In this document: positions 1-64,000 of the stretch, one piece after another | Layout of the letters: each line of letters opens with the position of its first letter | Numbering within the stretch: position 1 is the first letter of the stretch | DNA from: Candidatus Levyibacteriota bacterium | GTDB lineage: Bacteria > Patescibacteriota > Microgenomatia > Levybacterales > UBA12049 | DNA length: 64,000 nucleotides | NCBI GenBank assembly: GCA_016214555.1 | Contig: JACROF010000012.1 | Location: 70,066 to 134,065, forward strand | Direction: 5' to 3' | The notes under the pieces: model-generated | Databases searched by the model: none | What the model saw: the letters and a program-made list of their open reading frames with translations, nothing else | What the model was told of the DNA's origin: nothing | Translations under genes and position numbers: made by a program

Positions 1-2
1 GA

Positions 3-278
3 GTGGTAACTACTGAGGTTGATAATGCAATTTGGATGGTAAGGGAGATAACTCAGCTGGGAAGATTTCCAATAAAAGTATATCCGCACCCCATCAGTTT
101 CTTATTCACATACATTCTACCTGTTGCAGCGCTGGTAACTATTCCTTCACATGCACTCATGGGTCTACTAACCCCTGAGGGGATAATAATATCATTAGCT
201 TTTAGTAGCTTGTTATACTTTTCAAGTATATGGTGTTGGAGGAGCGCATTAAAAAAATATGCTAGCGCAAGTAGTTAA
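3..278 (+). CDS. C-terminal fragment (5' truncated by window edge) of a polytopic membrane protein, possibly ABC-2-type transporter permease
   Basis: Open frame runs from the window edge. Translation is hydrophobic helix-rich (FLFTYILPVAALVTIPSHALMGLL...). It is reminiscent of ABC-2 family permease C-termini, but no diagnostic motif is present. Confidence 0.45.
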   Translation: MVTTEVDNAIWMVREITQLGRFPIKVYPHPISFLFTYILPVAALVTIPSHALMGLLTPEGIIISLAFSSLLYFSSIWCWRSALKKYASASS

Positions 279-387
279 CAATTATTGCTACGATGAGGAA
301 AAATTGCCTGCATCATTTGTACTTAAAGCTTAGTGATTTCCCATGTGAGAGTTGTGAAGCGATGTTGGATCTTTTAAGTATTTTATT

Positions 388-768
388 AAGACCAGGAAGA
401 TAGTAAGCCAGATTCTGTTACTCATATAATTGTTACATTTTTATGAGCGATCACAATCTATCTCGCAGTGATGATTATTCTCACTTCGCCTGCCTGTTGG
501 GCAAGGTGCCTTCGTTCTTTGCTGCTCCTGTATACAAGTTGTAGCGCAGCGTTCGGAAGTTGCAGCAGGGAGGATTACCCGTTTCAGACCCACTCGTTTC
601 TGTTGTTCTCAAGTCATGTCGTTTCAAGACCTGTTCCATATATCGCATGTGGGAAAAATATATAGACACTAGCTATTACTAGTCAGAGCTTACACTCCGT
701 CCCTGGTATAACACCTGTCTGGACTTTCCTGTCTTGATCCTCAAGACTAGTGATCCATCTTCCTGGTA
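388..768 (-). ncRNA. rnpB: RNase P RNA (bacterial type A-like)
   Basis: 520-nt intergenic gap with locally elevated GC. Minus-strand reading contains AGGAAAGTCCAG (P4 5' strand consensus GGAAAGTCCGGGC) at 718-729. A GGGTCTGAAACGGGTAA segment resembles the AGGGTGAAANGGTGCGGTAAG P10-P12 junction. An ACAGG..GGC..GAAG element lies near the 3' end. The 5' ACCAGGAAGATGG (752-764) can pair with the 3' CTATCTTCCTGGT (391-403) as a P1 helix. Length ~380 nt. A TTGATC-17-TATAAT promoter lies immediately upstream. Confidence 0.65.
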
Positions 769-773
769 TGTCT

Positions 774-802
774 ATTATAGCACGTTAATACTATAAGATC
801 AA
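774..802 (-). promoter_or_regulatory. sigma70-type promoter for rnpB (TTGATC -17- TATAAT on minus strand)
   Basis: Reverse complement of 774-802 reads ttgatc-ttatagtattaacgtgc-tataat. The -10 ends ~7 nt before the predicted RNase P RNA 5' end. It overlaps the 3' end of the helicase ORF. Confidence 0.45.
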
Positions 803-3714
803 TCCGTTGAGAGGCTGCATATCATTTTGTATTCACAGTTCTTACATAAAATACCTCCATTGCAGAGGAAATTACTATGCTGAATTTCATTTGCTTTTTT
901 GAGTATTGTTTGTTTAGCAAGTTCAAGATCTTCGCTCGTTCTGATAGTAGATATCTTTTTATCCTCCTCTATATAATAAAGACTCAGTAGTACCTCTTCA
1001 GGGAGTTTGTTAAAAATATTATCTCGAACCTGATTAGCAGCTAATGCGTAAAAGGTAAGTTGAAAGTCTTCTCTAGCTTTTTTTTCTGTTGGGATGTTTG
1101 CACCGGTTTTATAATCAATAATTTCAATTTTTCCATCCGATAATTTGTCTATTCTGTCAATTCTACCTCCAATTTTTAACTTTTCTAACCTAAAATTAAA
1201 AGGTTGCTCTATTGCAATGGTGTTGGGGATATCAGCAAGAATTTTTTTAGCGTAATTTTGCAACATAAGATCTGCCTGATTTCGCGCTTTTTCTTCATGG
1301 CCTTTGCTGACATAGCCAGTTTTTATCCAATTTTTGATTAAGAGGTCATGAATAGAATCAGGGTTTATTTTTATACCGCTTTTTATGAGTTGGAAAAAGT
1401 CTCTTAGAGTACTATGTACGCTTATACCGTAGCTAAGCGCAGGAGAGGGAGCGGTTGGGACGTTGAGGATATACTTAAGCTTGTAATGAAGAGGGCATGT
1501 ATCAAAAGTTTGGATCTGTGAGTAGGATAAATAAGTAATTGGGGAGATAGTTGGTTGAGGAATCTCTTCAACAGTTTTTTCATCAACATGATTTGAGTTA
1601 AATAATTCTAAGAGCGACAATTGTTGGCTTGAGTCGATAGTTTTTTGTTTGGAAATAATATTGGCTACATACTCTTCTCCCAGAGCTTCCCCAATAAAAG
1701 GAGAGAGTTTTCTTTCCTTTTTTCCTTCGCCATAATACTTTGCTGCCGTTAGAATGAGCTGGTCTTTTGCCCTAGTCATTGCTACATAAAAAAGCCGTCT
1801 TTCCTCTTGTAGATTCTCATCACCTATTGGCAACACCTCTCTTATTATGTCTGTTGGTACAGGGATTTGTTCTTTTCTGTCTCTGCTTGGAAAGCGTTGT
1901 GTGACAAGATTGGTTACAAAAACTACAGGAAACTCCAGGCCCTTACTTGAATGAACAGTTAAAACATTGACCGCATTGCTTGTCGACCAATCTATCTCAG
2001 CAGCTAAAGGACTTTCTCCTAGTTCCATAGATAACTCAATCCAGTCAACTACGGCAAAAACTGAAGCATCTGTATTATTACTTGCAAATGACTGAAGCTT
2101 GGTAAAGAATTTTGCTACATTTTGTGCTTGATGTTCTGTTTGAGAGGTCTTTGGATCCAAGTAATATCCAAGTAACCCTGAGTCTTCAAAGAAATAATAC
2201 AAGATTTGTCCTGCACTTTCTGTAGACAGTAACTGCAGGTGTTTTTTAAGAATTTCTTCAACGCGTTTTATTTTTTTGAATCCGTCCTCTGTCATGCCAA
2301 TTGCTCCGTTTTGTTCGATAGCTTCTAAAAGGGTACAATTATTTTTTCTGACATAATTGAGAAGTGTTGCAATGTCTCTTGCCTGGATATTGAAAATTGG
2401 CATGGTGAGTACTCTATAAAATGATGCGTTATCGTCATAATTAGCAAGAATTTTTAAGTAAGCAATAAGATCTCTAATTTCGTTTTGCTCGAAAAGATGA
2501 CTAGGTCCTAAGAATTGGCAAGGAATTTTTTCTCGCTCAAGAGCTCTTTGAAATGGGGTTGCATGATTGTTAGCACGAACTAATATAGCAAAATCCTTAT
2601 AAAGGAGGCCATTTTTTTTAACTTCATTTTTAATATATTTTGCTACCGCCTCTGCTTCATCTTCGACTCTAGTCTTGTACAAAAATTCAATTTGCTTACC
2701 TTTTTGAGCTCTAAGAGCTATTAATTTTTTTTCTATTCCTTCTTTTGCCTCAAGCCTGTCTGGGTTGTTATTCTGTATCATTTTGTAAGCTCCATCAAGA
2801 ATGATTTGTGTAGAGCGATAATTTTTATTTAGTGTGACAATTTTTGCTTTCGGGAAATGAGACCTAAATTGAAGCATATTTGATAACGCAGCTCCTCTCC
2901 ATCTGTAAATACTTTGATCATCATCACCAACGACAGTAATATTTTTCTTTTCACCACTAAGAAGAATAGCCATTTCATTTTGGGAATAATTAGTATCTTG
3001 AAATTCGTCAACAAGGATATAGGTAAATTGCTCCTGATATTTACTTAAAATATTTGGGCGTTTACGAAATAGTGTTAATACATTACTAATAAGATCGGAG
3101 AAATCCATTACTCCTGCCTGATTTTTTAAAAATTCGTATTTCTCAAAGGCATATGCAAGCTCGAATGTTTTTTGCACCTCAACCTCTTCGATATCCTCAT
3201 TCGTTTTTAATTTTTCAGCGTATGCTAGATACTGAGTCGGATTAATGTCATCATCTTTTAGTCTACTAAAATGTGAAAGCATTCCTTGGATAAATTTCAT
3301 AGGATTCCCCATAGGTCTAAAGTAGACAAGATCAAAATCAAAAAGAGTTTTTTTCAAAAAAAGGATTGCCTCTGTTTCTGTCATTAATTCGTAAGATGGA
3401 GTAAGTCCGATGTGAATTGCTTCTTGTCTTAAGACTCGATCACAAAAAGCATGAAAAGTTTCTATCCAAAGATTTGTATAGCCATAGGGTAAAATTTCAT
3501 CTATCCTTTTTTCCATTTCGCTTGCAGCTTTTTCTGTAAAGGTAAGAGCAAGGATGTTTGATGCATTAACTTTTTTTTCAAGAATAAGATGTTCTATTCG
3601 TTTTGTAACAACTGTTGTTTTTCCTGTTCCTGCTCCAGCAATAATCATAAGGGGGCCATCACCATGGGTGATTGCTTCTTTTTGTTCTGGATTAAGATTA
3701 ACTAGGTCGGGCAT
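799..3714 (-). CDS. UvrD/PcrA-family ATP-dependent DNA helicase fused to a C-terminal PD-(D/E)XK (Cas4/AddB-like) nuclease domain with a Cys cluster
   Basis: 971 aa. Walker A GAGTGKTT near the N-terminus, and VDEFQDTN (helicase motif II). UvrD motifs run throughout the first ~650 aa. The C-terminus contains ...RIDRID...DYKTG (nuclease core D/E-K) and CNGGILCKNCEYKMIC plus an upstream CPLHYK, a Cas4/AddB-type Fe-S Cys arrangement. Confidence 0.85.
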   Translation of the reverse strand: MPDLVNLNPEQKEAITHGDGPLMIIAGAGTGKTTVVTKRIEHLILEKKVNASNILALTFTEKAASEMEKRIDEILPYGYTNLWIETFHAFCDRVLRQEAIHIGLTPSYELMTETEAILFLKKTLFDFDLVYFRPMGNPMKFIQGMLSHFSRLKDDDINPTQYLAYAEKLKTNEDIEEVEVQKTFELAYAFEKYEFLKNQAGVMDFSDLISNVLTLFRKRPNILSKYQEQFTYILVDEFQDTNYSQNEMAILLSGEKKNITVVGDDDQSIYRWRGAALSNMLQFRSHFPKAKIVTLNKNYRSTQIILDGAYKMIQNNNPDRLEAKEGIEKKLIALRAQKGKQIEFLYKTRVEDEAEAVAKYIKNEVKKNGLLYKDFAILVRANNHATPFQRALEREKIPCQFLGPSHLFEQNEIRDLIAYLKILANYDDNASFYRVLTMPIFNIQARDIATLLNYVRKNNCTLLEAIEQNGAIGMTEDGFKKIKRVEEILKKHLQLLSTESAGQILYYFFEDSGLLGYYLDPKTSQTEHQAQNVAKFFTKLQSFASNNTDASVFAVVDWIELSMELGESPLAAEIDWSTSNAVNVLTVHSSKGLEFPVVFVTNLVTQRFPSRDRKEQIPVPTDIIREVLPIGDENLQEERRLFYVAMTRAKDQLILTAAKYYGEGKKERKLSPFIGEALGEEYVANIISKQKTIDSSQQLSLLELFNSNHVDEKTVEEIPQPTISPITYLSYSQIQTFDTCPLHYKLKYILNVPTAPSPALSYGISVHSTLRDFFQLIKSGIKINPDSIHDLLIKNWIKTGYVSKGHEEKARNQADLMLQNYAKKILADIPNTIAIEQPFNFRLEKLKIGGRIDRIDKLSDGKIEIIDYKTGANIPTEKKAREDFQLTFYALAANQVRDNIFNKLPEEVLLSLYYIEEDKKISTIRTSEDLELAKQTILKKANEIQHSNFLCNGGILCKNCEYKMICSLSTD

Positions 3715-3762
3715 GCAGACTATTCTATCACATGAGCGTTGTTAAGGAAGGTATAAATTGTT

Positions 3763-4512
3763 ATGATTTCCACTATGGCTCAAGAATTAAAAAATATAAC
3801 GACTATTTTTATCAAAAAAGAAAAAGTGGCTCATGAAACCTACTCATTTTATTTTAAAAAACCAGCTAGATTTTCATATGTTGCAGGTCAATGTATGAAG
3901 ATAACTCTTCAGGATGTGAGAGGCGACAATCGAGGCCCTCGAAGATTTTTCACTATTTCCTCCTCGCCATTGGATGAGGAGTTGATGATTACTACAAAAA
4001 TAATTAAAAAACCAAGTATGTTTAAGCAACGCCTTTTTTCTTTAGAACAGGGTAATGAGGTCACAATTTTTGGGCCTATGGGAACATTTTTTCTTCCTGA
4101 TGAAAGCAATCATCCATTAATTTTTTTGGCGGGAGGAATTGGAGTAACCCCTTTTCATAGTATGATTACTTACGCAACTTCAATAAACTACCCAACACAA
4201 ATATATTTATTTGCTTCATTTAGCAGCGTTGAAGAAGCAGTTTTTTACAAAGACTTTGTGCGACTTTCAAAAGAAAACTTGTTTGTAAAAATCATTTACA
4301 CTATAACTCACCCAGGAAAATCTAGGGAGAAGTGGCAAGGAGAGGTGGGGAGGATTTCTCCAGGTATGATAAAGAAGTATATTCCTGAGTTTAAAAATTA
4401 CCATTTATATATTTGTGGTCCTGAAAAAATGGTTGATGAAATGTTTGAAATGATGAAGAGTGTTGAAATCACTCAAGGGAAAATAAGAAAGGAACAGTTC
4501 TCAGGTTATTAA
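3763..4512 (+). CDS. FNR-like FAD/NAD(P)-binding oxidoreductase (ferredoxin-reductase-type domain)
   Basis: 249 aa. RRFFTISSSP (FAD-binding RxYS-like), GGIGVTPF (NAD-binding glycine motif) and C-terminal YICGP, typical of the ferredoxin-NADP reductase family. Confidence 0.7.
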   Translation: MISTMAQELKNITTIFIKKEKVAHETYSFYFKKPARFSYVAGQCMKITLQDVRGDNRGPRRFFTISSSPLDEELMITTKIIKKPSMFKQRLFSLEQGNEVTIFGPMGTFFLPDESNHPLIFLAGGIGVTPFHSMITYATSINYPTQIYLFASFSSVEEAVFYKDFVRLSKENLFVKIIYTITHPGKSREKWQGEVGRISPGMIKKYIPEFKNYHLYICGPEKMVDEMFEMMKSVEITQGKIRKEQFSGY

Positions 4513-4513
4513 T

Positions 4514-5245
4514 ATGAAACTATTATCGTTAAATATTTGGGGAGGTAAAGTGTATCCTGAATTAGCCAAACTTATAAAAAAGCATAAAAGTATTGATATT
4601 TTTTGCCTTCAAGAAGTCTACCATAATGGAATAGTTTTGCGTCCTCATACAAAAGATATGAGAATGGATATTTTCAATGATATTCAAAGAATTCTTAAAA
4701 ACCACCAAGGATTTTTTTCACCAACCGAAGACAGAGAGGAAGGATTAGCAATCTTTATTAAGAAGAATATTTTAATTGCTAAATTAGAAGAGCATTTTGT
4801 ATATAGATGGAAAAACTCTGTCGAAAACTTTGATGCAAGTACGAGGGGAAGATTAATACAGGTTGTCCAGTTTGTTTTTGATAATAATAATTATTCAGTA
4901 GTTAATTTCCATGGATTATGGAACGGATTGGGGAAAGTAGATTCTCCTGAGAGAATAAAGCAGTCAAAAATGATTAGAAATCATATTGAGAAATACATGG
5001 GAAAAGTAATCCTTTGTGGCGACTTTAACTTACTACCTTCTACGCAAAGCATTAAAATTTTACAAGAGAATATGATCAATCTTATTGAGGAATTTAACGT
5101 AACATCAACCCGGAGTGGTTTGTATAAAAAGCCAGAGCGTTTTGCTGACTATATTCTCGTAAGTAAGGACATAAAAATTAAGACTTTTAGAGTTTTTTCA
5201 GACGAAGTATCTGATCATTTACCATTATATCTAGAGTTTGAATAG
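4514..5245 (+). CDS. endonuclease/exonuclease/phosphatase (EEP) family protein
   Basis: 243 aa. N-terminal LSLNIWGG motif and C-terminal SDHLPL motif are characteristic of the EEP fold. Start is 2 nt after the upstream gene stop. Confidence 0.7.
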   Translation: MKLLSLNIWGGKVYPELAKLIKKHKSIDIFCLQEVYHNGIVLRPHTKDMRMDIFNDIQRILKNHQGFFSPTEDREEGLAIFIKKNILIAKLEEHFVYRWKNSVENFDASTRGRLIQVVQFVFDNNNYSVVNFHGLWNGLGKVDSPERIKQSKMIRNHIEKYMGKVILCGDFNLLPSTQSIKILQENMINLIEEFNVTSTRSGLYKKPERFADYILVSKDIKIKTFRVFSDEVSDHLPLYLEFE

Positions 5246-6283
5246 TTACTCGGTAAGTGGTGATTGCTTTACGTTTTCGACAACTTTTTCCTCTAGAGTG
5301 TGGGTGGCAGAAAGTTTATTTCCAATTTGGTTAAATCCTGTTGTAACATTTGCAAATTGTGCTGATGCATTACCTAAGTGTTTTCCTAAAACTCCCATAT
5401 TTTCATTTACTTTGTCATACTCAATTTGAATAGTGCGAAGAAGGCGAAAGACTTCTCTAGACCTTGATTCTATTTTTTTACCTTCAAAAGAAAGAAGTAT
5501 TGTTTGTAGGTGAACATAGAGTGTGCTTGGGGAAACAATATACACTCTTTGCTTTCTTGCATAGTTCATAATCTCTGTAAGATTACACAATTCATAAAAA
5601 ACAGACTCACTAGGAACGTACATTAATGCAAAATCCATTGTTCCCTCATCAGGAACAATATATTTTGTAGAAATTGCATCAATGTGTTTTTTAATGTCTC
5701 GTTGAAATTCTCTATTGAACACATCTTTTTCTTTTGTGTCTTCTGTTTTTATCATTTTTTGATAATTTTCCATAGGAAATTTAGAATCTATAGATAAAAT
5801 TCCCGCATCCGTCTTGATAGCTGCATCAACTTTTTCCCCCGATTTAAATTGATACTGCAGATGGAATGAGTTTTTTGGAAATAATTGTCCTATGAGATCT
5901 TTAAGAATTTCTTCGCCAATATTGCCGCGCATTTTCGGACTTTTTAAAAAATCTTGAAGCTCCTTCATACTTCGTCCAATCTCGCTCATTTGTCCTACTT
6001 CTTTTCCAACGCCAGCAATGACAGTGGCTGCTTTATCAAGTCTATCATTGAGTTGCTTTGAATTTTCCTGAAGGGTTCTTACCATATGAGTGGTGTTTGA
6101 TGATAATGCTGAATGAATTGTTTTATTAGTGCTTTCGAGAGAGACTTGCATGGTTCTTAACCATTCAAGCATTGTCTGATCAGTAGTATTTTTTTGAAGA
6201 GAATCTAATTTTCGGTTGAGGAAAAAAATTATCAATCCAAAGCCAATAAGAAGAATAATTAAAAATGGCAGGATTTCTTGCAT
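5246..6283 (-). CDS. rmuC: DNA recombination protein RmuC
   Basis: 345 aa. N-terminal TM helix, central coiled-coil region, and a C-terminal region with MYVPSESVFYE matching the RmuC family. Confidence 0.75.
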   Translation of the reverse strand: MQEILPFLIILLIGFGLIIFFLNRKLDSLQKNTTDQTMLEWLRTMQVSLESTNKTIHSALSSNTTHMVRTLQENSKQLNDRLDKAATVIAGVGKEVGQMSEIGRSMKELQDFLKSPKMRGNIGEEILKDLIGQLFPKNSFHLQYQFKSGEKVDAAIKTDAGILSIDSKFPMENYQKMIKTEDTKEKDVFNREFQRDIKKHIDAISTKYIVPDEGTMDFALMYVPSESVFYELCNLTEIMNYARKQRVYIVSPSTLYVHLQTILLSFEGKKIESRSREVFRLLRTIQIEYDKVNENMGVLGKHLGNASAQFANVTTGFNQIGNKLSATHTLEEKVVENVKQSPLTE

Positions 6284-6322
6284 ACCGTGCTAGGTATTGT
6301 AGCATATTTACACAAATGAGAC

Positions 6323-7357
6323 CTAATAGTATAGCTGAGGATTTGCGTTAATTTTATCCCAATCAGTTGTTTTAGTAAAAAATCCTGCTGCAGCAATCAT
6401 GGTTCCATTGTCAGTGCATAGAAATGGAGATGGATAAAAAAGTTTTCCTCCTATTTTTTCTATATTGTCACTAAGTGAGTTCCTAAGGTGCTTATTTGCA
6501 GTAACTCCCCCACCCATAACTACAGTATTTATCGAATGCGACGTACATGCTTGTATCGTTTTGCTGACTATGACATCAACAATGGCACTTTGAACGCTGG
6601 CGCAAAGATCAAAAAGAGTCTGATCATTTTTTTTATGAGAAAAATCCCAGCCATTCTTTTTGACAAGATTTAAAACTGCTGTCTTTAAGCCACTAAAGCT
6701 AAAGTCTAAATTCCCAGAGTTGATCATTGGCCGAGGGAGCTTAAAGGCATTTTTATCTCCTTTTTCGGCTAGTTGAGAGATTGTGGGCCCTGCTGGGTAA
6801 GGAAGAGATAAAATTCTTCCTATTTTATCAAAAGCTTCACCAGCTGCGTCGTCTCGCTTTCCTCCAAGAACATTAATCGTATTGTGATTTTTTATTATTG
6901 TAAGATCAGTGTGTCCCCCTGATACAACAAGTCCGATTGCAGGAAGTGTTATGTCGTTATTTCCAATAATATTTACAAGTAAATGTCCATGCATATGATT
7001 AACGGGAATGATAGGGACATTCCAGAGTAAAGAAAGTGTTTTTGCGGTTTCGACTCCTATCAGAAGAGGGCCAATGAGACCTGGGCCATAAGTCACGGCA
7101 ATTGCATCTATTGGTGGTGTAATTCTGTTGGACAATGAAATGTTAAAAGCTTCATTGAGACTTTTTTCTAGGGTTGGGAGTATACACTTTAGCTGTTCGC
7201 GGGATGCAACTTCTGGAATAATCCCACCTGTTTTAGCATGAAATGCAAGTGATGATGCGACAATATTTGACAGGATAGTATATGAGTCGGGTGAAGATCT
7301 TTTGACTATAGCAATTCCTGTTTCATCGCAGGAGGTTTCAATACCAAGAATTGTCAT
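6323..7357 (-). CDS. tsaD: tRNA N6-adenosine threonylcarbamoyltransferase TsaD (Kae1/OSGEP family)
   Basis: 344 aa. N-terminus MTILGIETSCDETGIAIV, metal-binding HMHGH motif, and VSGGHT. This is the canonical TsaD signature. Confidence 0.9.
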   Translation of the reverse strand: MTILGIETSCDETGIAIVKRSSPDSYTILSNIVASSLAFHAKTGGIIPEVASREQLKCILPTLEKSLNEAFNISLSNRITPPIDAIAVTYGPGLIGPLLIGVETAKTLSLLWNVPIIPVNHMHGHLLVNIIGNNDITLPAIGLVVSGGHTDLTIIKNHNTINVLGGKRDDAAGEAFDKIGRILSLPYPAGPTISQLAEKGDKNAFKLPRPMINSGNLDFSFSGLKTAVLNLVKKNGWDFSHKKNDQTLFDLCASVQSAIVDVIVSKTIQACTSHSINTVVMGGGVTANKHLRNSLSDNIEKIGGKLFYPSPFLCTDNGTMIAAAGFFTKTTDWDKINANPQLYY

Positions 7358-7815
7358 AGTGATATTGACACTGTTTGTCCTTCTTTAATATCGTGCTTTT
7401 TAACAGAGCCTGCTTTTAATTCTATTACACGGTTAACTGGAGATGTTGGTTGATAGAAAACTGCTTGAGAGGTCTTCTTCTCATCGAGAGCAGGAATGTT
7501 TTCATAGATAGTTACAATTTTATTATCTTTGATAAAGAGTATATCAAGAGGAAATTTCATTCCTTTCATCCAAAAAGAAGGTGTTGCTGGACTATCAAAT
7601 ACAAAAAGCATGCCTTGCTTTTCGCCAAGTGTTGCTCGTCCCGATAATCCATTCTCCCTTTTTTTTTCAGTATCAGCTACATCAAGTGTAAATGCTATCC
7701 CATTTATCTTTACATCAGTTTTTTTGCCAAAAAAACTATTTTTTGCATTTAATACAAGAAGGCCGGTTGTTAAAATAATGATAAAAATGATAAATGCTAA
7801 TAAATATTTATTCAT
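7354..7815 (-). CDS. DUF192 (COG1430) family protein with N-terminal signal/TM
   Basis: 153 aa. GLSGR...GMLFVF...WMKGMKFPLDILFI matches the DUF192 pattern (GLM..gMLF...M.nt.ipLDiiFi). Confidence 0.6.
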   Translation of the reverse strand: MNKYLLAFIIFIIILTTGLLVLNAKNSFFGKKTDVKINGIAFTLDVADTEKKRENGLSGRATLGEKQGMLFVFDSPATPSFWMKGMKFPLDILFIKDNKIVTIYENIPALDEKKTSQAVFYQPTSPVNRVIELKAGSVKKHDIKEGQTVSISL

Positions 7816-8275
7816 GTTCGACTTTACTTGATGTTGAATAGTTACTTATTCTTTCAATAACTTCAACAACTTTTGCTGTTGCGATAGCTGCTTGCCTTTT
7901 CTTGTGGAAAAGGTAAGGATCTCCTTTTGTAGTAGCGATTATAGCAGGTTTTATAGCTGTTACAAGATTATCATAATCTTGGTTGATAAATGGATAGGGT
8001 AAAAGAATGCATAGATCCGTAATCGATTTTTTCAAAAGGACACTTGCACTTTTTTTTTGATGTTGAATTGGTCTATTTATGCCCTTTTTGTCTTTTATTG
8101 CTTGATCAGACTCTAGTAATACTATAAGAAAATCTCCATATTTTTTTGCTTCTGAAATGAAAGCAAGATGTCCATCATGTAGGAGATCAAAACATCCGCC
8201 GATAAGAACAAGAGACTTGCTTTGAATTGAAGATAGGATTGCTAAAGCTTCTTTAGGAGGTACGGCCTTTTTCAT
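7808..8275 (-). CDS. cytidylyl/adenylyltransferase-like nucleotidyltransferase (RfaE domain II / TagD-like, HxGH motif)
   Basis: 155 aa. GGCFDLLHDGHLAFI contains the (T/C)FDxLHxGH nucleotidyltransferase motif. Confidence 0.65.
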   Translation of the reverse strand: MKKAVPPKEALAILSSIQSKSLVLIGGCFDLLHDGHLAFISEAKKYGDFLIVLLESDQAIKDKKGINRPIQHQKKSASVLLKKSITDLCILLPYPFINQDYDNLVTAIKPAIIATTKGDPYLFHKKRQAAIATAKVVEVIERISNYSTSSKVEHE

Positions 8276-8278
8276 TTA

Positions 8279-9709
8279 TTAAGTTTTTGTTCCTCTTAGA
8301 AAAATAGCTTGCCATGGTTTGTAGGTGGATGAAAATTTCTTTGAAAGTATTTCTTTGCCATTTTTTGTTACTGTATACATGAAATAAACATTTGCTCCAG
8401 GTGCTGAAAAATCGATCTGTTTTGTTTGTCCTACAGGAAGATTTGGATCATCTTGATAAAGTGGCTCAGGAGCTGGGGATTGAGAAAGAATGACGGGTTC
8501 TGATATTGAAGCTACTCTGCCATCTGATGTTCCATATAGCTCAAATGTCAATTGTAGGTTGTCGAGCTCGACATTTGTTTGAATAAGAATATAGTGTCCA
8601 GTATCATTTTTAAATTTTAGATCAACAGTTGGCGTATAGATTGCAGCATCAATTCCAGGTCCTGAATCTTCTTCGTAATAGTGAACTCGATAAGCGTGGG
8701 GATGTCTCTCCGTGATAGTCATTCCGGCATTTAGAAGGGCTCGAAAAAGTGTTGTAGACACTTGGCAGACCCCACCTCCATCTCCAAGCTCTGTTCTTCC
8801 GTTTTGAATAACATATGCTTGTTTGTACCCACTAAGTGAAGAAATATCACCCACCGCTTTGTTGAATGAAAATATTTCATCTGGTTTTATTAAGATGCCA
8901 TTAAGTCGTGAAGCAGCAAGTTGGATATTAAATATACGGTTTGGTATTGACCCCTGGAACAATGATGTCCCAATGCCAATTCTTTGAGTTATACCAAGAT
9001 CATTTGCTTCATTCGTTTCGACTTCAGGCTTGATAGTTCTCACTGGTATTTGTACTTTAACTATAGATCCATTTCGTAGGAGATTAGGAACAACATCTCT
9101 CTCCATTGCTGTCGTAATCTCAGACACATCTACAGACTTGCCTTCTCTTGAGGCTCTAAATTCAGATACCTTTCCGCCTTCGTAGGTAAATCTTGCATTG
9201 ATTGGATCTTGATCTATTTTGTCTTGGAAATCTTTAAGAGTTTTGGTGAAGACAACGCTAGAGTAGCGATATGCTGGAGTAAGGACAACCCCATGGAGGT
9301 ATGATTCAAGGCTTAAATAGATGTCAGAAAAAAAATTTCCGCTTCTTCCAATACTAAAGGCTTGAGATGAAAGTAGATTCTCATCGTAACCTATATCTAA
9401 ATCTTTTGCCGATACTGTAGCGGTTAATGTCGTGGTGCTAAATTCAAGGTATTTTTTACTGATGGAGTCGTTTTTATCTTTGAAAAACAATCTTACTTCA
9501 TCTTGGGATTTCCCACCAAGATCAACATTGTTGATAATGACTCCTGGATAAACTTTGTTTTTATACGTCTGTTTGTAATAGATATAGATAAAGCTGCTAA
9601 AAAAGAAAAAACCAATAAGTGCTCCAAAAGAAAACCAAAATACTGTTCGTAGAACAGCGAAAAGCTTCTTTTTTTTACGCAATAACAATAATGGATTGGG
9701 AATTAGCAT
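8279..9709 (-). CDS. VanW-family protein with N-terminal TM anchor
   Basis: 476 aa. N-terminal hydrophobic helix. GGGVCQVSTTLFRALLNAG matches the conserved VanW core motif. Confidence 0.75.
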   Translation of the reverse strand: MLIPNPLLLLRKKKKLFAVLRTVFWFSFGALIGFFFFSSFIYIYYKQTYKNKVYPGVIINNVDLGGKSQDEVRLFFKDKNDSISKKYLEFSTTTLTATVSAKDLDIGYDENLLSSQAFSIGRSGNFFSDIYLSLESYLHGVVLTPAYRYSSVVFTKTLKDFQDKIDQDPINARFTYEGGKVSEFRASREGKSVDVSEITTAMERDVVPNLLRNGSIVKVQIPVRTIKPEVETNEANDLGITQRIGIGTSLFQGSIPNRIFNIQLAASRLNGILIKPDEIFSFNKAVGDISSLSGYKQAYVIQNGRTELGDGGGVCQVSTTLFRALLNAGMTITERHPHAYRVHYYEEDSGPGIDAAIYTPTVDLKFKNDTGHYILIQTNVELDNLQLTFELYGTSDGRVASISEPVILSQSPAPEPLYQDDPNLPVGQTKQIDFSAPGANVYFMYTVTKNGKEILSKKFSSTYKPWQAIFLRGTKT

Positions 9710-9723
9710 GGGAATGAATTGCT

Positions 9724-11241
9724 ATGACCTATACCAGGTATTATACTATACAGAGGTCTATTATGAATGAAAATGTAATTTTTTCAAAACTATCACCCGG
9801 GGAAAAGCCTTTGCAAGCGATTGCACCACAGCCAGAAGTTCCTGTTTCTAGTCCCCCTCCTAAATCTTCTCTGCCACCTGCCTCCCCGCAGCCTCCTCCT
9901 CCCGCTCAGGTAGCTGCTCCTTCTTTGCCAAAACCCCAACCATCTTCTCCTATTAAAAAGATTGCAAAAATTATAGCAATGTTAGCGATACTACTCATAG
10001 CTATTTTTCTTATTATTAAATTTGTTTTCCCACTTTTCTCTCAGAAGGATAAAGACAAAAAAGTCACTTTAGTCTATTGGGGATTGTTTGAAAATCAGCA
10101 GGTGATGAATTCACTCATTAATGATTTTCATAGAGAAAACCCAAACATCACCATTACCTATGTACAGAAAGACATAAAACAATATAGGCAAAGCCTTATG
10201 ACACAAATTCAAAATGGGAGTGGGCCAGATGTTTTTCGATTTCATAATTCATGGGTTGGGATGATGAAATCATCACTTTCACCTTTAACCTCAGAGGTAA
10301 TAACTCCTGAGGATTTTAAAAATAATTATTTTAATGTAATCCAGCAAGATCTAACAAGAAATGGAGCTCTTTATGGCATTCCGTTAGGACTAGACATACT
10401 TTCTCTTTATGTAAATACTGATCTGCTTGAGGCAGGAGGAGATAATGTGCCGCAGACCTGGGATGAGTTTATTAGGGTTGCAAAAGACCGTCTAGTTAAG
10501 GATAGTGAGGGAAAAATACGAACTGCTGGAGCTGCCATGGGGACATTTGATAACGTATCTCATGCGCCTGACATTATTGCTCTTCTTATGGCACAAAATG
10601 GAACAAATTTTTCAAATTTTTCATCCACCATAGAGAATGCTAGTCAGGCCTTAGAATTTTATACTGCATTTGCGAAAGATGAAGGAAGTGTTTGGGACGA
10701 CACCTTGGATTCATCCACAGTTGCATTTGCGAAAGGTAATTTAGCCATGTACTTTGGCTATTCATGGGATATTTTTATCATTAAGAATCTTAATCCTGAT
10801 TTAAAATTTAGCGTAAATCCTGTCCCCAATCTTCCAGGGAGGAAGCTTGCAATGGCAAGTTATTGGGTCGAAGGAGTTTCAGCAAAAAGTAAAAATCAAC
10901 AAGCAGCCATGAAATTCATGAATTATCTTACAAAAAAAGAGACATTACAAAAATTTTATGCTGAGGCATCAAAAACAAGATTATTTGGCGAGGCTTATCC
11001 AAGAAAGGATCTTGCGCAAAGCCTTTTGTCACAGCAGTATTTGGCATCAATAGTAGAACAGGCTGATTATGCAACATCCTCATATTTTATGAGTGATACC
11101 TATGATGATGGGATAAATTCACAGATGAATATTTATCTTGGTGATGCAGTAAGATCAATTCACAACACTACGTCTCCCCAAACCGCAGTTGAGGCCCTTG
11201 CTCAGGGTGTAAATCAGGTGCTCTCAAAGTATGGGAGATAG
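9724..11241 (+). CDS. ABC transporter extracellular solute-binding protein (family 1) with Pro-rich N-terminal linker and TM anchor
   Basis: 505 aa. Polyproline/PS-rich N-terminus (PPPKSSLPPASPQPPPPAQ), a TM helix, then VTLVYWGLFENQ...ITITYVQ, typical of the SBP_bac_1 fold. Confidence 0.75.
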   Translation: MTYTRYYTIQRSIMNENVIFSKLSPGEKPLQAIAPQPEVPVSSPPPKSSLPPASPQPPPPAQVAAPSLPKPQPSSPIKKIAKIIAMLAILLIAIFLIIKFVFPLFSQKDKDKKVTLVYWGLFENQQVMNSLINDFHRENPNITITYVQKDIKQYRQSLMTQIQNGSGPDVFRFHNSWVGMMKSSLSPLTSEVITPEDFKNNYFNVIQQDLTRNGALYGIPLGLDILSLYVNTDLLEAGGDNVPQTWDEFIRVAKDRLVKDSEGKIRTAGAAMGTFDNVSHAPDIIALLMAQNGTNFSNFSSTIENASQALEFYTAFAKDEGSVWDDTLDSSTVAFAKGNLAMYFGYSWDIFIIKNLNPDLKFSVNPVPNLPGRKLAMASYWVEGVSAKSKNQQAAMKFMNYLTKKETLQKFYAEASKTRLFGEAYPRKDLAQSLLSQQYLASIVEQADYATSSYFMSDTYDDGINSQMNIYLGDAVRSIHNTTSPQTAVEALAQGVNQVLSKYGR

Positions 11242-12106
11242 TGAAAAAGCGATTCTTCGCACCCTTATTTATAGCGATTGCTTCTCTTCTCCGCTTTCAT
11301 ATGAGGAATTATATATATATTTTCATGGCAGCAAAAAAATTACCAAACGTGTTTTTGAGAGATCATTAAAAGATGTTGAAGAATTTATATTAGCAGAAAA
11401 AGGCTTATATACCCTTCGTGGATCAAGGGTTAATATTGAAAAAAGACTGATGCTTGCCTCGGAAAATGAAAGAAAAAACAGAATTGCATTATCGATGGCA
11501 AGACTTTTATCGAGTATCCCAACAATACAATTTATTGGAGTTACAGGCAGTCTTGCTGTAAAAAATGCTTCTGCAGCAGATGATATTGATTTTTTTATCA
11601 TAACTAAGAATCATGCTCTTTATATAACTCGTTTGTTATCGCTTTTTCTTCTTCAGCTATGGGGAAGAAGAAGAAAAAAAATAGAGAGCAACCCAAAGGA
11701 TAAAATTTGCATAAATATGTTTGTTACGATGAGAGGCATTGCAAGCCTTGGTAATGAAAAGAATATCTATAAAGCAAGAGAAATAGCACAAATTAAGCCG
11801 TTATTTGATAGGGATAATACTTATGAGCAATTATTGAAGCAAAATAAGTGGGTTTATACATTTTTACCCAATTTTTTTCCAAAGACAACACCCTATACAA
11901 AAAAGAGTAGTAGTGTGAGTAACATAGTGATGTTTTTTGAAATCCCTGCTAGGGCATTACAAGTGCGCAAATTTAAGTTTGGTAAAAAATCTATGGAAGA
12001 TGATAAGCTTATTTTTTATCCAAAAAGTCGAAATAAATCAATTCAACAATGCTTTTTGAAAAGATTACTATTCTATAGTAAATACTATAGCATAGATTCT
12101 CTTTAG
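11231..12106 (+). CDS. hypothetical protein with Pol-beta-type nucleotidyltransferase fold motif
   Basis: 291 aa. GVTGSLAVKNASAADDIDFFII matches the hG(G/S)...DhDh minimal NTase motif. Overlaps the upstream gene by 11 nt. Confidence 0.5.
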   Translation: MGDSEKAILRTLIYSDCFSSPLSYEELYIYFHGSKKITKRVFERSLKDVEEFILAEKGLYTLRGSRVNIEKRLMLASENERKNRIALSMARLLSSIPTIQFIGVTGSLAVKNASAADDIDFFIITKNHALYITRLLSLFLLQLWGRRRKKIESNPKDKICINMFVTMRGIASLGNEKNIYKAREIAQIKPLFDRDNTYEQLLKQNKWVYTFLPNFFPKTTPYTKKSSSVSNIVMFFEIPARALQVRKFKFGKKSMEDDKLIFYPKSRNKSIQQCFLKRLLFYSKYYSIDSL

Positions 12107-12149
12107 TATTTAGAGTGTAATACACATATATAGGATGAATTGAAAAATA

Positions 12150-12178
12150 TTGACAATTATTTTTATATTCTTTATACT
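12150..12178 (+). promoter_or_regulatory. sigma70-type promoter (TTGACA -17- TATACT) for greA leader
   Basis: ttgaca at 12150-12155, 17-nt spacer, tatact at 12173-12178. This is a perfect -35 and a near-consensus -10. Confidence 0.45.
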
Positions 12179-12195
12179 TTTCTCTGAATTAAGAC

Positions 12196-12233
12196 ATCTC
12201 TCCCAACAAATTACAGGAGAGATTTTCTTTTAT
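12196..12233 (+). terminator. intrinsic terminator-like hairpin plus T-tract inside the greA leader (possible attenuator / short leader RNA)
   Basis: atctctcc-caacaaattaca-ggagagat forms an 8-bp stem, followed by tttcttttat. It lies ~20 nt downstream of the predicted TSS and 10 nt upstream of the greA ATG. Confidence 0.4.
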
Positions 12234-12243
12234 AAATAATATT

Positions 12244-12717
12244 ATGGATAGTAAAAAAATTTATCTTACAAAAAGTGGACTTGAAGATCTGAAAAAAGAA
12301 CATGAAGAGCTTGTTAAGACTAAGCGACCCGAAGTGGTAACAAGAGTTTCTGATGCAAGAAATCAAGGTGATCTCTCTGAGAATGCAGAGTATGTCGCAG
12401 CAAGAGAAGAGTTATCTTTTATTGACGGTAGAATCGATGAGCTCGAAGAGCTTCTTAAGCAGGTATCGCTTATTAATGAAGTTCATGGGGCCAATGCTCA
12501 TTCTGCAATTGAGCTTGGATCTGAAGTTACATTAAAAATTGATGGAAAAAAAGAGATATATAGAGTTGTGGGAGAATGGGAAGCAGATCCTGCAGAGAGA
12601 AAAATTTCCCATGAATCTCCTTTGGGTAAAGCATTGTTGGGAAAGAAGATTGGAGAAAGCGTTGAAGTCTCAGCACCAGCTGGAAAAATTCTTTACACCA
12701 TTGTCTCCATCAGTTAA
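12244..12717 (+). CDS. greA: transcription elongation factor GreA
   Basis: 157 aa. N-terminal coiled-coil with DLSENAEY (acidic tip D-x-x-E) and a C-terminal FKBP-like domain. Canonical GreA. Confidence 0.9.
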   Translation: MDSKKIYLTKSGLEDLKKEHEELVKTKRPEVVTRVSDARNQGDLSENAEYVAAREELSFIDGRIDELEELLKQVSLINEVHGANAHSAIELGSEVTLKIDGKKEIYRVVGEWEADPAERKISHESPLGKALLGKKIGESVEVSAPAGKILYTIVSIS

Positions 12718-12737
12718 TATCCATATACTCATAACAG

Positions 12738-13691
12738 ATGCGTATTCGTGAGTCAGTTCCTCTTTCTGAGATTGTTTATTACCATATCGGTGGAATAGCC
12801 CGATTCGTGATTGAGGTTTATAACCTTGAAGAAATTAGAGAAGCAATTAATTTTCTCAGATCCCACCACGAGGTTAAGATTTATATACTAGGACTTGGGT
12901 CAAACACGCTTTTTCCTGATGATTGCTCAACACTAGGTGTCATCTGGTTAAGAGAATCAGGAGCTATTTCATTTCAAGATGAGAGCATCACTGCTTTTGC
13001 AGGAGAGAGTTTGGACTCGATTATTACATTTTCGCTCAATAATAAACAAGTCGGCCTTGAATGGGCTGGAGGATTACCTAGCACTATCGGTGGTGCAGTA
13101 AGGGGAAATGCAGGAGCATTTGGTTCGGAGATAAAAAACAATGTTATCAGCGTTGATGCAATTGACATGTCTGATTCAAAGCTATTGCTAAAGTCTTACT
13201 CCAAAGATGAATGCGGATTTTCTTACAGGAACAGCTATTTCAAGCAGAATTCTAATCTTTTGATTACCTCAGTAGTTCTTGCCACCAAGAATGCAGATGA
13301 AATTGTGTTAAAAAATGCTAAAAATACTTATCTGAAAAATATTGATTATCGAGCTAATAATCATCCTATAGAATATCCATCGTGTGGATCTGTTTTTAAA
13401 AATATTGTTAAAAAGGAAGAGGTGGAAAAAATTATATCTGTATGGACTGACGTCAAAAGCTTATCAGAAAGCAGGTGGCATAACAAAATATCCATGGGTT
13501 ATGTTATCAATCGTTTAGGTTTTTCTGGGAAAAAAGTTGGAGATGCTATGATTTCACCAAAGCACACAAATTATATTGTGAATTTAGGTCATGCAACAGC
13601 TCAAGATGTTAGAATCCTTATAGACCAAGTTAGGGAGAGTTTTTACCATGTTTTTGGATTTTATCCTGAACCAGAAGTCATCATTTTATAG
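12738..13691 (+). CDS. murB: UDP-N-acetylenolpyruvoylglucosamine reductase MurB
   Basis: 317 aa. YHIGGIARF and LGLGSNTLF FAD-binding motifs, and a C-terminal MurB domain. Confidence 0.85.
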   Translation: MRIRESVPLSEIVYYHIGGIARFVIEVYNLEEIREAINFLRSHHEVKIYILGLGSNTLFPDDCSTLGVIWLRESGAISFQDESITAFAGESLDSIITFSLNNKQVGLEWAGGLPSTIGGAVRGNAGAFGSEIKNNVISVDAIDMSDSKLLLKSYSKDECGFSYRNSYFKQNSNLLITSVVLATKNADEIVLKNAKNTYLKNIDYRANNHPIEYPSCGSVFKNIVKKEEVEKIISVWTDVKSLSESRWHNKISMGYVINRLGFSGKKVGDAMISPKHTNYIVNLGHATAQDVRILIDQVRESFYHVFGFYPEPEVIIL

Positions 13692-13740
13692 CTACAAATA
13701 GCCTCTTATCCAAATTCACTTCCCGTAGTATAATACGCAT

Positions 13741-15264
13741 ATGTTTTGGGCAGATAAAATTGCTAAAGAAATTATTGCGTCAGGAAAACACAAACCATAT
13801 TGGGTAGATGACATGAAGACACCCTCTGGAAGAGTTCATGTTGGTGCATTGCTAGGTGTTGTTATCCATGATCTAGTTTTTAGAGCATTAAAAGATACAG
13901 GCGCTGACGTCGTATATACGTATGTTTTTGAGAATCATGATCCTATGGATGATATACCTTCCTATCTCCCAAGAGAAAAATTTGAAAAATATTTAGGTAT
14001 GCCACTTTTTGCAATCCCTTCCCCTGTTGATGGGTACGAAAACTTTGCGCAGTATTATGCATTGGAATTTAAGCAAGCTTTTAATTCTATCGGTAGCCAT
14101 CCTAAAATTTTATGGACAAAAGATCTTTACACAAGCGGTAAAATGAATAAAAGTATCAAGCTTATTTTAGATAACGCATCAGAGGTCAGAAAAATTTATC
14201 AGGAGATGTACAAGAAGGAGATCGCTGATGACTGGTACCCATTCCAGGTGTTTTGTGAGACTTGTGGAAAGGTTTCAACTACTCGTGTCTATCATTGGGA
14301 CGGAGAAAATGTGCACTATACATGTACAGTAGATGCTGTAGCATGGACTAAAGGTTGTGGATACGAGGGGAAAACTTCTCCCTTTAGTGATGATAAGGGA
14401 ATGAAGGGTAAGATGCCATGGAAAGTAGAGTGGGCAGCAAAATGGCAAGCAATCGGGGTGACTGTTGAGGGAGCTGGAAAAGATCATATGAGCAGAGGGG
14501 GCTCTCATGATCTAGCAAGTCTTATTGCAGAGAGAGTGCTTAATTATCCTGTGCCTTATCCAGTTGGATATGAATTTATGCTTATCGGAGGGAAAAAAAT
14601 GTCATCCTCAAAAGGAAGAGGATTCGCTGCAGCAGATATCGTTACGATTCTTCCCCCAGAGCTTGTTCGTTTTCTGATTGTGAGAATGAATATTCGTCAA
14701 CAAACAAACTTTGATCCAAGTGATGGTGATACAGTACCGCGATTGTTTGATGACTATCAAGAATGCGCGCGCCATTACTTTGAAGATAAGACAGATGACG
14801 AAGCTCGTATCTTTGAGTTGTCACAAGTAGATGGTGTTAAAAAACCACCATCAATCCGTTTTTCTACTCTTGCTCAATGGGTTCAGATGCCCAACATGGA
14901 GTTTGCAATTAAAGATCAAGGACTTGAGGAGTGGGCGCAGTATGCGAGAATTTGGGTTGAGCGTTTTGCATCAGACTCAGAAAGATTTATCATACAAGAA
15001 AATACTCCGTCTGCAGCTAAAGATTTATCTGAGCAGCAAAAGAAGTTTCTTCATGCTGTTGTAGATCTTTTGCATACCACATCAGATGCTGAAAGTTTTC
15101 AGAAAGAAATATATCTAAAGGCAAAGGAGATGGATATTTCTTCAAAAGAGGCATTTAGCTCGATATATATTGCGCTTTTAGGTAAATCTTCAGGACCAAA
15201 GGCAGGGTGGCTTATTTTATCACTTGATAAAGAATTTGTTCAAAAGAGATTTAAGTCTTTATAA
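13741..15264 (+). CDS. lysS: lysyl-tRNA synthetase, class I (archaeal-type LysRS)
   Basis: 507 aa. Class I architecture with GRVHVGALLG (HIGH-like) and a KMSSSKG (KMSKS) motif, plus an internal CxxC...C metal-binding cluster (CETCGKV...HYTCTVD). This is not the class II LysRS. Confidence 0.85.
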   Translation: MFWADKIAKEIIASGKHKPYWVDDMKTPSGRVHVGALLGVVIHDLVFRALKDTGADVVYTYVFENHDPMDDIPSYLPREKFEKYLGMPLFAIPSPVDGYENFAQYYALEFKQAFNSIGSHPKILWTKDLYTSGKMNKSIKLILDNASEVRKIYQEMYKKEIADDWYPFQVFCETCGKVSTTRVYHWDGENVHYTCTVDAVAWTKGCGYEGKTSPFSDDKGMKGKMPWKVEWAAKWQAIGVTVEGAGKDHMSRGGSHDLASLIAERVLNYPVPYPVGYEFMLIGGKKMSSSKGRGFAAADIVTILPPELVRFLIVRMNIRQQTNFDPSDGDTVPRLFDDYQECARHYFEDKTDDEARIFELSQVDGVKKPPSIRFSTLAQWVQMPNMEFAIKDQGLEEWAQYARIWVERFASDSERFIIQENTPSAAKDLSEQQKKFLHAVVDLLHTTSDAESFQKEIYLKAKEMDISSKEAFSSIYIALLGKSSGPKAGWLILSLDKEFVQKRFKSL

Positions 15265-15315
15265 GATTGTCAGCTTGATTACTTCGTGTTATAGTATCAA
15301 TCTATTGTTTTGTAC

Positions 15316-16170
15316 ATGAAGCGAGCGCTATTTATTCTTATCCCATCTTTTGTTTTGGCTCTTGCTATGTTTCTTATTGTTCAGTCGGTTTTTTTCCACG
15401 GAAATGATAAAGGGGCATTACAGGTTACAGCATCTCCTCAAAGCAAAGTCTATCTAAGCGGTAAGTATCTTGGGCAAACACCTCTTTGTAAGTGTAACGC
15501 GAACGATATGCTAAAAATAGGTGAATACACTATAAAAATAGTGCCAATGAGTGGGAAAAGTAGTGAGTTCCAGGAAAAAATAAAGATTTCAAAATCCATT
15601 CTCACTGTTGTCGATCGAAAATTTGGTGAAAATGCTACCTCAGAGGGAAGTGTAATTACGCTCCAGCAGGCATCAGATGGTAAAAGAGAGCTTCTTGTTA
15701 CCTCAATACCTGATAAGGCAGAGGTTTTTCTCGATAATTCCTCATCAGGTTTTACTCCGCTTTTATTAAAAGATGTTACAGAATCAGACCATGAATTACT
15801 TTTAAAAAAAAGTGGTTACTCAGACAAGAAAATAAGAGTCAGGACGCCAAGTGGCTATAGACTTCTTGCAAGGATATATATGGGAATTCATATTGGTGAG
15901 TCGTTAGAATCTTTGGTTTCGCCTACACCAGTAAAAGTGTCCTCACCATCTGCTACACCTACACCACTTCTGCAGCAGATTATTATCCTCCAAACACCGA
16001 CGGGATATTTACGAGTTAGACAGAGTAATAGCGTTTCATCTTCCGAGGTGGGTCGTGTCTTGCCTGGGAAGGTATTTTCTATACTTTCAGAAAAAGAAGG
16101 ATGGTACCAAATATCACTAGATGATGGAATAAAAGGCTGGGTTAGCGGAGATTATGCAAAAAAACAATAA
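15316..16170 (+). CDS. membrane-anchored PEGA-domain / SH3b-domain protein
   Basis: N-terminal TM helix. PEGA-like segments (VTASPQSKVYLSGKYLGQTPL; TSIPDKAEVFLDNSSSGFTPL) and a C-terminal SH3b-like domain (GYLRVRQ...GWYQISLDDGIKGWVSGDY). ATG at 15316; the track's 15310 start is TTG. Confidence 0.6.
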   Translation: MKRALFILIPSFVLALAMFLIVQSVFFHGNDKGALQVTASPQSKVYLSGKYLGQTPLCKCNANDMLKIGEYTIKIVPMSGKSSEFQEKIKISKSILTVVDRKFGENATSEGSVITLQQASDGKRELLVTSIPDKAEVFLDNSSSGFTPLLLKDVTESDHELLLKKSGYSDKKIRVRTPSGYRLLARIYMGIHIGESLESLVSPTPVKVSSPSATPTPLLQQIIILQTPTGYLRVRQSNSVSSSEVGRVLPGKVFSILSEKEGWYQISLDDGIKGWVSGDYAKKQ

Positions 16171-17115
16171 CTAAGCATGGATAACGTAGATAATAACGAT
16201 GACTAGAAATGCCCAAAGCATTACTGTTGCCAAGAGAGGTTTGTCTGAAAGAAGAACTTTTTCAGGACTCTCTCCTTCGTGTTTTTCGTAGATATCTTGG
16301 AGATACCTCATTAATCCATAAACCACTGGAACAATTGTTATCATGAGCCATTTTCTTTGAAGAAATGCAGGCAAATAATCGGGAAAAAAAAGATCATTTG
16401 TTATAAGAGCCCTTCGCGAATTTTCTAAAAATGTAAAGTAAGAATATGAAATAAACGTTGACGTTGCAAAAATTGAAGCATAGACATCCAAAAGTCTTTC
16501 TGAGTAGTGAGAAAGAGTTTTTCTCATGGCAGCAATTTGACTACTAGGGCTTTGTGAAACAAGCGTAAGTTCTGACCTCCTTTTTCCAATAGCTAGAAAT
16601 AGCGAGAGTGAGATTGCAGTAAGCAACAACCATACAGAAATGTGATACGTTGTTAAAAATTCGCCTGCGTAGACGCGAAGGATGTATCCTCCAGCAAGGG
16701 CAAGAATATCAATAACAGCTATGTTCTTGAATATGGCAGAGTAGGAGATCTGAAGTATAAAGTACACAAGCGCAATGATAAAGAAGGCGGGGGAGATAAA
16801 ATAGCTGCTGACTATCGCTGTGGAAGCTAGGATAAGAGCTAATGCAACTGCGGATTGAACAGATATGTCTTTGTTTGCGAGAGGTCTGAATTTTTTAAAA
16901 GGATGAAGTCTATCTTTCTTAACATCGAAAATGTCATTGATTACATAGATTGATGATGAGAGACAACAGAAAATAATAAATCCAAATATAACTGTAGTAA
17001 GAATAGAGGGAATAAATAATTGTCCACCAAATGTTATCGCGGCGAATACTGCAAGGTTTTTAATCCATTGTCTTGGCCTAAGTAGTCTTAGATAATCACG
17101 AGCTATCTTTTTCAT
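16171..17115 (-). CDS. UbiA-family prenyltransferase (decaprenyl-phosphate phosphoribosyltransferase-like)
   Basis: 314 aa, 8-9 TM helices. NDIFDVKKD matches the NDxxDxxxD UbiA active-site motif. RPRQWIKN N-terminal motif is typical of DPPR synthase-like UbiA members. Confidence 0.8.
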   Translation of the reverse strand: MKKIARDYLRLLRPRQWIKNLAVFAAITFGGQLFIPSILTTVIFGFIIFCCLSSSIYVINDIFDVKKDRLHPFKKFRPLANKDISVQSAVALALILASTAIVSSYFISPAFFIIALVYFILQISYSAIFKNIAVIDILALAGGYILRVYAGEFLTTYHISVWLLLTAISLSLFLAIGKRRSELTLVSQSPSSQIAAMRKTLSHYSERLLDVYASIFATSTFISYSYFTFLENSRRALITNDLFFPDYLPAFLQRKWLMITIVPVVYGLMRYLQDIYEKHEGESPEKVLLSDKPLLATVMLWAFLVIVIIYVIHA

Positions 17116-18166
17116 GACTATATCTTACACTAAAGTGTAAGAAAAGTAATGCTCCTCCCACTATCGCAAGTAGGACTAGAAGAGCAAACGGCTTACTTTC
17201 ACTTTTTAACGTGAGTGCAATTGTGCCAACTATAGCAGAGAAGCACCAATAAAACAACGCAATCTGTCTTTGGCTATATCCAAATCTTAGTAAAATATGA
17301 TGAAGATGTTTGTTGTCATGGAGAAAAGGCGACTTCCCTGATAGTATTCTTCTTACAATAGTAAATATGGCGTCAATTATTGGAATCCCCATTACCAAAA
17401 TCGCAGTAGCAAATTTTGCGCTTGATAGAATAGACACCACTGCAAGTAGGAGATACATGCTGGTTGCTCCGTATCCTGGGAATATCTTGGCGGGTGAGAA
17501 ATTAAAAACTAAGAATCCAAGGGCTGCTCCTGCAATGATAAATGAGAGATTTGCGTCAATGAATACATAGTTGTCTACGAAAGGAAAACGAAGACTGAGG
17601 ATGCCAATAACTATTGCAGATATTGCCACGATTCCAGGCATCTGACCATCAATCCCCTTGCTCCAGTTAAGCATATTCATAACCCAAATTATCCAAATTC
17701 CCGCGATAATATCTCCAAGGGTTATGTGAAAAGGAAGAATGGGGATAGTAAGATGAAGAATTCCTCCAAGAGGATGGGTAATAAAGGGTATTGTTACACC
17801 ACTACCTACAACAATCGCTGCGCATAGAATGTTTACTCCAAATCGTAGATAAGGAGAAATGTCTCGCGACTTAGCGTTGTAGTAATCATCAAGCACGCCT
17901 ATGATAAGTGAAAGAAGGCTAGCTAAAAAGATTCCAATAGTCACTTTTGATACTGGGATAAAAAATATGCTAACTAAAAAAATACCTAAAAATAAAGGAA
18001 TCCCTCCGCTTCGAGGAATTATTTTTGTATGAATTATTCCTGGATGTTTGTGAAGCTTAGGGTCATCAACGAGGCCCAGTCGCCTAATAATAGGGATTGA
18101 GAAATACGTAATAATCGCTGTAATAAAGAAAGTTAAAGCAAATGGGAGCAATATGGTAAACGTCAT
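17096..18166 (-). CDS. glycosyltransferase family 4 polyprenyl-phosphate sugar-1-phosphate transferase (MraY/WecA family)
   Basis: 356 aa polytopic membrane protein. NMLNWSKGIDGQ matches NxxNxxDGxDGL of MraY/WecA. Cannot distinguish MraY from WecA from sequence alone; there is no dcw context. Confidence 0.8.
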   Translation of the reverse strand: MTFTILLPFALTFFITAIITYFSIPIIRRLGLVDDPKLHKHPGIIHTKIIPRSGGIPLFLGIFLVSIFFIPVSKVTIGIFLASLLSLIIGVLDDYYNAKSRDISPYLRFGVNILCAAIVVGSGVTIPFITHPLGGILHLTIPILPFHITLGDIIAGIWIIWVMNMLNWSKGIDGQMPGIVAISAIVIGILSLRFPFVDNYVFIDANLSFIIAGAALGFLVFNFSPAKIFPGYGATSMYLLLAVVSILSSAKFATAILVMGIPIIDAIFTIVRRILSGKSPFLHDNKHLHHILLRFGYSQRQIALFYWCFSAIVGTIALTLKSESKPFALLVLLAIVGGALLFLHFSVRYSHEKDSS

Positions 18167-18168
18167 AG

Positions 18169-18540
18169 TTATAAAATAAGCTGAATTGTCTTAAAGACAA
18201 AGATTGTAGTAAGGGTTGACATAAGGAGCGATGACAGGTTAAGCATTCGACCAAGCATCGCAGATCGTTCATAGATAACATGAGTCAATACAATATTTGT
18301 TATTAGATAAATAAAGCTGAATCCTACTGGAATAAGAATTCCAATTTTTGTTACCAATCTTTCTGTTCCCCATGGGAGCTGGTTGAAGATTGGTATAACA
18401 GGAGGAAGGAGTGAGTAGGTAAAGACAATAAACAAGATACTAAGAAATAAAAAAACCGTAGACAGAATTATAGACCACCAAATAGCTTTGTCTAATGAAA
18501 GTTTTTTAATGTAAGTTTTCATAAATATCAGCATTTCCAA
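18169..18540 (-). CDS. small polytopic membrane protein, unknown function
   Basis: 123 aa, 3 predicted TM helices, within the glycosyltransferase cluster. No recognisable motif. Confidence 0.4.
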   Translation of the reverse strand: MEMLIFMKTYIKKLSLDKAIWWSIILSTVFLFLSILFIVFTYSLLPPVIPIFNQLPWGTERLVTKIGILIPVGFSFIYLITNIVLTHVIYERSAMLGRMLNLSSLLMSTLTTIFVFKTIQLIL

Positions 18541-19987
18541 TCTTTAGAACGTGGTTGTAATTATACATAGTCTTAAGCGGTGATGGAACATCGCCGATGT
18601 TTATTATAAATCTTGGCTTCTTCTCATCAATTGCTTTTTGTAGTTGATCTTGGTATTCCTTATTGTTTTCTACATGATAGGCTACAGTGAATTTTGTTGG
18701 CGGAAGAGTTTTGGTAAGGTAGTAAATTTGAGCACTATTTCCCCAGATGAAAAGATCATTTTCTAAAATGTTTTTGGAAGTAAGATAACTAATGATACTT
18801 CGATCCCTAACGGTATTTTTATCAAAAAATGCTTCATATTCATTAACTGATTTTTTTTCAGTAACAAAGGTAATAAAGTTACCATAATAGTCTAAGGTCT
18901 TTTTTATGCTCCAATGCCTAAAATACATAAGAGTAATTACACCAATCAGTAAGAATAAAGCAATAAATTGAGCCTTTTTTGCTTTGTCAGCATAGAAGAT
19001 TGCCCCAACGAGAAGAGAAATACTTGGTAGGAGAACAAGAAGGTAGTGTGTGTAGGGTCGCTGTGAAAAAAAGCTGTTAAATATTGAAAATACTAACCAG
19101 AGCAAAATAAACAAGAGCGGTCGTTGAATTTTTTGCCGATTTAAGAATATGACTATTACTACAATGCCTAATAAAAATAATTTGCTGATTAAAAGTCCTT
19201 GAGGGACAATGAAGACATTGTTGTGTCCAACATATCCAACGGTACTTAGAAATATTGCGGACAAGTAGTCGGATAAAGCATTATTATGTAAAAAGAAAAG
19301 AACACTTATTGCAAAGGGGATTAGGAAGCTTGCAATAAAAGTTATTAAAGGTTTGCTGTATTTAGCGATGGATGTCCACATTTTTTTTATGGAAATATTT
19401 TCTGGAAATATCATAAATAGGATAAAGAGGAAAAACGCTGCAAAATCAAATATGCCTACTATTTTATAGAGGAATGAAATGCCAAGAACTAGTCCTGGGA
19501 GAATTAGTTTTTTAGAGTCAACAGATTTGTTTTTATAGACAAGAAAGCCGGATAAGATTGAAAAGGGAAGCATGAAATTTTCTGCATTTGCTATGTTTCC
19601 TTCAAGTATTGGCAGACCAAATAGGAGGGAAAAAAATGCAGTTGATATCAGTGCTGTATTCTTATGCGGAAATATTTTTCGTGATAAAAAGTAGAGGAAA
19701 AGCACTGAGAGCAAACCATATAAGGTCGACAATAGTCTTACGAGAAATTGATCACCATTGAATATTGCATATGTATAGTATAGGAGTGGTGGTTTGTTGT
19801 CCCAGATCTGTAAATACAATATGCGTCCTTTGTTGAGCGCAAAAGCAATTGCTTCATAGATTCCTTCATCACCATACCAATAAGGTTCAAAAAGCGAGGG
19901 GAGTCTCATGAGAAAAAAAAGAGACAAAATTCCAGTTAATATCCAAAATTGGAGAGATTTTTCCAATGAATGCATGTGTGCTCTCAT
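18506..19987 (-). CDS. GT-C fold glycosyltransferase (ArnT/PMT-like, GT39/GT83 family)
   Basis: 493 aa with >10 TM helices. First extracytoplasmic loop carries YWYGDEGIYEA...DNKPPL, matching the DE/DxD plus dKPPl signature of ArnT/PMT-type lipid-linked-sugar transferases. Confidence 0.75.
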   Translation of the reverse strand: MRAHMHSLEKSLQFWILTGILSLFFLMRLPSLFEPYWYGDEGIYEAIAFALNKGRILYLQIWDNKPPLLYYTYAIFNGDQFLVRLLSTLYGLLSVLFLYFLSRKIFPHKNTALISTAFFSLLFGLPILEGNIANAENFMLPFSILSGFLVYKNKSVDSKKLILPGLVLGISFLYKIVGIFDFAAFFLFILFMIFPENISIKKMWTSIAKYSKPLITFIASFLIPFAISVLFFLHNNALSDYLSAIFLSTVGYVGHNNVFIVPQGLLISKLFLLGIVVIVIFLNRQKIQRPLLFILLWLVFSIFNSFFSQRPYTHYLLVLLPSISLLVGAIFYADKAKKAQFIALFLLIGVITLMYFRHWSIKKTLDYYGNFITFVTEKKSVNEYEAFFDKNTVRDRSIISYLTSKNILENDLFIWGNSAQIYYLTKTLPPTKFTVAYHVENNKEYQDQLQKAIDEKKPRFIINIGDVPSPLKTMYNYNHVLKIGNADIYENLH

Positions 19988-21477
19988 GCCTTTTCCGTAA
20001 CTTTATACTCCATTCGTTTCCCAAGCATGAGTTGAGTATGTGAAATAAGAGCTGGAAGTGCTGACAGAAAAAATCCTACAATTGGCATAAGCAAAAATTC
20101 AAATGGAAAAAAAACTTTTCTTCGTAAAGGAAGCTTGACATTCTCCGGGCGATTCTTGTAGTCAATAAACATCAAAGCAAAAATTGCAAGAATTGTTGAT
20201 GTTAATATGAAGCCTGCAAGACTTGGGAGTTTGTAGCCAAGATTTGTTCTCGTAAATGCAGGATTGATAAATGGCATAATATTTGCAGCGATGGTGATGA
20301 TAAACCAATTTACAGGCCAGAGGAAGTGATCAAGCAAGACATGGTATATCATAACTGTTTTTCTTACAAATGGGACACCCGGTACCGTAAACCACCACTT
20401 AAGAAAGAGGGGATCATCAGATACTCCCCACGACCAGCGTCTTTCTTGATGGTATTTATTTTTTAAGCTATTGATGTATCCGTGAGAAAAAGCAGCATCC
20501 ATTGATGTTTTAAGAAAGATTGGATCAGTCCAAGCCTTGCCTTTTAGTTTAAAAAATGCTTTAAAGAATACTCGATAATCTTCAGGGATAACGTCAGTAT
20601 CCCACCAGCCGATATCTCTAAGCATTTTAATTGAAAGTGAGTAAGTAGATTGGGTAATAAGCCTATCATGCTGAACAAGCATAGATGTCCTCCATAGACT
20701 TCCGAAGAAAGAGAGAATGCGGATTGGAGCTGGAACTTGCCAGATATTATTGTAAAAGACTGTAGCAGACTGCCAGAATTTGTGATATCTATTTGGATCG
20801 GTAACAAATTTATAGGTCAAGTAGGCAAAAAACTGTCTGTCAAACATTGAATCTACATCAACTGAGGAAATTGTTGCAAAATCGACGTCAAGGTTTCCAT
20901 CCACAAAAAGTTTTTGATATGCTTCTTTTCCGGCAAAAGACTCGTTGGAGGATTTCCCTTTTATTTCTCCAGGTGCATCAATATGGTATGTTGCAAAAAG
21001 ACTGCCAAATTTCCCTTTAAATTCACTTATTACAGTCTGGGCTTTTTCTGGAGCTTCTTTCTCTCTTTCCTCCATTGCTAGCACAATATGGAGTCGGCTA
21101 AGCGGTAAGGTCTGTCTTGTAAGATTTTCAACGGTGGATTTCATTTTGGTAACACTTTCTTTATAGCTTGGGATAATGAGGACGTGATGAACCTTGTCGT
21201 AGTTTTCTTGACTACTTGCCATTTGCAGCCAGTTTTTTTTCTCTGCCTCTTTAATTTTCCGTGCTCCTCTATATGCATTGATCACCAAGGAATAAGATTT
21301 GTAAAACCAATACGTATCAAAAAATAGTATAAAATATGCCAAAAGCGTTGGTGCAAATAATGATCCCCAAATAGGAGAAAGAATAACTGTCCAAGAGGCG
21401 AGGCCAGGGAGTAATTCAAGGAATCTTTTTGTTTTGATAGGATAGCGCGTGAATACTTTATTGAAAAAGAGAGTCAT
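19984..21477 (-). CDS. processive family-2 glycosyltransferase (cellulose/chitin-synthase-like, QxxRW motif), membrane-embedded
   Basis: TM helices at both ends and a central cytoplasmic domain with DVDSMFD (DxD), IPEDY (TED-like) and QERRWSWG (QxxRW). Internal Met at 21477 chosen as start to avoid a 62-nt overlap with tatD; the track start is 21543. Confidence 0.7.
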   Translation of the reverse strand: MTLFFNKVFTRYPIKTKRFLELLPGLASWTVILSPIWGSLFAPTLLAYFILFFDTYWFYKSYSLVINAYRGARKIKEAEKKNWLQMASSQENYDKVHHVLIIPSYKESVTKMKSTVENLTRQTLPLSRLHIVLAMEEREKEAPEKAQTVISEFKGKFGSLFATYHIDAPGEIKGKSSNESFAGKEAYQKLFVDGNLDVDFATISSVDVDSMFDRQFFAYLTYKFVTDPNRYHKFWQSATVFYNNIWQVPAPIRILSFFGSLWRTSMLVQHDRLITQSTYSLSIKMLRDIGWWDTDVIPEDYRVFFKAFFKLKGKAWTDPIFLKTSMDAAFSHGYINSLKNKYHQERRWSWGVSDDPLFLKWWFTVPGVPFVRKTVMIYHVLLDHFLWPVNWFIITIAANIMPFINPAFTRTNLGYKLPSLAGFILTSTILAIFALMFIDYKNRPENVKLPLRRKVFFPFEFLLMPIVGFFLSALPALISHTQLMLGKRMEYKVTEKA

Positions 21478-21481
21478 ATTG

Positions 21482-22288
21482 TTAGGAAAGTTTATTAAAT
21501 ATAGTATAGACGTTTTGGGTTGTTTGTTCCACAATGCGATCATAAGAAACTTCTTTAACCCCGCTTAGGAATTTTCCTATTAAAATTACATATTCAGGGA
21601 GATTTCTTTCTCCTCTATGGGGAATAGGGGTTAAGTAGGGGCTGTCTGTCTCGACTACTATCCGGTCAAGAGGGGTAAGTTTTGCCAATTCTTTCAGTTC
21701 AACTGTTTCTTTTGGAGCTAACCCTGGATAAGTGATATTTCCGTCAAAACCTATAAAAAAACCAAGATTTAGTGCTTCTTTAAGCACTTCTTTTGTACCT
21801 GCGAAACAATGAAACATTCCTGGTACGGTTTGTAAAAGATGTTTTTTTTCTTTTAGTATCATTAGTATGTCCTCTCCTGCTAGACGATTATGAATTTGAA
21901 GAGGGAGTTTGAGCTTGTGTGCTAGCTCAATTTGAGTAATAAAAACTTCCTTTTGTATTTTTGGATCAACTATCCCGTTTGATTTATAGCTAAAATAATC
22001 AAGTCCTATTTCTCCAATGCCTATTACTTTACTTTGCTTTGCAATCATTTCAAGGTCATCAATCCAGTTATTGCCGAGTTCAATTTTATCGGCATGGTGA
22101 GGATGAATGCCAACAATTGCAAAAAGTTCAGAGTATTGTTTTGCAAGATCAACGGCCAGCTTACTTGAGTCGAGCTTTGTTCCTGTGTTGATAATTCTTG
22201 TTACGCCTTTTTCTAATGCACTTTTAATGACAGCGTCATAATCAGACGAAAAAGAATGAAAATTTAGATGACAGTGAACATCGATCAT
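21482..22288 (-). CDS. tatD: TatD-family metal-dependent deoxyribonuclease
   Basis: 268 aa. MIDVHCHLNF N-terminus and conserved His/Glu/Asp positions of the TatD TIM-barrel hydrolase. Confidence 0.85.
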   Translation of the reverse strand: MIDVHCHLNFHSFSSDYDAVIKSALEKGVTRIINTGTKLDSSKLAVDLAKQYSELFAIVGIHPHHADKIELGNNWIDDLEMIAKQSKVIGIGEIGLDYFSYKSNGIVDPKIQKEVFITQIELAHKLKLPLQIHNRLAGEDILMILKEKKHLLQTVPGMFHCFAGTKEVLKEALNLGFFIGFDGNITYPGLAPKETVELKELAKLTPLDRIVVETDSPYLTPIPHRGERNLPEYVILIGKFLSGVKEVSYDRIVEQTTQNVYTIFNKLS

Positions 22289-22293
22289 ATTTG

Positions 22294-23712
22294 TTAGACA
22301 ATTCTTGGGAAAAGAGGAGATTGACTCTTAATTTCACCTGAAAATTGTTTGAGAATATTTTTTGAGGTTATAGGAAGAAAGGGTTGAATAGAGAAGGAAA
22401 TCAGTCTAATTTTTTGAATTAAGTCTTTTATTACACTTACTGCTTCTTCCCTTGGTAGGTTCCAAGGTTTTTGTTCATTCAGCAATCTATCTGCTTTAGC
22501 AATTTCTTGCCATTGTGATTCAAGTGCATTATTGAATTGAAATTTCTCCGAAAAGTTAATTACGTCTGGGTCTATTGCTAAGGGTTGATCCTCAAAAATC
22601 AATTTATTGTTCTCGGCTAGCTTGGCAACGCGAGCAACAAGATTACCAAGTCCGTTTGCAAGATCTGAGTTATAAGCCTCAACGAGTTTCTCCTCAGAAA
22701 AGTCTCCGTCTTGGAAGGGAGATATTTTTGCAAGACAATAATAACGAAGCGCATCGGCACCATATTTTTTAATCATATCAAGAGGGTTAATAACATTGCC
22801 AAGCGTCTTGGACATTTTTTGCCCATTGACCGTAAAGTACTCATGGACGAAAAGTTTTTTAGGAAGTTTTAATCCCGCGGACTGGAGAATGGCTGGCCAG
22901 TATACAGCATGAAATCTGATAATCCCCTTCCCTACCACATGAAGATTAGCTGGCCACCATTTGCTATAGGTATCTTCATCATCTCCAAATCCTATTCCTG
23001 ATTGGTAAATATTGAGAGCGTCAAACCAGACATAAATTCGTTGCTCTGGATCACCTGGAACTGGCACACCCCAATTTTTTGCCCTTCTATTGCTTCGTGA
23101 AATACTAAAATCCTCAAGACCTGTTTTAATAAAAGAAGTGACCTCATTTTTTCGAAATTCAGGAACAACTTCGTAGGTATTCGATTCGATAAGCTCAAGA
23201 AGAAAGTCTTGATATTTAGAGAGTTTAAAAAAATAGTTCTCTTCTTCAACTTCTTCCAAGGACTTACCAGGATGCTCAAAGCATTCGCCATTTTCATCTA
23301 GATCACTGCTACTTTTGAATTCTTCACAGCCGACACAGTACAGGCCTTTATAAGATTTTTTATATATGTCACCATTTTTCTCGCAAAGTTCCCAGAGTTT
23401 TTGACTTGCCTTGTGATGGCTCTGATCACTTCCTTTTTGGAATATATCGAAATGAATATTTAATGCATCTGCAAGGTCCTGAAATTCTTTTGCATGTTCA
23501 TCAATAAAGCTTTGGATATCCATCCCTGCTTTTTCAGCAGCTTGAACATTTTTTATCGCATTCTCATCTGATCCACAAAGATAGAACACATCATTGCCAA
23601 GAAGTCTTTGGTAGCGATTGACAACGTCTGACTGGATAAATTCAAGCGCATGGCCAATATGTGGCTGTGCATTTACATAAGGGATGGAATTGGTAATGTA
23701 AAACTTACTCAT
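22294..23712 (-). CDS. metG: methionyl-tRNA synthetase (short form lacking C-terminal tRNA-binding domain)
   Basis: 472 aa. PYVNAQPHIGHALE (HIGH), KMSKTLGN (KMSKS), and zinc knuckle CVGCEEF...CFEHPG. Confidence 0.9.
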   Translation of the reverse strand: MSKFYITNSIPYVNAQPHIGHALEFIQSDVVNRYQRLLGNDVFYLCGSDENAIKNVQAAEKAGMDIQSFIDEHAKEFQDLADALNIHFDIFQKGSDQSHHKASQKLWELCEKNGDIYKKSYKGLYCVGCEEFKSSSDLDENGECFEHPGKSLEEVEEENYFFKLSKYQDFLLELIESNTYEVVPEFRKNEVTSFIKTGLEDFSISRSNRRAKNWGVPVPGDPEQRIYVWFDALNIYQSGIGFGDDEDTYSKWWPANLHVVGKGIIRFHAVYWPAILQSAGLKLPKKLFVHEYFTVNGQKMSKTLGNVINPLDMIKKYGADALRYYCLAKISPFQDGDFSEEKLVEAYNSDLANGLGNLVARVAKLAENNKLIFEDQPLAIDPDVINFSEKFQFNNALESQWQEIAKADRLLNEQKPWNLPREEAVSVIKDLIQKIRLISFSIQPFLPITSKNILKQFSGEIKSQSPLFPRIV

Positions 23713-23756
23713 GGTATCTGGATTGTATCAGAGTAGTTAGCCTCAATCAACTTCAG

Positions 23757-24143
23757 CTATACGGACTTACTGGTGAAAAATAGTTCAAGAGTTAAGAGAA
23801 TGCCAACAAGAAGAATAATAAAGAGTGGATGAGTAAGGTGGAGTACACGAAACAAAAGATAGCAAAGAAGAAAAAGAGCAAAAAATATGCCATGCTTTTT
23901 GCTCTTTAGAAAATATGTTGGAAGAGAATAGCCAGCGATAAGAAGTGGAAGAGGCACTATCCAAAGTGCAGGAATTGAAAAAAAGAAAAAAGTAATCTTG
24001 TCATAAGGCGAGATGGTTATCAGAAAGAAAATGAGCAGGAGAAGAAAGATAATTCCAACAATGAGGTAAAAAATATTTCTTTTTCTCCTTCTCATAGTTG
24101 AAGCATAGAGCTTTTTTCTTACCCACGCAACGCCTCTTGACAA
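23757..24143 (-). CDS. small membrane protein, unknown function
   Basis: 128 aa, 3-4 hydrophobic helices, divergent from hrcA. No motif. Confidence 0.4.
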   Translation of the reverse strand: MSRGVAWVRKKLYASTMRRRKRNIFYLIVGIIFLLLLIFFLITISPYDKITFFFFSIPALWIVPLPLLIAGYSLPTYFLKSKKHGIFFALFLLCYLLFRVLHLTHPLFIILLVGILLTLELFFTSKSV

Positions 24144-24165
24144 AAAATAGCACTCTTGGTATTAT
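24136..24165 (+). promoter_or_regulatory. sigma70-type promoter of hrcA operon (TTGACA -18- TATTAT)
   Basis: ttgaca at 24136-24141 and tattat at 24160-24165. The -10 lies inside the CIRCE spacer, the classic arrangement for HrcA-repressed promoters. Confidence 0.45.
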
Positions 24166-24173
24166 AGTGCTAA
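24147..24173. promoter_or_regulatory. CIRCE inverted-repeat operator (HrcA binding site)
   Basis: aTAGCACTC-ttggtatta-TAGTGCTAA versus consensus TTAGCACTC-N9-GAGTGCTAA: 9-bp arms, 9-nt spacer, one mismatch per arm. Located 10 nt upstream of hrcA. Confidence 0.65.
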
Positions 24174-24182
24174 TTCAAGATT

Positions 24183-24917
24183 ATGCATAACTTGACTCAG
24201 AGACAGATTGAGATTCTCAAAGCAATTATTGAGGATTATATCGAGACAGCAGAGCCAGTTGGTTCTGAGACCCTTGAAAAGAAATACAGCCTAAGTGCTT
24301 CTCCTGCAACGATTCGAAACGAGATGGTTAGACTTTCTGAATTTGGATATCTCAAAAAACCGCATTCGTCAGCAGGACGTGTCCCAACGCCTGAAGGAAT
24401 GAAGTTTTATGTCTCACAGCTCATGAGAGAGAAAGTGCTTTCGACAGTTGAGGAGGTAGCTCTAAAGGAGAAGGTTTGGGACTATCGCGAGAGAATGCAG
24501 CGTTTCCTTAAGGAAGCAACACGATCTCTTGCTGACAAAACAGGTGCTTTAGCTGTGGCAACTTCCCAAGATGGCGATGTCTTTATTTCGGGATATTCAA
24601 ATATTTTGGAGATGCCTGAATTTTTTGACATTGACATTACGAAGACTCTTCTTTCAGCTATTGATGAGTCAGAATATTTATTTAACCTTTGTCAGAAAAT
24701 GACCCAGGAAGGTGATGAGATCAATATACTGATGGGAGAGGATTTAGGTTCACGACTTCAGGGCCCTTATAGTTTTGTTTATACTCATTATGAGACTCCT
24801 ATGCATGGCGCAGGAGAGATTGGAGTAATTGGGCCGGTTCGCTTGAATTATACAGTCGTTGTGCCTACAGTGAGGTATTTTGGAGATCTTATTGAATCAA
24901 TTGCAAAAGGTTGGTAA
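24183..24917 (+). CDS. hrcA: heat-inducible transcription repressor HrcA (short form)
   Basis: 244 aa. N-terminal winged-helix with ILKAIIEDYIETAEPVGSETL...SPATIRNEM, typical of HrcA. CIRCE element upstream. Confidence 0.85.
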   Translation: MHNLTQRQIEILKAIIEDYIETAEPVGSETLEKKYSLSASPATIRNEMVRLSEFGYLKKPHSSAGRVPTPEGMKFYVSQLMREKVLSTVEEVALKEKVWDYRERMQRFLKEATRSLADKTGALAVATSQDGDVFISGYSNILEMPEFFDIDITKTLLSAIDESEYLFNLCQKMTQEGDEINILMGEDLGSRLQGPYSFVYTHYETPMHGAGEIGVIGPVRLNYTVVVPTVRYFGDLIESIAKGW

Positions 24918-24922
24918 AAATT

Positions 24923-25402
24923 ATGTCAGATGGAAAAAGAAATAAGAAACAAGAACAGACAGTTGTAGACAAGTCAGAAGAAGTTGAAGTGATTGAAGGT
25001 CATGCCTTAGAGTGGGAGAATAAGTACAAAAGAGTGCTTGCTGACTATCAGAACCTTGAAAAAAGAGTACGAGATGAAAGATTGGAATTAGTACGATCTT
25101 CAAATAAGGAATTGCTCTTGAAATTTTTGCCTATTTTAGATACAGTATTATTAGCAAAGCAGCACGAGCAAAATCAAAATCTTACAATTATTGAGGATCA
25201 GTTCTTTAGTATTCTCAAACTGGAAGGAGTGATAAAAATTGCTACGGTCGGAGAGCATTTCGACCCCTCAACAATGGAAGTTGTTACATTAACGCAGGGA
25301 CAAGAAGGAATTGTTATACAGGAGGTACGCCCAGGCTATCTGCTATATGATAAATTGCTGCGTCCAGCACAAGTTATAGTAGGCAACGAGGACAAAAAAT
25401 AA
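24923..25402 (+). CDS. grpE: nucleotide exchange factor GrpE
   Basis: Coiled-coil N-terminal region then a C-terminal beta domain. Sits between hrcA and dnaK. ATG at 24923 preferred over the TTG at 24911. Confidence 0.85.
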   Translation: MSDGKRNKKQEQTVVDKSEEVEVIEGHALEWENKYKRVLADYQNLEKRVRDERLELVRSSNKELLLKFLPILDTVLLAKQHEQNQNLTIIEDQFFSILKLEGVIKIATVGEHFDPSTMEVVTLTQGQEGIVIQEVRPGYLLYDKLLRPAQVIVGNEDKK

Positions 25403-25484
25403 AAGTTTAAAGTGTAAAGATAAAAATTAAGATGTATGTTTTTAACTTTTCATTTTTAACTTTTTCTGAGATAGAAAGGAATAT

Positions 25485-27386
25485 ATGGGAAAAATAATTG
25501 GAATTGATTTAGGTACAACAAATTCATGCGTAGCGGTTATGGAAGGTGGCTCACCAAAGGTGATCCATTCTGCGGAAGGCCGCAATGTCATCCCTTCTGT
25601 TGTTGATCCCAAAGCACATGTTGTTGGTGATATCGCAAAGCGTCAAATGGTTTTGAAGCCAAAAGAAACAATTTTTTCTGTCAAGAGATTGATGGGAAAG
25701 AAGTTCAAAGACTCCTCTGTTGCAAATGATATGAAATGGCTTCCATATGCCGTAAAAGCCGGAAGAGATGATATGGCTGTTGTTGAAGTCGATGGTAAAT
25801 CTTATACTCCGCAGGAGATTTCAGCAATGATTTTACAGAAAATAAAATCAGATGCAGAAGCATACCTTGGAGATAAGGTAACTGAGGCAGTTATTACTGT
25901 ACCTGCTTATTTTGACGATAGTCAGCGCCAGGCTACAAAGCAGGCAGGAGAGATTGCTGGTCTTGAGGTAAAACGCATTATCAACGAGCCAACAGCAGCA
26001 GCGCTCGCATATGGATTAGATAAGAAAAATGCACATACTATTGCGGTCTACGATCTAGGTGGAGGAACATTTGATATTTCTATTTTGGAGCTTGGGGATG
26101 GTGTCTATGAGGTAAAATCAACTAATGGAGACACTCATCTTGGAGGAGATGATTTTGATCAGGTAATTATTACTTATTTGGCCGAGGAATTCAAAAAAGA
26201 AAATGCTATCGATTTGAAAAAAGACCCCCAGGCACTTCAGAGATTGAAGGAATCAGCCGAAAAAGCAAAAATAGAACTTTCATCTGCTCAGGAGGCGCAG
26301 ATCAATCAGCCATTTATCACTCAAGGACCAAATGGCCCTCTTCATTTGACGATGACTCTTACAAGAGCAAAGCTTGAGCAGCTCGTCGATGATCTTGTTC
26401 AAAAGACGCTTAAACCCGTTGAGCAGGCAATTAAAGATGCGGGTATAAAAAAGAATGAAGTTGACGAGGTTGTTATGGTTGGTGGAATGACTCGCATGCC
26501 GAAAATTGTCGAAACAGTCTCAAAATTCTTTGAAAAAGAACCAAATAAATCAGTAAATCCTGATGAAGTAGTAGCAATTGGTGCTGCTGTACAGGGAGGC
26601 GTTCTTTCAGGAGATGTTAAGGATGTGCTCCTTCTTGATGTAACTCCTTTGACGCTTGGCATTGAGACAATGGGCTCAGTTTCAACCCCTCTTATAGCAA
26701 GAAATACCACCATTCCTACATCAAAATCTCAAGTATTTTCAACCGCTGCAGATAATCAGACACAGGTAGAGATTAACGTTTTGCAAGGAGAGCGACCTAT
26801 GGCCGCAGACAATAAGTCACTTGGTCGATTTATTCTGGATGGTATTCCTCCAGCTCCTCGTGGTATGCCACAAGTTGAGGTAACATTTGATATTGATGCA
26901 AATGGCATTTTGAATGTCAAAGCTAAAGATAAAGCTACTGGAAAAGAGCAAAGTATTAAGATTACCGGTTCAACTGGGCTTTCAAAAGAGGAAGTTGAGA
27001 GAATGACTAAAGAGGCTGAGCTTCATGCTAAAGAGGATGAAGAGAAGAAAGCGCAGGTTGAAACAAGAAATCAGGCAGACTCTCTTATTTTTACCGCCGA
27101 AAAATCTCTCAAGGATGCAGGGGATAAAGTAAGCGATGATATTAAAAAAGAAGTAGAAGAAAAGATAAAAGCACTTAAAGACATCTTGGATAGTGGATCA
27201 AAGGAGGAACTTGAGACAAAGACTAAAGAGCTTTCAGATCATCTTCAAAAAATTGGTGAAGCTATGTATAAGGATCAAGTTGCATCCACTGAAGCAAATT
27301 CACCAGTGGCAAGCTCAGAGGAGAAGAAAGATGCAAAGGATAGTAATGAGCCTGTTGAAGGTGAGGTAGTCGATGGCCGAAACTAA
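25485..27386 (+). CDS. dnaK: molecular chaperone DnaK (Hsp70)
   Basis: 633 aa. [22 protein letters not shown] and VGGMTRMP Hsp70 signatures. Acidic C-terminal tail. Confidence 0.95.
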
Positions 27387-27810
27387 ACCAGAATTTGTCC
27401 AAGCTCCCTTTCGTATTGTTGAACCTCCCTCAATTGAGGATCCACTCCCTACTGCTGTTCCACCATCTGCTGATATTTTAGCGGGTAGGGTTTTTAGTTC
27501 AGAAGATCAGGCACGATTGACAGAGTTAGAAGAAAAAGTTGAAAGATTATCAAATCAAGGTCAGCCAACAATTGATATTCAGAACGAGATTGCTAGAATA
27601 CGTGGTATAGAGATGCCTTCCATAAAAAGAAAAGAGGGGCCGTTTTTAGAGGATATTATGTCCAGAGAACAAATCGAAGAAAATTTGAGAAATAACCTTC
27701 CTGCTAGTTTTAGCCCACCCCATATAAGAACTGGTCAAGAGGCTAGAGGAGATAGGAGTCCGACATGGAGAGGTCCAAGGCAAAGAGCTGTTTCAAAAAG
27801 AACAAAGTAA
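27373..27810 (+). CDS. hypothetical protein encoded between dnaK and dnaJ (likely disordered, Pro/Arg/Glu-rich)
   Basis: 145 aa ORF filling a 440-nt dnaK-dnaJ gap and overlapping the dnaK stop by 14 nt. No recognisable domain. Compositionally biased. Confidence 0.4.
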
Positions 27811-27826
27811 TATTGCATGAATTACT

Positions 27827-28705
27827 ATGGCACAAGATTATTATTCATTATTAGGAGTTTCTAAATCTTCAAGTGCAGATGAGATTAAAAAAGCCTATCG
27901 TAAATTAGCGCTTCAGTACCACCCCGATCGTAATAAGACTAAAGAGGGGGAGGAAAAATTTAAGGAAATAACCAAAGCCTACGAAGTCCTTTCAGACCCG
28001 CAAAAAAGACAGACCTACGATCAGTACGGATCAGCAGCTTTTGAACAGGGAGGGCCAGGGGCAGGAGGCCCGTTTGGTGGAGGTTTTGGTGGATTTAATC
28101 AGCAAGGTCCTTTTAGTTATACATATTCCAGCAATGGTCAAGGATTTGATTTTGGGGGATTCTCAGATCCATTTGAAATATTTGAACAATTTTTTGGTGG
28201 TGCATCGCCTTTTGGAAGAGGAGAAAGAAGGCAGGTTTATTCTTTGTCGATTAGCTTTATGGAGGCTGTGAAGGGCGCTGAGAAAGAAGTAGAGATAGAC
28301 AAGAAAAAACAAAAAATAAAGATTCCTCCAGGTGTTGATACGGGAACAAGAATGAGGTTTGAAGGTTTTGATATTGTATTTGAAGTAAAGCAAGATAAAA
28401 GATTTCATCGTGAAGGCTCAGATATTATCACTGAGGAAACAATATCTTTTCCTCAAGCAGTTCTTGGTAGCGAGATAAAGGTTGAAACAGTTGAAGGAGA
28501 GGTTACCATCAAGATTCCAGCGGGAACACAGCCTGAGACATTGATACGACTTCGAGAAAAAGGAATCCAAAGACTCCGAAGTTCAAGCAAGGGTGATCAT
28601 TATGTGCGAATTAAGATAGATATCCCTAAAAACATTTCAAAAAAGCAGAGAGAAATTCTTGAGGCTTTTGATTCGGATTCGCAAAATAAAAAGAACTGGT
28701 TTTAG
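27827..28705 (+). CDS. dnaJ: DnaJ-like co-chaperone, type II (J domain + G/F-rich region + C-terminal substrate-binding domains, no zinc finger)
   Basis: 292 aa. J domain with HPD ([13 protein letters not shown]). Gly/Phe-rich linker. No CxxCxGxG repeats. C-terminal DnaJ_C-like region. Confidence 0.8.
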
Positions 28706-28796
28706 CGCATTTTCTGCACAAAGATTTATTTGTAATTTCTATACCAAATTCGTATACTTGAAATACGTGGCGCCTTAGAATTGGTGCTTTATTTCT

Positions 28797-29180
28797 ATGA
28801 AAATTGTCTCTGCTCGACAATGGATTCAAAAATTATCTTATTCGTTATTTTTTGTGGATGTTGCGTATGCTGCCGATCCAGCTTCCTCTTGTGATTCTTC
28901 AGCTGTTATGACACAGCTTGGGTGTCTACCGAAAGATCCTGTACTCTTTGTTAGTAGTTTTTATGGTATTGGACTGAGTATGGTTGGTGGAGTAGCTCTT
29001 CTCTTTATCATTATTGGAGGTTACACAATTCTTACTTCTCGAGGGAATCCAAGTCAAATTAACGCAGGAAAAAGTTATATTTTTTACTCGATTGCTGGCC
29101 TTATTCTTGCAATATTTGGCTATCTCTTTATAGAGATATTTTTGGTTGATCTTCTTCATATACCTGGTCTTGGACACTAA
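28797..29180 (+). CDS. small secreted two-TM protein, VirB2/TrbC pilin-like (hypothesis)
   Basis: 127 aa. Signal peptide ending AYA-ADP. Mature ~100 aa with two hydrophobic helices separated by a short polar loop (TSRGNPSQINAGKS). Size and topology resemble TrbC/VirB2 T-pilin subunits. Stop is 2 nt before the next gene. Confidence 0.5.
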   Translation: MKIVSARQWIQKLSYSLFFVDVAYAADPASSCDSSAVMTQLGCLPKDPVLFVSSFYGIGLSMVGGVALLFIIIGGYTILTSRGNPSQINAGKSYIFYSIAGLILAIFGYLFIEIFLVDLLHIPGLGH

Positions 29181-29181
29181 A

Positions 29182-32100
29182 ATGAAAAAATATTTTTTGT
29201 TCTGCCTTCTTTTTATCGTAGGACTTTTTTTATTTACCACCTCTCAGCAAGCGTATGCTGTTTCGATAGATAGCAAAACTCTTATTGCGGCAGATGCATT
29301 ACCCCAGGATGGATCGTGGATTATTGATCCTGAGGTGACTAGAATCGGCAAAAACGCATCACGATCAGGGCAGTTATTGGATTGGACACTCAAGGATTAC
29401 CAATGGTCAACTGCAGCATCGCAGCAAAGTAGCGATAATCCTCTTGCATCATTTTGGATCATTATTCAGAGAATTGTTTATGCCTTGTTTTTAGTTGTAA
29501 TTCTTATAACGTCATTTATTCTCATTGTAACTAGAGGGAAAAGTCTGTCTGCTAAAAGATTTCTTCCGAGGTTTTTACTCGCAGTAATTCTTGTGACTTT
29601 TTCTTTTTCACTTATTCAATTTATTTATCAATTTGTTGATATTTTACAAGGATTTTTTCTTAACAATTCTCGTGGGCAAATTATTTCATCAAAAGATCTT
29701 TTATTTATAGGCTTTCAGTACACAGACTTTGAAGGACTTCGTCGATTCGGTTCGTCATTTGACGAGTCTGCATTTATGTCGTTGATCCTTGTTAAATTTA
29801 CTGCATTTACTTATTATGTTATGGCTCTTCTCCTTATTTTTAGAAAGATTCTTCTTTGGTTTTTTATAGTTCTCTCTCCCCTTTTCCCAATACTGCTCTT
29901 GTTCTATCCAATGAGGAATACGGGAAAGGTTTGGATCGGTGAGTTTTTTAGATGGGTACTTTACGCACCTCTTTTTGCTATTTTCTTATCGGGCCTTGTA
30001 AGATTGTGGGATTCTCCTTCAGGACTTCCTCTCCTTTTTAATTTTACTGGAGTAAAGCAGGGGGATATGGTATATCCGACTGCGGTAAATATTTTACTTG
30101 GTGGACCTGGGCAAAAAATCGGATTGAACAATAGCGTTAATCTTCCTGATACATTTGCACTTTATGTAGTGTCTCTTATCATGTTGTGGGCAGTTATTAT
30201 TCTGCCATTTATTCTTCTCCAGATTTTTTTAGATCACATGATGGCGTATAATTATCAAAATAATCCTATAACAAAACAAATTACTAATCTTATGGCTTCA
30301 AGGCTTGCGCCGCCCTCAAAGCCACTTGGTCCTCCTCCATCTTCTAATCAACCAGCAGGTCTTGCAAGAAATATTCCCTTTGGTAGGCATTTTGAGGTTC
30401 CATCGTCTGTTGGTGATGCTAAGGAGATTCCAAGAAGTTTTGCACAGCAAAATAAGTCTCAGACAGTAGTGAAGAAAAATGTTGTTACAAAATCCGTAGT
30501 GAATAATCTAGCCAATCTTTCAATTCCAACGATGAGGGATATTGCCAGATATGAAATAGAGAAAAGATCTCATGACACTTCTCGAATTGCAGAAATTGAA
30601 AGAACGAAAAAAACTCTTATTCAGATAGCAAGTCCGACAACTCTTTCTATTTCTAGTGAGCGAGAAAGATATCAGGCTATCAGGGAAAGGTTAAGACTTG
30701 CTTCTCAGAAAGGTGATACTGTTGCCACAAATATACTCCAGGCTGCAAATACATATAATTACTATTCTTCGCAAGACACTTCTTCGACCACGATTAATCA
30801 AGGAGTTAAAAATCTTGCTAATCCAGAGAGAATCCTTTCTACAGTGGAAAAAGAAAAAGTCGAAAAAATAAAAGAGAGAATTATTCAGAATGCTCTTGAG
30901 GGTAACCCTATTGCTAAACAAGTTGCTGCAGGCCTAAGTCAGTTCTCCTCAAGCCAACTTGCAGTTCTCAAACAAATACTTCAGGCATTATCGTCATCAG
31001 CTCTAAATCAGAACTCTTCTAATCAATATGAGTCGCTTCGCGAGCGTCTCGTAACCGCAAGCAATTCTGGGAATACAGTTGCAACTACGTTTATTTCTAC
31101 AATTGAAAAGTCATCTTCTGAGCAAGATGTTAAGAGTTTATTTGAGGCGTTAATTAAAGCTGAAAAAGAAGGAAATCCAATAGCAAAAGAGGTTATGAGC
31201 TCTGTTGATAAAAATGTCTCACAGGTATCCACAGAGAATTTAAAGCAGGTGATTAAAGAAGCTAAAGATAAAAAAGATCCATTAGGGGTAATGATTTTTG
31301 AGATGATGCAAGAATCATCAGTCAAAGAACAAAAAGTTCCCGCCTCAGCGGCAACGAAATTAAAAAGCGGCACTTTTCCTGTTGTTAATAGGATTCAAGA
31401 AGTATCTTTTGATGATTACGAAGCTGTGAAGAAAATGTGGAGGGAAAATTATAAAAATTTGAAGTCTGCTGGATTTAATGGTGATAGTAGAAGAGATGAG
31501 ATCAATAATGATATTTCACATATGCAAGAAACGATTAGCTTACTTTCTTCAGGGAATCAAGAGATGATCGAACAAGGAATGAGACAGGTATCTGATATTC
31601 TGCCATTTCTATTAATTGGAGGATTCTCTCAGACTGAAATTATTACCTATCTTAAGGCAAAATTGGAGGCTGCAAAGTCTACACTTGAAGACTTAACAGC
31701 GAAAGACGATGAAGAAGACACGCTTCTTGCTGCTGAAAAAGCTGTTAAGCACACCTCAAAAACTATGACGATGAGTGCTGAGGCGCCTATTTCTGCAAAG
31801 CAGGTTATTCCTCAAGAGGTTTCAACGGGGTCTGTGCATACGACTCTACTGTCTCCTCCTTTGGCTAGTGGGGCAACATCAATTTTTAATATAGTCAACC
31901 TCCCAATAGTTACCTTGCGAGATATTGTAAGAATTGACCAGAAAAGAGAGACAACAACAGACCAGAAGAGTGAAATCACTATTCTTAAGCAAAATCTTCT
32001 CAATATTGGACATCCTGAGAGGGTAACTTCAGTAGACGAGCGTGAAAAATATAAAACATTGCACACTCAGCTGGTTGAGGAGGATAAGAAAGGAAATCCT

Positions 32101-33150
32101 TCAGCAAAGATTATTATCAATGCAATTAGTGAGCTTGACAACCAAACGTCTGATAGCGAAATTGATAACGCAAATAAGTTTATTTCACTTCTTGGGCAGC
32201 AAATGATTCCAGGTGATAAAAATGAGGATAGGGAAAATGAGATTTCACAATTGATTTTGAGAGAAAGTGCTTCAAATCCTCTAGCTGAATCTCTTCGTGT
32301 GGCTTCACAGCAGTGGTATAACCTTCAGAAAGAAAAAACTAAAGATTTTCTTGAGAAAATTAGCAATCCTTCTCTCCTACCAACAGCCGCTGAGCAGATG
32401 CAGTATACGAAGCTAATGGATAGGATTTCTTTGGCAAGCTCAAACGGAAACAGCGTTGCATCATATGTAGTTAAAGCAATCCGTGAAAAAGATATAGATC
32501 ACGAAATACCTCAAATATATGTAAAAATTGCTGAAGGAGAAAGGAATGGAGATGAGCTTTCAACATATCTCATGAGAACTATCTATAACACAGCCTCACA
32601 TGATACTAAGATAGACGCTGAGTCTATTTTCCAAAAGACAGTATCACAGGGGAGAGATGGCGATCTCTTTGCTTCAAAACTCTTAAAAGAGATTGCAAAA
32701 ATCGCCAAACAATTAGGTAAAAAGACAACGCCTGTCACCTCTTTGCCTCATGCAAATCGAATACAGACTGTTACTCTTGATGATTATGAAGAGGTAAAAA
32801 GAATGTGGGAGGAGAATTATGCATCATTTCTTCTAGATTCTTCAAAATCTTCTGATGAGAAAAAGAGAATAATAGAAAAGGATGTTAATTCATTAACTCT
32901 AGCCATAAACTTGCTTTCATCAACTGATTCTGAGCAGATGAGAAGAGGAATGGATATGGTAAGCGATTTGTTGCCTTTTCTTCTCTTGGGAGGATTTAGT
33001 CAGCCTGAAATTATCGGGTATCTAAAGGCAAAACGTACTGCTGCAGAGTCTGTTTTTAAAAGTGAAAATAGCTTGAATGAGGAATTGGTTAGTAGAAATA
33101 AAAGACAGGAAAATCCAATACAACAGAAAGTTCAAGTCGTCGATGAATGA
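29182..33150 (+). CDS. giant (1322 aa) secreted polytopic membrane protein: N-terminal VirB6/TrbL-like multi-TM domain plus long modular repeat-containing hydrophilic C-terminal region
   Basis: ATG at 29182 (the track's 29146 is TTG). Signal peptide MKKYFLFCLLFIVGLFLFTTSQQAYA, then ~6 TM helices within the first ~370 aa. About 950 aa of hydrophilic sequence follow, with several repeated module types (see repeat features). Confidence 0.8.
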   Translation: MKKYFLFCLLFIVGLFLFTTSQQAYAVSIDSKTLIAADALPQDGSWIIDPEVTRIGKNASRSGQLLDWTLKDYQWSTAASQQSSDNPLASFWIIIQRIVYALFLVVILITSFILIVTRGKSLSAKRFLPRFLLAVILVTFSFSLIQFIYQFVDILQGFFLNNSRGQIISSKDLLFIGFQYTDFEGLRRFGSSFDESAFMSLILVKFTAFTYYVMALLLIFRKILLWFFIVLSPLFPILLLFYPMRNTGKVWIGEFFRWVLYAPLFAIFLSGLVRLWDSPSGLPLLFNFTGVKQGDMVYPTAVNILLGGPGQKIGLNNSVNLPDTFALYVVSLIMLWAVIILPFILLQIFLDHMMAYNYQNNPITKQITNLMASRLAPPSKPLGPPPSSNQPAGLARNIPFGRHFEVPSSVGDAKEIPRSFAQQNKSQTVVKKNVVTKSVVNNLANLSIPTMRDIARYEIEKRSHDTSRIAEIERTKKTLIQIASPTTLSISSERERYQAIRERLRLASQKGDTVATNILQAANTYNYYSSQDTSSTTINQGVKNLANPERILSTVEKEKVEKIKERIIQNALEGNPIAKQVAAGLSQFSSSQLAVLKQILQALSSSALNQNSSNQYESLRERLVTASNSGNTVATTFISTIEKSSSEQDVKSLFEALIKAEKEGNPIAKEVMSSVDKNVSQVSTENLKQVIKEAKDKKDPLGVMIFEMMQESSVKEQKVPASAATKLKSGTFPVVNRIQEVSFDDYEAVKKMWRENYKNLKSAGFNGDSRRDEINNDISHMQETISLLSSGNQEMIEQGMRQVSDILPFLLIGGFSQTEIITYLKAKLEAAKSTLEDLTAKDDEEDTLLAAEKAVKHTSKTMTMSAEAPISAKQVIPQEVSTGSVHTTLLSPPLASGATSIFNIVNLPIVTLRDIVRIDQKRETTTDQKSEITILKQNLLNIGHPERVTSVDEREKYKTLHTQLVEEDKKGNPSAKIIINAISELDNQTSDSEIDNANKFISLLGQQMIPGDKNEDRENEISQLILRESASNPLAESLRVASQQWYNLQKEKTKDFLEKISNPSLLPTAAEQMQYTKLMDRISLASSNGNSVASYVVKAIREKDIDHEIPQIYVKIAEGERNGDELSTYLMRTIYNTASHDTKIDAESIFQKTVSQGRDGDLFASKLLKEIAKIAKQLGKKTTPVTSLPHANRIQTVTLDDYEEVKRMWEENYASFLLDSSKSSDEKKRIIEKDVNSLTLAINLLSSTDSEQMRRGMDMVSDLLPFLLLGGFSQPEIIGYLKAKRTAAESVFKSENSLNEELVSRNKRQENPIQQKVQVVDE
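31381..31695 (+). repeat. intragenic ~105-aa repeat module copy A (RIQEVSFDDYEAVKKMW...LPFLLIGGFSQTEIITYLKAKLEAAKS)
   Basis: Protein-level duplication within the 1322-aa ORF. Copy A is ~40-45% identical to copy B, including DDYE.VK.MW.ENY, LPFLL.GGFSQ.EII.YLKAK and AA.S. Nucleotide level is diverged. Confidence 0.6.
32745..33070 (+). repeat. intragenic ~105-aa repeat module copy B (RIQTVTLDDYEEVKRMW...LPFLLLGGFSQPEIIGYLKAKRTAAES)
   Basis: Paralogous to copy A at 31381-31695. Conserved hydrophobic patch LPFLLxGGFSQ and basic YLKAK motif. Confidence 0.6.
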
Positions 33151-33193
33151 TAAAATACTTGCTCTTTTTTGAAGTATTGTATTAAATAAAAGT

Positions 33194-35866
33194 ATGCTTG
33201 GAAATTTATTTAGTTCTCATAAAGATCCTAAAGAGGAGTTGGTCTCGCCTCAAGAGCAAAATCCAGCAGATACAAGTACTGCTGCTAATACATTGACACA
33301 CATAGAGTCACGAATGGATCCAACGCTTAGGCAAAATGTCTCAGCGCTATCCCATCTTGATTCTCGTACTACGCAAGTTCTTCATCACGCTCAAGAAGAG
33401 ACAAGGCGCATTAAGCAAGCTCAAATACAGCCTGAACAAGTATTGCTAGGACTACTATACGATGAGGAAGTTTTTAAGCTACTTGAAGGTTTTGATGTTG
33501 ATGTTGCAAAGCTTGCCCAGGAAATTCAGAGTAAAGAAGAAGTAGGAAGTTTCCAAGAGCAGCCGATGTTGAGTAGCGCAAGTACTCAGCTATTTGAGCA
33601 GGCATATAGAGACGCAAAAACCAGAAACGCCAGCTTTGTTTCACCAGAGGATCTTTTGGTTGAGATTTGCAATTTATCTATTGATTCCGTAAAGCTCCTA
33701 GTGGAAAAGGGAGTTACTAAACAACATATTTTGGACAAATTATCGTCGTCTACAGAATACACCACGGGTAAAAAATCAGTTCTTGAACAATTCGCCATAG
33801 ATCTCACTGCTGAAGCAAAAGCAGGGAAATTGGATCCAATCGCAGGAAGAGATAGGGAAATTGACAGACTTGTTCACATTTTACTTCGAAGGACAAAAAA
33901 CAACCCAATAATTATTGGTGAAGCTGGAGTCGGTAAAACAGCGATTGTTGAAGGACTTGCACAGGAAATTGTTGCAGGAAGTATACCATCTGACCTTAAA
34001 AACAAAAAAATTTATCAGCTTGATCTTGCATCGCTTGTAGCTGGCGCTAGCCATAGAGGAGAGTTTGAGGAGCGACTAAAAGGGATAATCAATGAAACAA
34101 TTGCGTCACAAGGTCAAATAATCCTTTTTATTGATGAAATACATACCCTCATTGGGGCAGGTGACACTGACGGCGCTTTGGATGCTTCAAACATAATAAA
34201 GCCCCATTTAGCAAGAGGTCATATGCAGATTATTGGAACAACTACCACAGTTGAGTATAGAAAGCATTTTGAGAAAGATAAGGCTTTCGAGCGACGTTTT
34301 CAACCAATCCTTGCTGATGAACCATCTGAAGAGGCTGCTGTTGAAATGCTGAAAGTGTTAAGGCCAAAATATGAGAAATATCATGGTGTGACAATCCCTG
34401 ATGATACTTTGGTAGATGCCGTTAAGTTATCAAAAAAATATATTGGAGAAAGATATCTTCCTGATAAAGCAGTTGATCTTATCGATGAAGCTTCAGCAGA
34501 TGTAAAGCTTGGACGAATTTCTTTTAAGCAGGATGTAAAGGAATCGGGAGAAAACTCAAATGACACACCGCCTCGTTCACAGGCAACAACGGGTAATGAG
34601 GTGGTAAAGTCAGATATTGAGAGAGTTGTGAGCAATTGGACTGGTATTCCAGTTACAAAATTGACTGAAGACGAGAGTCAGAAGCTTCTTAAGCTTGAGG
34701 ATAATATTCATAAAAGACTTATCGACCAGCAAGAAGCAGTCGTTGCGGTATCTGAGGCTGTACGGAGAGGGAGAATTGGGTTAGCTCCGGCAAATAGGCC
34801 AATTGCATCATTTATATTTCTCGGTCCAACAGGCGTTGGCAAAACAGAATTAGCAAAAACGCTTGCCGAGTTACTTTTTGGGCGTGATGATGCTCTTGTG
34901 AGGCTTGATATGAGTGAATATATGGAAAAGCATGAGGTAGCTAAGTTGATTGGGGCTCCTCCAGGATACGTTGGTTATGAAGAAGGAGGTCAGTTGACAG
35001 AGGCGGTTCGGGCAAAGCCATACTCAATAGTTCTACTTGATGAGGTAGAAAAAGCACATCCTGATGTTTTTAATATTCTTTTACAGCTTTTGGAAGATGG
35101 TCGATTAACAGACAATAAAGGTAATACTATTTCGTTCAAAAATACTATTGTTATAGCTACCTCCAATATTGGAAGTTCGCTTATTCAGCAACAGCTTAGT
35201 GAAAAAGGAGAGCCACAATCGCAGGAAGCTTTTACTAAAGAGTTTAGTGATTTGACAACGCTTGTAACAGCAGAGTTAAGAAAGTTTTTTAAGCCAGAAC
35301 TTCTTAACCGATTTGATGACGTGGTGATGTTTAAGCCTTTGAGAAAAGCAGATATGACGCAGATTGCAAAGCTTGGTATCGGAAAAACAGCAAAATTGCT
35401 TGAAGAGCAGGGGTATCATGTTCAGACAACGGATGCTGCGATTGCGCAGCTTGCGCAGGAAGGATACGATCCTGTATATGGAGCAAGGCCGCTTAGAAGG
35501 CTTATCCAGTCATCTATCGAAAATCGAGTAGCTCTTATGATCATAGGGAAGGAATTTATGCCTGGAGATACTATTGTGATTGATTATAACTCGACAAAAG
35601 GAGGTTTTAATTTCTCAAAAGGCGGTGGTCAGAGTGTAGTTGGTCCAGAAAAAAACATCGATAATCGAGACAATAATACTCAACCTCTTGATATGGTTGA
35701 AAAATCTCATCTTCCTGAGTCAGGAACAGGGGAAGCTCAGGCGTTACCTAAGGAGCCTGAGTACGCGCAGCCCAGCTTCAATCCTCCATTCTTGAGTAAT
35801 CAAAATAACAACGTCAATGGTGAGACTTTTGTAAAGAACGAAATCACTTCTGCCTCAAGCAATTAA
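33194..35866 (+). CDS. Hsp100/Clp-family double-AAA+ ATPase (ClpC/ClpA-like architecture, no ClpB M-domain, no recognisable ClpP-docking IGF/IGL loop), Q/N-rich C-terminal tail
   Basis: 890 aa. Two Clp_N repeats. NBD1 Walker A GEAGVGKT and Walker B ILFIDEIH. Only ~45 aa between NBD1 and NBD2. NBD2 Walker A GPTGVGKT, Walker [11 protein letters not shown], sensor ATSNIG and GARPLRR. No G-F/G-L tripeptide after the sensor-1 region. Confidence 0.85.
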
Positions 35867-35937
35867 TAAATACCCTCTAAGGCTGTAAAAGATGCTGGTT
35901 TGAACTTTATTTTATATTCAAGGTATACTAAGTATGT

Positions 35938-36267
35938 ATGTCTGCCCTGTTTTTCTACCCATTTTACGTATTGAGATTTTGGTATGGTGAAGGTCCTGTT
36001 GTTGTACTCAAGCATTTCTATATTTTTAATCGTGTATTTCTTGATTTTTTTTCTGTAAAAATTCTTCTAAAAACCTTTTTTCTTCCTGTAAAAAATGAAT
36101 ATCGCGATGGTTTGGTCGGATTTTCCATTGGAATTGGGATTTTTATGAAAAGCTGTTTACTTATCATTGCAGCATTTTTATTTATGATACTTCTTGTTTT
36201 TGAAGTGGTGATTTTTGGAGGATATATGGCATTTCCTTTGATTACAGTAGGATTGTTGTTGTGGTAA
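35938..36267 (+). CDS. small polytopic membrane protein, unknown function
   Basis: 109 aa, 3 hydrophobic helices. Stop overlaps the start of the following membrane-anchored Clp-like gene, suggesting translational coupling. Confidence 0.4.
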   Translation: MSALFFYPFYVLRFWYGEGPVVVLKHFYIFNRVFLDFFSVKILLKTFFLPVKNEYRDGLVGFSIGIGIFMKSCLLIIAAFLFMILLVFEVVIFGGYMAFPLITVGLLLW

Positions 36268-36269
36268 TT

Positions 36270-38669
36270 ATGGATAGACAACTCGTATCAATATATTTGT
36301 TTTATAGAAGTATAGAAGTAAAATTTATAAGAGTTGCTCTTCCAGTGATTCTTCTGATGTGGATTCCCCTTGTGCTTATTACTAACGAATCCCCTAATGT
36401 TCCCATTGTTATTTTTAATCTTTATCTTATGGGAGAACTTTTTTATCGGTATAAGATTTGTACATTAAGAACAAAAAATACCCTTCTGGATCAGGAAGAT
36501 CCTTATAAGAGTATGTCTTTAGAGGTAGCTTCAGTATTTCAAAATGCTTCATCAACAAAGGAAATATTAAGACGCTTGTTTAGTCATCAACAGGTCATTT
36601 TTGGGTTACAAAGAATGGGTGCTTCTCCGCGAGATGTAGTGAGTATTGAATACGAAGCCAACGTGTTGCTGCTAAGAGCGTCTGAGCTCGCTAAAAAAAT
36701 ACAGGGAACAAAGATTACTCTTATAGATGTGCTCAATTCTTATCTGATTGTCTCAGATGAGAAGACAAATTTCCTTTTACATAAGCGATTAAAAGAGAAT
36801 GACTTGCTGCAGATTTCTGTCTGGGTTAGGAAGATCTATCAATTTGAGGAAAAACCAAGGGAGCTATTTTTTGCAAATTACGGAGGAGGATTGGGGCAAT
36901 GGCTTGTGTCTGGGTGGACCTTGGAAACTAAAAAGTATACACAAGTTTTTCCTCAGAAGGATCTTAATCTTGATGTTTCTATTATTGGCAGAGAAAAAGA
37001 ATATCAGTTATTACAAGAAAGCTTATTAAAACCTGAAAGAAATAATATTCTAATTGTTGGAAAAACAGGGGTAGGCAAAGAGCAGCTGCTTAGAAGGCTG
37101 GCAGAGGATAGTTTTAGTGGAAAACTTGATAAGAATCTTTCATATAAAACAATTCTTGAAGTACTCGTTGGATCACTTGTCGCTGGAGCAAATCAACAAG
37201 GCGATCTTCAGGAGCGTTTAAAAGAAATCATTGAGGAGGTTAGCCATGCAGGCAATGTTATTCTTTATATTCCTGAATTCCAGAACCTTCTTGGCGGGAC
37301 CAGCTTTTCACTTGATCTTTCTGGGGCATTAATGCCATTCCTTCGTGATGGAAAGCTTCCGATTATCGCAAGTGTCACTGACGAAAATTTTAAAAGATAT
37401 ATACAAGGTAAACCTATCTCTGAAATGTTTTCTGATATTCATCTTACGGCTCCCAGTAGTAATCAGGCTGAGCAGATGATAATGGAAAAGATCGTGGAGC
37501 TTGAAAGAAAACATGCAGTAATAATTACTTATCCTGCTGTCAAGACATCGGTGATGTTTGCACAAAAATATTCTGATAGTTCTGAGTTACCAGGAAGTGC
37601 AATTGATCTACTGTCTGATGCAATGAGTAAAAAAGCTTCTGAAGATATTCATGATGCACATAATAAGTTTCGTTTAGTTACTGAGAAAGATATTATTCAT
37701 ACAGTTGAACAGCGAACAAGTATTGCGTTGGATGATCCAACAGAAGAAGAGAGTTCAAGGCTACTTCATCTAGAATCTATTATGCATGAGCGGATCATAG
37801 GTCAAGATCAGGCTATTAAAGCTATTGCAGAATCTCTTCGAAGACTCAGAACAGGGGTTCAGAGTCTAGATAGACCTACCTCCTTTTTGTTCCTGGGCCC
37901 AACAGGTGTTGGTAAAACTGAAGTAGCAAAAGTATTATCAAATATTTATTTTAATGGTGAAGCGAATATGATCCGTCTTGACATGAGCGAGTATGCATCA
38001 ACCGATGGTATTGAGAGATTAATAGGAGCATCTACCAGACAAAACGATCTGAGAGGTGAGTTGACTGAGAAAATCCATGATCATCCAAATTCCCTTGTCC
38101 TTCTTGACGAATTTGAGAAAGCTCATTCGTCGGTGGCAAATCTCTTCCTTCAGATTCTTGATGATGGTAGATTGACCGATGGGAGAGGTAATACTGTTTC
38201 TTTCAGTAACGCGATTATTATCGCAACATCGAATGCTGGAGCAAATTTTATTCACGATGCGATAGAAAAAAATGTATTTCTTGATAGCTCGTTTCAGAAG
38301 CAATTGAGAAGCTTTCTTCAGGCAAATAATATATTCAAGCCAGAATTACTCAACCGCTTTGATGATATTGTTGTTTTTCGGCCACTCTTAAAGGATGATG
38401 TTAGGAAAGTAACAGAAATTTTGTTAAGAGATCTTATAAGTCACATGAAAGAAAAAGACATAACACTCTCCGTTGAGGATATTGCAGTGTCTAAAATAAT
38501 ATCAGAAGGTTATGATAAAGAATATGGAGCAAGACCAATTCGGAGATATATCCAAGACAATCTTGATGATCTTATTGCGAAAGAAATCCTTAATAAATCA
38601 ATTAATAGAGGAGATAGGGTAAGAATTGGCGTCAATCAAATAAATGAGTTTGTTATTTATCGAATTTAG
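36270..38669 (+). CDS. membrane-anchored Hsp100/Clp-like ATPase with degenerate (catalytically dead) first AAA+ domain and intact second AAA+ domain
   Basis: ATG at 36270 (GTG at 36261 in the track). Two N-terminal TM helices, then a Clp_N-like repeat pair. NBD1 Walker A reads VGKTGVGKEQL (canonical T/S replaced by E), Walker B reads ILYIPEF (D replaced by P), and the Arg finger is lost. NBD2 is canonical ([36 protein letters not shown]). Confidence 0.8.
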   Translation: MDRQLVSIYLFYRSIEVKFIRVALPVILLMWIPLVLITNESPNVPIVIFNLYLMGELFYRYKICTLRTKNTLLDQEDPYKSMSLEVASVFQNASSTKEILRRLFSHQQVIFGLQRMGASPRDVVSIEYEANVLLLRASELAKKIQGTKITLIDVLNSYLIVSDEKTNFLLHKRLKENDLLQISVWVRKIYQFEEKPRELFFANYGGGLGQWLVSGWTLETKKYTQVFPQKDLNLDVSIIGREKEYQLLQESLLKPERNNILIVGKTGVGKEQLLRRLAEDSFSGKLDKNLSYKTILEVLVGSLVAGANQQGDLQERLKEIIEEVSHAGNVILYIPEFQNLLGGTSFSLDLSGALMPFLRDGKLPIIASVTDENFKRYIQGKPISEMFSDIHLTAPSSNQAEQMIMEKIVELERKHAVIITYPAVKTSVMFAQKYSDSSELPGSAIDLLSDAMSKKASEDIHDAHNKFRLVTEKDIIHTVEQRTSIALDDPTEEESSRLLHLESIMHERIIGQDQAIKAIAESLRRLRTGVQSLDRPTSFLFLGPTGVGKTEVAKVLSNIYFNGEANMIRLDMSEYASTDGIERLIGASTRQNDLRGELTEKIHDHPNSLVLLDEFEKAHSSVANLFLQILDDGRLTDGRGNTVSFSNAIIIATSNAGANFIHDAIEKNVFLDSSFQKQLRSFLQANNIFKPELLNRFDDIVVFRPLLKDDVRKVTEILLRDLISHMKEKDITLSVEDIAVSKIISEGYDKEYGARPIRRYIQDNLDDLIAKEILNKSINRGDRVRIGVNQINEFVIYRI

Positions 38670-38722
38670 GCAGGTAATTCTTGACAAAGCATCTTTAGGC
38701 TCTTAACCTAAAGATATCTACA

Positions 38723-39877
38723 ATGAAAAAGAGAGCATACAAAAGGAAGCATGTTGTTTTAAAGACAAAACGACATAAAAAATTTCACCATAAAGTTATA
38801 TCTTTTTTTAGGGGAGATGGCGGAATTTATGTAATTTTTATTCTTGCTACCGCAATGGCTGGAGCATTTGCCTTAACAGGTGGTATTCTTCCTCAGCTTA
38901 ATCCTACTCCACCTGCATCAAGCCAAGTTGATATAGATACCGAGTCAGCAAAGCAAAGCAGCGAGAATGCTTTGCAGCTTGTTGACATAAAGCCAAAACC
39001 GACCGAGGTGCCTACGCCTACCAGTGAAATTACTCCCAGTACCTCGCCTAGTATCTCTCCTAGCATCTCGCAGCCTCCTCCTGTTCAGGAATGTTATAAC
39101 AAGACGTTAGTGACTTTGATACTTGATTATTCAAATTCAATGCTAACACCAAATTCAAGTCCAAAATATACTGCTTTAAATTCTGCGCTTGGATCTTTCT
39201 ATACACAATTGAGTGGTTATGCTAATGCTGGCATCGGAGCTCAAGCATTTACTGGAAAAGATTCTGGGAATACACCGCTAGATGGTGTATTTAACCTGTT
39301 GAATTACAAATTAGTAAAGAATGTTTCATCTTCAGATAAGCAAAAAATTACTCAAGTAGATAAAGCTGTTTTAGAAAATAGTAATGGTGGAGGAACCTAC
39401 ATGAGAAATGGGTTTTCCTATACTATTTCCAAATTAGAATCAGCTCCCTCTTCTTTTGCAGGATATAGAAAAGTTGCCATAATTTTTTCTGATGGTATTC
39501 CTGAGGAGACATGGGAAGATAGAGAATCCCACAACGGGGATGCAAATTCTTCTTCAGTTTGCTTAGGGAGTGGTAGATATCAGCAGAGATGTTTTTCAAT
39601 TTATCAAGACCCACGAGTAAATTCAACAAACAGATTACCTGATCTAGTAAAGGGACTAAAAGATATAACAGATAGTGTATACGTCGTTGGTATTTATGAT
39701 AGCAAAAGTGGTGAAGGGCTAGTTTTTAAAGATAATTTGATTAGCCTGTTACAGACGATTGCAGAGAGGAGCACGACCCCATTCTATCAATTTATAGACT
39801 TAAAAGATGATCCAGCGGCGGCATTGCAAAAATTAAATCCAGCTTTTCAAAATATTTTTAAAGACGTTTGTAAGTAA
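38723..39877 (+). CDS. membrane-anchored von Willebrand factor type A (vWA) domain protein with MIDAS motif
   Basis: 384 aa. Highly basic N-terminus (KKRAYKRKHVVLKTKRHKK), one TM helix, a P/S/T-rich linker, then a vWA domain with LILDYSNSM (DxSxS MIDAS) and later AIIFSDGIPEE. Confidence 0.7.
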   Translation: MKKRAYKRKHVVLKTKRHKKFHHKVISFFRGDGGIYVIFILATAMAGAFALTGGILPQLNPTPPASSQVDIDTESAKQSSENALQLVDIKPKPTEVPTPTSEITPSTSPSISPSISQPPPVQECYNKTLVTLILDYSNSMLTPNSSPKYTALNSALGSFYTQLSGYANAGIGAQAFTGKDSGNTPLDGVFNLLNYKLVKNVSSSDKQKITQVDKAVLENSNGGGTYMRNGFSYTISKLESAPSSFAGYRKVAIIFSDGIPEETWEDRESHNGDANSSSVCLGSGRYQQRCFSIYQDPRVNSTNRLPDLVKGLKDITDSVYVVGIYDSKSGEGLVFKDNLISLLQTIAERSTTPFYQFIDLKDDPAAALQKLNPAFQNIFKDVCK

Positions 39878-39976
39878 CAATATATTGTCGGGTGGAGCAC
39901 TCTTTTTTAAATATTAGCCTATATTTTTTGTTCTCTATTGAAGCAGGCACCACAAATCTGGTATACTTACCAGACT

Positions 39977-41137
39977 ATGCCAGCATTACAAAGAAGTGAA
40001 TTTGCTCTAGCGCTTAATCAAGTTGCAACAGAACGAGGAGTTGACGTATCTGTCGTTTTGGAAACGGTTCAAAATGCTATCGTTGCCGCCTATAGAAAAG
40101 ATCATCCAGGAGTTGACGTTGAGGAGTATGCTGCAGAATTAAATCCTAATACTGGTGAAGCAAAAATTTTGCATAACGGAAAAGATGTGACTCCTCCAGG
40201 ATTTGGTCGTATCGCAGCACAAACAGCAAAGCAAGTTATCCTTCAAAAGATTCGCGAAAAAGAAAAGGAAGCGATAATTTCTGATTATAAAGACAAGCTT
40301 GGACAAATTGTAAATGGTACAGTTCTTCGTTTTGCTGGTCCTAATGTTATTGTTGATATTGGTAAAACTGAGGCTATTATGCCTCCCCAAGAGCAAATTC
40401 AGAACGAAAAATATTATCAAAATCAGAGACTTGTAGTTTTTATTAAAGATATTCATGAAGGTACAAAGGGGGAGGAAGTTATTGTTTCGCGCTCGGACAA
40501 CGGATTGCTTGAAGGTCTTTTCAAGCGTGAGGTTCCTGAGGTAGCTCAGGGAAGCGTTGTGATTAGGTCTATCGTTCGTGAGGCAGGCAACAGAGCAAAA
40601 ATTGCTGTTGCTTCATCACAAAGTGGTATTGATCCTGTTGGCAGTTGCGTGGGGCAAAAGGGAGTGCGTGTCCAAGCAATTATTCAAGAAGTTGGTGGAG
40701 TCGAAAAAATCGATATTATTCAATTTCAAGAGGAATCTTCTTCTTATATCGCAGCTGCTTTATCCCCAGCAAAGAATGTTAGAGTTGAGCTTAAGGAGGA
40801 AGAGAAGATTGCTCACGTTTTTGTTCCTCAGGAAGAGCTATCATTGGCAATTGGTAAAGATGGTCAAAATGTAAGATTAGCTTCAAAATTAACAGGCTAT
40901 AGAATCGAAATTCAAGGAACAGAAGGCGCTTCAGCTGAGACAAAGGTTGAGGAAAATATATCAAAAGATGAGCCTAAAAAAGAAGCTGAAACAACAGAAG
41001 AAAATGCAAAAGATGAAAGTGACTCAAATGAGGGTGCATCAGATGAGACTGCTGCTTCCGATGAAGTTTCTGAGGTCACAATTCCTGATGAAGCCCCTGA
41101 AACAGAAAAGACTGAAGAAGTCGTTGAGAAAGAATAA
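39977..41137 (+). CDS. nusA: transcription termination/antitermination factor NusA (with acidic C-terminal tail)
   Basis: N-terminal domain, S1 domain (GQIVNGTVLRF...), two KH domains (GIDPVGSCVGQKGVRVQAI; IGKDGQNVRLASKLTGY). ATG at 39977 chosen; the track start 39938 is TTG. Start is uncertain. Confidence 0.85.
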   Translation: MPALQRSEFALALNQVATERGVDVSVVLETVQNAIVAAYRKDHPGVDVEEYAAELNPNTGEAKILHNGKDVTPPGFGRIAAQTAKQVILQKIREKEKEAIISDYKDKLGQIVNGTVLRFAGPNVIVDIGKTEAIMPPQEQIQNEKYYQNQRLVVFIKDIHEGTKGEEVIVSRSDNGLLEGLFKREVPEVAQGSVVIRSIVREAGNRAKIAVASSQSGIDPVGSCVGQKGVRVQAIIQEVGGVEKIDIIQFQEESSSYIAAALSPAKNVRVELKEEEKIAHVFVPQEELSLAIGKDGQNVRLASKLTGYRIEIQGTEGASAETKVEENISKDEPKKEAETTEENAKDESDSNEGASDETAASDEVSEVTIPDEAPETEKTEEVVEKE

Positions 41138-41188
41138 TATGAATTCTCTGCAACTCTATGTTATGCGAGTAAAAGGAGCTTTAGCTAT

Positions 41189-42640
41189 ATGGCAAATCAA
41201 GCAACATCTCATACAAAATTATTTCCTCCTGTAGTTGCCGTACTTGGTCATGTTGATCATGGCAAAACCACGCTTCTTGACGCAATTAGAGATACCTCAA
41301 TTGCAGAAAGAGAACACGGCGGTATCACTCAAAAAATAGGTGCATCTTCTATAGAGGTAATGCATGAAGGCAGCAAGCGAGCTATTGCATTCATTGATAC
41401 GCCAGGCCATGAGGCTTTTGCTCAGATGAGGAGCCGTGGGGCATACGCAGCTGACATTGGGCTTCTTATTGTTTCATCAGTTGATGGCGTTATGCCTCAA
41501 ACTAGAGAAAGTATTAAAGTTCTCCAAGGCTCAAAAATTCCTTTTATTGTTGTATTAACAAAATCAGATCTTCCTACTAAAAACCCAGAAAAAGTTAAGG
41601 GGCAAGTTCTTCGCGAGGGAGTCATGCTTGAAGGTATGGGTGGGGATGTGCCAGTTATAGAGGTTGCCTCAAAAACAAAAAAGAATATAAAAGAGTTATT
41701 GGATCTTATTCTGCTTGTCCAAGAGCTCAGTAATGCTGATTCATCTACAGTCTCTCCAAGTCATCCTCTTAGAGCTATTGTTATTGAGTCGAGGTTAGAT
41801 CAAAAAGCTGGTCCTCGAGCAACAGTAGTCGTCAAAGATGGGACAATAAAAGTTCGTCAGGATGCTTACTGCGATAATCAACAGTTTAGGATTCGATCTC
41901 TCATGAATGATAATGGCGCTTCACTTCAGGATGCGACAATTGGAGCAGCAGTAGAGATTTTAGGCTTTCTCAATGTGCCTGCAGTGGGTAGCACGATTAC
42001 TGACGTTGTAAATGTTGAAGTAAAGACTGTTCAGGAGCAAATACCAAAGGCCGTGTATTCTCCTGCCGCCGACCAAACTGAATTGCCTGTTATTTTACTT
42101 GCAGACTCCCAAGGGTCACTTGAGGCTATAAAATATTCTCTTCCTGAAAAAGTAAAGTTGTTAGAGCAAAAAACAGGAGAAGTAACTGAGAGCGATATCA
42201 TGCACGCAAAATCAACAGGTGCTCTTGTTATTGGGTTTAATTCAAAAATTAGACCAGATGTCGCAAAGCTAGCAAGAACAGAGAAGGTTTTGTGTAAAAA
42301 CTACACAATAATTTATGAACTGCTTAGTGAGCTTGCGGATGTAATGGAAGGGAAAGCGCTTTCTCTTATTGAGGAGATTTATGGAACGGCAAAAATATTG
42401 GCTAAATTTCCTTTTGAGAAGACTTTTGTACTTGGAATAGGCGTAGTTGATGGTAGAATTGCTCGTGGAGATAAGATCCGCATAGTAAGAGGGGACAATC
42501 TTATTGGAGAAGCCCAGATCAATTCTCTTCGAATAGGGAAAAATCCAATAAATAAAGTTGAAAAAGGTAATGAGGCAGGTATTATTATTACTCCAGAACT
42601 TGACTTTGAAGTAGGAGATATGGTAATATCCCATGAATAA
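41189..42640 (+). CDS. infB: translation initiation factor IF-2 (short form: G domain through C-terminal domains, N-terminal region absent)
   Basis: 483 aa. G1 GHVDHGKTTLLD, G3 DTPGHEAF, G4 TKSD. Shine-Dalgarno-like aaaaggag 11 nt upstream. Position after nusA is conserved. Confidence 0.9.
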   Translation: MANQATSHTKLFPPVVAVLGHVDHGKTTLLDAIRDTSIAEREHGGITQKIGASSIEVMHEGSKRAIAFIDTPGHEAFAQMRSRGAYAADIGLLIVSSVDGVMPQTRESIKVLQGSKIPFIVVLTKSDLPTKNPEKVKGQVLREGVMLEGMGGDVPVIEVASKTKKNIKELLDLILLVQELSNADSSTVSPSHPLRAIVIESRLDQKAGPRATVVVKDGTIKVRQDAYCDNQQFRIRSLMNDNGASLQDATIGAAVEILGFLNVPAVGSTITDVVNVEVKTVQEQIPKAVYSPAADQTELPVILLADSQGSLEAIKYSLPEKVKLLEQKTGEVTESDIMHAKSTGALVIGFNSKIRPDVAKLARTEKVLCKNYTIIYELLSELADVMEGKALSLIEEIYGTAKILAKFPFEKTFVLGIGVVDGRIARGDKIRIVRGDNLIGEAQINSLRIGKNPINKVEKGNEAGIIITPELDFEVGDMVISHE

Positions 42641-42651
42641 TATAGGATATT

Positions 42652-43734
42652 ATGGACAATCAGGCACTTCAAAAAATAAAAGATATTATAGCTGGTAGTC
42701 AGTCAACGGCTATTATTGTTGGGGCAAATCCTTCCATTGATCAAATGGCTGCTGCTCTTTCTTTCTATTTATCTCTTCAGGCTCAAGGTAAAGCTGTAAG
42801 TGTAATATCCCCTACGCAACCAATCGTTGAAGTTTCATCTCTTGTCGGCATTGATAAAGTAGCTACTTCAAATGAATCTGCAGGAGGAGATTTGGTTGTC
42901 TCATTTCCATATAGAGAAGGAGAAATTGAGAAAGTATCCTACACCATAGACAATAACCTACTCAATATTGTAGTTAAGGCTGGTGAGCTTGGTCTTAATT
43001 TTTCTGAGCAGGATGTTGTATTTAAAAGAGGTTCATCCAAGCCAACTCTTGTTATAGCAATTGGTATAACATCACTTCATGATGTTGAATCTAATTTCCC
43101 ACAAGGATCGCTTGGAGACGTTCCAATTATTAATATTGATAATAAGAGAGAAAATGAGGGTTATGGATCAATGATATTAGTCTCTGCAAAATTCTCTTCA
43201 CTCTCAGAGCAGGTTGCTGATCTCATGCTCAATCTTAGTTATGATTTTGATGTTGATGTCGCTCAGAATTTATTGTCAGGTATTACTAATGCTACCAATA
43301 ATTTTCAAAGTCAAACTACATCTTATTTAGCTTTTGAAATAGCATCTATTTTGCTTAAAAAAGGTGCTCAAAGAATGCAAAATTCTCTACAAGCTCAAGC
43401 TGCAGTTCCTCAATCTCGTCCATCATTTGTCCAGGCTCAGTCACAGCAGGTCCAGCCTCTTCCAGCGCAACCTCAGCCACAACAGAGACAAAAAGAAGAG
43501 CGTCAGGATCGTCGGGAGGCTATTAGGGAAGCTCTCAGGGCTCAATCACAGACAAGGCAACATGACCAGAGGACTCAATCTCAAAGACCAGAAAGAGGTT
43601 TTCAGCAGGCTCAAGGGCCAATCTCGCCTCAGCAGGTCCAGCAACCTCAATTACAACCAAAGCAGCAAAATGATCAGAAGCCACCTTCAGATTGGCTAAC
43701 GCCAAAGGTTTATAAAGGGTCATCTTCTGTTTAG
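42652..43734 (+). CDS. DHH-family (NrnA-like) protein with degenerate catalytic motifs and Gln/Pro-rich C-terminal tail
   Basis: 360 aa. N-terminal region aligns in pattern with the NrnA DHH domain, but the canonical D-H-H motif is not evident and the PDxDAxGS region reads PSIDQMAAAL. C-terminal ~110 aa is Q/P/R-rich low complexity. Occupies the post-infB slot where DHH phosphoesterases are often found. Confidence 0.55.
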   Translation: MDNQALQKIKDIIAGSQSTAIIVGANPSIDQMAAALSFYLSLQAQGKAVSVISPTQPIVEVSSLVGIDKVATSNESAGGDLVVSFPYREGEIEKVSYTIDNNLLNIVVKAGELGLNFSEQDVVFKRGSSKPTLVIAIGITSLHDVESNFPQGSLGDVPIINIDNKRENEGYGSMILVSAKFSSLSEQVADLMLNLSYDFDVDVAQNLLSGITNATNNFQSQTTSYLAFEIASILLKKGAQRMQNSLQAQAAVPQSRPSFVQAQSQQVQPLPAQPQPQQRQKEERQDRREAIREALRAQSQTRQHDQRTQSQRPERGFQQAQGPISPQQVQQPQLQPKQQNDQKPPSDWLTPKVYKGSSSV

Positions 43735-43785
43735 TCTACGCAATACAGTTGCCAGACAGTAAGAAACTTGGTATAATACACTCCT

Positions 43786-44055
43786 ATGCCGCTTTCAACA
43801 ATGCAAAAACAAGACATCATCAAGCAATTTCAGACAGTAAATGGAGACACTGGAAGTCCAGAAGTGCAAATTGCTCTTCTTACCCATAGAATCACACGAC
43901 TTGCTGATCATCTTAAGGATCATGCTCATGATGTCCATAGTCGTCGTGGACTTCTCTCAATGATTGCAAAGCGAAGAAGACTTCTTAATTTTTTAGTTAA
44001 AGTTGATAAGAGTCGAGCTTCAGATATTAAGAAGAAGATTGGATTGAAAGACTAA
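43786..44055 (+). CDS. rpsO: 30S ribosomal protein S15
   Basis: 89 aa. LLTHRITRLADHLKDHAHDVHSRRGLLSMIAKRRRLL matches the S15 consensus. Immediately upstream of pnp. Confidence 0.9.
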   Translation: MPLSTMQKQDIIKQFQTVNGDTGSPEVQIALLTHRITRLADHLKDHAHDVHSRRGLLSMIAKRRRLLNFLVKVDKSRASDIKKKIGLKD

Positions 44056-46404
44056 ATGGAAAAAACCTCTGTTAACCTCGAATTTGCAGGTAAAACATTA
44101 TCATTACAGACAGGTCGTCTTGCTCCTCAAGCTACCTCATCGGTTTTAGCTAGGCTTGGCGATACTGTTATTCTTGTGACTGTCGTTGAAGGAAAAATAC
44201 GAGATGATATCGATTACTTTCCTTTGAGTGTTGAGTATACAGAAAAATTGTACGCAGGCGGAAGAATTAAAGGAAGCCGTTGGGTAAAGCGCGAAGGTCG
44301 TCCCACTGATGAGGCAATCCTTATAGGGAGACTTATAGATCGTTCAATCCGTCCTCTCTTTCCTAAAGAGTTTAAAAACGAAGTTCAGGTTGTTGTAACT
44401 GTTCTTTCAGTTGATGGAGAGCATGAGCCAGATATTATTGCACTTAATGCAGTGTCTGCTGCTCTTGCAATATCACCGATTCCATGGAAAGGTCCTATTG
44501 GAGCAATTCGTATGGGCTCAGTCAAAAATGGGGACAAAGTTGAGTATGTATTCAATCCAACAGCTACAGAAGGCCAGTTGTCAGAGCTTGATATCGTTGT
44601 TTCTCAGAGCAGTGATCTTACCCTCATGATTGAAGCAGGGGCGATGCAAGTTCCTGAAGACGTTGTTCAGGGAGCGATCGTTGAGGCTCACAAAGAAACA
44701 AAAAAAATTATTACATTTATCGAGGAGCTTGTTAAAAAAGTTGGCGTTAAAAAACATTCCACTACTCCAAATCCACTCCTTTCAGATGCAGTTGCTCTTA
44801 TAGAAAAGAATTTCAAAAATGAAGTTGCCGCTCTTATTAAAGGTAGAGCAAATAAGGAAGGAAGTGGGAGTGAGACAGATGACCTTCTTTTAAAAATTGT
44901 TGAGCATGATAAGAGTACTAATGATAATACTCAGCTTGATAAAAAGATTTTTGCAAAAGCTCTCGAGCAGGTAATGTTCAAAATTATCCGTCATAACGTC
45001 ATTACTAAAAAAGCACGACCAGATGGACGTAAAATTGATGAAATTAGAAATATTTCAGTTGATGTTGGTGTTCTTCCACGAACTCATGGGTCAGCAATTT
45101 TTGAGAGAGGTCTCACCCAGGCACTTTCAATTGTTACGCTTGGTTCTCCTCGCATGGAGCAATTGATCGAGTCTGCAGAAGGTGAAGAGAGTAAGCGATA
45201 TATCCATCATTACTCAGGCCCACCATATTCTGTGGGTGAGGCTGGTAGAATTGGAACGCCTTCAAGACGAGAAATAGGTCACGGAGCTTTGGCGGAAAGA
45301 GCTTTGTTAGGTGTTATTCCAACACAAGATAAATTTCCTTATACAGTGAGAGTCGTTTCTGAAGTTTTATCTCAAAATGGTTCAAGCTCTATGGCTTCAA
45401 CTTGTGGGTCGACGCTCGCTCTTATGGATGCTGGTGTACCTATTTTGAAACCTGTTGCAGGAATTTCAATTGGCATGATGTCTGATGAAAAAGATTATGT
45501 GCTACTTACAGACATAATTGGCCTTGAGGATTTCTCTGGAGATATGGATTTTAAAGTTGCAGGAACTGATCAGGGTATAACGGCAATTCAGCTTGATGTA
45601 AAAATCCCCGGCCTAACTGATAAGCAGATAAAAGAGATTTTTGATAGGGCACATGATGCTCGGTTGAATATTCTTGAGACTATGCTTAAAGCATTGCCAA
45701 CTTCTCGAGAAAATATATCTGCATTTGCTCCCAAGATTGAACAGCTTCAAATTCCTGTCGAAAAGATTGGTGAACTGATTGGTCCTGGAGGAAAGACTAT
45801 TAAAAATATTATAGCTCAAACTGGTGCAACAGTTGATGTTGAGGATGATGGAACAGTAACTATATCAGGCGTTGAAGCTGAAGCTGTTAAAAAAGCTATT
45901 GAATGGGTTCAGGGGCTTACAAGAGAAGTAATGGTAGGTGAGGTTTTTGAAGGGCCAGTAAAGAGAATTCTCCCTTTTGGAGCATTTGTTGAGATTTTAC
46001 CAGGCAAAGAAGGTATGGTGCATGTTTCAAAGATGGGTGAAGGATTTGTAAATAGTCCTGAGGATATTGTTTCTCTTGGTCAGGTTGTAAAGGTAAAAGT
46101 ATATGAGATCGATGATCAAGGAAGGATAAATTTGACTATGAAGTTTGGCAACGAAGGATCTTCAAGTGAGGGTGGAGAATCTGGTGGAGGGTCAGGTCAG
46201 CGAAGAGCAGCTCAGCCTCAAACAAGATCTTTTGAGAGAAGACCATACGAACCACGACGTGGAAATGAGACTGGTCATTCAAGAGATAGAAGAGATTTTT
46301 CTAGAGGTGATCGCCCACAAGGTAAGCATCCATTGTCACAAATGTTTGAAAGAGAGCGAATGGGAAGTAGACCTCAAGGACCTCGTCGCCGCTCGCATTA
46401 TTAA
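44056..46404 (+). CDS. pnp: polynucleotide phosphorylase (PNPase) with KH, S1 and Arg/Gly-rich C-terminal tail
   Basis: 782 aa. Two RNase PH domains, KH (IGPGGKTIKNI), S1 (GEVFEGPVKRILPFGAFVEI) and an RG-rich tail. Confidence 0.95.
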   Translation: MEKTSVNLEFAGKTLSLQTGRLAPQATSSVLARLGDTVILVTVVEGKIRDDIDYFPLSVEYTEKLYAGGRIKGSRWVKREGRPTDEAILIGRLIDRSIRPLFPKEFKNEVQVVVTVLSVDGEHEPDIIALNAVSAALAISPIPWKGPIGAIRMGSVKNGDKVEYVFNPTATEGQLSELDIVVSQSSDLTLMIEAGAMQVPEDVVQGAIVEAHKETKKIITFIEELVKKVGVKKHSTTPNPLLSDAVALIEKNFKNEVAALIKGRANKEGSGSETDDLLLKIVEHDKSTNDNTQLDKKIFAKALEQVMFKIIRHNVITKKARPDGRKIDEIRNISVDVGVLPRTHGSAIFERGLTQALSIVTLGSPRMEQLIESAEGEESKRYIHHYSGPPYSVGEAGRIGTPSRREIGHGALAERALLGVIPTQDKFPYTVRVVSEVLSQNGSSSMASTCGSTLALMDAGVPILKPVAGISIGMMSDEKDYVLLTDIIGLEDFSGDMDFKVAGTDQGITAIQLDVKIPGLTDKQIKEIFDRAHDARLNILETMLKALPTSRENISAFAPKIEQLQIPVEKIGELIGPGGKTIKNIIAQTGATVDVEDDGTVTISGVEAEAVKKAIEWVQGLTREVMVGEVFEGPVKRILPFGAFVEILPGKEGMVHVSKMGEGFVNSPEDIVSLGQVVKVKVYEIDDQGRINLTMKFGNEGSSSEGGESGGGSGQRRAAQPQTRSFERRPYEPRRGNETGHSRDRRDFSRGDRPQGKHPLSQMFERERMGSRPQGPRRRSHY

Positions 46405-46444
46405 AGCACTTTTGCTTCAAAAGATATTATAGTAAGATAAGAAT

Positions 46445-47572
46445 ATGCCCGATTCAAACCTGCCACCTTTTCCAACTCCAACTTTGTCAAAGGTAATACC
46501 ATCAACAGAATCTGAGTCTCCGGATCAGATACGAAAGCTTGGGGAGAGAGTCGAAAAAGCTCAGCTACCTGATACCTTAAGAGAAAACCTTTTAGAAAGA
46601 GTATCAAGACTCGCACTTTTACGAGCTAGCGCTGGTTTTATGAGTGCGGACTACATTCTTGAATATGAAAAGACTTCAAGTTATATCAACTGGGTAGTCG
46701 GACTACCCTGGCATAAGCAGAGTGTTGATGTTCTTGATCTTGCGAAAGCCAAAGAATCAATGGATAAATATCATTATGGTCTAACTGAGATTAAGAATAG
46801 AATTCTCGATTATTTGGCAACTCTTATTTTGAATATGAGACAACAAAAGCGAGATGTAGTTCAAAGAGCGCCTATTTTATGCCTTGTTGGTTTGGCAGGT
46901 ACAGGGAAAACAACTCTTGCTAAGTCGATTGCTGAAGCGCTTGGTAAAGAATTTGAACGTATACCCTTTGGCGGAATGGCAGATGCTCGGGCTCTGCGTG
47001 GACAATCGAAGGCTTTTCCCGATGCTGAACCCGGATATGTGATAAAGAAATTATTTCATGCACAAATGAACAATCCTGTCATACTTCTTGATGAGTTGGA
47101 TCGTGTGACAGAGTCGTCAAGAGCTGACATTATGGGTGTTCTCGTTGAGCTACTAGACCCTGAGCAGAACTTTGCCTTCACTGATCACTATGTTGATTTT
47201 CCATTCGACCTTTCAAATGTTTTGTTTATTGCAACAGCAAATAATACGAGCAATATCTCAACTGCTGTGTTGGATAGGCTTGAGATTATTCAAATGCCTT
47301 CTTATACTGACGAAGAAAAGACTGTAATTGCAAAACAATATCTTTTTGGAAAGATTCGTTTGGAGGCAGGACTTTCGGAGCAGCAAATGATGGTTGATGA
47401 ATCTGTGTGGCCTGGAATTATTAGGCCACTTGGCTTTGATTCCGGAATTCGTTCTCTTGAGAGAACAATTCAAGGAATGTGCAGAAAGGTAGCTCGGGAG
47501 ATTGTTGAAGGGAAAGTTCAGTCAGCTCGGATTAGTGATGCCAATCTCAAACAATATTTACCAACATGGTAA
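46445..47572 (+). CDS. Lon-derived standalone AAA+ ATPase (Lon helical linker + AAA+ module; no LAN N-domain, no protease domain)
   Basis: 375 aa. LPWHKQSVDVLDLAKAKESMDKYHYGL matches the Lon pre-AAA helix. Walker A GLAGTGKTTLAKSIA. VLVELLDPEQNFAFTDHYVDFPFDLSNVLFIATAN matches the Lon sensor region. The ORF ends where the Lon protease domain would begin, and RNase J starts 10 nt later. Confidence 0.75.
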   Translation: MPDSNLPPFPTPTLSKVIPSTESESPDQIRKLGERVEKAQLPDTLRENLLERVSRLALLRASAGFMSADYILEYEKTSSYINWVVGLPWHKQSVDVLDLAKAKESMDKYHYGLTEIKNRILDYLATLILNMRQQKRDVVQRAPILCLVGLAGTGKTTLAKSIAEALGKEFERIPFGGMADARALRGQSKAFPDAEPGYVIKKLFHAQMNNPVILLDELDRVTESSRADIMGVLVELLDPEQNFAFTDHYVDFPFDLSNVLFIATANNTSNISTAVLDRLEIIQMPSYTDEEKTVIAKQYLFGKIRLEAGLSEQQMMVDESVWPGIIRPLGFDSGIRSLERTIQGMCRKVAREIVEGKVQSARISDANLKQYLPTW

Positions 47573-47581
47573 TGTAATATC

Positions 47582-49300
47582 ATGAAAGATATGCACCAAG
47601 ATCAACAAAAAATACAGAACACTACACAGCCACAATTGTCGGTGATTCCCTTAGGTGGAATTGAGGATGTTACAAAAAATATGTACGTATACGAGTACAA
47701 AAATGAAATTCTTATCGTAGATTGTGGTATTGGCTTTGCGGACGCATCTGCACTAGGAGTTGATCTTTTGCTTCCTGATATTACGTATCTTATTCAAAAT
47801 TGTCTCCCAGCTGATAAGGCTAAAAAGCGTATTGTTGGACTTCTTTTAAGTCACGGTCATGAGGATCATATTGGTGCTCTACCTTTTATATTACCTCAAC
47901 TTCCCAAAATTCCTGTATATGCGACTCCATTTACGGCAGCATTGGCGAATGAAAAGTTGCGTGAATATCAATTGCCTGCAGATATAAAATCTGTTTCATT
48001 TGGTGGTAAGCCGATAAATCTTGGTCCGTTTAGTTTTAATTTTTTATCAGTGACTCATTCTGTCCCAGATACATCACACATTGTTATTAAAACACCGGTT
48101 GGCACCGTCTACCATGGAAGTGATTTTAAAATTGATATGACACCATATGATAATAAGCGGATGGACTTTAAGGGAATAGTTGATGCGGCAAAAGATGGAA
48201 TTCTTATTCATATGACTGACTCTCTTGGGTCAGATAGGCCAGGTCATACGCCTTCCGAGGATGGAATGCAAAAGACGTTTGAAAGACTTATTACAGAATG
48301 TAAAGGGAAATGTATTGTTACTACGTATTCATCAAATGTTTCTCGTCTTAACCAAGTTATTGAGGCAGCTGAAAAAGCAAAAAGAAAGGTTAGTTTTGTT
48401 GGAAGATCACTAGTGAAGGTAACTGATGTGGCAAAAAGACTAGGATATCTTCATGTAGAGGATGGAACTATTATTGATATTAATCAAGCAAAGAGGTATC
48501 ACCCAAGTAAATTAGTGCTTATCGTTGCTGGCAGTCAGGGGCAAGAAAATTCTGCCATGACGAGAATAGCTGAGGGACAACATAGGGATATTAGCCTTTC
48601 TTCTGATGACCTTGTCGTTTTTTCAGCAGAACCGATTCCTGGCAATGAAGAAGCAGTAAATAGCCTTATTGATTCAATAGCAAAAACAGGGGCCCGAGCA
48701 ATTACATCATCTCAGTCAACGCTATTGCATGTCTCTGGCCACGGCTCACAGCAAGATCACCTCATGATGATGTCGCTACTCAAATCAAAATATATTATCC
48801 CAATAAGTGGAAATTACAAACATCTGGTTATGTATAAAGATTTAGCAAAAAAAATGGACTATATAGATAAAAATGTCCTCATTTTAGAAAATGGTCAGGA
48901 AGTTATTTTTACGCAATCTAGCTATCGTTTGGGAAGAAAAATAGCAACCAAAAATGTGTATGTAGATCAGTTATCAGGTGAAGAAGTAGAAGGTTTTGTT
49001 CTTCGTGATAGAGAAAAATTGGCTAAAGACGGAATAATTATTCTTATGGTTGAGATAAATACTACTGATGGTCAATTGATGAATAGGCCAGATATTATCG
49101 CTCGGGGTTTACTTCCAAAAGATATCGAAACACTTCAGAAATCACTTACTATTGAAATGAAAAAACTTTTAGCAAAAAGAAAAGCGAGAGTGACGAATTG
49201 GGTTCATATGAGAAGACAGATTGAAGAAATGGCAAGTAAGCATATTTTTTATAAGCTACGAAGGAGACCGTTGGTTCTGCCAATTGTCATCGAGGTTTAG
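47582..49300 (+). CDS. rnj: ribonuclease J (metallo-beta-lactamase / beta-CASP RNA-degrading nuclease)
   Basis: 572 aa. LSHGHEDHIG (HxHxDH) motif, beta-CASP region and C-terminal domain. Confidence 0.9.
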   Translation: MKDMHQDQQKIQNTTQPQLSVIPLGGIEDVTKNMYVYEYKNEILIVDCGIGFADASALGVDLLLPDITYLIQNCLPADKAKKRIVGLLLSHGHEDHIGALPFILPQLPKIPVYATPFTAALANEKLREYQLPADIKSVSFGGKPINLGPFSFNFLSVTHSVPDTSHIVIKTPVGTVYHGSDFKIDMTPYDNKRMDFKGIVDAAKDGILIHMTDSLGSDRPGHTPSEDGMQKTFERLITECKGKCIVTTYSSNVSRLNQVIEAAEKAKRKVSFVGRSLVKVTDVAKRLGYLHVEDGTIIDINQAKRYHPSKLVLIVAGSQGQENSAMTRIAEGQHRDISLSSDDLVVFSAEPIPGNEEAVNSLIDSIAKTGARAITSSQSTLLHVSGHGSQQDHLMMMSLLKSKYIIPISGNYKHLVMYKDLAKKMDYIDKNVLILENGQEVIFTQSSYRLGRKIATKNVYVDQLSGEEVEGFVLRDREKLAKDGIIILMVEINTTDGQLMNRPDIIARGLLPKDIETLQKSLTIEMKKLLAKRKARVTNWVHMRRQIEEMASKHIFYKLRRRPLVLPIVIEV

Positions 49301-49362
49301 AATTATTATGTGCAAAGTGAGCCTATTTATGATATGCTTTTTGCACTTATAAACTATTGATT

Positions 49363-51495
49363 ATGAAATCTAAAAGAGGATCCTACAGAAAGAAAAGAAC
49401 TAAATTCAAATTAAAGAAAAATACAGTATACACTCTTTTTTCAGTCGGTCTATTTTTGTCTGCGGGTCTTGTAACTTTGTCATTTTTCAATAGCGGATCT
49501 TCGGCGGGAGAGATAAGCGATGCGCTTCACGAACGTTTTGGTGGACTTGATTTTCTTTTCCCTTTCATCTTATTATTCTTTGCTTTTTTCATGCTGCATC
49601 TTAAGAAGTTTTATTTATCAAAGCCAAACGTCTCTTTTGGATTTTTAGTTTTTTTTGTTTCGCTTTTAGGATTAACTAGAAGTGGGTCTCTTGGAAATGG
49701 TATTTTTCAGATTCTTGCAGAAATATTGACTACCATTGGTGCAGATCTTGTGTTTATTGCTGGTTTTGTTATTGGGCTTATCGTCTTTTTTGATACTTCT
49801 GTTGATGATATTATGAAAGGATTCTCTACGCTTTTCGCAAACGCACATAGGCTTTATCCTTCAAATATTTTATCTCGTGGGAATAAGTCGTTACTTGATA
49901 GATCCAAACCAATTACGATAAAAGGCGGACAAAAGGATACTGGAGTCATCAGTAAAGACTCTCATGATCATCAGCCGGTTATTAATAAAAAAGAACCAGA
50001 AGAACTTATCTCAGCAAAGCTTGTCTCAAACGTTATTGGAGATACAGGAAATGGTATTTGGGAATACCCTTCTCTTTCACTGCTTGTAGAATCACCTGGT
50101 TCTAAGGCAGATAGAGGGGATATTAATAAAATTGCAAGGAAGATCGAGGAGACCCTCCAAAGCTTTGGCGTAGAGGCACGAGTTGCTGAGGTCAACTTGG
50201 GGCCTGCTGTTACACAATATGCTTTAGAGCTTGCTCTTGGAACGAAGGTGTCCAAGATTACTTCACTCGCAAATGATTTAGCATTAGCTACAGAAGCTCC
50301 AACAGGACAAATACGTATTGAAGCACCAATACCTGGGAGGAATCTTGTTGGTATTGAGATTCCAAATCGATCGCTTGAAGTTGTTACATTAAGAACCATG
50401 CTTGCCTCAAATGTTATGCAGAAAAGCAAATCAAAGTTAGCTGTATCAATGGGTCTTGATGTCTCAGGATCTCCTATTATCGCAGACATTGGAAAGATGC
50501 CCCATGTTCTTGTTGCTGGTACTACGGGATCAGGAAAATCTGTTTTGGTAAACTCATTTATTACATCACTTCTTTTTAGAGCATCTCCTCAAGAGGTAAA
50601 GTTAATTTTAATTGATCCGAAAAGAGTTGAGTTTACATCCTACAATGGTATTCCCCATCTTCTCACGCCAGTTATTGTTGAGGTGGAAAAAATATTATCA
50701 GCATTAAAATGGGCAATGGGAGAGATGGATAGAAGGTATAAGCTATTTGCAGAAAGAGGAGTTAGAAATATTGAAGGGTACAATGAGCTTTCAGGTTTTC
50801 AAGCTTTACCCTACATTGTTATTATTGTTGACGAATTAGCCGATCTTATGATGTTTGCTCCTGTTGAAGTTGAAGATGCTATTGCAAGGCTTGCGCAAAT
50901 GGCTCGCGCAACAGGAATCCATCTTATTATCGCAACTCAAAGACCATCAGTAAATGTAATTACCGGTCTTATTAAGGCAAATATTCCTTGCAGGATTGCT
51001 TTTAATGTTTCTTCCATGATTGATTCTCGGGTTATCATTGATGGTCCAGGAGCAGAAAAATTACTTGGTCGAGGAGACATGCTTTATGTTCCGCCAGATC
51101 AGGCAAAACCAACTCGAATCCAAGGGGCATTTGTCTCCGATAAAGAGGTAAAAAAACTCGTCGAATTCTTAAAATCAACAAACTATCCAGTTGAATATAC
51201 AGAGGAAGTAATTAATCAGCCTTTGCCATTAAAGGGTAAGGGCGGAGGGGGAATAAATGGATCAGTTGATGGAAAAGACCCCATGTTTGAGGAAGTAGTA
51301 AGACTGGTTTGCCAATTTGATACCGCCTCAGCATCCTTCCTTCAAAGGAAGATGTCGATTGGTTATTCTCGAGCAGCTCGAATTTTAGATCAACTTGAAG
51401 AAGCAGGAATAGTTGGACATGCGGAAGGATCAAAGCCACGTGATGTTCTTGTGAGAAATGCAGAAGAGTATCTGACAAATCTCCAGAAAGAATAG
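49363..51495 (+). CDS. ftsK: DNA translocase FtsK/SpoIIIE (4 N-terminal TM helices, motor domain, C-terminal gamma winged-helix)
   Basis: Walker A GTTGSGKS and Walker B IVIIVDELADLM. Gamma domain SIGYSRAARILDQLEEAGIVG. ATG at 49363; the track start 49357 is TTG. Confidence 0.9.
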   Translation: MKSKRGSYRKKRTKFKLKKNTVYTLFSVGLFLSAGLVTLSFFNSGSSAGEISDALHERFGGLDFLFPFILLFFAFFMLHLKKFYLSKPNVSFGFLVFFVSLLGLTRSGSLGNGIFQILAEILTTIGADLVFIAGFVIGLIVFFDTSVDDIMKGFSTLFANAHRLYPSNILSRGNKSLLDRSKPITIKGGQKDTGVISKDSHDHQPVINKKEPEELISAKLVSNVIGDTGNGIWEYPSLSLLVESPGSKADRGDINKIARKIEETLQSFGVEARVAEVNLGPAVTQYALELALGTKVSKITSLANDLALATEAPTGQIRIEAPIPGRNLVGIEIPNRSLEVVTLRTMLASNVMQKSKSKLAVSMGLDVSGSPIIADIGKMPHVLVAGTTGSGKSVLVNSFITSLLFRASPQEVKLILIDPKRVEFTSYNGIPHLLTPVIVEVEKILSALKWAMGEMDRRYKLFAERGVRNIEGYNELSGFQALPYIVIIVDELADLMMFAPVEVEDAIARLAQMARATGIHLIIATQRPSVNVITGLIKANIPCRIAFNVSSMIDSRVIIDGPGAEKLLGRGDMLYVPPDQAKPTRIQGAFVSDKEVKKLVEFLKSTNYPVEYTEEVINQPLPLKGKGGGGINGSVDGKDPMFEEVVRLVCQFDTASASFLQRKMSIGYSRAARILDQLEEAGIVGHAEGSKPRDVLVRNAEEYLTNLQKE

Positions 51496-51502
51496 GTCTT
51501 CT

Positions 51503-52141
51503 ATGATAGGAATTGGGCAACGCTTAAAAGAAATTCGTATTTCACAAGGCATGAGCTTGGAGGAAGTTTCGGAGGCAACTAAAATTAGAGCTTCATTTCT
51601 TTCTGCAATTGAAAAAGGAGAGTATCGAAAGCTTCCGTCTAGTTCGTACGCGCAGGGTTTTGTTCAGAATTACGCAACATTTTTAGGAATACCAAAAAAA
51701 GAGGCGATGGCACTTTTTAGAAGAGAGTTTGATGAAAAGAAGGTTTATTCAATATTGCCTGAGGGGTTTGTGAAAGAAAAAAAAGTCCATCACAGAAGTA
51801 TTAAGATCCATCAGGCACTTTTTTTGGTACTTTTGTTGCTTATTTTGCTTGGAGGATTTTTATTTTATCAATATAGAGCAGCATTTATTAGTCCTTCTTT
51901 GGTAATATCTGAACCATCATTTTCCGTTACTCAAGAAACAGAAGTAGTAGTTGCAGGAAAGGTGGAGCAAAATAGTATTCTAACAATTAATAACTCCCCT
52001 GTCACAATTAACAAAGATGGTTCGTTTTTAAAAAGAGTGTCAGTATTTTCTGGTAAAAATACTATTCTTATTAAGGCTAAAAATTCTTTTGGAAAAGAAA
52101 CAATTATTTCAAAAGATGTTACAGTTAAATCCTCGCAATAG
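51503..52141 (+). CDS. rodZ: RodZ-like cytoskeleton protein (N-terminal XRE HTH, TM helix, extracytoplasmic C-domain)
   Basis: 212 aa. IGQRLKEIRISQGMSLEEVSEATKIRASFLSAIEKGEY...YAQGFVQNYATFLGI parallels the RodZ N-terminal HTH. Single TM follows. Confidence 0.65.
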   Translation: MIGIGQRLKEIRISQGMSLEEVSEATKIRASFLSAIEKGEYRKLPSSSYAQGFVQNYATFLGIPKKEAMALFRREFDEKKVYSILPEGFVKEKKVHHRSIKIHQALFLVLLLLILLGGFLFYQYRAAFISPSLVISEPSFSVTQETEVVVAGKVEQNSILTINNSPVTINKDGSFLKRVSVFSGKNTILIKAKNSFGKETIISKDVTVKSSQ

Positions 52142-52189
52142 TAAGTTGTGGGTTGACACTAGGCACGTCGTAGAGTAATCTAAGATAAC

Positions 52190-52489
52190 ATGATCGATGT
52201 AGTTCAGCTTATTTTGTTTATCGTTATTGTGACTCTGACAGTCCTCCTTGTGGTGTTGGGAGTTCAGGTGTTTTTTATCCTAAGAGAATTAAGGAAAACA
52301 ATACAAAAAACAAATAATGTTCTTGAGGATACTCGAATAATTACAGAAAGTATTTCAAAGCCAGTTTCATCGCTTTCCTCTCTGTCTCTTGGTATAAAAG
52401 CAAGCTCTATTATGAGTATTGCCAAGCTAATTAAAGGACTTCTTACAAAGGATGAAGAAGGATCTGACAAAAAAAAATCAAAAGAGTAA
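52190..52489 (+). CDS. small membrane-anchored coiled-coil protein, DUF948/YtxG-like (tentative)
   Basis: 99 aa. N-terminal TM then a helical, Lys/Glu-rich region. Pairs with a following YtxH-like ORF. Confidence 0.4.
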   Translation: MIDVVQLILFIVIVTLTVLLVVLGVQVFFILRELRKTIQKTNNVLEDTRIITESISKPVSSLSSLSLGIKASSIMSIAKLIKGLLTKDEEGSDKKKSKE

Positions 52490-52493
52490 TAGT

Positions 52494-52838
52494 ATGGATC
52501 AATCTTCTCGACGCAATAGTTCCCTAAGTGTATTCCTATTTGGTATTTTATTTGGTGTATTTGTCACATTATTGTTTACTACAAAAAAAGGGAAAAGAGT
52601 TCTCAAAGCAATTACTGATGAAGGGGTAGAAAGATTTAGTCGATGGGAGGATATGATATCGGCTGTTGAGCAAGAAATGGACAATGCTAATCTAGATGAT
52701 GATGAGATTGTTGAAGAAAAAATAATACAGCAAGATAACGAAGGTGATAAGCCTGAGTTAATTTCAAGCGATGATGTTAGTCAACCCGATAGAAAAAAGA
52801 GAAGAATATTTAAAGGAATTCGCAGGAAGACAAGCTAG
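52494..52838 (+). CDS. small membrane protein, YtxH-like (tentative)
   Basis: ATG at 52494, 5 nt after the upstream stop (the track start 52452 would overlap). N-terminal TM FLFGILFGVFVTLLF, then a charged helical region. Confidence 0.4.
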   Translation: MDQSSRRNSSLSVFLFGILFGVFVTLLFTTKKGKRVLKAITDEGVERFSRWEDMISAVEQEMDNANLDDDEIVEEKIIQQDNEGDKPELISSDDVSQPDRKKRRIFKGIRRKTS

Positions 52839-53788
52839 TTGCTGAGGCCATATCTTTGTTTGTTTTTTTCATGCTCTTCAATTGTTTCTGCATACCTATT
52901 TATTCCATTTTTATCTGTAATGTAATATAGGTACTGTGTTGTATCGGGATTTGCAGCTGCAATCATCGCTTCTAACCCAGGGTTGCAGATGGGGCTTGGA
53001 GGGAGTCCTGGTTGTAAATAGGTATTGTATGTTGATTTTACAGAACGATATTCTTCAAGCGATATTGGTGACCACCATTTTCCGTCAGAATAACCCTTTG
53101 CATATTGGATTGTAGCGTCAATCTGAAGAGCCATACCAATTTTTAGCCTATTGTGTATAACAGATGAAATAATTGCACGATCACTATCGTGTTTTGCTTC
53201 TCTTTCAATAAGGGAAGCAATAATAATCAGTTGATTTTTTGAGTAGGGTGAATCCTTTTTAAGGATTGAGTTGTATTTAGCATCAAATGTTGAAGTTAAC
53301 AAGTTAATAACGCTATCAATTGTGGCATCTTTGGGAATAAGATAGGTGTCTGGAAAAAGCTCACCTTCATATTTTTTAAGCTCAGAAATCCATGAATCAT
53401 CGTAATTGGTCATCTTATTGCTTAATATTTGAGCAATTTCCTCACTTCTCATACCTTCTGGAATAGTGACCCAGACATCAATTGTTCCTGTAGTTAAGAT
53501 CTCTGCGATTTTCTTGCTATCCATTGAGGGAGAGATGCGAAAATCTCCTGCTTGTATTTTTTTATGAAGACCACTTTGTTGGATGTATATTCTGAAAAAA
53601 AGTGCATTTTTTATTAAGCCTTCTCTTTCAAGATTTTTTGAAATTGTACTAATACCGGATCCTGGTCTAATAACAAACATTTTTTCAGTGTGATCTCTTG
53701 GGTTAACAGGTTTTAGGTTGTTGTTCCAGGTAAAATATCCAACAACTACTAACAGTATAATTATTCCTGGAATAATTTTTTTAAACAT
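52835..53788 (-). CDS. mltG: endolytic murein transglycosylase MltG (YceG family)
   Basis: N-terminal TM, then the YceG-like domain. Start at the internal Met (53788) preferred to limit overlap with the upstream gene; the track start is 53854. Confidence 0.8.
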   Translation of the reverse strand: MFKKIIPGIIILLVVVGYFTWNNNLKPVNPRDHTEKMFVIRPGSGISTISKNLEREGLIKNALFFRIYIQQSGLHKKIQAGDFRISPSMDSKKIAEILTTGTIDVWVTIPEGMRSEEIAQILSNKMTNYDDSWISELKKYEGELFPDTYLIPKDATIDSVINLLTSTFDAKYNSILKKDSPYSKNQLIIIASLIEREAKHDSDRAIISSVIHNRLKIGMALQIDATIQYAKGYSDGKWWSPISLEEYRSVKSTYNTYLQPGLPPSPICNPGLEAMIAAANPDTTQYLYYITDKNGINRYAETIEEHEKNKQRYGLSN

Positions 53789-55055
53789 AGTAAAGAATGG
53801 GAAAGTTTTTTGTAGATTCGATCGCTTCTTTAAGCGCGTGCGGTGTGGTTGCATATAGTGTATAGATTATATCTCCTTTGTGAATTTTTTCACCAATTTT
53901 TTTATCAAGATATATTCCTGCTTTTTTTATAGTTGGTGCACCGAGTATTTTTGCAATTATTGTAGCATTTTTGCTATTAATTTTCTTAACTGTTCCGTTT
54001 GATTTTGCAATAATGTGGTGAGAATGTTTTCCCGGCAATAGTTTTTTGCTGTTTATCGTCCCATCTCCTCCTTGCGCTTTAATAATTTGTTTCATTTTAT
54101 CAAGAGCAGATCCTGAGGATAAAATTGACCTAGCCCATTCATGTCCACCCCCATGATCATTTTTTATTTTTTCTTGAAGTGATTTAGGAGAATCTTCAAG
54201 ACAAAGATTGAGAAGTGATCCCGCTAAATTTAATGCTCTTTCTTCAAGATCAAAAGGTCTATTTGGTTGTTGTTCAAGAACAAGAAGTGATTCTCGACAC
54301 TCAAGGAGTGGTCCAATTCCTCTACCAGATGGTTCGTCAGTTTTATGCATTAAAACTCTAAGTTTAATACCAAATTTTTTTGCAAGATTTTCGAATTTTT
54401 CTTTCAGAATCTCTGCATCTTTTATTCTATGAACTTTCACCATTTCTCCATAAGGAAGGTCAATAACAACATGATTTGATCCGAATGCGATTTTTTTTGC
54501 CATGATCGAGACCAATATTTTATCATAGCTCTCAAAAAGAAGAGGCTCTTCTACTTTGATGATAACGTCATCTGCTGGTGCAATATTAAAACTTCCTCCC
54601 CACACAATACAACCTTTTGTTTTTTTGATAATTTTATAAATTTGTTCCTTAGTAAAATCTACGTTAGCTAACACCTCCATATCATCCGCAGTTCCTCCTG
54701 GTGTAGTAATTGCCCTACTAGAGCTTTTTGGAATTTTAAAACCCGCTGCAGCTACTATTGGCACAACGATCATTGTCGTTCTTGTTCCAGGAACGCCTCC
54801 TATAGAGTGCTTGTCAGCGACTATCCCTGAAAAATGAAGCTTCTCACCCGTCTCGACCATTGCTTTGGTGAGGAAGTAGATTTCCTGTTCAGAAAATCCT
54901 TTTGAATAACCAGATGCAGCAAAATACGTTGTGAGAACATCTCCTAATTTTTCATGAGCAATCTCATCCATGATTGCATAAATTTCTTGATAGTTAAGCT
55001 TCTTTCCGACAAGTTTTTTTTGAATTGCTTGAAGAGCTAATGAGTCATTGTTCAT
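53781..55055 (-). CDS. thymidine/pyrimidine-nucleoside phosphorylase family protein (glycosyltransferase family 3; AMP phosphorylase possible)
   Basis: 424 aa. HSIGGVPG...TTPGGTADDMEVL parallels the TP/PyNP phosphate- and nucleoside-binding regions (KHSTGGVGD...TGGTLDKLE). Confidence 0.8.
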   Translation of the reverse strand: MNNDSLALQAIQKKLVGKKLNYQEIYAIMDEIAHEKLGDVLTTYFAASGYSKGFSEQEIYFLTKAMVETGEKLHFSGIVADKHSIGGVPGTRTTMIVVPIVAAAGFKIPKSSSRAITTPGGTADDMEVLANVDFTKEQIYKIIKKTKGCIVWGGSFNIAPADDVIIKVEEPLLFESYDKILVSIMAKKIAFGSNHVVIDLPYGEMVKVHRIKDAEILKEKFENLAKKFGIKLRVLMHKTDEPSGRGIGPLLECRESLLVLEQQPNRPFDLEERALNLAGSLLNLCLEDSPKSLQEKIKNDHGGGHEWARSILSSGSALDKMKQIIKAQGGDGTINSKKLLPGKHSHHIIAKSNGTVKKINSKNATIIAKILGAPTIKKAGIYLDKKIGEKIHKGDIIYTLYATTPHALKEAIESTKNFPILYYV

Positions 55056-55190
55056 ACGTCAGATCCCTTAATTTGGTTAATAGCCATTTTGATAAGATTT
55101 TTGATAAAAAGTAATAAGAAATAAAAAGTGTTGTTAATTATTCGATAAACCGTTGGCCATATAGACTTAAGATAGGTGGTGAGTTGCTCT

Positions 55191-55925
55191 TTATTCATCG
55201 TTTGGGTGAATTATTTTTGACTTAATAATGAGTCTTTTCCATGTCGTTCCTGGAGGAGTACACGTAACAAGAGTTAAATAATTATTATCATACTGTTGGT
55301 CAAAAAAAGAAGTATCAGTAGGAGTTGTGATTGTAAGATTGTAAATCTTATAATGATAGTCCATATTGTTTACTTTTATGATAATTTCGTCTCCAATCTC
55401 CAACGCATGAGCGTTGGCAAATATTGTTTTGTAATCTCCTTCTTTATAGAATTGAGGTAGAGTTGAGTGACCAAATATTACAGCAGTGCCTTTACTTGGA
55501 GGAACGGCGGTGCCCCCATACTGAACTAAGTGTGTTGATAGGTCATTATCAATGGTAGATACCATTGCGTTAACGATGTGAATTTTTGGAATTGAAATCG
55601 CATAACTGGTAACAGCTGCATCGGTATGTGATGTTTTAATAGAGGGGTACCAGTTTTGTGCGTTTGTGTAATCAATTCCTTTTATAGAATCTGTAGTAGC
55701 TTGAAGCAGAGATTGAAATGATGAGTCGGTTAAGATTGTGTATTTTGGAACAGGCGCTGCTATTTTTTGTGATGCAAAAACAGGCTGGAGATAAATTTGA
55801 AAAAGAATGAGAGGAATAGAAAAATAAATTGCAAATGCTAATCCGACTATACACAAAGTAAGCCCTACAAATCGTAGTAGTTTTCGCAGTAAAAGGGGAT
55901 TTTTTTTCCTATAAATTTTAGTCAT
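55191..55925 (-). CDS. sortase-family transpeptidase
   Basis: 244 aa. N-terminal TM anchor. Conserved His (AVIFGHSTLP), the LTLVTCTP active-site motif (TLxTC), and a downstream Arg. Confidence 0.7.
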   Translation of the reverse strand: MTKIYRKKNPLLLRKLLRFVGLTLCIVGLAFAIYFSIPLILFQIYLQPVFASQKIAAPVPKYTILTDSSFQSLLQATTDSIKGIDYTNAQNWYPSIKTSHTDAAVTSYAISIPKIHIVNAMVSTIDNDLSTHLVQYGGTAVPPSKGTAVIFGHSTLPQFYKEGDYKTIFANAHALEIGDEIIIKVNNMDYHYKIYNLTITTPTDTSFFDQQYDNNYLTLVTCTPPGTTWKRLIIKSKIIHPNDE

Positions 55926-58227
55926 TCGCTTGAGGAGTTATTGTAATATTTTGAGATATTCTCGGAAGAAGTTTTGGTAAGAGAGGTATATTGGGTGATA
56001 GGATAATTTCAGCAGATTCAACCTGAGGAATATCAGATAGATAATTTTCAGCGTTGCTAAATGATTTACCGGCAAGATCTTTTTGAATAGTATTTATATC
56101 AATTTTTGGAAGTAGGCCTGCTTTAATAATTAGTTTTCCTTCGACTTCAGTTGATGAAGTTTTTTTAATGTTTTCCAGTGATGCAGAAATGCCTTTTTCA
56201 GAAATGGCAAGATCTTCTGAGTATCTTCCTTTCAAGGTTGATTCTGCAAGCTTATTTAGGTCATCTTTTGAATACGAGAGAGAGGTGAAAGTAACTGTTC
56301 CTTTGAGGGTAACTTTTTTTGCTTCATCATCTACGTCGTGATCGTATGACTTTTTAGAAATGGTTGTTGCAGTAAAGAAAGGAAGTAGGTCATGATCGTT
56401 TGAAAGTTTTTTTGTGATAGTTTCTGTCGCTTTTTCTTGAAGGGATTTTATAAGATTGGCATCAAGTGAATCAAGATCTTTTTTTGCAACAACGGTGATT
56501 TCTTTTTTAGTACCTCCCGAAAAGGCTGAGTCATTCTTTGCCGCAAGCGTACTTGAAAGTGCGAGTGTGAATTTTGTTCCTGATGGAAGATTAGATGATG
56601 TACCTATCTCTTTTGCCGTAACATTTACTTGAACTGTTCCTGGTTTTGTACCAGAAAATACGTCGCCTGACTGAGATGCAATTGATACTTCTTTATCTGT
56701 TGTGTAAGTAAGATTATTTGATGAAGTAATAACGGTTCCAGCTGGTACCGTTTTTTTATTATCTGAATTGTTGTAAAGCGTTACTGTACCTTTTGCCTTT
56801 TCTCCTACATCTTTCTTTCCTGTTGCATCAGTAGAAACTGATCCATCAAGAGAAGTTTGAACTTCTTCTGCAGAAAGTATTTTTTGTGAGAGATCATTAG
56901 TAGAATCAGTTTGTAATGTTACTTCAGTTGATTCATCAATTCCTCTTGTTTTCATATGGAGAATAACAGTGGCCTTTAATGAGAAGATATAAAGAAGAAT
57001 TACTCCAATAAGTATGATCAGAGCTATTGGGATAAATATCATTTTTTTTCTAAACTGTAGAGAAGGATTTCTAAAAAAAGAAATTTTTTGGATTTTTTCT
57101 AAAAGACTGAATAAAAATAGCATTTTGCTAGTTGAGGGAGTATGGGAAGATGATAGTGATTTCGCTTCATGAGTTTTGCCATGGGGTAAAAAATTGTCCC
57201 CTATAAGAGGCGTATTCTCCGATGGAGTGTTAATATTTCTTTCTACAGTTTGAGGCCTGACTTGTGATATGTCTTGTCCTACAACAAATCCAAAATCATT
57301 GTCCTCATTTTTTATTACGGAAGTTGATGTATCGTCGATATCTTTTTCTCTATCATCCTTAGGATTTTTATCTTCTTCTATGTTTTCTTTCTCTTCTGAT
57401 CTCTTTAGTTTTTTTGATGATGTTTCTTCTTCTCCCTCAAGGGTAATTGGTTTAATATCATTGAACGCATCTAATACTGAGTAATTCATTTGCTCTGCAG
57501 TTCCGTAGACCATTGACTTTGCGTCAAATCCTTCGGGAAGAACGGATATTTGTGGCACATGCAAAAAAGGGATGCTTTTACTCCAATGGTGTGCTATAAA
57601 ATCCTGTGCTAATTCCTCTGCACTTCCGCCATTAAAAACAATAATTCTTGATGGAAGTACATCAGTTGTAAAATGATGGAGAAGTTTGTCTACTGTCAAA
57701 GGTATTGAGTCCTCGATTCGAGAAGTGTGGATCTCAAGAATGTTTCCTGCACGAAAAAGAGTGAGTGTAGCTTGTTGTTTGCCTATTTCCGCTAAGATTG
57801 CAGACAGGGGAGCTCCCTCTTCTTTTGTGAGAAGGTGAGCAATTGCCTCGCTGGTGATCATAAATCCGATAGGTCGAAGCGATAGTGAGTCTGAAAGTTT
57901 TTTAAGGTTTGATAAATATTCTTTTTTAATCTTTTTTTCATCGACCCAACTTTCCTTAACTCCAAATACAGTTTTTTCGGTCTCAACATTTGGTGGTAGA
58001 TTTTCCTCAGCTTTACTGATGGTTTTATCAAGAGTTTCAAGAAGTTCTTCAAATGGTGTGTCCTCAAGATTTCTTGGAAAAGTAGTAGATGCTGTTCCGA
58101 TATATTTTAATTTTCCATCGACTTCTTCTAAGACAACAGCAACAGCTTTTTCATCTCTTAAGAGAAGAGAGAGGATATAATTTGATGTCTCCTTTTTTTG
58201 AAAGATTGAAGGAATTGGCAGCTTCAT
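55918..58227 (-). CDS. large bitopic membrane protein: N-terminal cytoplasmic domain (possibly actin-like FtsA/PilM fold), one TM, C-terminal Ser/Thr-rich extracytoplasmic domain
   Basis: 769 aa. Single TM (IFIPIALIILIGVILLYIF) near residue 400. The N-terminal 270 aa is globular. The C-terminal 350 aa is S/T/K-rich and repetitive. No LPXTG motif. Overlaps the sortase gene start by 8 nt. Confidence 0.6.
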   Translation of the reverse strand: MKLPIPSIFQKKETSNYILSLLLRDEKAVAVVLEEVDGKLKYIGTASTTFPRNLEDTPFEELLETLDKTISKAEENLPPNVETEKTVFGVKESWVDEKKIKKEYLSNLKKLSDSLSLRPIGFMITSEAIAHLLTKEEGAPLSAILAEIGKQQATLTLFRAGNILEIHTSRIEDSIPLTVDKLLHHFTTDVLPSRIIVFNGGSAEELAQDFIAHHWSKSIPFLHVPQISVLPEGFDAKSMVYGTAEQMNYSVLDAFNDIKPITLEGEEETSSKKLKRSEEKENIEEDKNPKDDREKDIDDTSTSVIKNEDNDFGFVVGQDISQVRPQTVERNINTPSENTPLIGDNFLPHGKTHEAKSLSSSHTPSTSKMLFLFSLLEKIQKISFFRNPSLQFRKKMIFIPIALIILIGVILLYIFSLKATVILHMKTRGIDESTEVTLQTDSTNDLSQKILSAEEVQTSLDGSVSTDATGKKDVGEKAKGTVTLYNNSDNKKTVPAGTVITSSNNLTYTTDKEVSIASQSGDVFSGTKPGTVQVNVTAKEIGTSSNLPSGTKFTLALSSTLAAKNDSAFSGGTKKEITVVAKKDLDSLDANLIKSLQEKATETITKKLSNDHDLLPFFTATTISKKSYDHDVDDEAKKVTLKGTVTFTSLSYSKDDLNKLAESTLKGRYSEDLAISEKGISASLENIKKTSSTEVEGKLIIKAGLLPKIDINTIQKDLAGKSFSNAENYLSDIPQVESAEIILSPNIPLLPKLLPRISQNITITPQAND

Positions 58228-58306
58228 AGTAATTTGTTTAGTAAATAATGCATAGTAATAGTTTATAGAAATACCTTAGCTTAAACTATTAGCCATTTAT
58301 CGTTAT

Positions 58307-60181
58307 CTATAAACCAACACTAGCGTAGAGTCTCTTTTGGCCTTTGCCAAGATTCTCCTGCTTTATTATCTTAAATGATTTGAGTTCACCTGTAAAATCG
58401 ACATGTGGACCTCCACAAAATTCTATGGAGTAAGGTTTGTCAGTGCTTCCCTTGACTGGTCCGATAAAGTAAATCTTGGATTTTTCACCATAGGTATCCA
58501 TAAATAGTCCGATGGCACCCATGTCATGCGCCTTTTGAGTGGGGATCATTTCAAAGTGAACCGGAAGATTTTCTTTAATTTTTTCATTGACCATATCCTC
58601 AACCTGGCTAATCTCCTCCTCAGTAAGACGATTATCGTGATTGAAATCGAAGCGCACCCGCTCTGTAGTGATGTTAGAGCCTGTCTGGTGTAGTTGTTTG
58701 CCAAAGATATCTCTGAGCGCCTGATGAAGAAGGTGAGTAGCTGTATGGCCCATGATGGTCTTTTCCGAGTGATCAGCAAGACCACCCTTAAACATGCCTG
58801 AAGATGCTGTTTTTGAAAGCTCTTTATGCTTGTCATATTCTTCCTTGAATTCTTTATAGCTTATTGATTTACCTTGTTGTTTTACTAACTCTTCTGTAAT
58901 TTCAAAAGGGAAACCGTATGTTTGGAATAAGTCGAATGCGATTTTTCCAGTAACTACCTCATTTTTTTCAAGCTCTCTTAGTCCATTTGTTAATGTCTTA
59001 GCAAACCTTTGTAGTTCATCTTCAAGTACAGAAAATACTCTCTTGCGATTTTCTTCATCGTTAAGTTTTTCATCAAGCTCTGCTTCTGTTCTTAAAATTG
59101 AATCAACTATTACAGGAAAATCAGCATCTGGAGTTACATTTCCTTTAAGTTGGTGCATTTTTACAGAAGCTCGCCTAAGGAGTCGACGAAGTATGTAGCC
59201 TTGCTCTTTGTTGGATGGAATTACGCCATCAACCATTAAGAAAGTAGCCGCTTTGAGGTGATCAGCAATAACACGCATATGGGTTTGTGCCTTGTGGTCT
59301 GTGTATGACTTACTAGTTGTTTCTTCAATTGTAGCAATGGTGTTATTGTAGAGATCAGTAGTAAAAATATCAGGGTCGTGATTTTTTGCAGCTGCAAGCC
59401 GTTCTAATCCTCCACCAAAATCAACATTTTTTTGAGGGAGTTCTTTAAATGATCCATCTTCTTGTTTTTGATACTGCATAAAGACAGAATTTCCTATCTC
59501 CAGGAATCGACCACAGTCACAATTGGGGTGGCAATGTTCGCCGTATGCCTCATCGTGAGGAGTTCCAAAGTCATAAAAAACTTCACTATCTGGACCTCCT
59601 GGTTCATTTGTAGGCATATTTTCAGGAATTCCGGATCTACTCCACCAATTCTTTTTAACACCATACGTAAAAATTCGACCTTCCTGTATGCCATTTGTTT
59701 CTGCATTTTCTACAACTGTTGCTTCAATACCTTTTTGGCTAAATAATTCTTTCCAGATTGTGATACTTTCTTCATCGTGGGGAACTGTTTCATCTCCTTC
59801 AAATACAGTCACATACAGTCTAGATGGATTAAGGCCTAGTCCTTTATCGTTGTTAGTTAGGAATTCAAAAAACCATGACAGTTGTTCTTTTTTAAAGTAG
59901 TCCCCAAGACTCCAGTTGCCAATCATGCGAAAAAATGTCGTGTGTCTATTATCACCAACTTCATCAATATCTTGTGATCTTAGACAATTCTGGATATTTA
60001 CTAGCTTATTGCCTGAAGGGTGGGCTTCGCCAAGGAGATAAGGGATTAAAGCCTGCATTCCAGAGCTTGTAAAAAGAGTGGTAGGATCATTTGCTAGAAC
60101 AAGAGGTGAGTTCGCAATTCTTTTATGTCCTTTTTCTTCAAAGAAAGATAGATATCGATCAAGAATTTGTTTCGCTTTCAT
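58307..60181 (-). CDS. alaS: alanyl-tRNA synthetase (catalytic + tRNA-recognition + editing domains; C-terminal C-Ala domain absent)
   Basis: 624 aa. Class II motifs in the N-terminal region, and the editing-domain HTATHLL motif with downstream Cys. Ends shortly after the editing domain. Confidence 0.9.
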   Translation of the reverse strand: MKAKQILDRYLSFFEEKGHKRIANSPLVLANDPTTLFTSSGMQALIPYLLGEAHPSGNKLVNIQNCLRSQDIDEVGDNRHTTFFRMIGNWSLGDYFKKEQLSWFFEFLTNNDKGLGLNPSRLYVTVFEGDETVPHDEESITIWKELFSQKGIEATVVENAETNGIQEGRIFTYGVKKNWWSRSGIPENMPTNEPGGPDSEVFYDFGTPHDEAYGEHCHPNCDCGRFLEIGNSVFMQYQKQEDGSFKELPQKNVDFGGGLERLAAAKNHDPDIFTTDLYNNTIATIEETTSKSYTDHKAQTHMRVIADHLKAATFLMVDGVIPSNKEQGYILRRLLRRASVKMHQLKGNVTPDADFPVIVDSILRTEAELDEKLNDEENRKRVFSVLEDELQRFAKTLTNGLRELEKNEVVTGKIAFDLFQTYGFPFEITEELVKQQGKSISYKEFKEEYDKHKELSKTASSGMFKGGLADHSEKTIMGHTATHLLHQALRDIFGKQLHQTGSNITTERVRFDFNHDNRLTEEEISQVEDMVNEKIKENLPVHFEMIPTQKAHDMGAIGLFMDTYGEKSKIYFIGPVKGSTDKPYSIEFCGGPHVDFTGELKSFKIIKQENLGKGQKRLYASVGL

Positions 60182-60241
60182 CGTGCCTATTATTATACAT
60201 TATCTTCTTGCGTCTTGGAATGTGATTAATTCCTGTGGGGC

Positions 60242-60270
60242 TTGACAGATCGCTAGTCCTATGATATAAC
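60242..60270 (+). promoter_or_regulatory. sigma70-type promoter upstream of rpoB (TTGACA -17- TATAAC)
   Basis: ttgaca at 60242-60247 and tataac at 60265-60270. ~90 nt leader before the rpoB ATG, with an AGGA RBS. Confidence 0.4.
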
Positions 60271-60359
60271 AAGACAAGTAAATCCCAAAGCAGATGCAGG
60301 GGTATCATACCCACTGCGTCTTTTTATCGTTTAAACTGCTGCCCTATAGGAAATTTAAG

Positions 60360-64000
<3,641 letters not shown>

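Follow-up and report, generated by a model that had tools for sequence, protein, structure and literature searches.

A linked pilin, VirB6-like and Hsp100 gene trio beside the dnaK operon of Candidatus Levybacteria probably encodes a membrane machine

The genes for a VirB2/TrbC-like pilin, a giant protein with a VirB6/TrbL-like membrane domain (GIANT) and a soluble Hsp100 (Clp1) are kept together in Candidatus Levybacteria, ultra-small bacteria of the CPR/Patescibacteria, and probably specify a previously undescribed membrane machine. In the window (the whole 64-kb stretch of DNA analyzed here) they open a block of six genes between hrcA-grpE-dnaK-dnaJ, controlled by CIRCE/HrcA and located directly 5′, and nusA-infB on the 3′ side, as assigned by Pfam (Table 1). 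An ORF check recovered all six genes of the initial annotation with the same coordinates and tight, co-directional spacing: the products comprise 127, 1322, 890, 109, 802, and 384 aa, and the intergenic gaps amount to 1, 43, 71, −7, and 53 nt, each in gene order. The proposed core-genome setting agrees with hrcA, grpE, dnaK, and dnaJ on one side and nusA and infB on the other, and the scanned ORFs of the window yielded neither an integrase nor a transposase, as had been stated before. The view of the six genes as one machine did not hold. Across related loci only pilin, GIANT, and Clp1 behave as one unit, whereas the small membrane protein SML with the second Hsp100 Clp2, and the von Willebrand-type (vWA) gene, are separable. 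With not quite an even chance, the block consists of three separable things, namely a functional trio with Clp1 acting on a VirB6-like platform, an SML-Clp2 unit, and a variable exoprotein slot.

Table 1. Features in and next to the six-gene block (positions refer to the window)
Feature	Position	Strand	Characteristics
Promoter-like site TTGACA-17-TATTAT overlapping CIRCE operator ATAGCACTC-N9-TAGTGCTAA	24137..24173	+	5′ of hrcA
Heat-shock operon hrcA-grpE-dnaK-(145-aa ORF)-dnaJ	24183..28705	+	Pfam; co-directional, directly 5′ of the block
Pilin (PIL), VirB2/TrbC-like T4SS pilin	28797..29180	+	two TM helices, conserved Cys pair, C-terminal [IV]PGF motif
GIANT N-domain, aa 1-375	29182..30306	+	signal peptide, extracellular segments, five-long-helix membrane domain, VirB6/TrbL fold
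GIANT module 1, aa ~440-890	30499..31851	+	'ANP...GN.LA..IL' helical repeats and highly conserved terminal sub-domain ending ILPFLLIGGFS
GIANT module 2, aa ~891-1322	31852..33150	+	second copy of module 1
Clp1, soluble two-ring Hsp100 with Clp_N	33194..35866	+	without M-domain or ClpP-binding loop; disordered C-terminal tail
SML, small membrane protein	35938..36267	+	motif P..F.R.W..E.P ... TFF.P.KNEYR.G.V; gene overlaps clp2 start
Clp2, membrane-anchored Hsp100 paralogue	36261..38669	+	degenerate NBD1, intact NBD2
Membrane-anchored vWA protein	38723..39877	+	DYSNS MIDAS-type motif, TM anchor; not a conserved member

Gene neighborhoods were compared in 80 species-representative Levybacteria loci. 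The pilin gene was located at most two genes 5′ of GIANT in 67 of 71 loci, and Clp1 at most two genes 3′ of it in 65 of 68. The trio followed dnaJ in 43 loci, lay between dnaK and dnaJ in 16, and 48 of 54 loci placed it within the dnaK operon or after it. The three genes are still adjacent in L014, L027, and L073, which have no upstream dnaK operon, and contiguous in L050, where other genes amounting to about 6 kb part them from dnaJ; L054 is likewise separated from the operon. In L088, GIANT lies directly 5′ of a more distant Clp1 (53% identity). Exceptions are L013 and L071, which have GIANT without pilin or Clp1, and L082, whose Clp1 does not adjoin GIANT. Since metG, a 128-aa ORF and hrcA on one side and nusA and infB on the other are also conserved around the locus, much of the linkage signal could reflect inherited gene order, and the informative rearranged loci are few (about 6–8).

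The VirB2/TrbC-like assignment of the 127-aa protein was confirmed by its two TM segments in a hairpin arrangement and by Pfam T4SS_pilin (PF18895), which is matched by 44 of 46 orthologues (best E-value 2.5e-8), with the window protein itself slightly below the cut-off (E = 2e-5; 25 bits against 26.6). The GIANT gene (29182–33150) encodes 1322 aa from an ATG; a TTG at 29146 would give 1334 aa, but homologues begin at MKK, for which reason 29182 was taken as the start. Its signal peptide is followed by hydrophobic helices within aa 98–350. When the AF2 model of the N-domain (pLDDT 80, pTM 0.71) was compared to the PDB by Foldseek, TrwI/VirB6 of R388 occupied ranks 1–4 and 6 (8rt9_F, probability 1.00), matches whose absolute strength is low (E about 0.01, TM 0.34–0.50). 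As Pfam TrbL is also matched by 11/28 family members (best 1.6e-5), the VirB6/TrbL-like nature ascribed to this domain is supported by both fold and profile. Different from the R388 TrwI/VirB6 stalk (PDB 8rt9, 7o3v; PMC9259494), its best structural match, no VirB5, VirB3, VirB4, or VirB8 partner is encoded at the Levybacteria locus.

The modular repeat region that had been noticed in the remainder of GIANT resolves into two copies of a roughly 450-aa module. Between one and three motif copies occur in relatives, whose lengths range from 700 to 2,150 aa; additional copies may exist in the longest ones. The module is modeled as all-helical (pLDDT 81) and yielded neither a specific or informative fold match nor a detectable relative in profile searches. 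Extended VirB6 proteins are also represented by TcpH of pCW3 and ConG of ICEBs1. GIANT has in common with Rickettsiales RvhB6 (PMC2653234) that a VirB6-like polytopic N-domain precedes a large extra domain, whereas its C-terminal modules are a lineage-specific all-helical repeat that is also fused to an Hsp100. About half of the family members have Cys pairs in the extracellular segments, and no such pairs occur outside the N-terminal region and loop 2; 3 Cys are found in 27,432 residues of the repeats, and the linker past the last TM helix is K/R-rich. This distribution of Cys and charge, together with the repeats shared with Clp1, suggests that the tail modules are cytoplasmic. GIANT is unlikely to be a repeat-bearing surface protein, as the same repeats are present on cytosolic Clp1 in 17 species.

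Clp1 had been described as an unusual soluble Hsp100 without M-domain and ClpP loop, and the alignments are in line with this. It shares with ClpC, ClpB, and ClpA its Pfam architecture (Clp_N, AAA, AAA_lid_9, AAA_2, ClpB_D2-small) as well as the Walker A/B, sensor and Arg-finger motifs, which are intact in both NBDs and conserved across orthologues, and its closest PDB sequence match is S. aureus ClpC. However, the alignments to the ClpB model and to PDB ClpB are split, with about 60–120 residues absent between query residues 451 and 462, and ClpC residues 416–463 have no counterpart, from which it follows that Clp1 has no M-domain, the docking site through which ClpB cooperates with DnaK. A ClpP-binding [ILVA]G[FL] loop is absent from NBD2 at the position of the S. 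aureus ClpC 'AGF', with no [VA]GF tripeptide, and the aligned region is variable across 68 orthologues. In the 12-residue stretch of the NBD1 pore loop, His replaces the Tyr that grips substrate and is needed for threading, as is the case in 56 of the 68 orthologues, while the NBD2 pore loop is canonical. Clp1 scores under every NCBIfam equivalog cut-off, those of ClpB (TIGR03346, 908 bits against 1232), ClpA, and TssH (ClpV; TIGR03345, 691.6 against 884.95) included. A ClpB disaggregase was rejected for the missing M-domain and the low score, a ClpP-coupled ClpA/ClpC for the missing loop despite Clp_N and two intact rings, and a T6SS ClpV for its score and because the window contains no T6SS genes. 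GIANT-type helical repeats follow NBD2 in 17 of 18 long Clp1 proteins (17 species), and a comparison of these C-terminal extensions with 1,242 ORFs gave matches to GIANT and to further long Clp1 proteins only; 200 shuffled sequences served as a control (minimum E 0.29). PDB 6e10/6e11 (PTEX) was among the matches of Clp1. In PTEX of Plasmodium, an Hsp100 without ClpP coupling is dedicated to a membrane complex (HSP101 on the EXP2 pore), but the system is eukaryotic and its pore and adaptor proteins are unrelated, so that it serves as an analogy only (PMC7355975, PMC6550532).

With regard to regulation, the CIRCE element is the sole one of the window (0 matches in 100 shuffles). It precedes hrcA in 41/58 related loci and was never observed 5′ of the pilin, giant or Clp1 genes among these 58. 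The terminator scan revealed no strong terminator between the heat-shock operon and the pilin gene, just a weak 6-bp hairpin at 28769–28788 ahead of the latter. Read-through from the CIRCE promoter may couple expression of the trio, by co-transcription, to that of the dnaK operon.

SML and Clp2 appear to be a separate, self-contained two-gene unit that is a mere neighbor in Levybacteria. SML lies immediately 5′ of Clp2 in 37 of 41 loci, with an overlap of 7 nt in the window. SML homologues also precede Clp2-like genes in Woykebacteria-type genomes (other Microgenomatia) without pilin, GIANT, Clp1, or dnaK, and the pair does not adjoin the trio in L089, L027, and L073. The dead NBD1 and membrane anchor reported for Clp2 were both recovered: one N-terminal TM segment received a clear score, the alignment shows another hydrophobic stretch, and NBD1 is degenerate throughout the family, with GxGKE as Walker A and YIPxFQ as Walker B and without Arg fingers. 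An intact NBD2 with its own Arg finger follows. As the Tyr is missing from the pore loops of both rings, Clp2 is unlikely to be an unfoldase, and with Clp1 being soluble the term 'membrane-tethered unfoldase pair' was overstated. Clp2, which has a weak Torsin Pfam match (E = 5e-4), may instead be a membrane-bound, ATP-hydrolyzing but non-threading enzyme following a Torsin-like logic. Torsin with LAP1/LULL1 (PMC5425593) is likewise a membrane-associated, Clp/Hsp100-related AAA+ protein without aromatic pore loops and with a membrane-protein partner; in contrast, Clp2 has retained both rings, of which one is dead, as well as an Arg finger of its own in NBD2, and SML is a tiny polytopic protein rather than a degenerate AAA+ fold. 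As to the last gene, the TM anchor and DYSNS motif of the vWA/MIDAS protein stood, with a weak Pfam VWA match under the cut-off in the window (17.4 bits) and an L001 orthologue passing VWA_2 (33.8 against 27 bits). Its core membership did not, since a vWA gene was detectable only in L001 and about 6 of the 80 species loci. Elsewhere the position holds S8, M4, or M64-like proteases or is empty, suggesting that the slot is variable and accommodates surface enzymes or adhesins exported by Sec. A MoxR-vWA pair was dismissed on the same rarity and because the ATPases are of the Clp/Hsp100 class, not single-ring AAA+ proteins of the MoxR class. PADLOC defence models did not match pilin, GIANT, SML, or vWA proteins, the matches being limited to generic Clp-NBD2 similarity (DolB, PDC-M37B).

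No description of such a system was found in the searchable literature, consistent with the earlier statement that the combination fits no named one. A VirB4-family ATPase is the signature protein of conjugative/MPF type IV secretion systems (T4SS). The locus provides a VirB2/TrbC-type pilin and a VirB6/TrbL platform, but none of the window ORFs scanned could be assigned to the VirB4/CagE/DUF87 type, and no coupling protein VirD4 or relaxase was found in the window. The T4SS of Patescibacteria, in which VirB2-like pilins accompany a VirB4 of an MPF-FATA-like clade (Quinonero-Coronel et al. 2025, PMC12102498), has in common with the trio the PF18895 pilin, a VirB6/TrbL-like polytopic protein, a chromosomal core-genome location without nearby relaxase, and pilin genes paired with a non-pilin gene. 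Here, in contrast, the genes are located by the dnaK operon, not close to dnaA, VirB4, VirD4, VirB3, and TrsD were not found in the window or the sampled related loci, and a VirB6-like protein with repeated modules has a Clp ATPase as conserved partner; dnaK, Clp and chaperones are not mentioned in that study. In related loci with rearrangements, 10 large ORFs without assignment yielded no VirB4/CagE/DUF87-type protein either, and a DUF87/TrwB_AAD_bind ATPase was located near the SML-Clp2 pair in L087 only.

In classical systems, VirB4/VirB11 perform the ATP-driven step on the pilin. VirB2 is recruited in the membrane and assembled on the VirB6 platform, which forms the base of the growing pilus, and extraction of the pilin requires cytoplasmic ATPases (PMC9259494). 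For the trio, the membrane domain of GIANT would be such a pilin-binding platform with a long cytoplasmic tail of repeated helical docking modules, and Clp1 would be recruited to its cytoplasmic face via the helical repeats common to both. Clp1 would then supply ATP-driven pulling by which pilin subunits are extracted, levered or recycled, so that a surface filament or stalk is built or remodeled at a locus without a neighboring VirB4. Against a motor role of Clp1 speaks that a cytoplasmic threading Hsp100 would draw pilin inward, not outward, and that a plain heat-shock chaperone beside dnaK would look alike. VirB4 is moreover reported to be widespread in Patescibacteria, Microgenomatia included (PMC12102498), and the pilin and VirB6-like pair may serve that machine.

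It is somewhat unlikely, yet a serious reading, that the genes are neighbors by descent only. Clp1 would then belong to the HrcA regulon as the lineage's heat-shock Hsp100, descended from ClpB/ClpC, pilin and GIANT would be the 'missing' VirB2/VirB6 of the canonical VirB4-dependent Patescibacteria T4SS encoded elsewhere, and compact genomes would have kept the gene order. This would explain why the CIRCE/HrcA promoter is the sole strong regulatory signal in a region lacking strong terminators, why a trio parted from dnaK never has CIRCE, why the flanking housekeeping genes are equally syntenic, and why VirB6 homologues are reported to look 'scarce' in Microgenomatia, where VirB4 and pilin arrays are common (PMC12102498). 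It is at odds with the contiguity of the trio in most loci without the dnaK operon or separated from it, with GIANT directly 5′ of a divergent Clp1 in L088, with GIANT-specific repeats on Clp1, and with a Clp1 that has no M-domain for DnaK cooperation and an altered NBD1 pore loop. A proteostasis cassette is quite unlikely: Clp1 would be a quality-control extractor or disaggregase for the large, aggregation-prone GIANT and the pilin, Clp2-SML would serve membrane-protein quality control, and the whole would be a stress-repair module, not an assembly or secretion motor. The location in or behind the dnaK operon, the canonical NBD2 threading loop, shared repeats that could act as a recognition tag, and co-encoded extracytoplasmic proteases fit this idea, whereas translocated trios without CIRCE, the missing ClpP loop to pass substrates to degradation, and the unusual devotion of a conserved Hsp100 to a single client do not. 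A single envelope or secretion machine built from all six products, in which a MIDAS adhesin accompanies two membrane-tethered unfoldases, is highly improbable. The close, co-directional packing of the genes in the window, the same order in the closest relatives (L001, L005, L006, L007, and L022) and Clp2 3′ of the trio in 40/58 loci are outweighed by a vWA gene that most loci lack or replace by proteases, by an SML-Clp2 pair found on its own, and by the improbable unfoldase activity of Clp2.

Returning to the trio as a machine, its most novel form is rather unlikely, namely a VirB4-independent, T4SS-derived envelope machine in which a dedicated Hsp100 hexamer is docked via shared helical repeats on the cytoplasmic modules of a pentameric extended VirB6 and either drives a VirB2-type filament to grow or retract or unfolds polypeptides and feeds them across the membrane. 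If true, ultra-small episymbiotic bacteria would possess an equivalent of the PTEX arrangement of Plasmodium and energize a type IV-like apparatus in a new manner.

The six genes encoding the pilin, the VirB6-like protein GIANT, the Hsp100 protein Clp1, the small membrane protein SML, the membrane-anchored Hsp100 paralogue Clp2 and the vWA protein were found with the spacing and individual features described in the initial annotation, and the feature is real and conserved. The proposal that all six form one machine was not supported, however, and is narrowed to a three-gene core (pilin, GIANT and Clp1), an independent two-gene neighbour (SML-Clp2) and a variable slot. Scanning GTDB with one genome per species yielded 142 loci with a GIANT relative, 80 of which were kept. 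About half of the GIANT loci are labelled with the generic name "uncultured Gammaproteobacteria" and a few bear different names that are probably mis-assigned; the lineage-level names are without exception Levybacteria, Microgenomates or Patescibacteria. According to the gene-content tables, the pilin is located at most two genes upstream of GIANT in 67 of 71 cases and Clp1 at most two genes downstream in 65 of 68, with dnaK upstream in 48/54. Clp2 follows further downstream in 40/58, with SML immediately before it in 37/41, and the vWA gene was detectable in only about six of the 80 loci, plus L001, a related locus from another genome. Linkage in relatives is strongly conserved for the trio but not for vWA, and SML-Clp2 also occurs independently.

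Two arrangements of the trio were observed, namely after dnaJ (43 loci) and between dnaK and dnaJ (16 loci). Since synteny extends to the housekeeping genes on either side, it is the rearranged loci that carry information. Three of these (L014, L027 and L073) contain pilin, GIANT and Clp1 together with no dnaK operon upstream, and in L050 the trio is found approximately 6 kb from dnaJ, with the same neighbouring genes as in L054. L082, which also lacks the dnaK operon, has a pilin array before GIANT and Clp1 about 7 kb upstream, and in L088 GIANT is followed immediately by a more divergent Clp1 with 53% identity, which has the same His pore loop and also lacks the M-domain. Exceptions are L013 and L071, in which GIANT is followed by two S8 proteases and neither pilin nor Clp1 is present. 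The large unassigned ORFs near the rearranged loci encode, among others, histidine kinase, PKD, TPR, Big_7 and glycosyltransferase proteins, and no T4SS ATPases were found among them. From this comparative evidence we infer a functional coupling of the trio.

The pilin has two TM helices and ends in an [IV]PGF motif, and a pair of Cys residues is conserved. Its earlier assignment as VirB2/TrbC-like is supported by matches to PF18895 (T4SS_pilin) in 44/46 orthologues, the pilin of the window itself scoring slightly below the Pfam cut-off. Only 1 nt separates the pilin and GIANT genes, which appear to be translationally coupled. In one species (L082), four pilin paralogues form an array before GIANT and Clp1 lies upstream of them, an arrangement reminiscent of the VirB2 arrays described in Microgenomatia (PMC12102498). 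GIANT is 100% identical over its 1322 aa to the hypothetical protein HZC02_03695 of a Candidatus Levybacteria MAG. An AF2 model of its N-domain (aa 1-430; pLDDT 80, pTM 0.71) predicts five long helices, and a Foldseek search of this model against the PDB returned TrwI/VirB6 stalk chains of the R388 T4SS at ranks 1-4 and 6 (best match 8rt9_F, probability 1.00, E 0.011, target TM 0.50). Together with Pfam TrbL/VirB6 matches in 11/28 family members (best 1.6e-5), this is in agreement with the VirB6/TrbL-like nature proposed for the N-domain in the initial annotation. A 2025 survey called VirB6 homologues "scarce" among Microgenomatia, with extreme divergence as a suggested cause, and reports that the few Patescibacteria in culture depend on T4SS-like pilins and VirB6 for their epibiotic lifestyle (PMC12102498). 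The GIANT family is a strong candidate for the missing VirB6 of Levybacteria.

The C-terminal region of GIANT consists of one to three copies of a module of approximately 450 aa, perhaps more in the longest members, each built of helical "ANP...GN.LA..IL" repeats and a strongly conserved terminal sub-domain that ends in PFLLxGGFS, a motif found only in GIANT proteins. This internal repeat was established from the family alignment and motif positions; self-BLAST of the C-region did not report it. The helical repeats were also recognized in Clp1: of 18 distinct long Clp1 proteins (1,125-1,513 aa), 17 show significant similarity to them in the extension that follows NBD2 (E down to 6e-13). When compared with the 1,242 ORFs of the loci, the extensions match only GIANT and other long Clp1 proteins, and 200 shuffled GIANT C-regions gave a best E of 0.29 against them. 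Because the same repeats are present on Clp1, which has neither a signal peptide nor a TM segment, the GIANT repeats are argued to be cytoplasmic. This predicted location agrees with the restriction of Cys pairs to the N-terminal region and loop 2, the nearly Cys-free repeats (3 Cys in 27,432 residues), the K/R-rich linker past the last TM helix, and the five long helices of the model, as in VirB6 (N-out, C-in).

By sequence, the closest solved relatives of Clp1 are ClpC proteins. Clp1 lacks the M-domain and the ClpP loop, as described in the initial annotation, and scores below all NCBIfam equivalog cut-offs. In 56 of 68 orthologues the NBD1 pore-loop Tyr is replaced by His, and the NBD2 pore loop remains GYVGY. 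Readings as a T6SS ClpV, a ClpB-DnaK bichaperone or a MoxR-vWA system were considered and rejected on membership tests. According to these tests the block is not a complete T4SS, ClpB, ClpC/ClpA, ClpV or MoxR-vWA system.

Clp2 carries an N-terminal membrane anchor and an NBD1 that is degenerate family-wide (Walker A GxGKE, Walker B YIPxFQ, Arg fingers missing). Its NBD2 is intact, with a pore loop lacking the gripping Tyr (GAxPGEGxERGE in Levybacteria and GAPPG[TS]G.. in more distant relatives). A search with the Clp2 N-terminal region yielded only 67 clusters out of 1.84 billion representatives, which makes this a narrow family. The gene of SML, which has a conserved motif, overlaps the clp2 start, and the same overlap and degenerate motifs were found in Woykebacteria-type and other genomes, where none of pilin, GIANT, Clp1 and dnaK is located nearby. 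In L089, SML-Clp2 is not adjacent to the trio. We treat Clp2-SML as a module of its own. It defines a small family that had no name before, in which each membrane-anchored Hsp100 paralogue lacks pore-loop tyrosines and is paired with a tiny membrane protein. The missing tyrosines, together with the membrane anchor and an obligate small partner in the membrane, recall by analogy the Torsin-cofactor logic (PMC5425593). The sole T4SS-type ATPase seen in any locus is encoded approximately 6 kb from the SML-Clp2 pair of a non-Levybacteria genome (L087).

What follows Clp1 or Clp2 is the variable slot. In the subclade of the window it is occupied by the vWA gene, whose TM-anchored product contains a DYSNS motif and has an orthologue that passes the VWA_2 cut-off; many other species contain an S8 subtilase with a fervidolysin-type prodomain, an M4 thermolysin or an M64-like peptidase instead. 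At least 19 Levybacteria loci have a membrane-anchored exoprotease gene after Clp1. All three catalytic classes (S8, M4 and M64-like) share a four-Cys tail of about 25 aa at the C-terminus, C-x2-3-DP-x-C-x7-9-[IL]Q[LIV]C-x-[LF]-x-C, which looks like a common tag or mini-domain.

The window has the character of a low-GC core genome. Upstream, the block is flanked by metG, a 128-aa membrane ORF and hrcA-grpE-dnaK-(145 aa)-dnaJ, and downstream by nusA, infB, rpsO, pnp and others. The window ORFs scanned include no integrase, transposase or T4SS ATPase, no tRNA gene or Rfam family was matched in the window, and PADLOC detected no defence system. As only weak hairpin-like terminator candidates occur between the HrcA-controlled CIRCE promoter and the end of the vWA gene, read-through from this promoter into the block is plausible. 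No CIRCE was found beside translocated trios, a test for intrinsic heat-shock control. The 145-aa ORF has no Pfam match and no homologue in 84 related loci; in other species its slot holds PHP-domain or other genes, or the whole trio. Elsewhere in the window, the 769-aa protein encoded beside a sortase gene shows only a weak Baseplate_J-like match, and the two may represent a sortase and its surface substrate.

Coordinates of sites and genes in the window and in related loci (L numbers) from other genomes
Feature	Sequence	Coordinates (strand)	Remarks
128-aa four-TM protein	window	23757-24143 (-)	divergent, upstream of hrcA; kept in nearly all Levybacteria loci
Promoter-like site	window	24137-24165	TTGACA-17-TATTAT; best of region; overlaps CIRCE operator
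CIRCE operator	window	24147-24173	2 mismatches to consensus; 0 matches in 100 shuffles
145-aa ORF	window	27373-27810 (+)	between dnaK and dnaJ; overlaps dnaK stop
375-aa AAA+ protein	window	46445-47572 (+)	Lon-type lid domain, no protease domain
Sortase	window	55191-55925 (-)	overlaps end of 769-aa protein gene
769-aa protein	window	55918-58227 (-)	
Cys-rich protein	L003	4122-5384 (-)	example; additional gene upstream of hrcA in some species; C-terminal T4SS_pilin (PF18895, 33.9 bits)
Pilin array	L082	~2800-13000	
Exoprotease	L055	14725-16479	example
Exoprotease	L045	14912-16510	example
Exoprotease	L053	15529-17811	example
DUF87/TrwB_AAD_bind ATPase	L087	18596-21223 (-)	T4CP- or HerA-like

According to the R388 structure, the pilus grows on a base formed by VirB6, which also recruits VirB2 within the membrane, and extraction of VirB2 from the membrane requires the cytoplasmic VirB4/VirB11 ATPases (PMC9259494). 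Compared with this T4SS, the locus has a pilin and a VirB6-like platform, whereas no VirB4 was found nearby; in its place, there is a specialised Hsp100 sharing a domain with the putatively cytoplasmic tail of the platform. Our preferred reading, based on sequence comparisons, is that Clp1 would be recruited to the GIANT tail and there perform ATP-dependent work on the pilin or the platform, which could be extraction, levering or recycling. The component superfamilies (VirB2, VirB6, Hsp100 and vWA) are already known. In the searchable literature, no description was found of an extended VirB6 with the GIANT modules, of its fixed pairing with an Hsp100 lacking M-domain and ClpP loop (sometimes with the same repeats), of the placement of such a pair in or behind the dnaK operon, or of the Clp2-SML family. 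In Levybacteria, the constant partner of this candidate VirB6 is a specialised Clp ATPase and not VirB4. Should Clp1 and GIANT be coupled physically, Hsp100 motors would for the first time be linked to type IV-type pilus or secretion platforms.

Follow-up and report, generated by a model that had tools for sequence, protein, structure and literature searches.

A putative VirB2-like membrane protein encoded together with an extended VirB6-family protein inside the chaperone gene cluster of Levybacteria

The stretch of DNA analysed here (the window, 64 kb in length) is ordinary chromosome, carrying genes for aminoacyl-tRNA synthetases, murB, nusA, infB, pnp, ftsK and rpoB, and no tRNA or Rfam element was found in it. 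The subject of this study is a gene for a small membrane protein, whose open reading frame lies exactly where the preliminary description of this DNA had placed it and whose product is 100% identical to NCBI entry HZC02_03690, encoded on a 299,555-bp contig of a Candidatus Levybacteria MAG. It is preceded by a block of heat-shock genes and followed by a gene for a giant VirB6-type protein and by clpB. The features of the region are collected in Table 1. Searches of Pfam and NCBIfam gave no family for orf145, tm109, orf384 or the 128-aa protein upstream of hrcA.

Table 1. Features of the small-protein gene and its surroundings, with positions counted from the first nucleotide of the window
Feature	Position	Strand	Basis or remark
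Sigma-70-like promoter, 11/12 match, overlapped by CIRCE, before hrcA	24137-24165		Promoter scan
CIRCE (HrcA operator)	24147..24173	+	Two mismatches to consensus, 0 expected by chance; the sole one in the window
hrcA, grpE, dnaK, orf145, dnaJ, directly upstream	24183..28705	+	ORFs; synteny with Pfam labels in loci L001 and L004
Weak hairpin (6 bp, 2 G-U) with T-tract, 8 nt before the pilin ATG	28769..28788	+	
VirB2-like (PF18895 T4SS_pilin family) small membrane protein, 127 aa	28797..29180	+	ORF, ATG start
Putative weak Sec signal peptide, aa 1-25, AYA/A	28797..28871	+	n-h-c layout read from sequence
Cys32...Cys43 pair around beta-hairpin, predicted extracytoplasmic N-tail	28890..28925	+	Alignment A1 and model
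Hydrophobic helix 1, aa 48-80	28938..29036	+	AlphaFold2, pLDDT 85-96 there; Kyte-Doolittle aa 55-73
Short basic loop SRGNPSQINAGKS, aa 81-93, predicted cytoplasmic	29037..29075	+	Positive-inside rule
Hydrophobic helix 2, aa 85-120	29049..29156	+	AlphaFold2; Kyte-Doolittle aa 99-117
C-terminal motif D-x-L-x-(I/V)-P-G-(F/L), 0-2 residues from the end	29148..29171	+	Conserved
Extended VirB6-family protein, 1322 aa	29182..33150	+	Start 1 nt after pilin stop
VirB6-fold membrane domain (predicted), signal peptide and 5-6 TM helices, aa 1-375	29182..30306	+	
C-terminal hydrophilic module copy 1, aa 442-835	30505..31686	+	BLASTP of the two halves
C-terminal hydrophilic module copy 2, aa 903-1292	31888..33057	+	BLASTP of the two halves
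clpB, 109-aa membrane protein, divergent second Hsp100/ClpB-like gene, directly downstream	33194..38669	+	Pfam, NCBIfam, kept order

Kyte-Doolittle windows revealed two segments of transmembrane grade in the small protein (aa 55-73 and aa 99-117), and the AlphaFold2 model, for which an alignment of 32 orthologues served as input, has a mean pLDDT of 80.2 and consists mainly of helices 48-80 and 85-120 with an SRGN turn between them. The two hydrophobic helices around a short polar loop that had been read from the sequence earlier are thus borne out by hydropathy and by the model, and the protein has the hairpin layout of PF18895-type proteins. In the alignment of orthologues (A1), the loop residues S81, G83, G91 and K92 do not vary. 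Basic residues of the core are confined to the loop (R81 and K92), and the tails are acidic; by the positive-inside rule the loop would be cytoplasmic and both termini outside (N-out/C-out). The predicted N-tail carries an invariant C43 and a C32 kept in at least 90% of the sequences of A1, and the model places a small beta-hairpin at aa 36-45 (strands 36-39 and 42-45); the two cysteines may be joined by a disulfide. At the other end of the protein, D118, L120, P123 and G124 of the C-terminal motif are invariant in A1, and the motif was present in 81 of 81 loci. As to the C-terminal processing or head-to-tail cyclisation of T-pilin and TrbC, no TraF-like peptidase was seen in the 64-kb window.

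The N-terminus of the small protein reads MKIVSARQWIQK-LSYSLFFVDV-AYA/A, and its n-h-c layout with an AxA motif would fit the cleavable signal peptide that the preliminary description had proposed. The layout is right, but the putative signal is weak: the h-region is short and contains an Asp, and its best 9-residue hydropathy is 1.84, whereas sister species whose signal peptides are obvious reach 2.8-3.3. Because the n-region motif MK(K)xxAR is shared by the aligned sequences of the sister clade, the N-terminal extension is probably translated; cleavage in the window protein is predicted from the layout. The proposal does not extend to most orthologues. Signal-peptide-like N-termini were found in only about 7-9 of the 81 species-level loci, and in 67 of the 81 the reading frame stays open for less than 18 codons ahead of the first conserved Cys, which is too short for a signal peptide. 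The open codons that precede the annotated start number 14 in locus L001 and 3 in locus L004. As judged from these reading frames, the signal peptide is a feature of a clade and not of the family. Since it is missing from most orthologues, the conserved unit starts at the short Cys-bearing N-tail: it consists of this tail with Cys-x(10)-Cys, a helix, the basic loop, a second helix and the PGF end.

Profile searches against PF04956 (TrbC/VirB2) and the T4SS pilin families, suggested as a check in the preliminary description, gave a match of the window copy to PF18895, "Type IV secretion system pilin" (E 2e-5, 25.0 bits, profile positions 16-63 of 71). This is 1.6 bits below the gathering threshold of that family (26.6 bits) and within the limits used in PMC12102498 (i-E<0.001, coverage >50%); no unrelated family scored better in Pfam or NCBIfam. 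At E<=1e-3 the protein has 181 homologues, and the orthologue profile retrieved 27,237 cluster representatives at E<=1e-3, 117 of which were tested as wider relatives. PF18895 was matched by all 32 orthologues (E<=0.1; best 6e-8) and by 115 of the 117 wider relatives (best E 1.1e-47). The pilin-like conjugal transfer protein family NF045849 was matched by 82 of the 117 (best E 2.7e-39) and weakly by the window copy (E 0.0036, 17 bits vs. a cut-off of 40), and PF04956 was matched by 9 of the 117 (best E 1.5e-14). Judged by these profile matches, family membership is solid at the orthologue level and the small protein belongs to the PF18895 clade of T4SS pilin-like proteins, where the name "pilin" is itself a prediction. 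A six-frame search with the family HMM found no pilin paralogues in the window.

Direct comparisons with classical VirB2/TrbC proteins were less favourable. The window copy had no match to PF04956 in Pfam at E<=1. Using an A. tumefaciens VirB2 query sequence checked against PDB 8cue, we aligned a diverse 122-sequence family profile with a 120-sequence Agrobacterium-type VirB2 profile in hhalign; the score of 16.6 (E 0.045, probability 1.2%) was no better than those of the reversed-sequence controls (14.5 and 16.5), and alignment A1 compared with Agrobacterium VirB2 did not rise above its reversed-sequence controls either. Foldseek of the hairpin model against the PDB returned nothing at E<0.9. 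The conjugation pilus of A. pernix (8dfu) stood at rank 6 with a non-significant E of 1.7 and 24% identity over 68 columns, and a fold search with a helical hairpin is uninformative in that it does not discriminate. A PDB sequence search with the orthologue profile hit only the TM helices of the beta-2 adrenergic receptor at E about 0.01, which we rejected as spurious. Because 9 of the 117 relatives match PF04956, whereas the direct tests were negative or uninformative, the link to classical VirB2/TrbC is transitive and contextual and not direct. Of the VirB2/TrbC identity put forward earlier, the part that stands is the membership in PF18895 across orthologues, together with the PF04956 matches of the few relatives; the part that does not is a recognisable similarity of the window copy itself to PF04956 or to Agrobacterium VirB2.

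The giant protein encoded next to the small one has 5-6 hydrophobic helices within aa 87-355, and the predicted structure of this polytopic domain shows a VirB6 fold. At the sequence level the assignment comes from relatives: the window copy had no match to PF04610 at E<=0.1, 21 of 34 VirB6-type orthologues (44-68% identity) matched it with a best E of 5.1e-7, and close homologues carry precomputed PF04610/PF19590 labels. A PDB sequence search with the profile of the VirB6 N-domain found no VirB6. In the C-terminal ~880 aa a ~400-aa module is duplicated in tandem, the two copies being 30% identical over 403 columns (BLASTP, E 7e-39), and neither these modules nor the whole giant has a family in Pfam or NCBIfam. 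Between species the C-terminal module region is only ~30% identical, and the orthologues range from 509 to 2154 aa in length, which suggests that the copy number of the module is variable. Extended VirB6 proteins are defined as having at least 5 TM helices and large hydrophilic domains (PMC12857230), and the partner fits this class.

The two genes nearly touch. The pilin stop TAA occupies 29178-29180 and the most likely start of the VirB6-type gene is ATG 29182 (MKKYFLF..., with its own signal peptide), which leaves a spacer of 1 nt and corrects the 2 nt given in the preliminary description. Its suggestion that the small protein is co-translated with the VirB6-like giant is supported by this spacer and by the fact that about 70 of 80 species have one of 1-16 nt. 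Wherever the flank is long enough among the 80 species-level loci, the VirB6-type gene comes directly after the pilin gene. These arrangements show a tight coupling of the pair, and translational coupling is most likely.

For the synteny scan one genome per GTDB species was used; 117 relatives were returned and 80 of these were analysed. At least 80 species of Levybacteria have kept the small protein, and wherever the flank is long enough among the 80 loci the pair lies inside the order hrcA-grpE-dnaK-(dnaJ)-pair-clpB. One subclade has the order hrcA-grpE-dnaK-pair-clpB-dnaJ, and since dnaJ there follows clpB the pair is internal to the chaperone cluster and does not merely adjoin it. Across species the median identity is 59% for the pilin core, 56% for the VirB6 N-domain, 60% for DnaJ and 49% for GrpE. 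The pilin core is thus as conserved as DnaJ, and the VirB6 N-domain nearly as much, which shows strong purifying conservation. Directly downstream of clpB, tm109 and ClpB2 are conserved as well.

The CIRCE of the window is found at the same position in loci L001 and L004. Among 64 loci, CIRCE-like sites occur at hrcA in 39 and never before the pilin gene, and the pair may be co-regulated with the heat-shock genes. Hairpins occur at the same place before the pilin gene, with different stem sequences, in loci L006-L010, suggesting that this element is a partial terminator or attenuator; in most other species 36-90 nt separate the upstream stop from the first Cys codon and no hairpin is present. 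The hairpin before the pilin gene and the long co-directional gene arrays typical of these genomes speak against inferring function from position.

Genes for VirB4, VirD4, VirB3, VirB8 or a relaxase were not found in the 64-kb window. Of the 44 Levybacteria among the entries of PMC12102498 Table S1 that the analysis covered, VirB4 was detected in 20, and of the 6 Levybacteria assemblies in which we see the pair, in 3; since the genomes are draft MAGs, these figures do not prove that VirB4 is absent from Levybacteria. Of the Magasanikbacteria and Kaiserbacteria that stem from the same study, most are VirB4-positive in the entries of that table. The pair may depend on VirB4. In the cited Patescibacterial literature we found no report of a pilus observed in any Patescibacterium.

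Patescibacteria commonly encode VirB2-like pilins (PF04956/PF18895), whose genes form arrays above all in Microgenomatia and Saccharimonadia; these genes usually lie near virB4, which in Microgenomatia tends toward dnaA/dnaN (PMC12102498). The same study relates Patescibacterial VirB4 to the monoderm MPF-FATA-type class, calls VirB6 "scarce" in Microgenomatia, "suggesting extreme sequence divergence", and describes the pilin arrays as hypervariable, with an average identity of 25% (PMC12102498). In Southlakia epibionticum, T4SS genes including VirB6 and the pilin array are essential (PMC10633639). The small protein resembles the pilin array of S. epibionticum ML1 and the VirB2 of TM7x (PMC10633639, PMC12102498), which belong to the same phylum, in matching PF18895 at the orthologue level, in being a predicted helical hairpin of ~100 aa and in being encoded on the chromosome with no relaxase nearby. 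Unlike them, it is present as a single copy, with no paralogue in the window, and not as an array; in Levybacteria its gene lies inside the hrcA-dnaK-clpB cluster and not near virB4/dnaA, and most Levybacteria orthologues are without a signal peptide. Its median identity of 59% across species also sets it apart from the reported arrays (~25%).

Farther afield, we compared the protein with diderm VirB2/TrbC conjugative pilins, represented by the structures of A. tumefaciens VirB2 (8cue/8exh), R388 TrwL (8s6h) and pKM101 TraM (8cw4). Shared with these are the two hydrophobic helices, the short basic loop, the predicted location of both termini outside and the adjoining VirB6 homologue. The window protein differs in its N-terminal Cys-Cys beta-hairpin, its conserved C-terminal PGF end and the lack of a long VirB2-type leader, besides the missing PF04956 match and a profile-profile score equal to that of reversed controls; its host, moreover, is a monoderm without an outer membrane. 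Another monoderm system (MPF-FATA type), the Mycoplasma ICE with its "Mbov_0395 family pilin-like conjugal transfer protein" (NF045849), is akin to the window's family through the many relatives that match this model (82/117), but the window gene, which matches it weakly, is not on an integrative conjugative element. For the partner, the comparison set comprises TrbL/VirB6 (PF04610), R388 TrwI (7o3v) and Legionella DotA. Like these it has at least 5 TM helices and a large C-proximal hydrophilic region; unlike them it has no PF04610 match, no sequence-level match in the PDB and fast-evolving tandem modules of ~400 aa (30% identity) whose copy number varies.

Taken together, we favour the explanation that the small protein acts as a VirB2-like membrane subunit, which is co-produced with the extended VirB6 platform of a Patescibacterial T4SS-like machine and docks on it, and we put the probability of this reading at roughly 0.78. 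The small protein would insert into the cytoplasmic membrane so that its two ends face outward and the basic loop inward; in the window's clade the weak Sec signal peptide probably aids this insertion, and most orthologues would manage without one. Synthesis would occur together with that of the extended polytopic VirB6-family protein, through translational coupling across the 1-nt spacer. In the R388 model, VirB6 is the inner-membrane platform where VirB2 subunits are collected from the membrane. By analogy with this platform the small protein is probably VirB6-docked, which would entail a physical interaction of the two proteins, and it is most likely a subunit of a Patescibacterial T4SS-like envelope machine. 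It may polymerise, giving a short pilus or conduit. The genes of the pair have their fixed place in Levybacteria inside the HrcA/CIRCE-controlled chaperone cluster and not beside virB4. Counting against this reading are the sub-threshold PF18895 score of the window copy and its missing PF04956 match, the profile comparison with Agrobacterium-type VirB2, the lack of other T4SS genes in the window, the patchy detection of VirB4, the missing reports of a pilus in the cited papers and a near-housekeeping conservation at odds with the hypervariable pilin arrays of the phylum.

The place of the pair among chaperone genes also allows a different reading, the main rival, in which it derives from VirB2/VirB6 but stands outside VirB4-driven secretion, as a stand-alone, near-housekeeping membrane complex tied to chaperones. 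One example would be a conduit or anchor in which DnaK/ClpB, or the adjacent pair of a membrane protein and a divergent ClpB, powers the handling of substrates or subunits or controls its quality. We consider this unlikely, yet it is kept alive by the patchy occurrence of VirB4 (detected in only 20 of the 44 Levybacteria covered and missing from 3 of the 6 pair-carrying assemblies), by a housekeeping-grade conservation that equals that of DnaJ, and by an invariant location, which is flanked by dnaK/dnaJ and clpB throughout the 80 species and is internal to the cluster where dnaJ follows clpB. The single CIRCE, at hrcA with none before the pilin gene, and the retention of tm109 and ClpB2 directly downstream fit it as well, and a precedent is offered by ClpV, the paralogue of ClpB that the type VI system has recruited. 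Gene order alone, however, is no proof of function: in small Patescibacterial genomes unrelated genes stand in long co-directional arrays, and the + strand run here goes on to nusA, infB and pnp. The VirB4 absences rest on draft MAGs, a terminator-like hairpin that follows dnaJ and precedes the pilin gene in the window's clade points to at least partial transcriptional separation, and we know of no precedent for an Hsp100-driven VirB6 channel. That the Levybacteria pair is uncoupled from a VirB4-type T4SS altogether, as a core, near-housekeeping membrane module that shares its expression with the Hsp70/Hsp100 machinery (DnaK/DnaJ, ClpB and the divergent ClpB paralogue linked to a membrane protein) and is perhaps served by it, we regard as doubtful; if true, it would be either a secretion-system remnant or a new translocon in which AAA+ unfoldases replace VirB4.

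The small protein might instead be an unrelated mini-protein with two TM helices, for instance a generic membrane hairpin or a holin, with a PF18895 score that reflects hydrophobic composition only. The window copy does fall under the gathering threshold, the beta-2 adrenergic receptor matches show that compositional matches occur, and the fold search cannot tell hairpins apart. This reading is nevertheless very improbable, given that every orthologue and 115 of the 117 relatives match PF18895, down to E 1e-47, that some relatives match TrbC/VirB2 and the Mycoplasma ICE pilin-like family, and that the partner with its predicted VirB6 fold is invariant; no phage or lysis genes lie nearby and the position is kept in 80 species. 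A holin in particular, which the preliminary description had left possible, was rejected on context, as the neighbours are dnaJ and VirB6/clpB in a chromosomal housekeeping region and the window has no phage genes. Patescibacteria do encode type IV pili, and a type IV (T2SS/T4P-type) pilin or pseudopilin was therefore weighed too, but it has next to no probability. The class III signal (a short basic leader and cleavage between G and F/M-xxxE) is missing from the protein and from alignment A1, the protein has two TM helices and not one N-terminal helix with a globular domain, and no PilB/C/M genes are nearby; the earlier view that this is not a type IV (class III) pilin agrees with these sequence features, which refute the alternative.

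VirB2-like pilins in Patescibacteria have already been described; the location of the pair in the chaperone cluster is the unusual and conserved part. Text searches of the cited papers found no Levybacteria VirB6 recognised at the fold level and fused to long variable modules, no VirB6 constantly paired with a single highly conserved pilin-family gene, no pilin/VirB6 pair fixed in a heat-shock cluster, and no mention that most orthologues are without a signal peptide.

T4SS genes and VirB2-like pilins count among the small number of envelope machines that Patescibacteria have been shown to need for living as epibionts. The locus supplies Levybacteria (class Microgenomatia) with a clear VirB6 homologue, identified by its predicted fold. 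The patchy occurrence of VirB4 and the fixed chaperone location lead to a testable question, namely whether the pair needs VirB4 and whether it is regulated by heat shock. If VirB4 is needed, the pair would fill a gap in the list of T4SS parts of Microgenomatia; if it is not, the pair would represent a new use of T4SS parts.

We compared the VirB6-like giant, the partner of the VirB2-like pilin, with itself and with its orthologues. The C-terminal two thirds of this protein consist of a module of ~400 AA in tandem duplicate (E 7e-39), for which no Pfam or NCBIfam family match was obtained. Orthologue lengths range from 509 to 2154 AA, which suggests that the module is present in 1–4 copies among them. 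Between species, the module region is ~30% identical vs. 56% for the membrane N-domain.

Features of the window in addition to the pilin and VirB6-like genes
Feature	Position	Strand	Remark
128-aa multi-TM protein	23757-24143	-	window's occupant of the hrcA-divergent slot
145-aa ORF	27373-27810	+	between dnaK and dnaJ
Hairpin and T-tract	28769-28788	+	just 5′ of the pilin ATG
~400-aa module copies of the VirB6-like giant	30505-31686 and 31888-33057	+	self-comparison, 30% identity
109-aa membrane protein	35938-36267	+	no family match
Divergent second Hsp100/ClpB-like gene	36261-38669	+	ClpB match below cut-off
Sortase gene and adjoining 768-aa Baseplate_J-like protein gene	55191-58227	-	domain match

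Upstream of the pair, the hairpin preceding the pilin gene has a counterpart ~50–63 nt past the dnaJ stop in the related loci L006-L010. Across six related species its position is kept, and the stem sequences differ yet remain complementary; it was absent from most other species examined. The hairpin may act as a partial terminator or attenuator, setting the pilin/VirB6 pair apart from dnaJ. The 145-AA ORF, which shares 14 nt with the 3′ end of dnaK and gave no family match, was seen in the closest relatives only (L006, L009). No family was detectable for the multi-TM protein encoded divergently from hrcA. In about 12 species (loci L014, L016, L018, L019, L022-L024, L029, L033, L054, L060, and L073) a larger protein of 190–480 AA with a PF18895-type domain at its C-terminus is encoded on the minus strand upstream of hrcA, the two genes being divergently transcribed.

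On the other side, the 109-AA membrane-protein gene overlaps or abuts the second Hsp100/ClpB-like gene, and in the majority of the 80 Levybacteria loci clpB is followed by both. The second Hsp100/ClpB-like protein scored 427 bits against the ClpB cut-off of 1232, and the Clp_N domain was not found in it. Further along, the Baseplate_J-like domain was matched with an E of 3.5e-9; its pairing with a sortase is odd for a chromosomal housekeeping region.

Many loci, including L006, L009-L012, and L014, carry the record title 'uncultured Gammaproteobacteria bacterium'. Their gene order (hrcA-grpE-dnaK-dnaJ-pilin-VirB6-clpB) is that of the Levybacteria- and Levyibacteriota-titled loci and their pilin genes are 50–82% identical; the titles appear to be placeholders or mistaken assignments. 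In part 8 of Table S1 of a 2025 survey (PMC12102498), VirB4 is reported as present in 20 and absent from 24 of 44 Levybacteria assemblies, a much lower rate than for Magasanikbacteria and Kaiserbacteria in the same part.

For the wider family, domain architecture was read in the best 149 (P0187-P0335) of 27,237 cluster representatives. The pilin domain lies at the extreme C-terminus in 106 of 121 single-domain proteins, with a signal peptide plus a variable extracellular part (median 152 AA) ahead of it; 28 of the 149 carry 3–8 tandem pilin-domain copies in a single polypeptide. According to the same survey (PMC12102498), MPF-FATA systems lack VirB2-like pilins, and such pilins may be co-opted from elsewhere. 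Of 117 Patescibacterial relatives, 82 matched NCBIfam NF045849, which covers a pilin-like protein encoded on Mycoplasma ICEs (best E 2.7e-39), and these matches suggest the existence of a monoderm (Tenericutes) relative.

Follow-up and report, generated by a model that had tools for sequence, protein, structure and literature searches.

What does a giant membrane protein do between dnaJ and clpB on a Levybacteria chromosome? In the window analysed here, which is the whole stretch of 64,000 nucleotides (64 kb), the gene is a single open reading frame (29146-33150, +). From the ATG at 29182 it encodes 1322 amino acids (29182..33150, +; N-terminus MKKYFLFCLLF), identical (100%) to the NCBI entry HZC02_03695, Candidatus Levybacteria bacterium, and translation and homologue search mark the product as an extended VirB6-family protein. 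The gene is conserved in Levybacteria, ultra-small bacteria of the 'CPR' group, and encodes a genuine giant membrane protein. There are more than 500 relatives in total; one full-length orthologue, P0002, has 66% identity across 99% of the length. The earlier note had named an assembly chimera as one outcome that would overturn its reading, but the gene is not chimeric because full-length homologues with the same architecture are found on many independent contigs. The probability that the long frame is a chimera, or two genes fused by a sequencing error, is negligible: the N-domain followed by modules is repeated in hundreds of independent assemblies, complete chromosomes included, and the base composition is uniform along the gene. 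Such artefacts do occur in data of this type, as seen in the family member P0086 with its chimeric tail. The 'Condensation domain' in that tail was rejected as a family feature; it belongs to a chimeric high-GC contig end.

The protein starts with a Sec-type signal peptide (residues 1-27; 29182..29262, +), which by hydropathy consists of residues 1-24 with an AYA cleavage site at approximately residue 27. Hydrophobic segments are located at approximately residues 92-118, 130-152, 198-220, 223-243, 255-275 and 325-350, and beyond them come ~930 hydrophilic residues without another such segment. Hydropathy thus confirms the signal peptide, the roughly six hydrophobic segments and the hydrophilic tail described in the earlier note. 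TM1 and TM2 form a helical hairpin (residues 87-159; 29440..29658, +) with helices at 87-116 and 122-159 in the AF2 model and a short K/R-rich turn, predicted to be cytoplasmic, with a loop charge of +3.1. The rest of the VirB6-like core (residues 160-355; 29659..30246, +) has four more hydrophobic helices and contains the most conserved motif of the family, YPxRNTxKIWIGEFFRW. A proline-rich linker modelled with low confidence follows (residues 356-441; 30247..30504, +), and pLDDT is below 50 from residue 376 onward.

The modelled fold and the homologues together indicate that the N-terminal 355 residues are a divergent VirB6. The window protein itself had no Pfam or NCBIfam match when the full length, the N-domain and the tail were scanned, and no match to PF04610 (TrbL/VirB6) even at E<=10, either with residues 1-393 or with the full length. 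Two homologues, P0010 (50% identity to the window protein) and P0020 (44%), score 27.8 and 27.1 bits, above the PF04610 gathering score of 25.9, and align over residues ~111-275 to positions 5-176 of the 215 in the profile. The family was also matched by nine of 45 divergent members at E<=0.01 and by several others. Membership of PF04610 is transitive, via clear homologues, and not direct. The AF2 model (pLDDT 65.6, pTM 0.59) resembles the solved VirB6 structure: the top three Foldseek matches are all TrwI, with a best probability of 0.85 and E-values that are not significant (0.4). A profile of 17 N-domain sequences retrieved no VirB6 from the PDB sequences, only a single chance match (E 0.3), and the family HMM gave an insignificant local match to PrgH. 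The recognised 'extended-VirB6' class is defined by five or more hydrophobic helices together with a large hydrophilic domain, central or C-proximal (PMC12857230). With six hydrophobic segments and ~930 hydrophilic residues the protein belongs there, and to that extent the earlier suggestion of an extended VirB6/TrbL-like protein is supported.

The neighbours of distant relatives connect the family to type IV secretion. A 482-aa protein encoded beside dnaA (locus L090), within a cluster of a pilin array, a TraC-like protein and a VirB4 ATPase, matches the N-domain HMM of the family over the TM1-TM2 hairpin, a match of ~75 hydrophobic residues with an E-value calculated for a five-sequence database. 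A distant member with two modules (883 aa) adjoins genes for a TraC-like protein, ClpB, a T4SS pilin and a T4CP-like protein; this TraC-like protein is the N-terminal part of a split VirB4. The neighbourhoods of the short members P0233 and P0227 were uninformative.

The strongest contextual argument for a role in a T4SS was overlooked in the earlier note. Directly upstream is a gene for a probable VirB2-like T4SS pilin (28797..29180, +), as indicated by PF18895 and by synteny; in its 127-aa product a signal peptide is combined with two hydrophobic helices. The stop codon of this gene lies 1 nt ahead of the ATG of the VirB6-like gene. The PF18895 match of the window pilin (E 2e-5, 25.0 bits) is below the cut-off of 26.6, and 36 of 38 pilin orthologues match at E<=0.01 (best 2.1e-7); there is also a weak match to the NCBIfam Mbov_0395 pilin-like protein. 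Of 80 loci, 76 have the pilin gene directly upstream, and in most of these 1-12 nt separate the two genes. The spacing suggests that the two genes are a translationally coupled pair, almost always adjacent in related genomes.

The pair is embedded in a chaperone cluster. Upstream are hrcA, grpE, dnaK, a 145-aa ORF and dnaJ (24183..28705, +; Pfam HrcA, GrpE, HSP70 and DnaJ/DnaJ_C), and the order hrcA-grpE-dnaK-dnaJ is kept in related genomes. Downstream are clpB (33194-35866, +), a 109-aa polytopic membrane protein (35938-36267, +) and a second, divergent ClpB-like AAA+ protein (36261-38669, +), both ClpB assignments being made by Pfam and NCBIfam; this block (33194..38669, +) is conserved by synteny in related loci. 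A sigma-70-like promoter, TTGACA-17-TATTAT, overlaps a CIRCE element, ATAGCACTC-N9-TAGTGCTAA, directly upstream of hrcA (24137..24173, +). The CIRCE pattern search gave one match with two mismatches (none expected in 100 shuffles), and the predicted promoter, which scores 11/12 with a TG extension, was the best sigma-70-like one found. CIRCE and promoter are likely the control point of the cluster that holds the pilin/VirB6 pair, and this location probably gives strong or stress-linked expression.

No VirB4 or VirD4 Pfam domain was detected in ORFs of at least 100 aa in the 64-kb window, nor was VirB4 or VirD4 found within 10 kb on either side in 80 related loci. Both in the window and in the 80 loci, tblastn found nothing with PrgJ, PcfC and PrgH of pCF10 or with a TraC-like protein from CPR bacteria as query. 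The earlier description of a chromosomal, chaperone-flanked site without VirB4/VirD4 is correct, and this situation is conserved in relatives: the site between dnaK/dnaJ and clpB is kept in about 70 genomes. Together with the CIRCE/HrcA cluster and a tail without T4SS-related similarity, it raises the question of whether the pair has become detached from type IV secretion and forms a VirB4-independent envelope structure of the heat-shock regulon, such as a surface fibre, an anchor or a membrane-stress device. We regard this as improbable and know of no VirB4-independent VirB2/VirB6 system. The distant members adjoining TraC-like and T4CP-like genes also argue against it, as does the finding that the most conserved region is the hairpin that recruits the pilin in R388. 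Moreover, VirB4 is near-universal in Patescibacteria: a published survey recorded it in 2,417 of 3,035 assemblies and, for Microgenomatia, close to dnaA. In that class it describes VirB6 homologues as 'scarce', 'suggesting extreme sequence divergence' (PMC12102498), and the simplest reading is thus that the window protein is the VirB6 of that system. Table S1 of the same survey marks at least two Levybacteria assemblies 'Yes' for VirB4, and VirB2-like pilins are reported as widespread in Patescibacteria (PMC12102498). A literature search for Levybacteria or Microgenomates with T4SS or TrbL gave no papers.

We consider it likely that the two genes are a VirB6 and a pilin of a T4SS, a judgement that leaves the location of the tail aside. 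Because a divergent VirB6 front end is made together with a pilin, the protein probably supplies the 'missing' VirB6 of the Levybacteria type IV secretion system. In this reading, the protein would be the VirB6 subunit, the membrane platform and translocon, of the Levybacteria form of a Patescibacteria-type T4SS, produced together with its own VirB2-like pilin from the coupled gene pair. By analogy with R388, it would assemble into an oligomer (a pentamer in R388). The membrane-embedded first hairpin would capture pilin subunits, as VirB6 alpha1 recruits VirB2 (PMC9259494), and the other hydrophobic helices would be the base from which a pilus or channel grows. VirB4 and the remaining components would be encoded elsewhere in the genome; for Microgenomatia, published work locates them near dnaA.

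The tail consists of tandem copies of a previously undescribed, all-alpha helical module. In a self-comparison, residues 442-835 align with residues 903-1292 as a tandem duplication (30% identity, E 1e-38), and each copy is closed by a conserved end-domain of about 120 aa, so the internal repeats proposed earlier are real. Module 1 (residues 442-848; 30505..31725, +) consists of helical hairpin repeats followed by an end-domain (residues 730-848; 31369-31725, +), as recognised from the duplication, the end-domain profile and the hairpin units. In module 2 (residues 849-1305; 31726..33096, +) a Ser/Thr-rich linker accompanies the helical hairpins and the end-domain (residues 1185-1305; 32734-33096, +). 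Six short hairpin units of the form helix-G(N/D)-helix can be recognised, the linkers are Pro-rich and Ser/Thr-rich, and the distal part evolves fast. There are two copies of the module here and 1-5 among relatives. Profile searches and searches of structure-database sequences found no Pfam, NCBIfam or PDB relative of the tail, and domain searches recognised no adhesin, wall-binding or other extracellular domain and no known chaperone- or NTPase-binding motif. No stand-alone end-domain was present outside VirB6-like ORFs in 79 loci. Matches to HU, wHTH and sigma-70 region 4 in the tails of relatives were rejected as a sign of DNA binding or a cytoplasmic location because they are partial matches of 20-35 residues to the repeated helical hairpins, none of which passes alone.

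The side of the membrane on which this tail lies is harder to decide. The N-terminus is probably extracellular because some relatives have CARDB or cohesin-like domains inserted between the signal peptide and the core, and the sequence predicts a polytopic protein with the N-terminus outside and an N-proximal TM hairpin. The extracytoplasmic C-terminus of the earlier note is not supported as it was put: the loop charges indicate C-in, whereas hydrophobicity and R388 indicate C-out. Loop charges across 221 family members are -2.2 (N-ext), +3.1 (L1), -2.4 (L2), +2 (L3), +2.0 (L4), -0.7 (L5) and +2.9 (L6), a pattern that points to five TM helices and an inside C-terminus. Agrobacterium VirB6 has the same topology. 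On the other hand, four or six hydrophobic segments are strong enough for insertion, an even count that points to an outside tail, and in R388 only alpha1 and alpha2 of VirB6 are in the membrane and the remainder is periplasmic (PMC9259494). The Pro-rich and Ser/Thr-rich linkers, the variable number of modules and the fast evolution of the distal part also speak for an outside tail; that no adhesin, wall-binding or other extracellular domain was recognised in it speaks against one. Cysteine is nearly excluded from the tail family (27 in 164,942 residues, 0.016%). Its exclusion was rejected as an export marker, as it does not discriminate: signal-peptide proteins in these loci are richer in cysteine (1.26%) than large cytoplasmic proteins (0.12%). 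On balance, a tail outside the cell is somewhat favoured, and a tail in the cytoplasm is a serious, slightly disfavoured option.

A cytoplasmic tail would leave the VirB6-plus-pilin identity unchanged and make the tail (5-TM, N-out, C-in) a docking platform for substrates, for the VirB4 ATPase or for the neighbouring chaperones DnaK/DnaJ, ClpB and ClpB-like, partly replacing the coupling protein where VirD4 is often absent. This version of the protein, which we hold possible but rather doubtful, fits the positive-inside pattern, the marginal hydrophobicity of TM5 (median +2.2 kcal/mol) and the near lack of cysteine that the tail shares with large cytoplasmic proteins. The conserved dnaK/dnaJ-clpB site and the ClpB gene, still adjacent in distant family members, agree with it too, although conserved gene order is weak evidence of interaction in small streamlined genomes. 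A Saccharibacteria system without a recognisable coupling protein has been described by Wang et al. (PMC10633639). However, a variable copy number and a fast-diverging distal region would be unusual traits in a docking site for an ATPase or a chaperone, no known motif for such binding is present and, in the R388 structure, the helices of VirB6 that follow alpha2 lie in the periplasm (PMC9259494). A bolder form, in which hrcA-grpE-dnaK-dnaJ-pilin-VirB6ext-clpB-(109-aa membrane protein)-clpB-like is one functional unit and a cytoplasmic tail couples Hsp70/Hsp100 unfoldases to a T4 channel lacking a coupling protein, is quite unlikely. If true, the operon would encode a secretion or pilus system driven by chaperones and regulated by heat shock, of a kind undescribed in any bacterium. 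In the preferred reading, with the tail outside, it would cross the cell wall and form a stalk or contact structure of variable length. There it would replace the VirB5 and VirB8-10 parts that are absent from monoderm systems. This placement and role of the tail are the weakest step of the proposal.

Of all envelope machines, only the T4SS has been shown to be indispensable for cultivated Patescibacteria living as epibionts; their epibiotic growth requires the T4SS and its pilins (PMC10633639). The locus is a concrete candidate for the scarce VirB6 of Microgenomatia, at least in Levybacteria: it is divergent, encoded at a distance from virB4, almost always paired with a pilin of its own and lengthened by a new repeat module with a copy number that varies between species. 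It provides a profile to re-annotate hundreds of 'hypothetical proteins', a pilin-platform pair suited to structural modelling and an unexpected regulatory link between pilus/secretion genes and the HrcA/CIRCE heat-shock cluster.

The reference VirB6 is TrwI of plasmid R388 (PDB 7O3V, 8RT9; Pfam family PF04610). TM1-TM2 of the window protein corresponds to alpha1/alpha2 of TrwI, the VirB2-recruitment site (PMC9259494, PMC11294453). However, the sequence identity is only ~12%, with the window protein below Pfam detection, and TrwI (342 aa) has no cleavable signal peptide, no 60-residue extracellular N-segment and no 930-residue tail. The host here is a monoderm, the gene stands outside any virB operon, and the window revealed no VirB5 partner.

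Extended VirB6 proteins include TraG of the F plasmid, RvhB6 of Rickettsiales and TcpH/ConG; the C-domain is periplasmic in TraG and cytoplasmic in TcpH. To our knowledge, Gram-positive systems normally lack a pilin. The 'Extended-VirB6' class, with 700-900-aa MPF-FA homologues among its members, combines a polytopic VirB6-like N-domain with a C-proximal region that is large, hydrophilic and without a known function (PMC12857230), an arrangement that the window protein shares. No TraG_N or other extended-VirB6 Pfam family was matched by the window protein, which differs from the other members in its tail of tandem all-alpha modules (1-5 copies within the family) and in its chromosomal gene, located in a chaperone operon and paired with a pilin. 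It is a tractable new case for the role of extended-VirB6 extensions.

The T4SS of Saccharibacteria (SEML1_0006-0019, Wang 2023) comes from the same phylum and likewise has PF18895 VirB2-like pilins in a monoderm, and the VirB6-like protein of the dnaA-proximal virB4 cluster at L090 is detectably related to the window protein over the TM hairpin. In the survey of Patescibacteria, 304 of 480 detected VirB6 homologues were near virB4 (Quinonero-Coronel 2025; PMC12102498). In contrast, no VirB4 was found close to the VirB6-like gene in the window or in the 80 related loci; this gene encodes a giant tail built of modules, and its place between dnaK/dnaJ and clpB is fixed.

The gene at 29182-33150 (+) is single and intact, and its 1322-aa product is 100% identical to 'hypothetical protein HZC02_03695' from a MAG of Candidatus Levybacteria (class Microgenomatia of the CPR/Patescibacteria). 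The protein opens with a Sec-type signal peptide (MKKYFLFCLLFIVGLFLFTTSQQAYA), after which come six segments that are hydrophobic by hydropathy, between residues ~90 and 350, and then ~930 hydrophilic residues. Translation and hydropathy thus confirm the giant polytopic protein described in the earlier note. The gene is not the product of a chimeric assembly, a possibility that had been raised, because it has more than 500 homologues, including a full-length orthologue with 66% identity and members on complete ~1.1-Mb chromosomes.

Several lines of evidence support the N-domain (about residues 1-355) as a divergent VirB6. Pfam and NCBIfam scans of the protein itself gave no match, and no VirB6 was found when a 17-sequence N-domain profile was compared with PDB sequences. 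Homologues that are 44-50% identical overall, and about 70% identical in the N-domain, exceed the Pfam TrbL/VirB6 gathering score (27.8 and 27.1 versus 25.9 bits), and TrbL is also matched by 9 of 45 more divergent family members and by several others. Three chains of TrwI, the VirB6 of plasmid R388, rank at the top in Foldseek, with E-values of 0.4 or higher that are not significant. When the N-domain alone was used as query, the cluster representatives numbered 1,197 at E<=1e-3 and 235 at the stricter E<=1e-30; their lengths range from 390 to 2790 aa.

The VirB6-like gene has a partner that the earlier note overlooked, a probable pilin gene immediately upstream. This 127-aa ORF (28797-29180, +) stops 1 nt ahead of the VirB6-like ATG and encodes a signal peptide and two hydrophobic helices. 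It scores 25.0 bits (E 2e-5) against Pfam T4SS_pilin (PF18895), where the cut-off is 26.6; among 38 orthologues, 36 have a match to this family. The N-domain was used to retrieve a comparison set of 80 species-level genomes; 76 of them have the pilin gene directly upstream of the VirB6-like gene, mostly with a gap of 1-12 nt. All informatively named loci in this set belong to Levybacteria, Levyibacteriota or Patescibacteria. Many CPR MAG records among the related loci L005-L084 are titled 'uncultured Gammaproteobacteria bacterium', which are placeholder or mislabelled names. In R388, VirB2 is recruited at VirB6 alpha1 (PMC9259494, PMC11294453), and a coupled pilin-VirB6 pair is therefore expected of a pilus-assembly unit. 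We consider with good confidence that the locus is a VirB6-plus-pilin T4SS module.

The pair is embedded in a heat-shock cluster with the gene order hrcA-grpE-dnaK-(145 aa)-dnaJ-pilin-VirB6ext-clpB-(109-aa membrane protein)-clpB-like-...-nusA-infB, where VirB6ext is the gene for the extended VirB6 candidate. This arrangement is kept in about 70 of the 80 genomes, and in some genomes dnaJ has shifted downstream while the pair still lies between dnaK and clpB. The best promoter of the region, a near-consensus sigma-70 site (TTGACA-17-TATTAT with a TG extension; 24137-24173), is found immediately upstream of hrcA and is overlapped by a CIRCE inverted repeat with two mismatches, where none is expected by chance. 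Because of this overlap the entire same-strand cluster, the pilin/VirB6 pair included, may be under HrcA control. Within the dnaJ-pilin spacer, the only features are a promoter-like site and a hairpin, both weak. As the earlier note stated, the window lacks VirB4 and VirD4; neither domain was found in its ORFs of 100 aa or more, and tblastn with PrgJ and PcfC of pCF10 had no hits in the window or any of the 80 loci.

Several further genes accompany the cluster. A hydrophilic 145-aa ORF (27373-27810) without Pfam match fills the dnaK-dnaJ spacer with a 14-nt overlap with the dnaK 3' end; the equivalent gap of the related locus L001 has no called gene, so the ORF may be spurious or lineage-specific. 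Downstream of clpB, a 109-aa polytopic membrane protein and a second, divergent ClpB-like AAA+ protein of 802 aa (35938-38669; 7-nt overlap at the ClpB-like start) recur as a pair in the majority of related loci, suggestive of an Hsp100 paralogue associated with the membrane; the ClpB-like protein falls far short of the equivalog cut-offs for ClpB, and recognition of its first AAA module is poor. The following 384-aa protein (38723-39877) combines a single TM helix with a basic N-terminus and a linker rich in Ser, Thr and Pro; it keeps its place after the clpB-like gene in several loci and is probably a surface protein, judging from the VWA_2 domain of its L001 orthologue. Between metG and hrcA lies a very hydrophobic 128-aa ORF (23757-24143, -) without assigned family, present at the equivalent position in many related loci; in locus L002 a 221-aa Cys-rich T4SS_pilin-like gene takes this position. 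Elsewhere in the window, a cysteine-free 769-aa protein with a Baseplate_J-like domain (E 3.5e-9) and no further matches is followed by an overlapping sortase gene (55191-58227, -), an odd combination for a CPR core region.

The tail of the VirB6-like protein is modular. Residues 442-835 and 903-1292 form a tandem duplication (30% identity, E 1e-38), and each module includes short hairpins of the helix-G(N/D)-helix type, of which six are detectable, and is closed by a conserved end-domain of ~120 aa with the motif NRIQxVxLxDYExVKxMWxENY ... LLSS ... ILPFLLxGGFSxxExxxYLKAK. The end-domain occurs in one to five copies in 218 of 243 sampled family members, which accounts for the range of protein lengths, and was never found outside VirB6-like ORFs in the 79 loci searched. 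Conservation among orthologues descends from the N-domain (56-88%) through the end-domains (48-79%) to the hairpin regions (24-66%), and the distal module is the most divergent part. A high-GC NRPS condensation domain at the end of one homologue (P0086) indicates a chimeric contig and was rejected as a true part of the tail.

As to location, we lean somewhat towards a tail outside the cell. In the R388 machine VirB6 spans the membrane only with alpha1 and alpha2, and its other hydrophobic helices build a dome in the periplasm (PMC9259494). By the Hessa scale, membrane insertion is clearly favoured for four of the hydrophobic segments and marginal for two, which gives an even count either way, and the tail, variable in copy number, is joined by a Pro-rich linker and Ser/Thr-rich linkers; all three points were counted for an outside tail. 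If the tail is exported, such Ser/Thr-rich surface linkers could be glycosylated by the products at 18506-21543 (-), two adjacent large membrane proteins, one with PMT/PMT_2 (protein O-mannosyltransferase-like) domains and one without a match. An inside tail fits a topology of five TM helices that places the N-terminus outside the cell and the C-terminus in the cytoplasm, and the family-wide loop charges (N-ext -2.2, L1 +3.1, L2 -2.4, L3 +2, L4 +2.0, L5 -0.7, L6 +2.9) match it. The same topology is known from reporter fusions of Agrobacterium VirB6, which also counts for an inside tail. The N-terminal fusions to CARDB and cohesin-like domains that some relatives carry establish no more than an outside location of the N-terminus. 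Cysteine exclusion fails as a tie-breaker: the tails are nearly cysteine-free (0.016% of 164,942 residues), and in these genomes signal-peptide proteins are richer in cysteine than cytoplasmic ones (1.26% versus 0.38%). The earlier interpretation holds for a VirB6-like and extended protein; the evidence on its extracytoplasmic C-terminal region points both ways.

Relatives link the family to virB4-type clusters. A distant two-module member (883 aa, N-domain 30% identical) adjoins a TraC-like protein, with ClpB, a T4SS pilin and a T4CP-like protein nearby. In a lineage more distant from that of the window (locus L089, 7279-10729 and 13441-15789; locus L087, 2014-9684) the extended VirB6 is found beside a TraC-like protein, a tyrosine integrase, ClpB and a T4CP-like 782-aa protein. 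The stand-alone TraC-like protein (PF26593, about 230 aa, >940 CPR homologues) seems to correspond to the N-terminal portion of a split VirB4. Such a split in CPR is implied by locus L090, where a 624-aa VirB4 ATPase directly follows the TraC-like gene; this CPR cluster, beside dnaN and dnaA, runs from a pilin array through proteins of 574, 482, 685 and 364 aa and the TraC-like protein to the VirB4 ATPase and a 1019-aa protein. The family HMM for the N-domain picks up the 482-aa protein of this cluster across the TM1-TM2 hairpin, in a short and hydrophobic match of 31 bits (E 2.8e-11 against a five-sequence database).

The T4SS of Patescibacteria, pilins included, is essential in Southlakia epibionticum (PMC10633639). 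VirB4 is found in 2,417 of 3,035 Patescibacteria assemblies and the detected VirB6 homologues mostly lie near virB4; the same survey calls VirB6 'scarce' in Microgenomatia, 'suggesting extreme sequence divergence' (PMC12102498). The protein described here is likely the VirB6 of Levybacteria; our literature search found no paper that describes the locus. Unlike most VirB6 homologues detected in Patescibacteria, the gene would have been relocated from the virB4 cluster; it is fixed beside its pilin gene inside a heat-shock cluster. 'Extended-VirB6' is a recognised protein class with extensions of no known function (PMC12857230), from which this protein differs in being fused to a novel modular tail.

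Follow-up and report, generated by a model that had tools for sequence, protein, structure and literature searches.

An extended VirB6-like protein of Candidatus Levybacteria with an anciently duplicated, probably extracytoplasmic tail

In the window, that is the whole 64-kb stretch of DNA analysed here, one gene encodes a protein of 1322 aa whose N-terminal hydrophobic domain (aa ~87-356) can be assigned, on profile matches and a structural model, to the VirB6/TrbL fold, and whose C-terminal ~900 aa are a tandem duplication of a ~456-aa unit made of a head, ~44-aa helical repeats (s) and a ~120-aa module (M). We regard it as an 'extended VirB6' and consider it reasonably probable that its repeated tail is extracytoplasmic and serves as a set of modular binding arms. 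The protein corresponds to the NCBI MAG protein HZC02_03695, annotated as 'hypothetical protein', of Candidatus Levybacteria, an uncultured ultra-small bacterium of the Microgenomatia (Candidate Phyla Radiation); the first-pass annotation had spoken of a giant ORF, which is a relative term for this length. The likely start is the ATG at 29182, one nucleotide past the stop of the upstream gene, instead of the TTG at 29146 given in the ORF list. Outside the two units, the gene contains the following features:

29182..33150, + strand: extended VirB6-like protein gene, 1322 aa (ORF; 100% match to P0001)
29182..29259, + strand: N-terminal signal peptide or first hydrophobic segment, MKKYFLFCLLFIVGLFLFTTSQQAYA (hydropathy)
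29440..30249, + strand: VirB6/TrbL-like hydrophobic helical domain, aa 87-356, six hydrophobic segments
30307..30360, + strand: proline-rich linker, APPSKPLGPPPSSNQPAG, from the hydrophobic domain to the repeat region (sequence)
31741..31887, + strand: S/T/P/A-rich linker between the units, aa 854-902 (sequence; outside the unit-to-unit alignment)

The protein is polytopic (about five or more hydrophobic helices), with a signal peptide, for which cleavage is predicted from an AYA motif, and six hydrophobic segments in aa 87-356; ~960 hydrophilic residues follow the last segment, as in the definition of the extended-VirB6 subtype (PMC12857230). Pfam TrbL (PF04610) does not match the window protein itself even at E <= 10, and the VirB6 assignment rests on relatives with 50-60% identity and on the model of a homologue. 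Relatives that are 50-73% identical in the N-terminal domain match TrbL over profile positions ~4-190 with E values from 5e-7 to 1.5e-4, two of them exceeding the gathering score (30.1 and 29.5 bits vs 25.9), and TrbL is matched at E <= 0.01 by 18 of 30 single-unit members, in which no other family recurs; in their N-terminal domains, nearly all of the top 120 homologue matches are >50% identical. With the model of the homologue P0126, of moderate confidence (pLDDT 67.5, pTM 0.48), the best Foldseek matches of the domain were TrwI chains, with a probability of 0.97-1.0, in agreement with the solved VirB6 fold. Pfam, NCBIfam and PHROGs were searched with the M consensus, the N-terminal domain, each of the two units and the complete protein; none of these queries had a credible match, and weak library matches (Ferritin, DUF3708 and similar) were judged chance. 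Nothing significant was found among PDB sequences either, whether the query was the protein, the M profile or the profile of the single-unit family. In solved type IV secretion systems, the VirB6 fold forms a pentameric platform at which the VirB2 pilin is recruited and polymerised.

A gene for a pilin of this kind lies immediately upstream:

28797..29180, + strand: VirB2-like pilin gene, 127 aa, two hydrophobic helices (Pfam T4SS_pilin PF18895)

The VirB6-like gene is tightly coupled to it, a 1-nt gap separating the pilin stop codon from the ATG, and the two genes adjoin in 70 of 82 related loci. The pilin matches PF18895 with E 2e-5 (25.0 bits, just short of the cut-off of 26.6) and NCBIfam NF045849 (ICE pilin-like) with E 0.0036; its two hydrophobic stretches are parted by RGNPSQINAGKS, and its orthologue in L002 carries a weak PF18895 flag. 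It is the sole type IV secretion partner found in the window, where the scan of ORFs of at least 120 aa, covering most of them across the 64 kb, revealed no VirB4, VirB3, VirB8 or coupling protein.

The tail, which is charged, all-helical and in its repeat region rich in S, E, K and L, comprises two units:

30505..31686, + strand: unit 1, aa 442-835, head, four s repeats and M1 (BLASTP vs unit 2; shuffle z)
31888..33057, + strand: unit 2, aa 903-1292, head, s repeats (two significant, others degenerate) and M2

With the protein split in two, BLASTP aligned aa 442-835 over their full length with aa 903-1292 (composition-adjusted E 7e-39, 30% identity, 53% positives), while self-BLASTP of the whole protein returned only the identity match. 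The two units gave z = 43 against shuffles and, with the M modules taken out, the rest of the units still gave z = 22; since the alignment is collinear and the signal persists without M, a single ~456-aa unit was duplicated once. The first-pass annotation had described multiple repeat families in this region. Its three motif sets are all present at those places, in the ORF frame, and the repeats are real, the internal similarity far exceeding what compositional bias would give (E 7e-39; shuffle z 22-45). However, these are not separate families: head, short repeats and long module follow one another in the same order within a single unit. The divergence of the copies at the nucleotide level was also confirmed, identity reaching 70% only over an 80-nt stretch, whose copies lie 1368 nt (456 codons) apart; the copies are old and are no assembly artefact. 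Across species, a first module is closest to other first modules and a last module to other last ones, a positional orthology which indicates that the duplication is older than the divergence of the carrier species and has been maintained.

Within each unit, the head and the s repeats are arranged as follows:

30505..30549, + strand: unit 1 head motif, NLANLSIPTMRDIAR, aa 442-456 (motif search)
30616-30747, 30808-30924, 30994-31104 and 31096-31200, + strand: four ~44-aa s repeats of unit 1 (iterated HMM)
31888..31932, + strand: unit 2 head motif, NIVNLPIVTLRDIVR, aa 903-917 (motif search)
31996-32127 and 32350-32481 (span 31996..32481), + strand: two significant s repeats of unit 2 (iterated HMM)

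The head pattern, NLxNLxIxTxRDIxR, is conserved, and in 206 of 226 family proteins a head HMM counted as many heads as M modules. The s repeat (family consensus LQQIANPSSVTSTTEREKYEKLREKLVKESQKGNPLATSILSAA) is the sole true repeat within the unit. Its six significant copies in the iterated HMM search (E from 6e-16 to 4e-6) include the four short repeats previously noticed near 30661, 31027, 32041 and 32401, and the collinear BLASTP alignment reveals degenerate GNP-type copies between and after the significant two of unit 2. A shared origin was rejected for s and M, which hhalign relates with a probability of just 0.2%, and neither of them matched any Pfam repeat family, of Armadillo/HEAT, Sel1 or other type, even at E <= 10.

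The M modules and their most conspicuous motif occupy these positions:

31360..31716, + strand: M1, ~120-aa helical bundle (family HMM, 150 bits)
31600-31632, + strand: LPFLLIGGFSQ in M1 (motif coordinates)
32728..33096, + strand: M2 (family HMM, 136 bits)
32971-33003, + strand: LPFLLLGGFSQ in M2 (motif coordinates)

The long modules originally delimited at 31381-31695 and 32745-33070 fall inside M1 and M2, which are 44% identical (Smith-Waterman score 259 vs 29.8 +/- 5.1 in 300 shuffles, z = 45). AlphaFold predicts M, with high confidence, as a compact helical bundle (pLDDT 87.9, pTM 0.76) with helices at model residues 20-35, 45-65, 70-83, 85-89 and 94-128. Between helices 3 and 4, LPFLL is modelled as a short helix (residues 85-89) that leads into the invariant GG turn, and the blocks over the LPFLLxGGFSQ motif reach pLDDT 93-98. 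The idea that this motif is an exposed binding or membrane-insertion patch finds no support in the model, in which it resembles a structural core or turn element, and LPFLLxGGF is most likely a structural turn of the bundle rather than a binding site. P85, G90, G91, E96, Y100 and K104 (M1 numbering) are invariant, and conservation makes the polar set N13, Q16, R47, E96, Y100 and K104 a more plausible binding surface. No Pfam, PDB-sequence or specific fold relative of M was found, the resemblance being to generic helical bundles only; against PDB sequences the M profile matched only designed armadillo proteins (E 0.05-3.7, over 28 residues). The HPt four-helix bundle, with its conserved phospho-accepting histidine, was considered as a candidate and rejected.

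M is carried by only 346 of 1.84 billion representative proteins (324 at E <= 1e-10); all the complete ones also possess the N-terminal domain, and neither M nor s was matched outside this Microgenomatia family. Head, s and M are three undescribed sequence families, and the tail is a lineage-specific domain set. The family occurs in most of the ~80 species-level genomes sampled, and the same architecture recurs in hundreds of independent assemblies. Two M are found in 86 of 120 close homologues, three in 30, four in 3 and one in 1; in the complete ORFs of species-representative genomes one M is the most frequent number (50, against 13 with two and 8 with three), and the highest count is five in a single protein. 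The s repeats vary from ~1 to 11 per unit.

The position of the tail was read from the hydropathy segments together with the positive-inside rule, and from the analogy with R388. The loops after hydrophobic segments 1 and 3 are K/R-rich and acid-free and are therefore predicted to be cytoplasmic, so that, with six segments, the C-terminus would lie outside. In the solved R388 system, VirB6 is embedded in the membrane by no more than two helices, alpha1 and alpha2, with the remainder in the periplasm (PMC9259494, PMC12857230), an arrangement that would likewise leave the C-terminus outside. Cys accounts for 0.02% of 125,721 family tail residues, against 0.47% in the housekeeping proteins of the window; the chaperones of the same window are likewise Cys-poor, which makes this a weak argument for an external tail. 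In the mechanism that we propose, the tail would be joined, outside the cytoplasmic membrane, to the distal end of the VirB6-like platform through the proline-rich linker, whose equivalent region has pLDDT <50 in the P0126 model. The helical s repeats would act as extensible stalks and each M as a binding domain displayed at the stalk end, with two M per chain and ten per pentamer if the pentamer is conserved, so that duplication of the unit would alter both the reach and the valency of the complex. The ligand might be exposed on the surface of a host or partner cell, might belong to the wall or S-layer of the bacterium itself, or might be the pilin.

It is rather unlikely, in our judgement, that the tail is a passive spacer devoid of ligand, i.e. 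a stalk spanning the wall or S-layer, in which the number of units tunes the length and M is a folding or oligomerisation knot. The wide variation in units (1-5) and in s repeats would be typical of length-tuned stalks, M is likened to generic helical bundles only, and the last module evolves faster than the first (mean identity 43-44% vs 56-57%). However, M is far better conserved than the repeats that surround it, and every unit retains its single head and single M in those 206 of 226 proteins. The invariant E96, Y100 and K104 recur at intervals of four residues, which would place them on the same side of a helix, and N13 and Q16 are kept as well; a spacer would not require such polar residues.

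A cytoplasmic tail, which would be a docking platform for DnaK/DnaJ/ClpB, a VirB4-type ATPase or substrates with each M as one site, seems unlikely. Classical A. tumefaciens VirB6 does have a cytoplasmic C-terminus (PMC7648143), and many cytoplasmic adaptors are charged and all-helical, as this tail is. The pilin/VirB6-like pair, moreover, lies on the same strand between hrcA-grpE-dnaK-dnaJ and clpB in ~70 related genomes and in most of the 82 loci, adjacency to clpB being kept even where dnaJ has moved, and hrcA has a CIRCE operator and a near-consensus promoter in front of it. Synteny in one bacterial class can, however, reflect inherited order without functional coupling, and a weak terminator-like hairpin and a promoter-like site separate dnaJ from the pilin gene. 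Furthermore, the six-segment (positive-inside) and the R388-type (PMC9259494) topologies both give an external C-terminus, and the tail has Pro-rich and S/T/P-rich linkers and a ~22-fold depletion of Cys. Nothing relevant to the heat-shock synteny of the pair, which has a fixed place inside the HrcA/CIRCE cluster, was found in the literature. It is very improbable that pilin and extended VirB6-like protein form a minimal, VirB4-less, chaperone-powered pilus or secretion module, in which ClpB and/or DnaK would dock on M as motor or quality control; such a module would be a relative of type IV secretion shared throughout Microgenomatia. Finally, the idea that the repeats are an artefact, whether of biased composition in a charged stretch of low complexity (S, E, K and L abound here) or of assembly duplication, can be dismissed on the composition-adjusted BLASTP and shuffle values, on DNA copies at most 70% identical over 80 nt and on the recurrence in independent assemblies.

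An extended VirB6 with an external tail can be compared with several known systems. TrwI/VirB6 of R388 (PDB 7o3v, 8rt9) has ~340 aa and no hydrophilic tail, whereas the window protein, only ~13% identical to it, adds ~900 aa of repeated units, belongs to a single-membraned organism and is accompanied in the 64-kb window by no VirB5, VirB4 or other secretion gene besides the pilin. The extended VirB6 proteins of Rickettsiales share the combination of a VirB6 domain with a large hydrophilic C-terminal tandem-repeat extension. Anaplasma phagocytophilum VirB6-3/VirB6-4, with a TrbL/VirB6 domain, have a hydrophilic tandem-repeat tail that was shown to be exposed at the surface, and in Rickettsiales the repeat number varies by strain and multiple VirB2 paralogues occur in the same organisms (PMC7648143). 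However, no sequence relationship between the tails was found, the Rickettsiales repeats are recent and near-identical while those of Levybacteria are ancient and 30% identical, and Rickettsiales are intracellular diderms, whereas the present bacterium is a monoderm with a free-living or epibiotic life. A polytopic VirB6-like N-terminal part is also joined to a large hydrophilic domain in F-plasmid TraG and in the 700-900-aa VirB6 homologues of Gram-positive MPF-FA systems; in F TraG this domain is C-terminal and has its role, in mating-pair stabilisation and entry exclusion, beyond the cytoplasm (PMC7648143, PMC12857230). Their genes lie in mobile conjugation clusters with VirB4 and relaxase, in contrast to the chromosomal housekeeping and heat-shock surroundings of the window gene, and Pfam and PDB-sequence searches found no match between them.

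Within the same superphylum, the type IV secretion systems of Southlakia epibionticum and Nanosynbacter lyticus likewise show the unusual combination of VirB2-like pilins with a monoderm-type system, and S. epibionticum cannot grow as an epibiont without VirB6 or the pilin array (PMC12102498, PMC12857230). Patescibacteria loci of this kind adjoin virB4 and are often near dnaA, whereas the window family is in a heat-shock gene cluster. In a 2025 survey of these systems, VirB6 homologues were 'scarce' in Microgenomatia and extreme divergence was suspected (PMC12102498); the window family is a concrete candidate for the VirB6 missed there, which may sit away from the virB4 locus. A 2025 review states that no role is yet known for the hydrophilic extensions that mark extended VirB6 proteins (PMC12857230), and the one-to-five-copy series of well-folded M on helical stalks offers a natural set for probing them. 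If the tail is external, M would be a candidate host-contact domain of ultra-small epibiotic bacteria, and M, s and head could enter domain databases as undescribed families.

The repeats of the 1322-aa protein, judged from its sequence, are one large unit duplicated once. When aa 431-880 and aa 881-1322 are compared by composition-adjusted BLASTP, a single collinear alignment is obtained (aa 442-835 versus 903-1292; 30% identity, 53% positives, E 7e-39), and in Smith-Waterman comparisons with 300 shuffles the units reach z = 43, the units without the long modules z = 22 and the long modules alone z = 45. At the DNA level, the sole notable direct repeat is 80 nt long and 70% identical, with a spacing of 1368 nt, corresponding to 456 codons. 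Together, these values indicate that the duplication is old; compositional bias (composition-adjusted E 7e-39; z = 22-45 against shuffles) and assembly artefact (DNA copies 70% identical over 80 nt) are both ruled out as sources of the repeats. The motifs that the first-pass annotation listed are all present, in frame and where it had placed them in the ORF, and its observation is confirmed; its interpretation is only partly right, since what it described as multiple repeat families are real motifs but collinear parts of the same duplicated unit. The gene and the elements of its product are the following:

29146/29182-33150, + strand: VirB6-like gene, an ORF encoding 1322 aa from ATG 29182
aa 442-456, + strand: head of unit 1, NLANLSIPTMRDIAR
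aa 903-917, + strand: head of unit 2, NIVNLPIVTLRDIVR
s repeats, + strand: about 44 aa, helical, family consensus LQQIANPSSVTSTTEREKYEKLREKLVKESQKGNPLATSILSAA
31360-31716 and 32728-33096, + strand: two copies of the M module, about 120 aa each, containing LPFLLxGGFSQ

The s repeat occurs in six significant copies, including the four recognised earlier, and the two M copies share 44% identity. A common origin of s and M was considered and rejected, the two being unrelated, and neither was found in any other gene of the window.

ATG 29182 is the likely start of the gene and lies one base past the stop codon (TAA) of the 127-aa gene upstream. The product is identical to an NCBI protein from a metagenome-assembled Candidatus Levybacteria genome (HZC02_03695, here P0001), annotated as 'hypothetical protein' and encoded on a contig of 299,555 bp. 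Its N-terminal 360 aa include, besides a signal-peptide-like segment, six hydrophobic ones. The protein itself has no match in Pfam; relatives that are 50-73% identical in the N-terminal domain match TrbL/VirB6 (PF04610) with E down to 5e-7, two of them above the gathering score, and the same family is matched by 18 of the 30 single-unit members at E <= 0.01, with no second family recurring. The AlphaFold model of P0126, a single-unit homologue, has a mean pLDDT of 67.5 (70-88 over most of the hydrophobic domain), and a Foldseek search of the PDB with this model ranks at the top the TrwI/VirB6 chains of the R388 system (probability 0.97-1.0). The window protein falls within the published definition of 'extended VirB6' (PMC12857230, PMC7648143) and is a variant of it with three undescribed sequence elements, namely head, s and M; confidence in the VirB6-like identity and the modular architecture is high. 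In Microgenomatia, VirB6 homologues have been described as 'scarce', 'suggesting extreme sequence divergence' (PMC12102498), and the present family is a candidate for the VirB6 component missed there.

The M module is a lineage-restricted, previously undescribed domain. When 1.84 billion representative proteins were searched exhaustively with HMMER, no more than 346 matched, 324 with E <= 1e-10, and every complete M-bearing match carries the same N-terminal domain. Against Pfam and PDB sequences, nothing was found beyond a marginal likeness to designed armadillo repeats (E 0.05). In an alignment of 42 diverse modules, P85, G90, G91, E96, Y100 and K104 are invariant, and N13, Q16, Y23, W30, Y34, R47, W50 and the LPFLL-GGF block nearly so. 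AlphaFold predicts the module with confidence (pLDDT 87.9, pTM 0.76), with helices at residues 20-35, 45-65, 70-83, 85-89 and 94-128; LPFLL forms the short helix 85-89 which, with the GG turn, lies in a compact bundle between its helices 3 and 4. The motif had been read as a binding or insertion patch; on the model, a part of the structural core is more probable than an exposed patch for insertion.

Across the family, M is present in all of the 120 best full-length homologues (1100-2150 aa), with two copies in 86, three in 30, four in three and one in a single protein. Searching with the N-terminal domain alone added about 30 proteins of 660-700 aa with a minimal architecture: N-terminal domain, head, one s and one M. 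Of the complete ORFs in species-representative genomes, 50 have a single M, 13 have two and eight have three, so the two-unit form of the window is a minority state; one representative protein (2790 aa) has five units. In 206 of 226 family proteins there are as many heads as M modules, and on this basis the repeating unit runs from a head through about 1 to 11 copies of s to M. In comparisons between species, first modules are closest to first ones and last modules to last ones. The M of single-unit proteins is 49% identical to first modules versus 43% to last ones, indicating that the added distal module is old and evolves faster. In some family members (P0205, of 3266 aa, P0208 and P0221), about 900-1000 aa separate the M modules and almost no s repeats can be recognised in between; other sequence has taken the place of the stalk or interrupts it.

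The repeated C-terminal tail of about 900 aa is probably extracytoplasmic, with moderate confidence in this location. Throughout the family, the loops that follow hydrophobic segments 1 and 3 are rich in K/R and lack acidic residues, which argues that they are cytoplasmic and, with six spanning segments, that the C-terminus is outside. In R388 VirB6, only alpha1 and alpha2 cross the membrane and the remaining hydrophobic helices form a periplasmic pentameric stalk (PMC9259494, Extended Data Fig. 7 legend; PMC12857230); this alternative layout agrees with the continuous 49-residue helix that spans segments 3 and 4 in the P0126 model, and by analogy would likewise leave the C-terminus outside. 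A proline-rich linker follows the hydrophobic domain, and S/T/P-rich linkers part the units. Cysteine is rare in the family tails (27 in 125,721 residues, 0.02%, versus 0.47% in the housekeeping proteins of the window).

The upstream 127-aa protein, with two hydrophobic helices and a match to PF18895 just below the cut-off (E 2e-5), is VirB2-like. The pilin/VirB6-like pair sits between hrcA-grpE-dnaK-dnaJ and clpB, in an arrangement shared with L001, L002 (a closed Levybacteria chromosome, OY970292.1) and most of the 82 related loci:

24137-24173, directly upstream of hrcA: CIRCE operator, ATAGCACTC-N9-TAGTGCTAA, 2 mismatches, 0 expected by chance
24183-38669 (span noted for the conserved order), one strand: hrcA, grpE, dnaK, 145-aa ORF, dnaJ, pilin-like, VirB6-like, clpB, second clpB-like; followed by VWA-like, nusA, infB
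28705-28797 and 33150-33194: junctions of dnaJ with the pilin-like gene and of the VirB6-like gene with clpB
27373-27810, + strand: 145-aa ORF filling the 440 nt that separate dnaK from dnaJ, with a 14-nt overlap with the dnaK end
33194-35866, + strand: first ClpB-type gene, 890 aa, matching Clp_N and both AAA modules
36261-38669, + strand: second ClpB-type gene, 802 aa, weaker match, no Clp_N match
38723-39877, + strand: weakly VWA-like gene, 384 aa

The operator overlaps a promoter close to consensus (TTGACA-17-TATTAT, with TG) that lies directly 5' of hrcA. Of the 82 loci, 75 have the N-terminal domain, 75 clpB, 70 the pilin gene and 59 dnaK. Where dnaJ has been relocated behind clpB, as in some genomes, the pilin/VirB6-like/clpB adjacency is retained. 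Among the scanned ORFs of 120 aa or more, most of those in the window, no VirB4 or other secretion gene was found. The position in the heat-shock gene cluster is strongly conserved, and the linkage could reflect inherited gene order, co-regulation or functional coupling. The 145-aa ORF has no match in Pfam or NCBIfam and may not be a real gene, since none is called at the equivalent place in L001. The tandem ClpB-type genes and the VWA-like gene also occur as a trio in L001. In L002, the place that clpB occupies in the window, next to the VirB6-like gene, is taken by a 1227-aa ORF (14732-18415) without recorded Pfam match; this ORF nevertheless has internal tblastn matches from the ClpB proteins of the window.

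The analysis shows a VirB6-like fold, a pilin as partner, a modular tail that is duplicated, and an M that is conserved and well folded. In the proposed mechanism, a VirB6-like oligomeric platform would recruit pilin and, from its outer end, each chain would extend helical s-repeat stalks bearing M binding modules, whose reach and valency would be altered by unit duplication. We infer this scheme of platform, stalk and M binding as a whole, with low to moderate confidence in the binding function of M. Alternatively, the tail might lie in the cytoplasm as a platform for docking, perhaps of the neighbouring chaperones, a reading that suits the heat-shock gene order and conflicts with the probable extracytoplasmic location. 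It might also be a passive, length-tuned spacer, as the variable number of s repeats would allow, with the invariant residues of M speaking for more than length. The platform with M-bearing stalks is the reading that we propose.

Among the other loci (L003-L082), many assemblies with the Microgenomatia-specific gene and a CPR-type neighbourhood bear the title 'uncultured Gammaproteobacteria bacterium' and a few name Limnocylindrales, Acidiferrales or Saccharimonadales; these names are apparently placeholders or misassigned taxonomy. Elsewhere in the window, three ORFs had no Pfam match at the thresholds used, and a class I lysyl-tRNA synthetase, the rarer form in bacteria, was identified:

19984-21543, - strand: ORF, 519 aa
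42652-43734, + strand: ORF, 360 aa
11231-12106, + strand: ORF, 291 aa
13741-15264, + strand: lysyl-tRNA synthetase, class I type (Pfam tRNA-synt_1f, E 3e-93)
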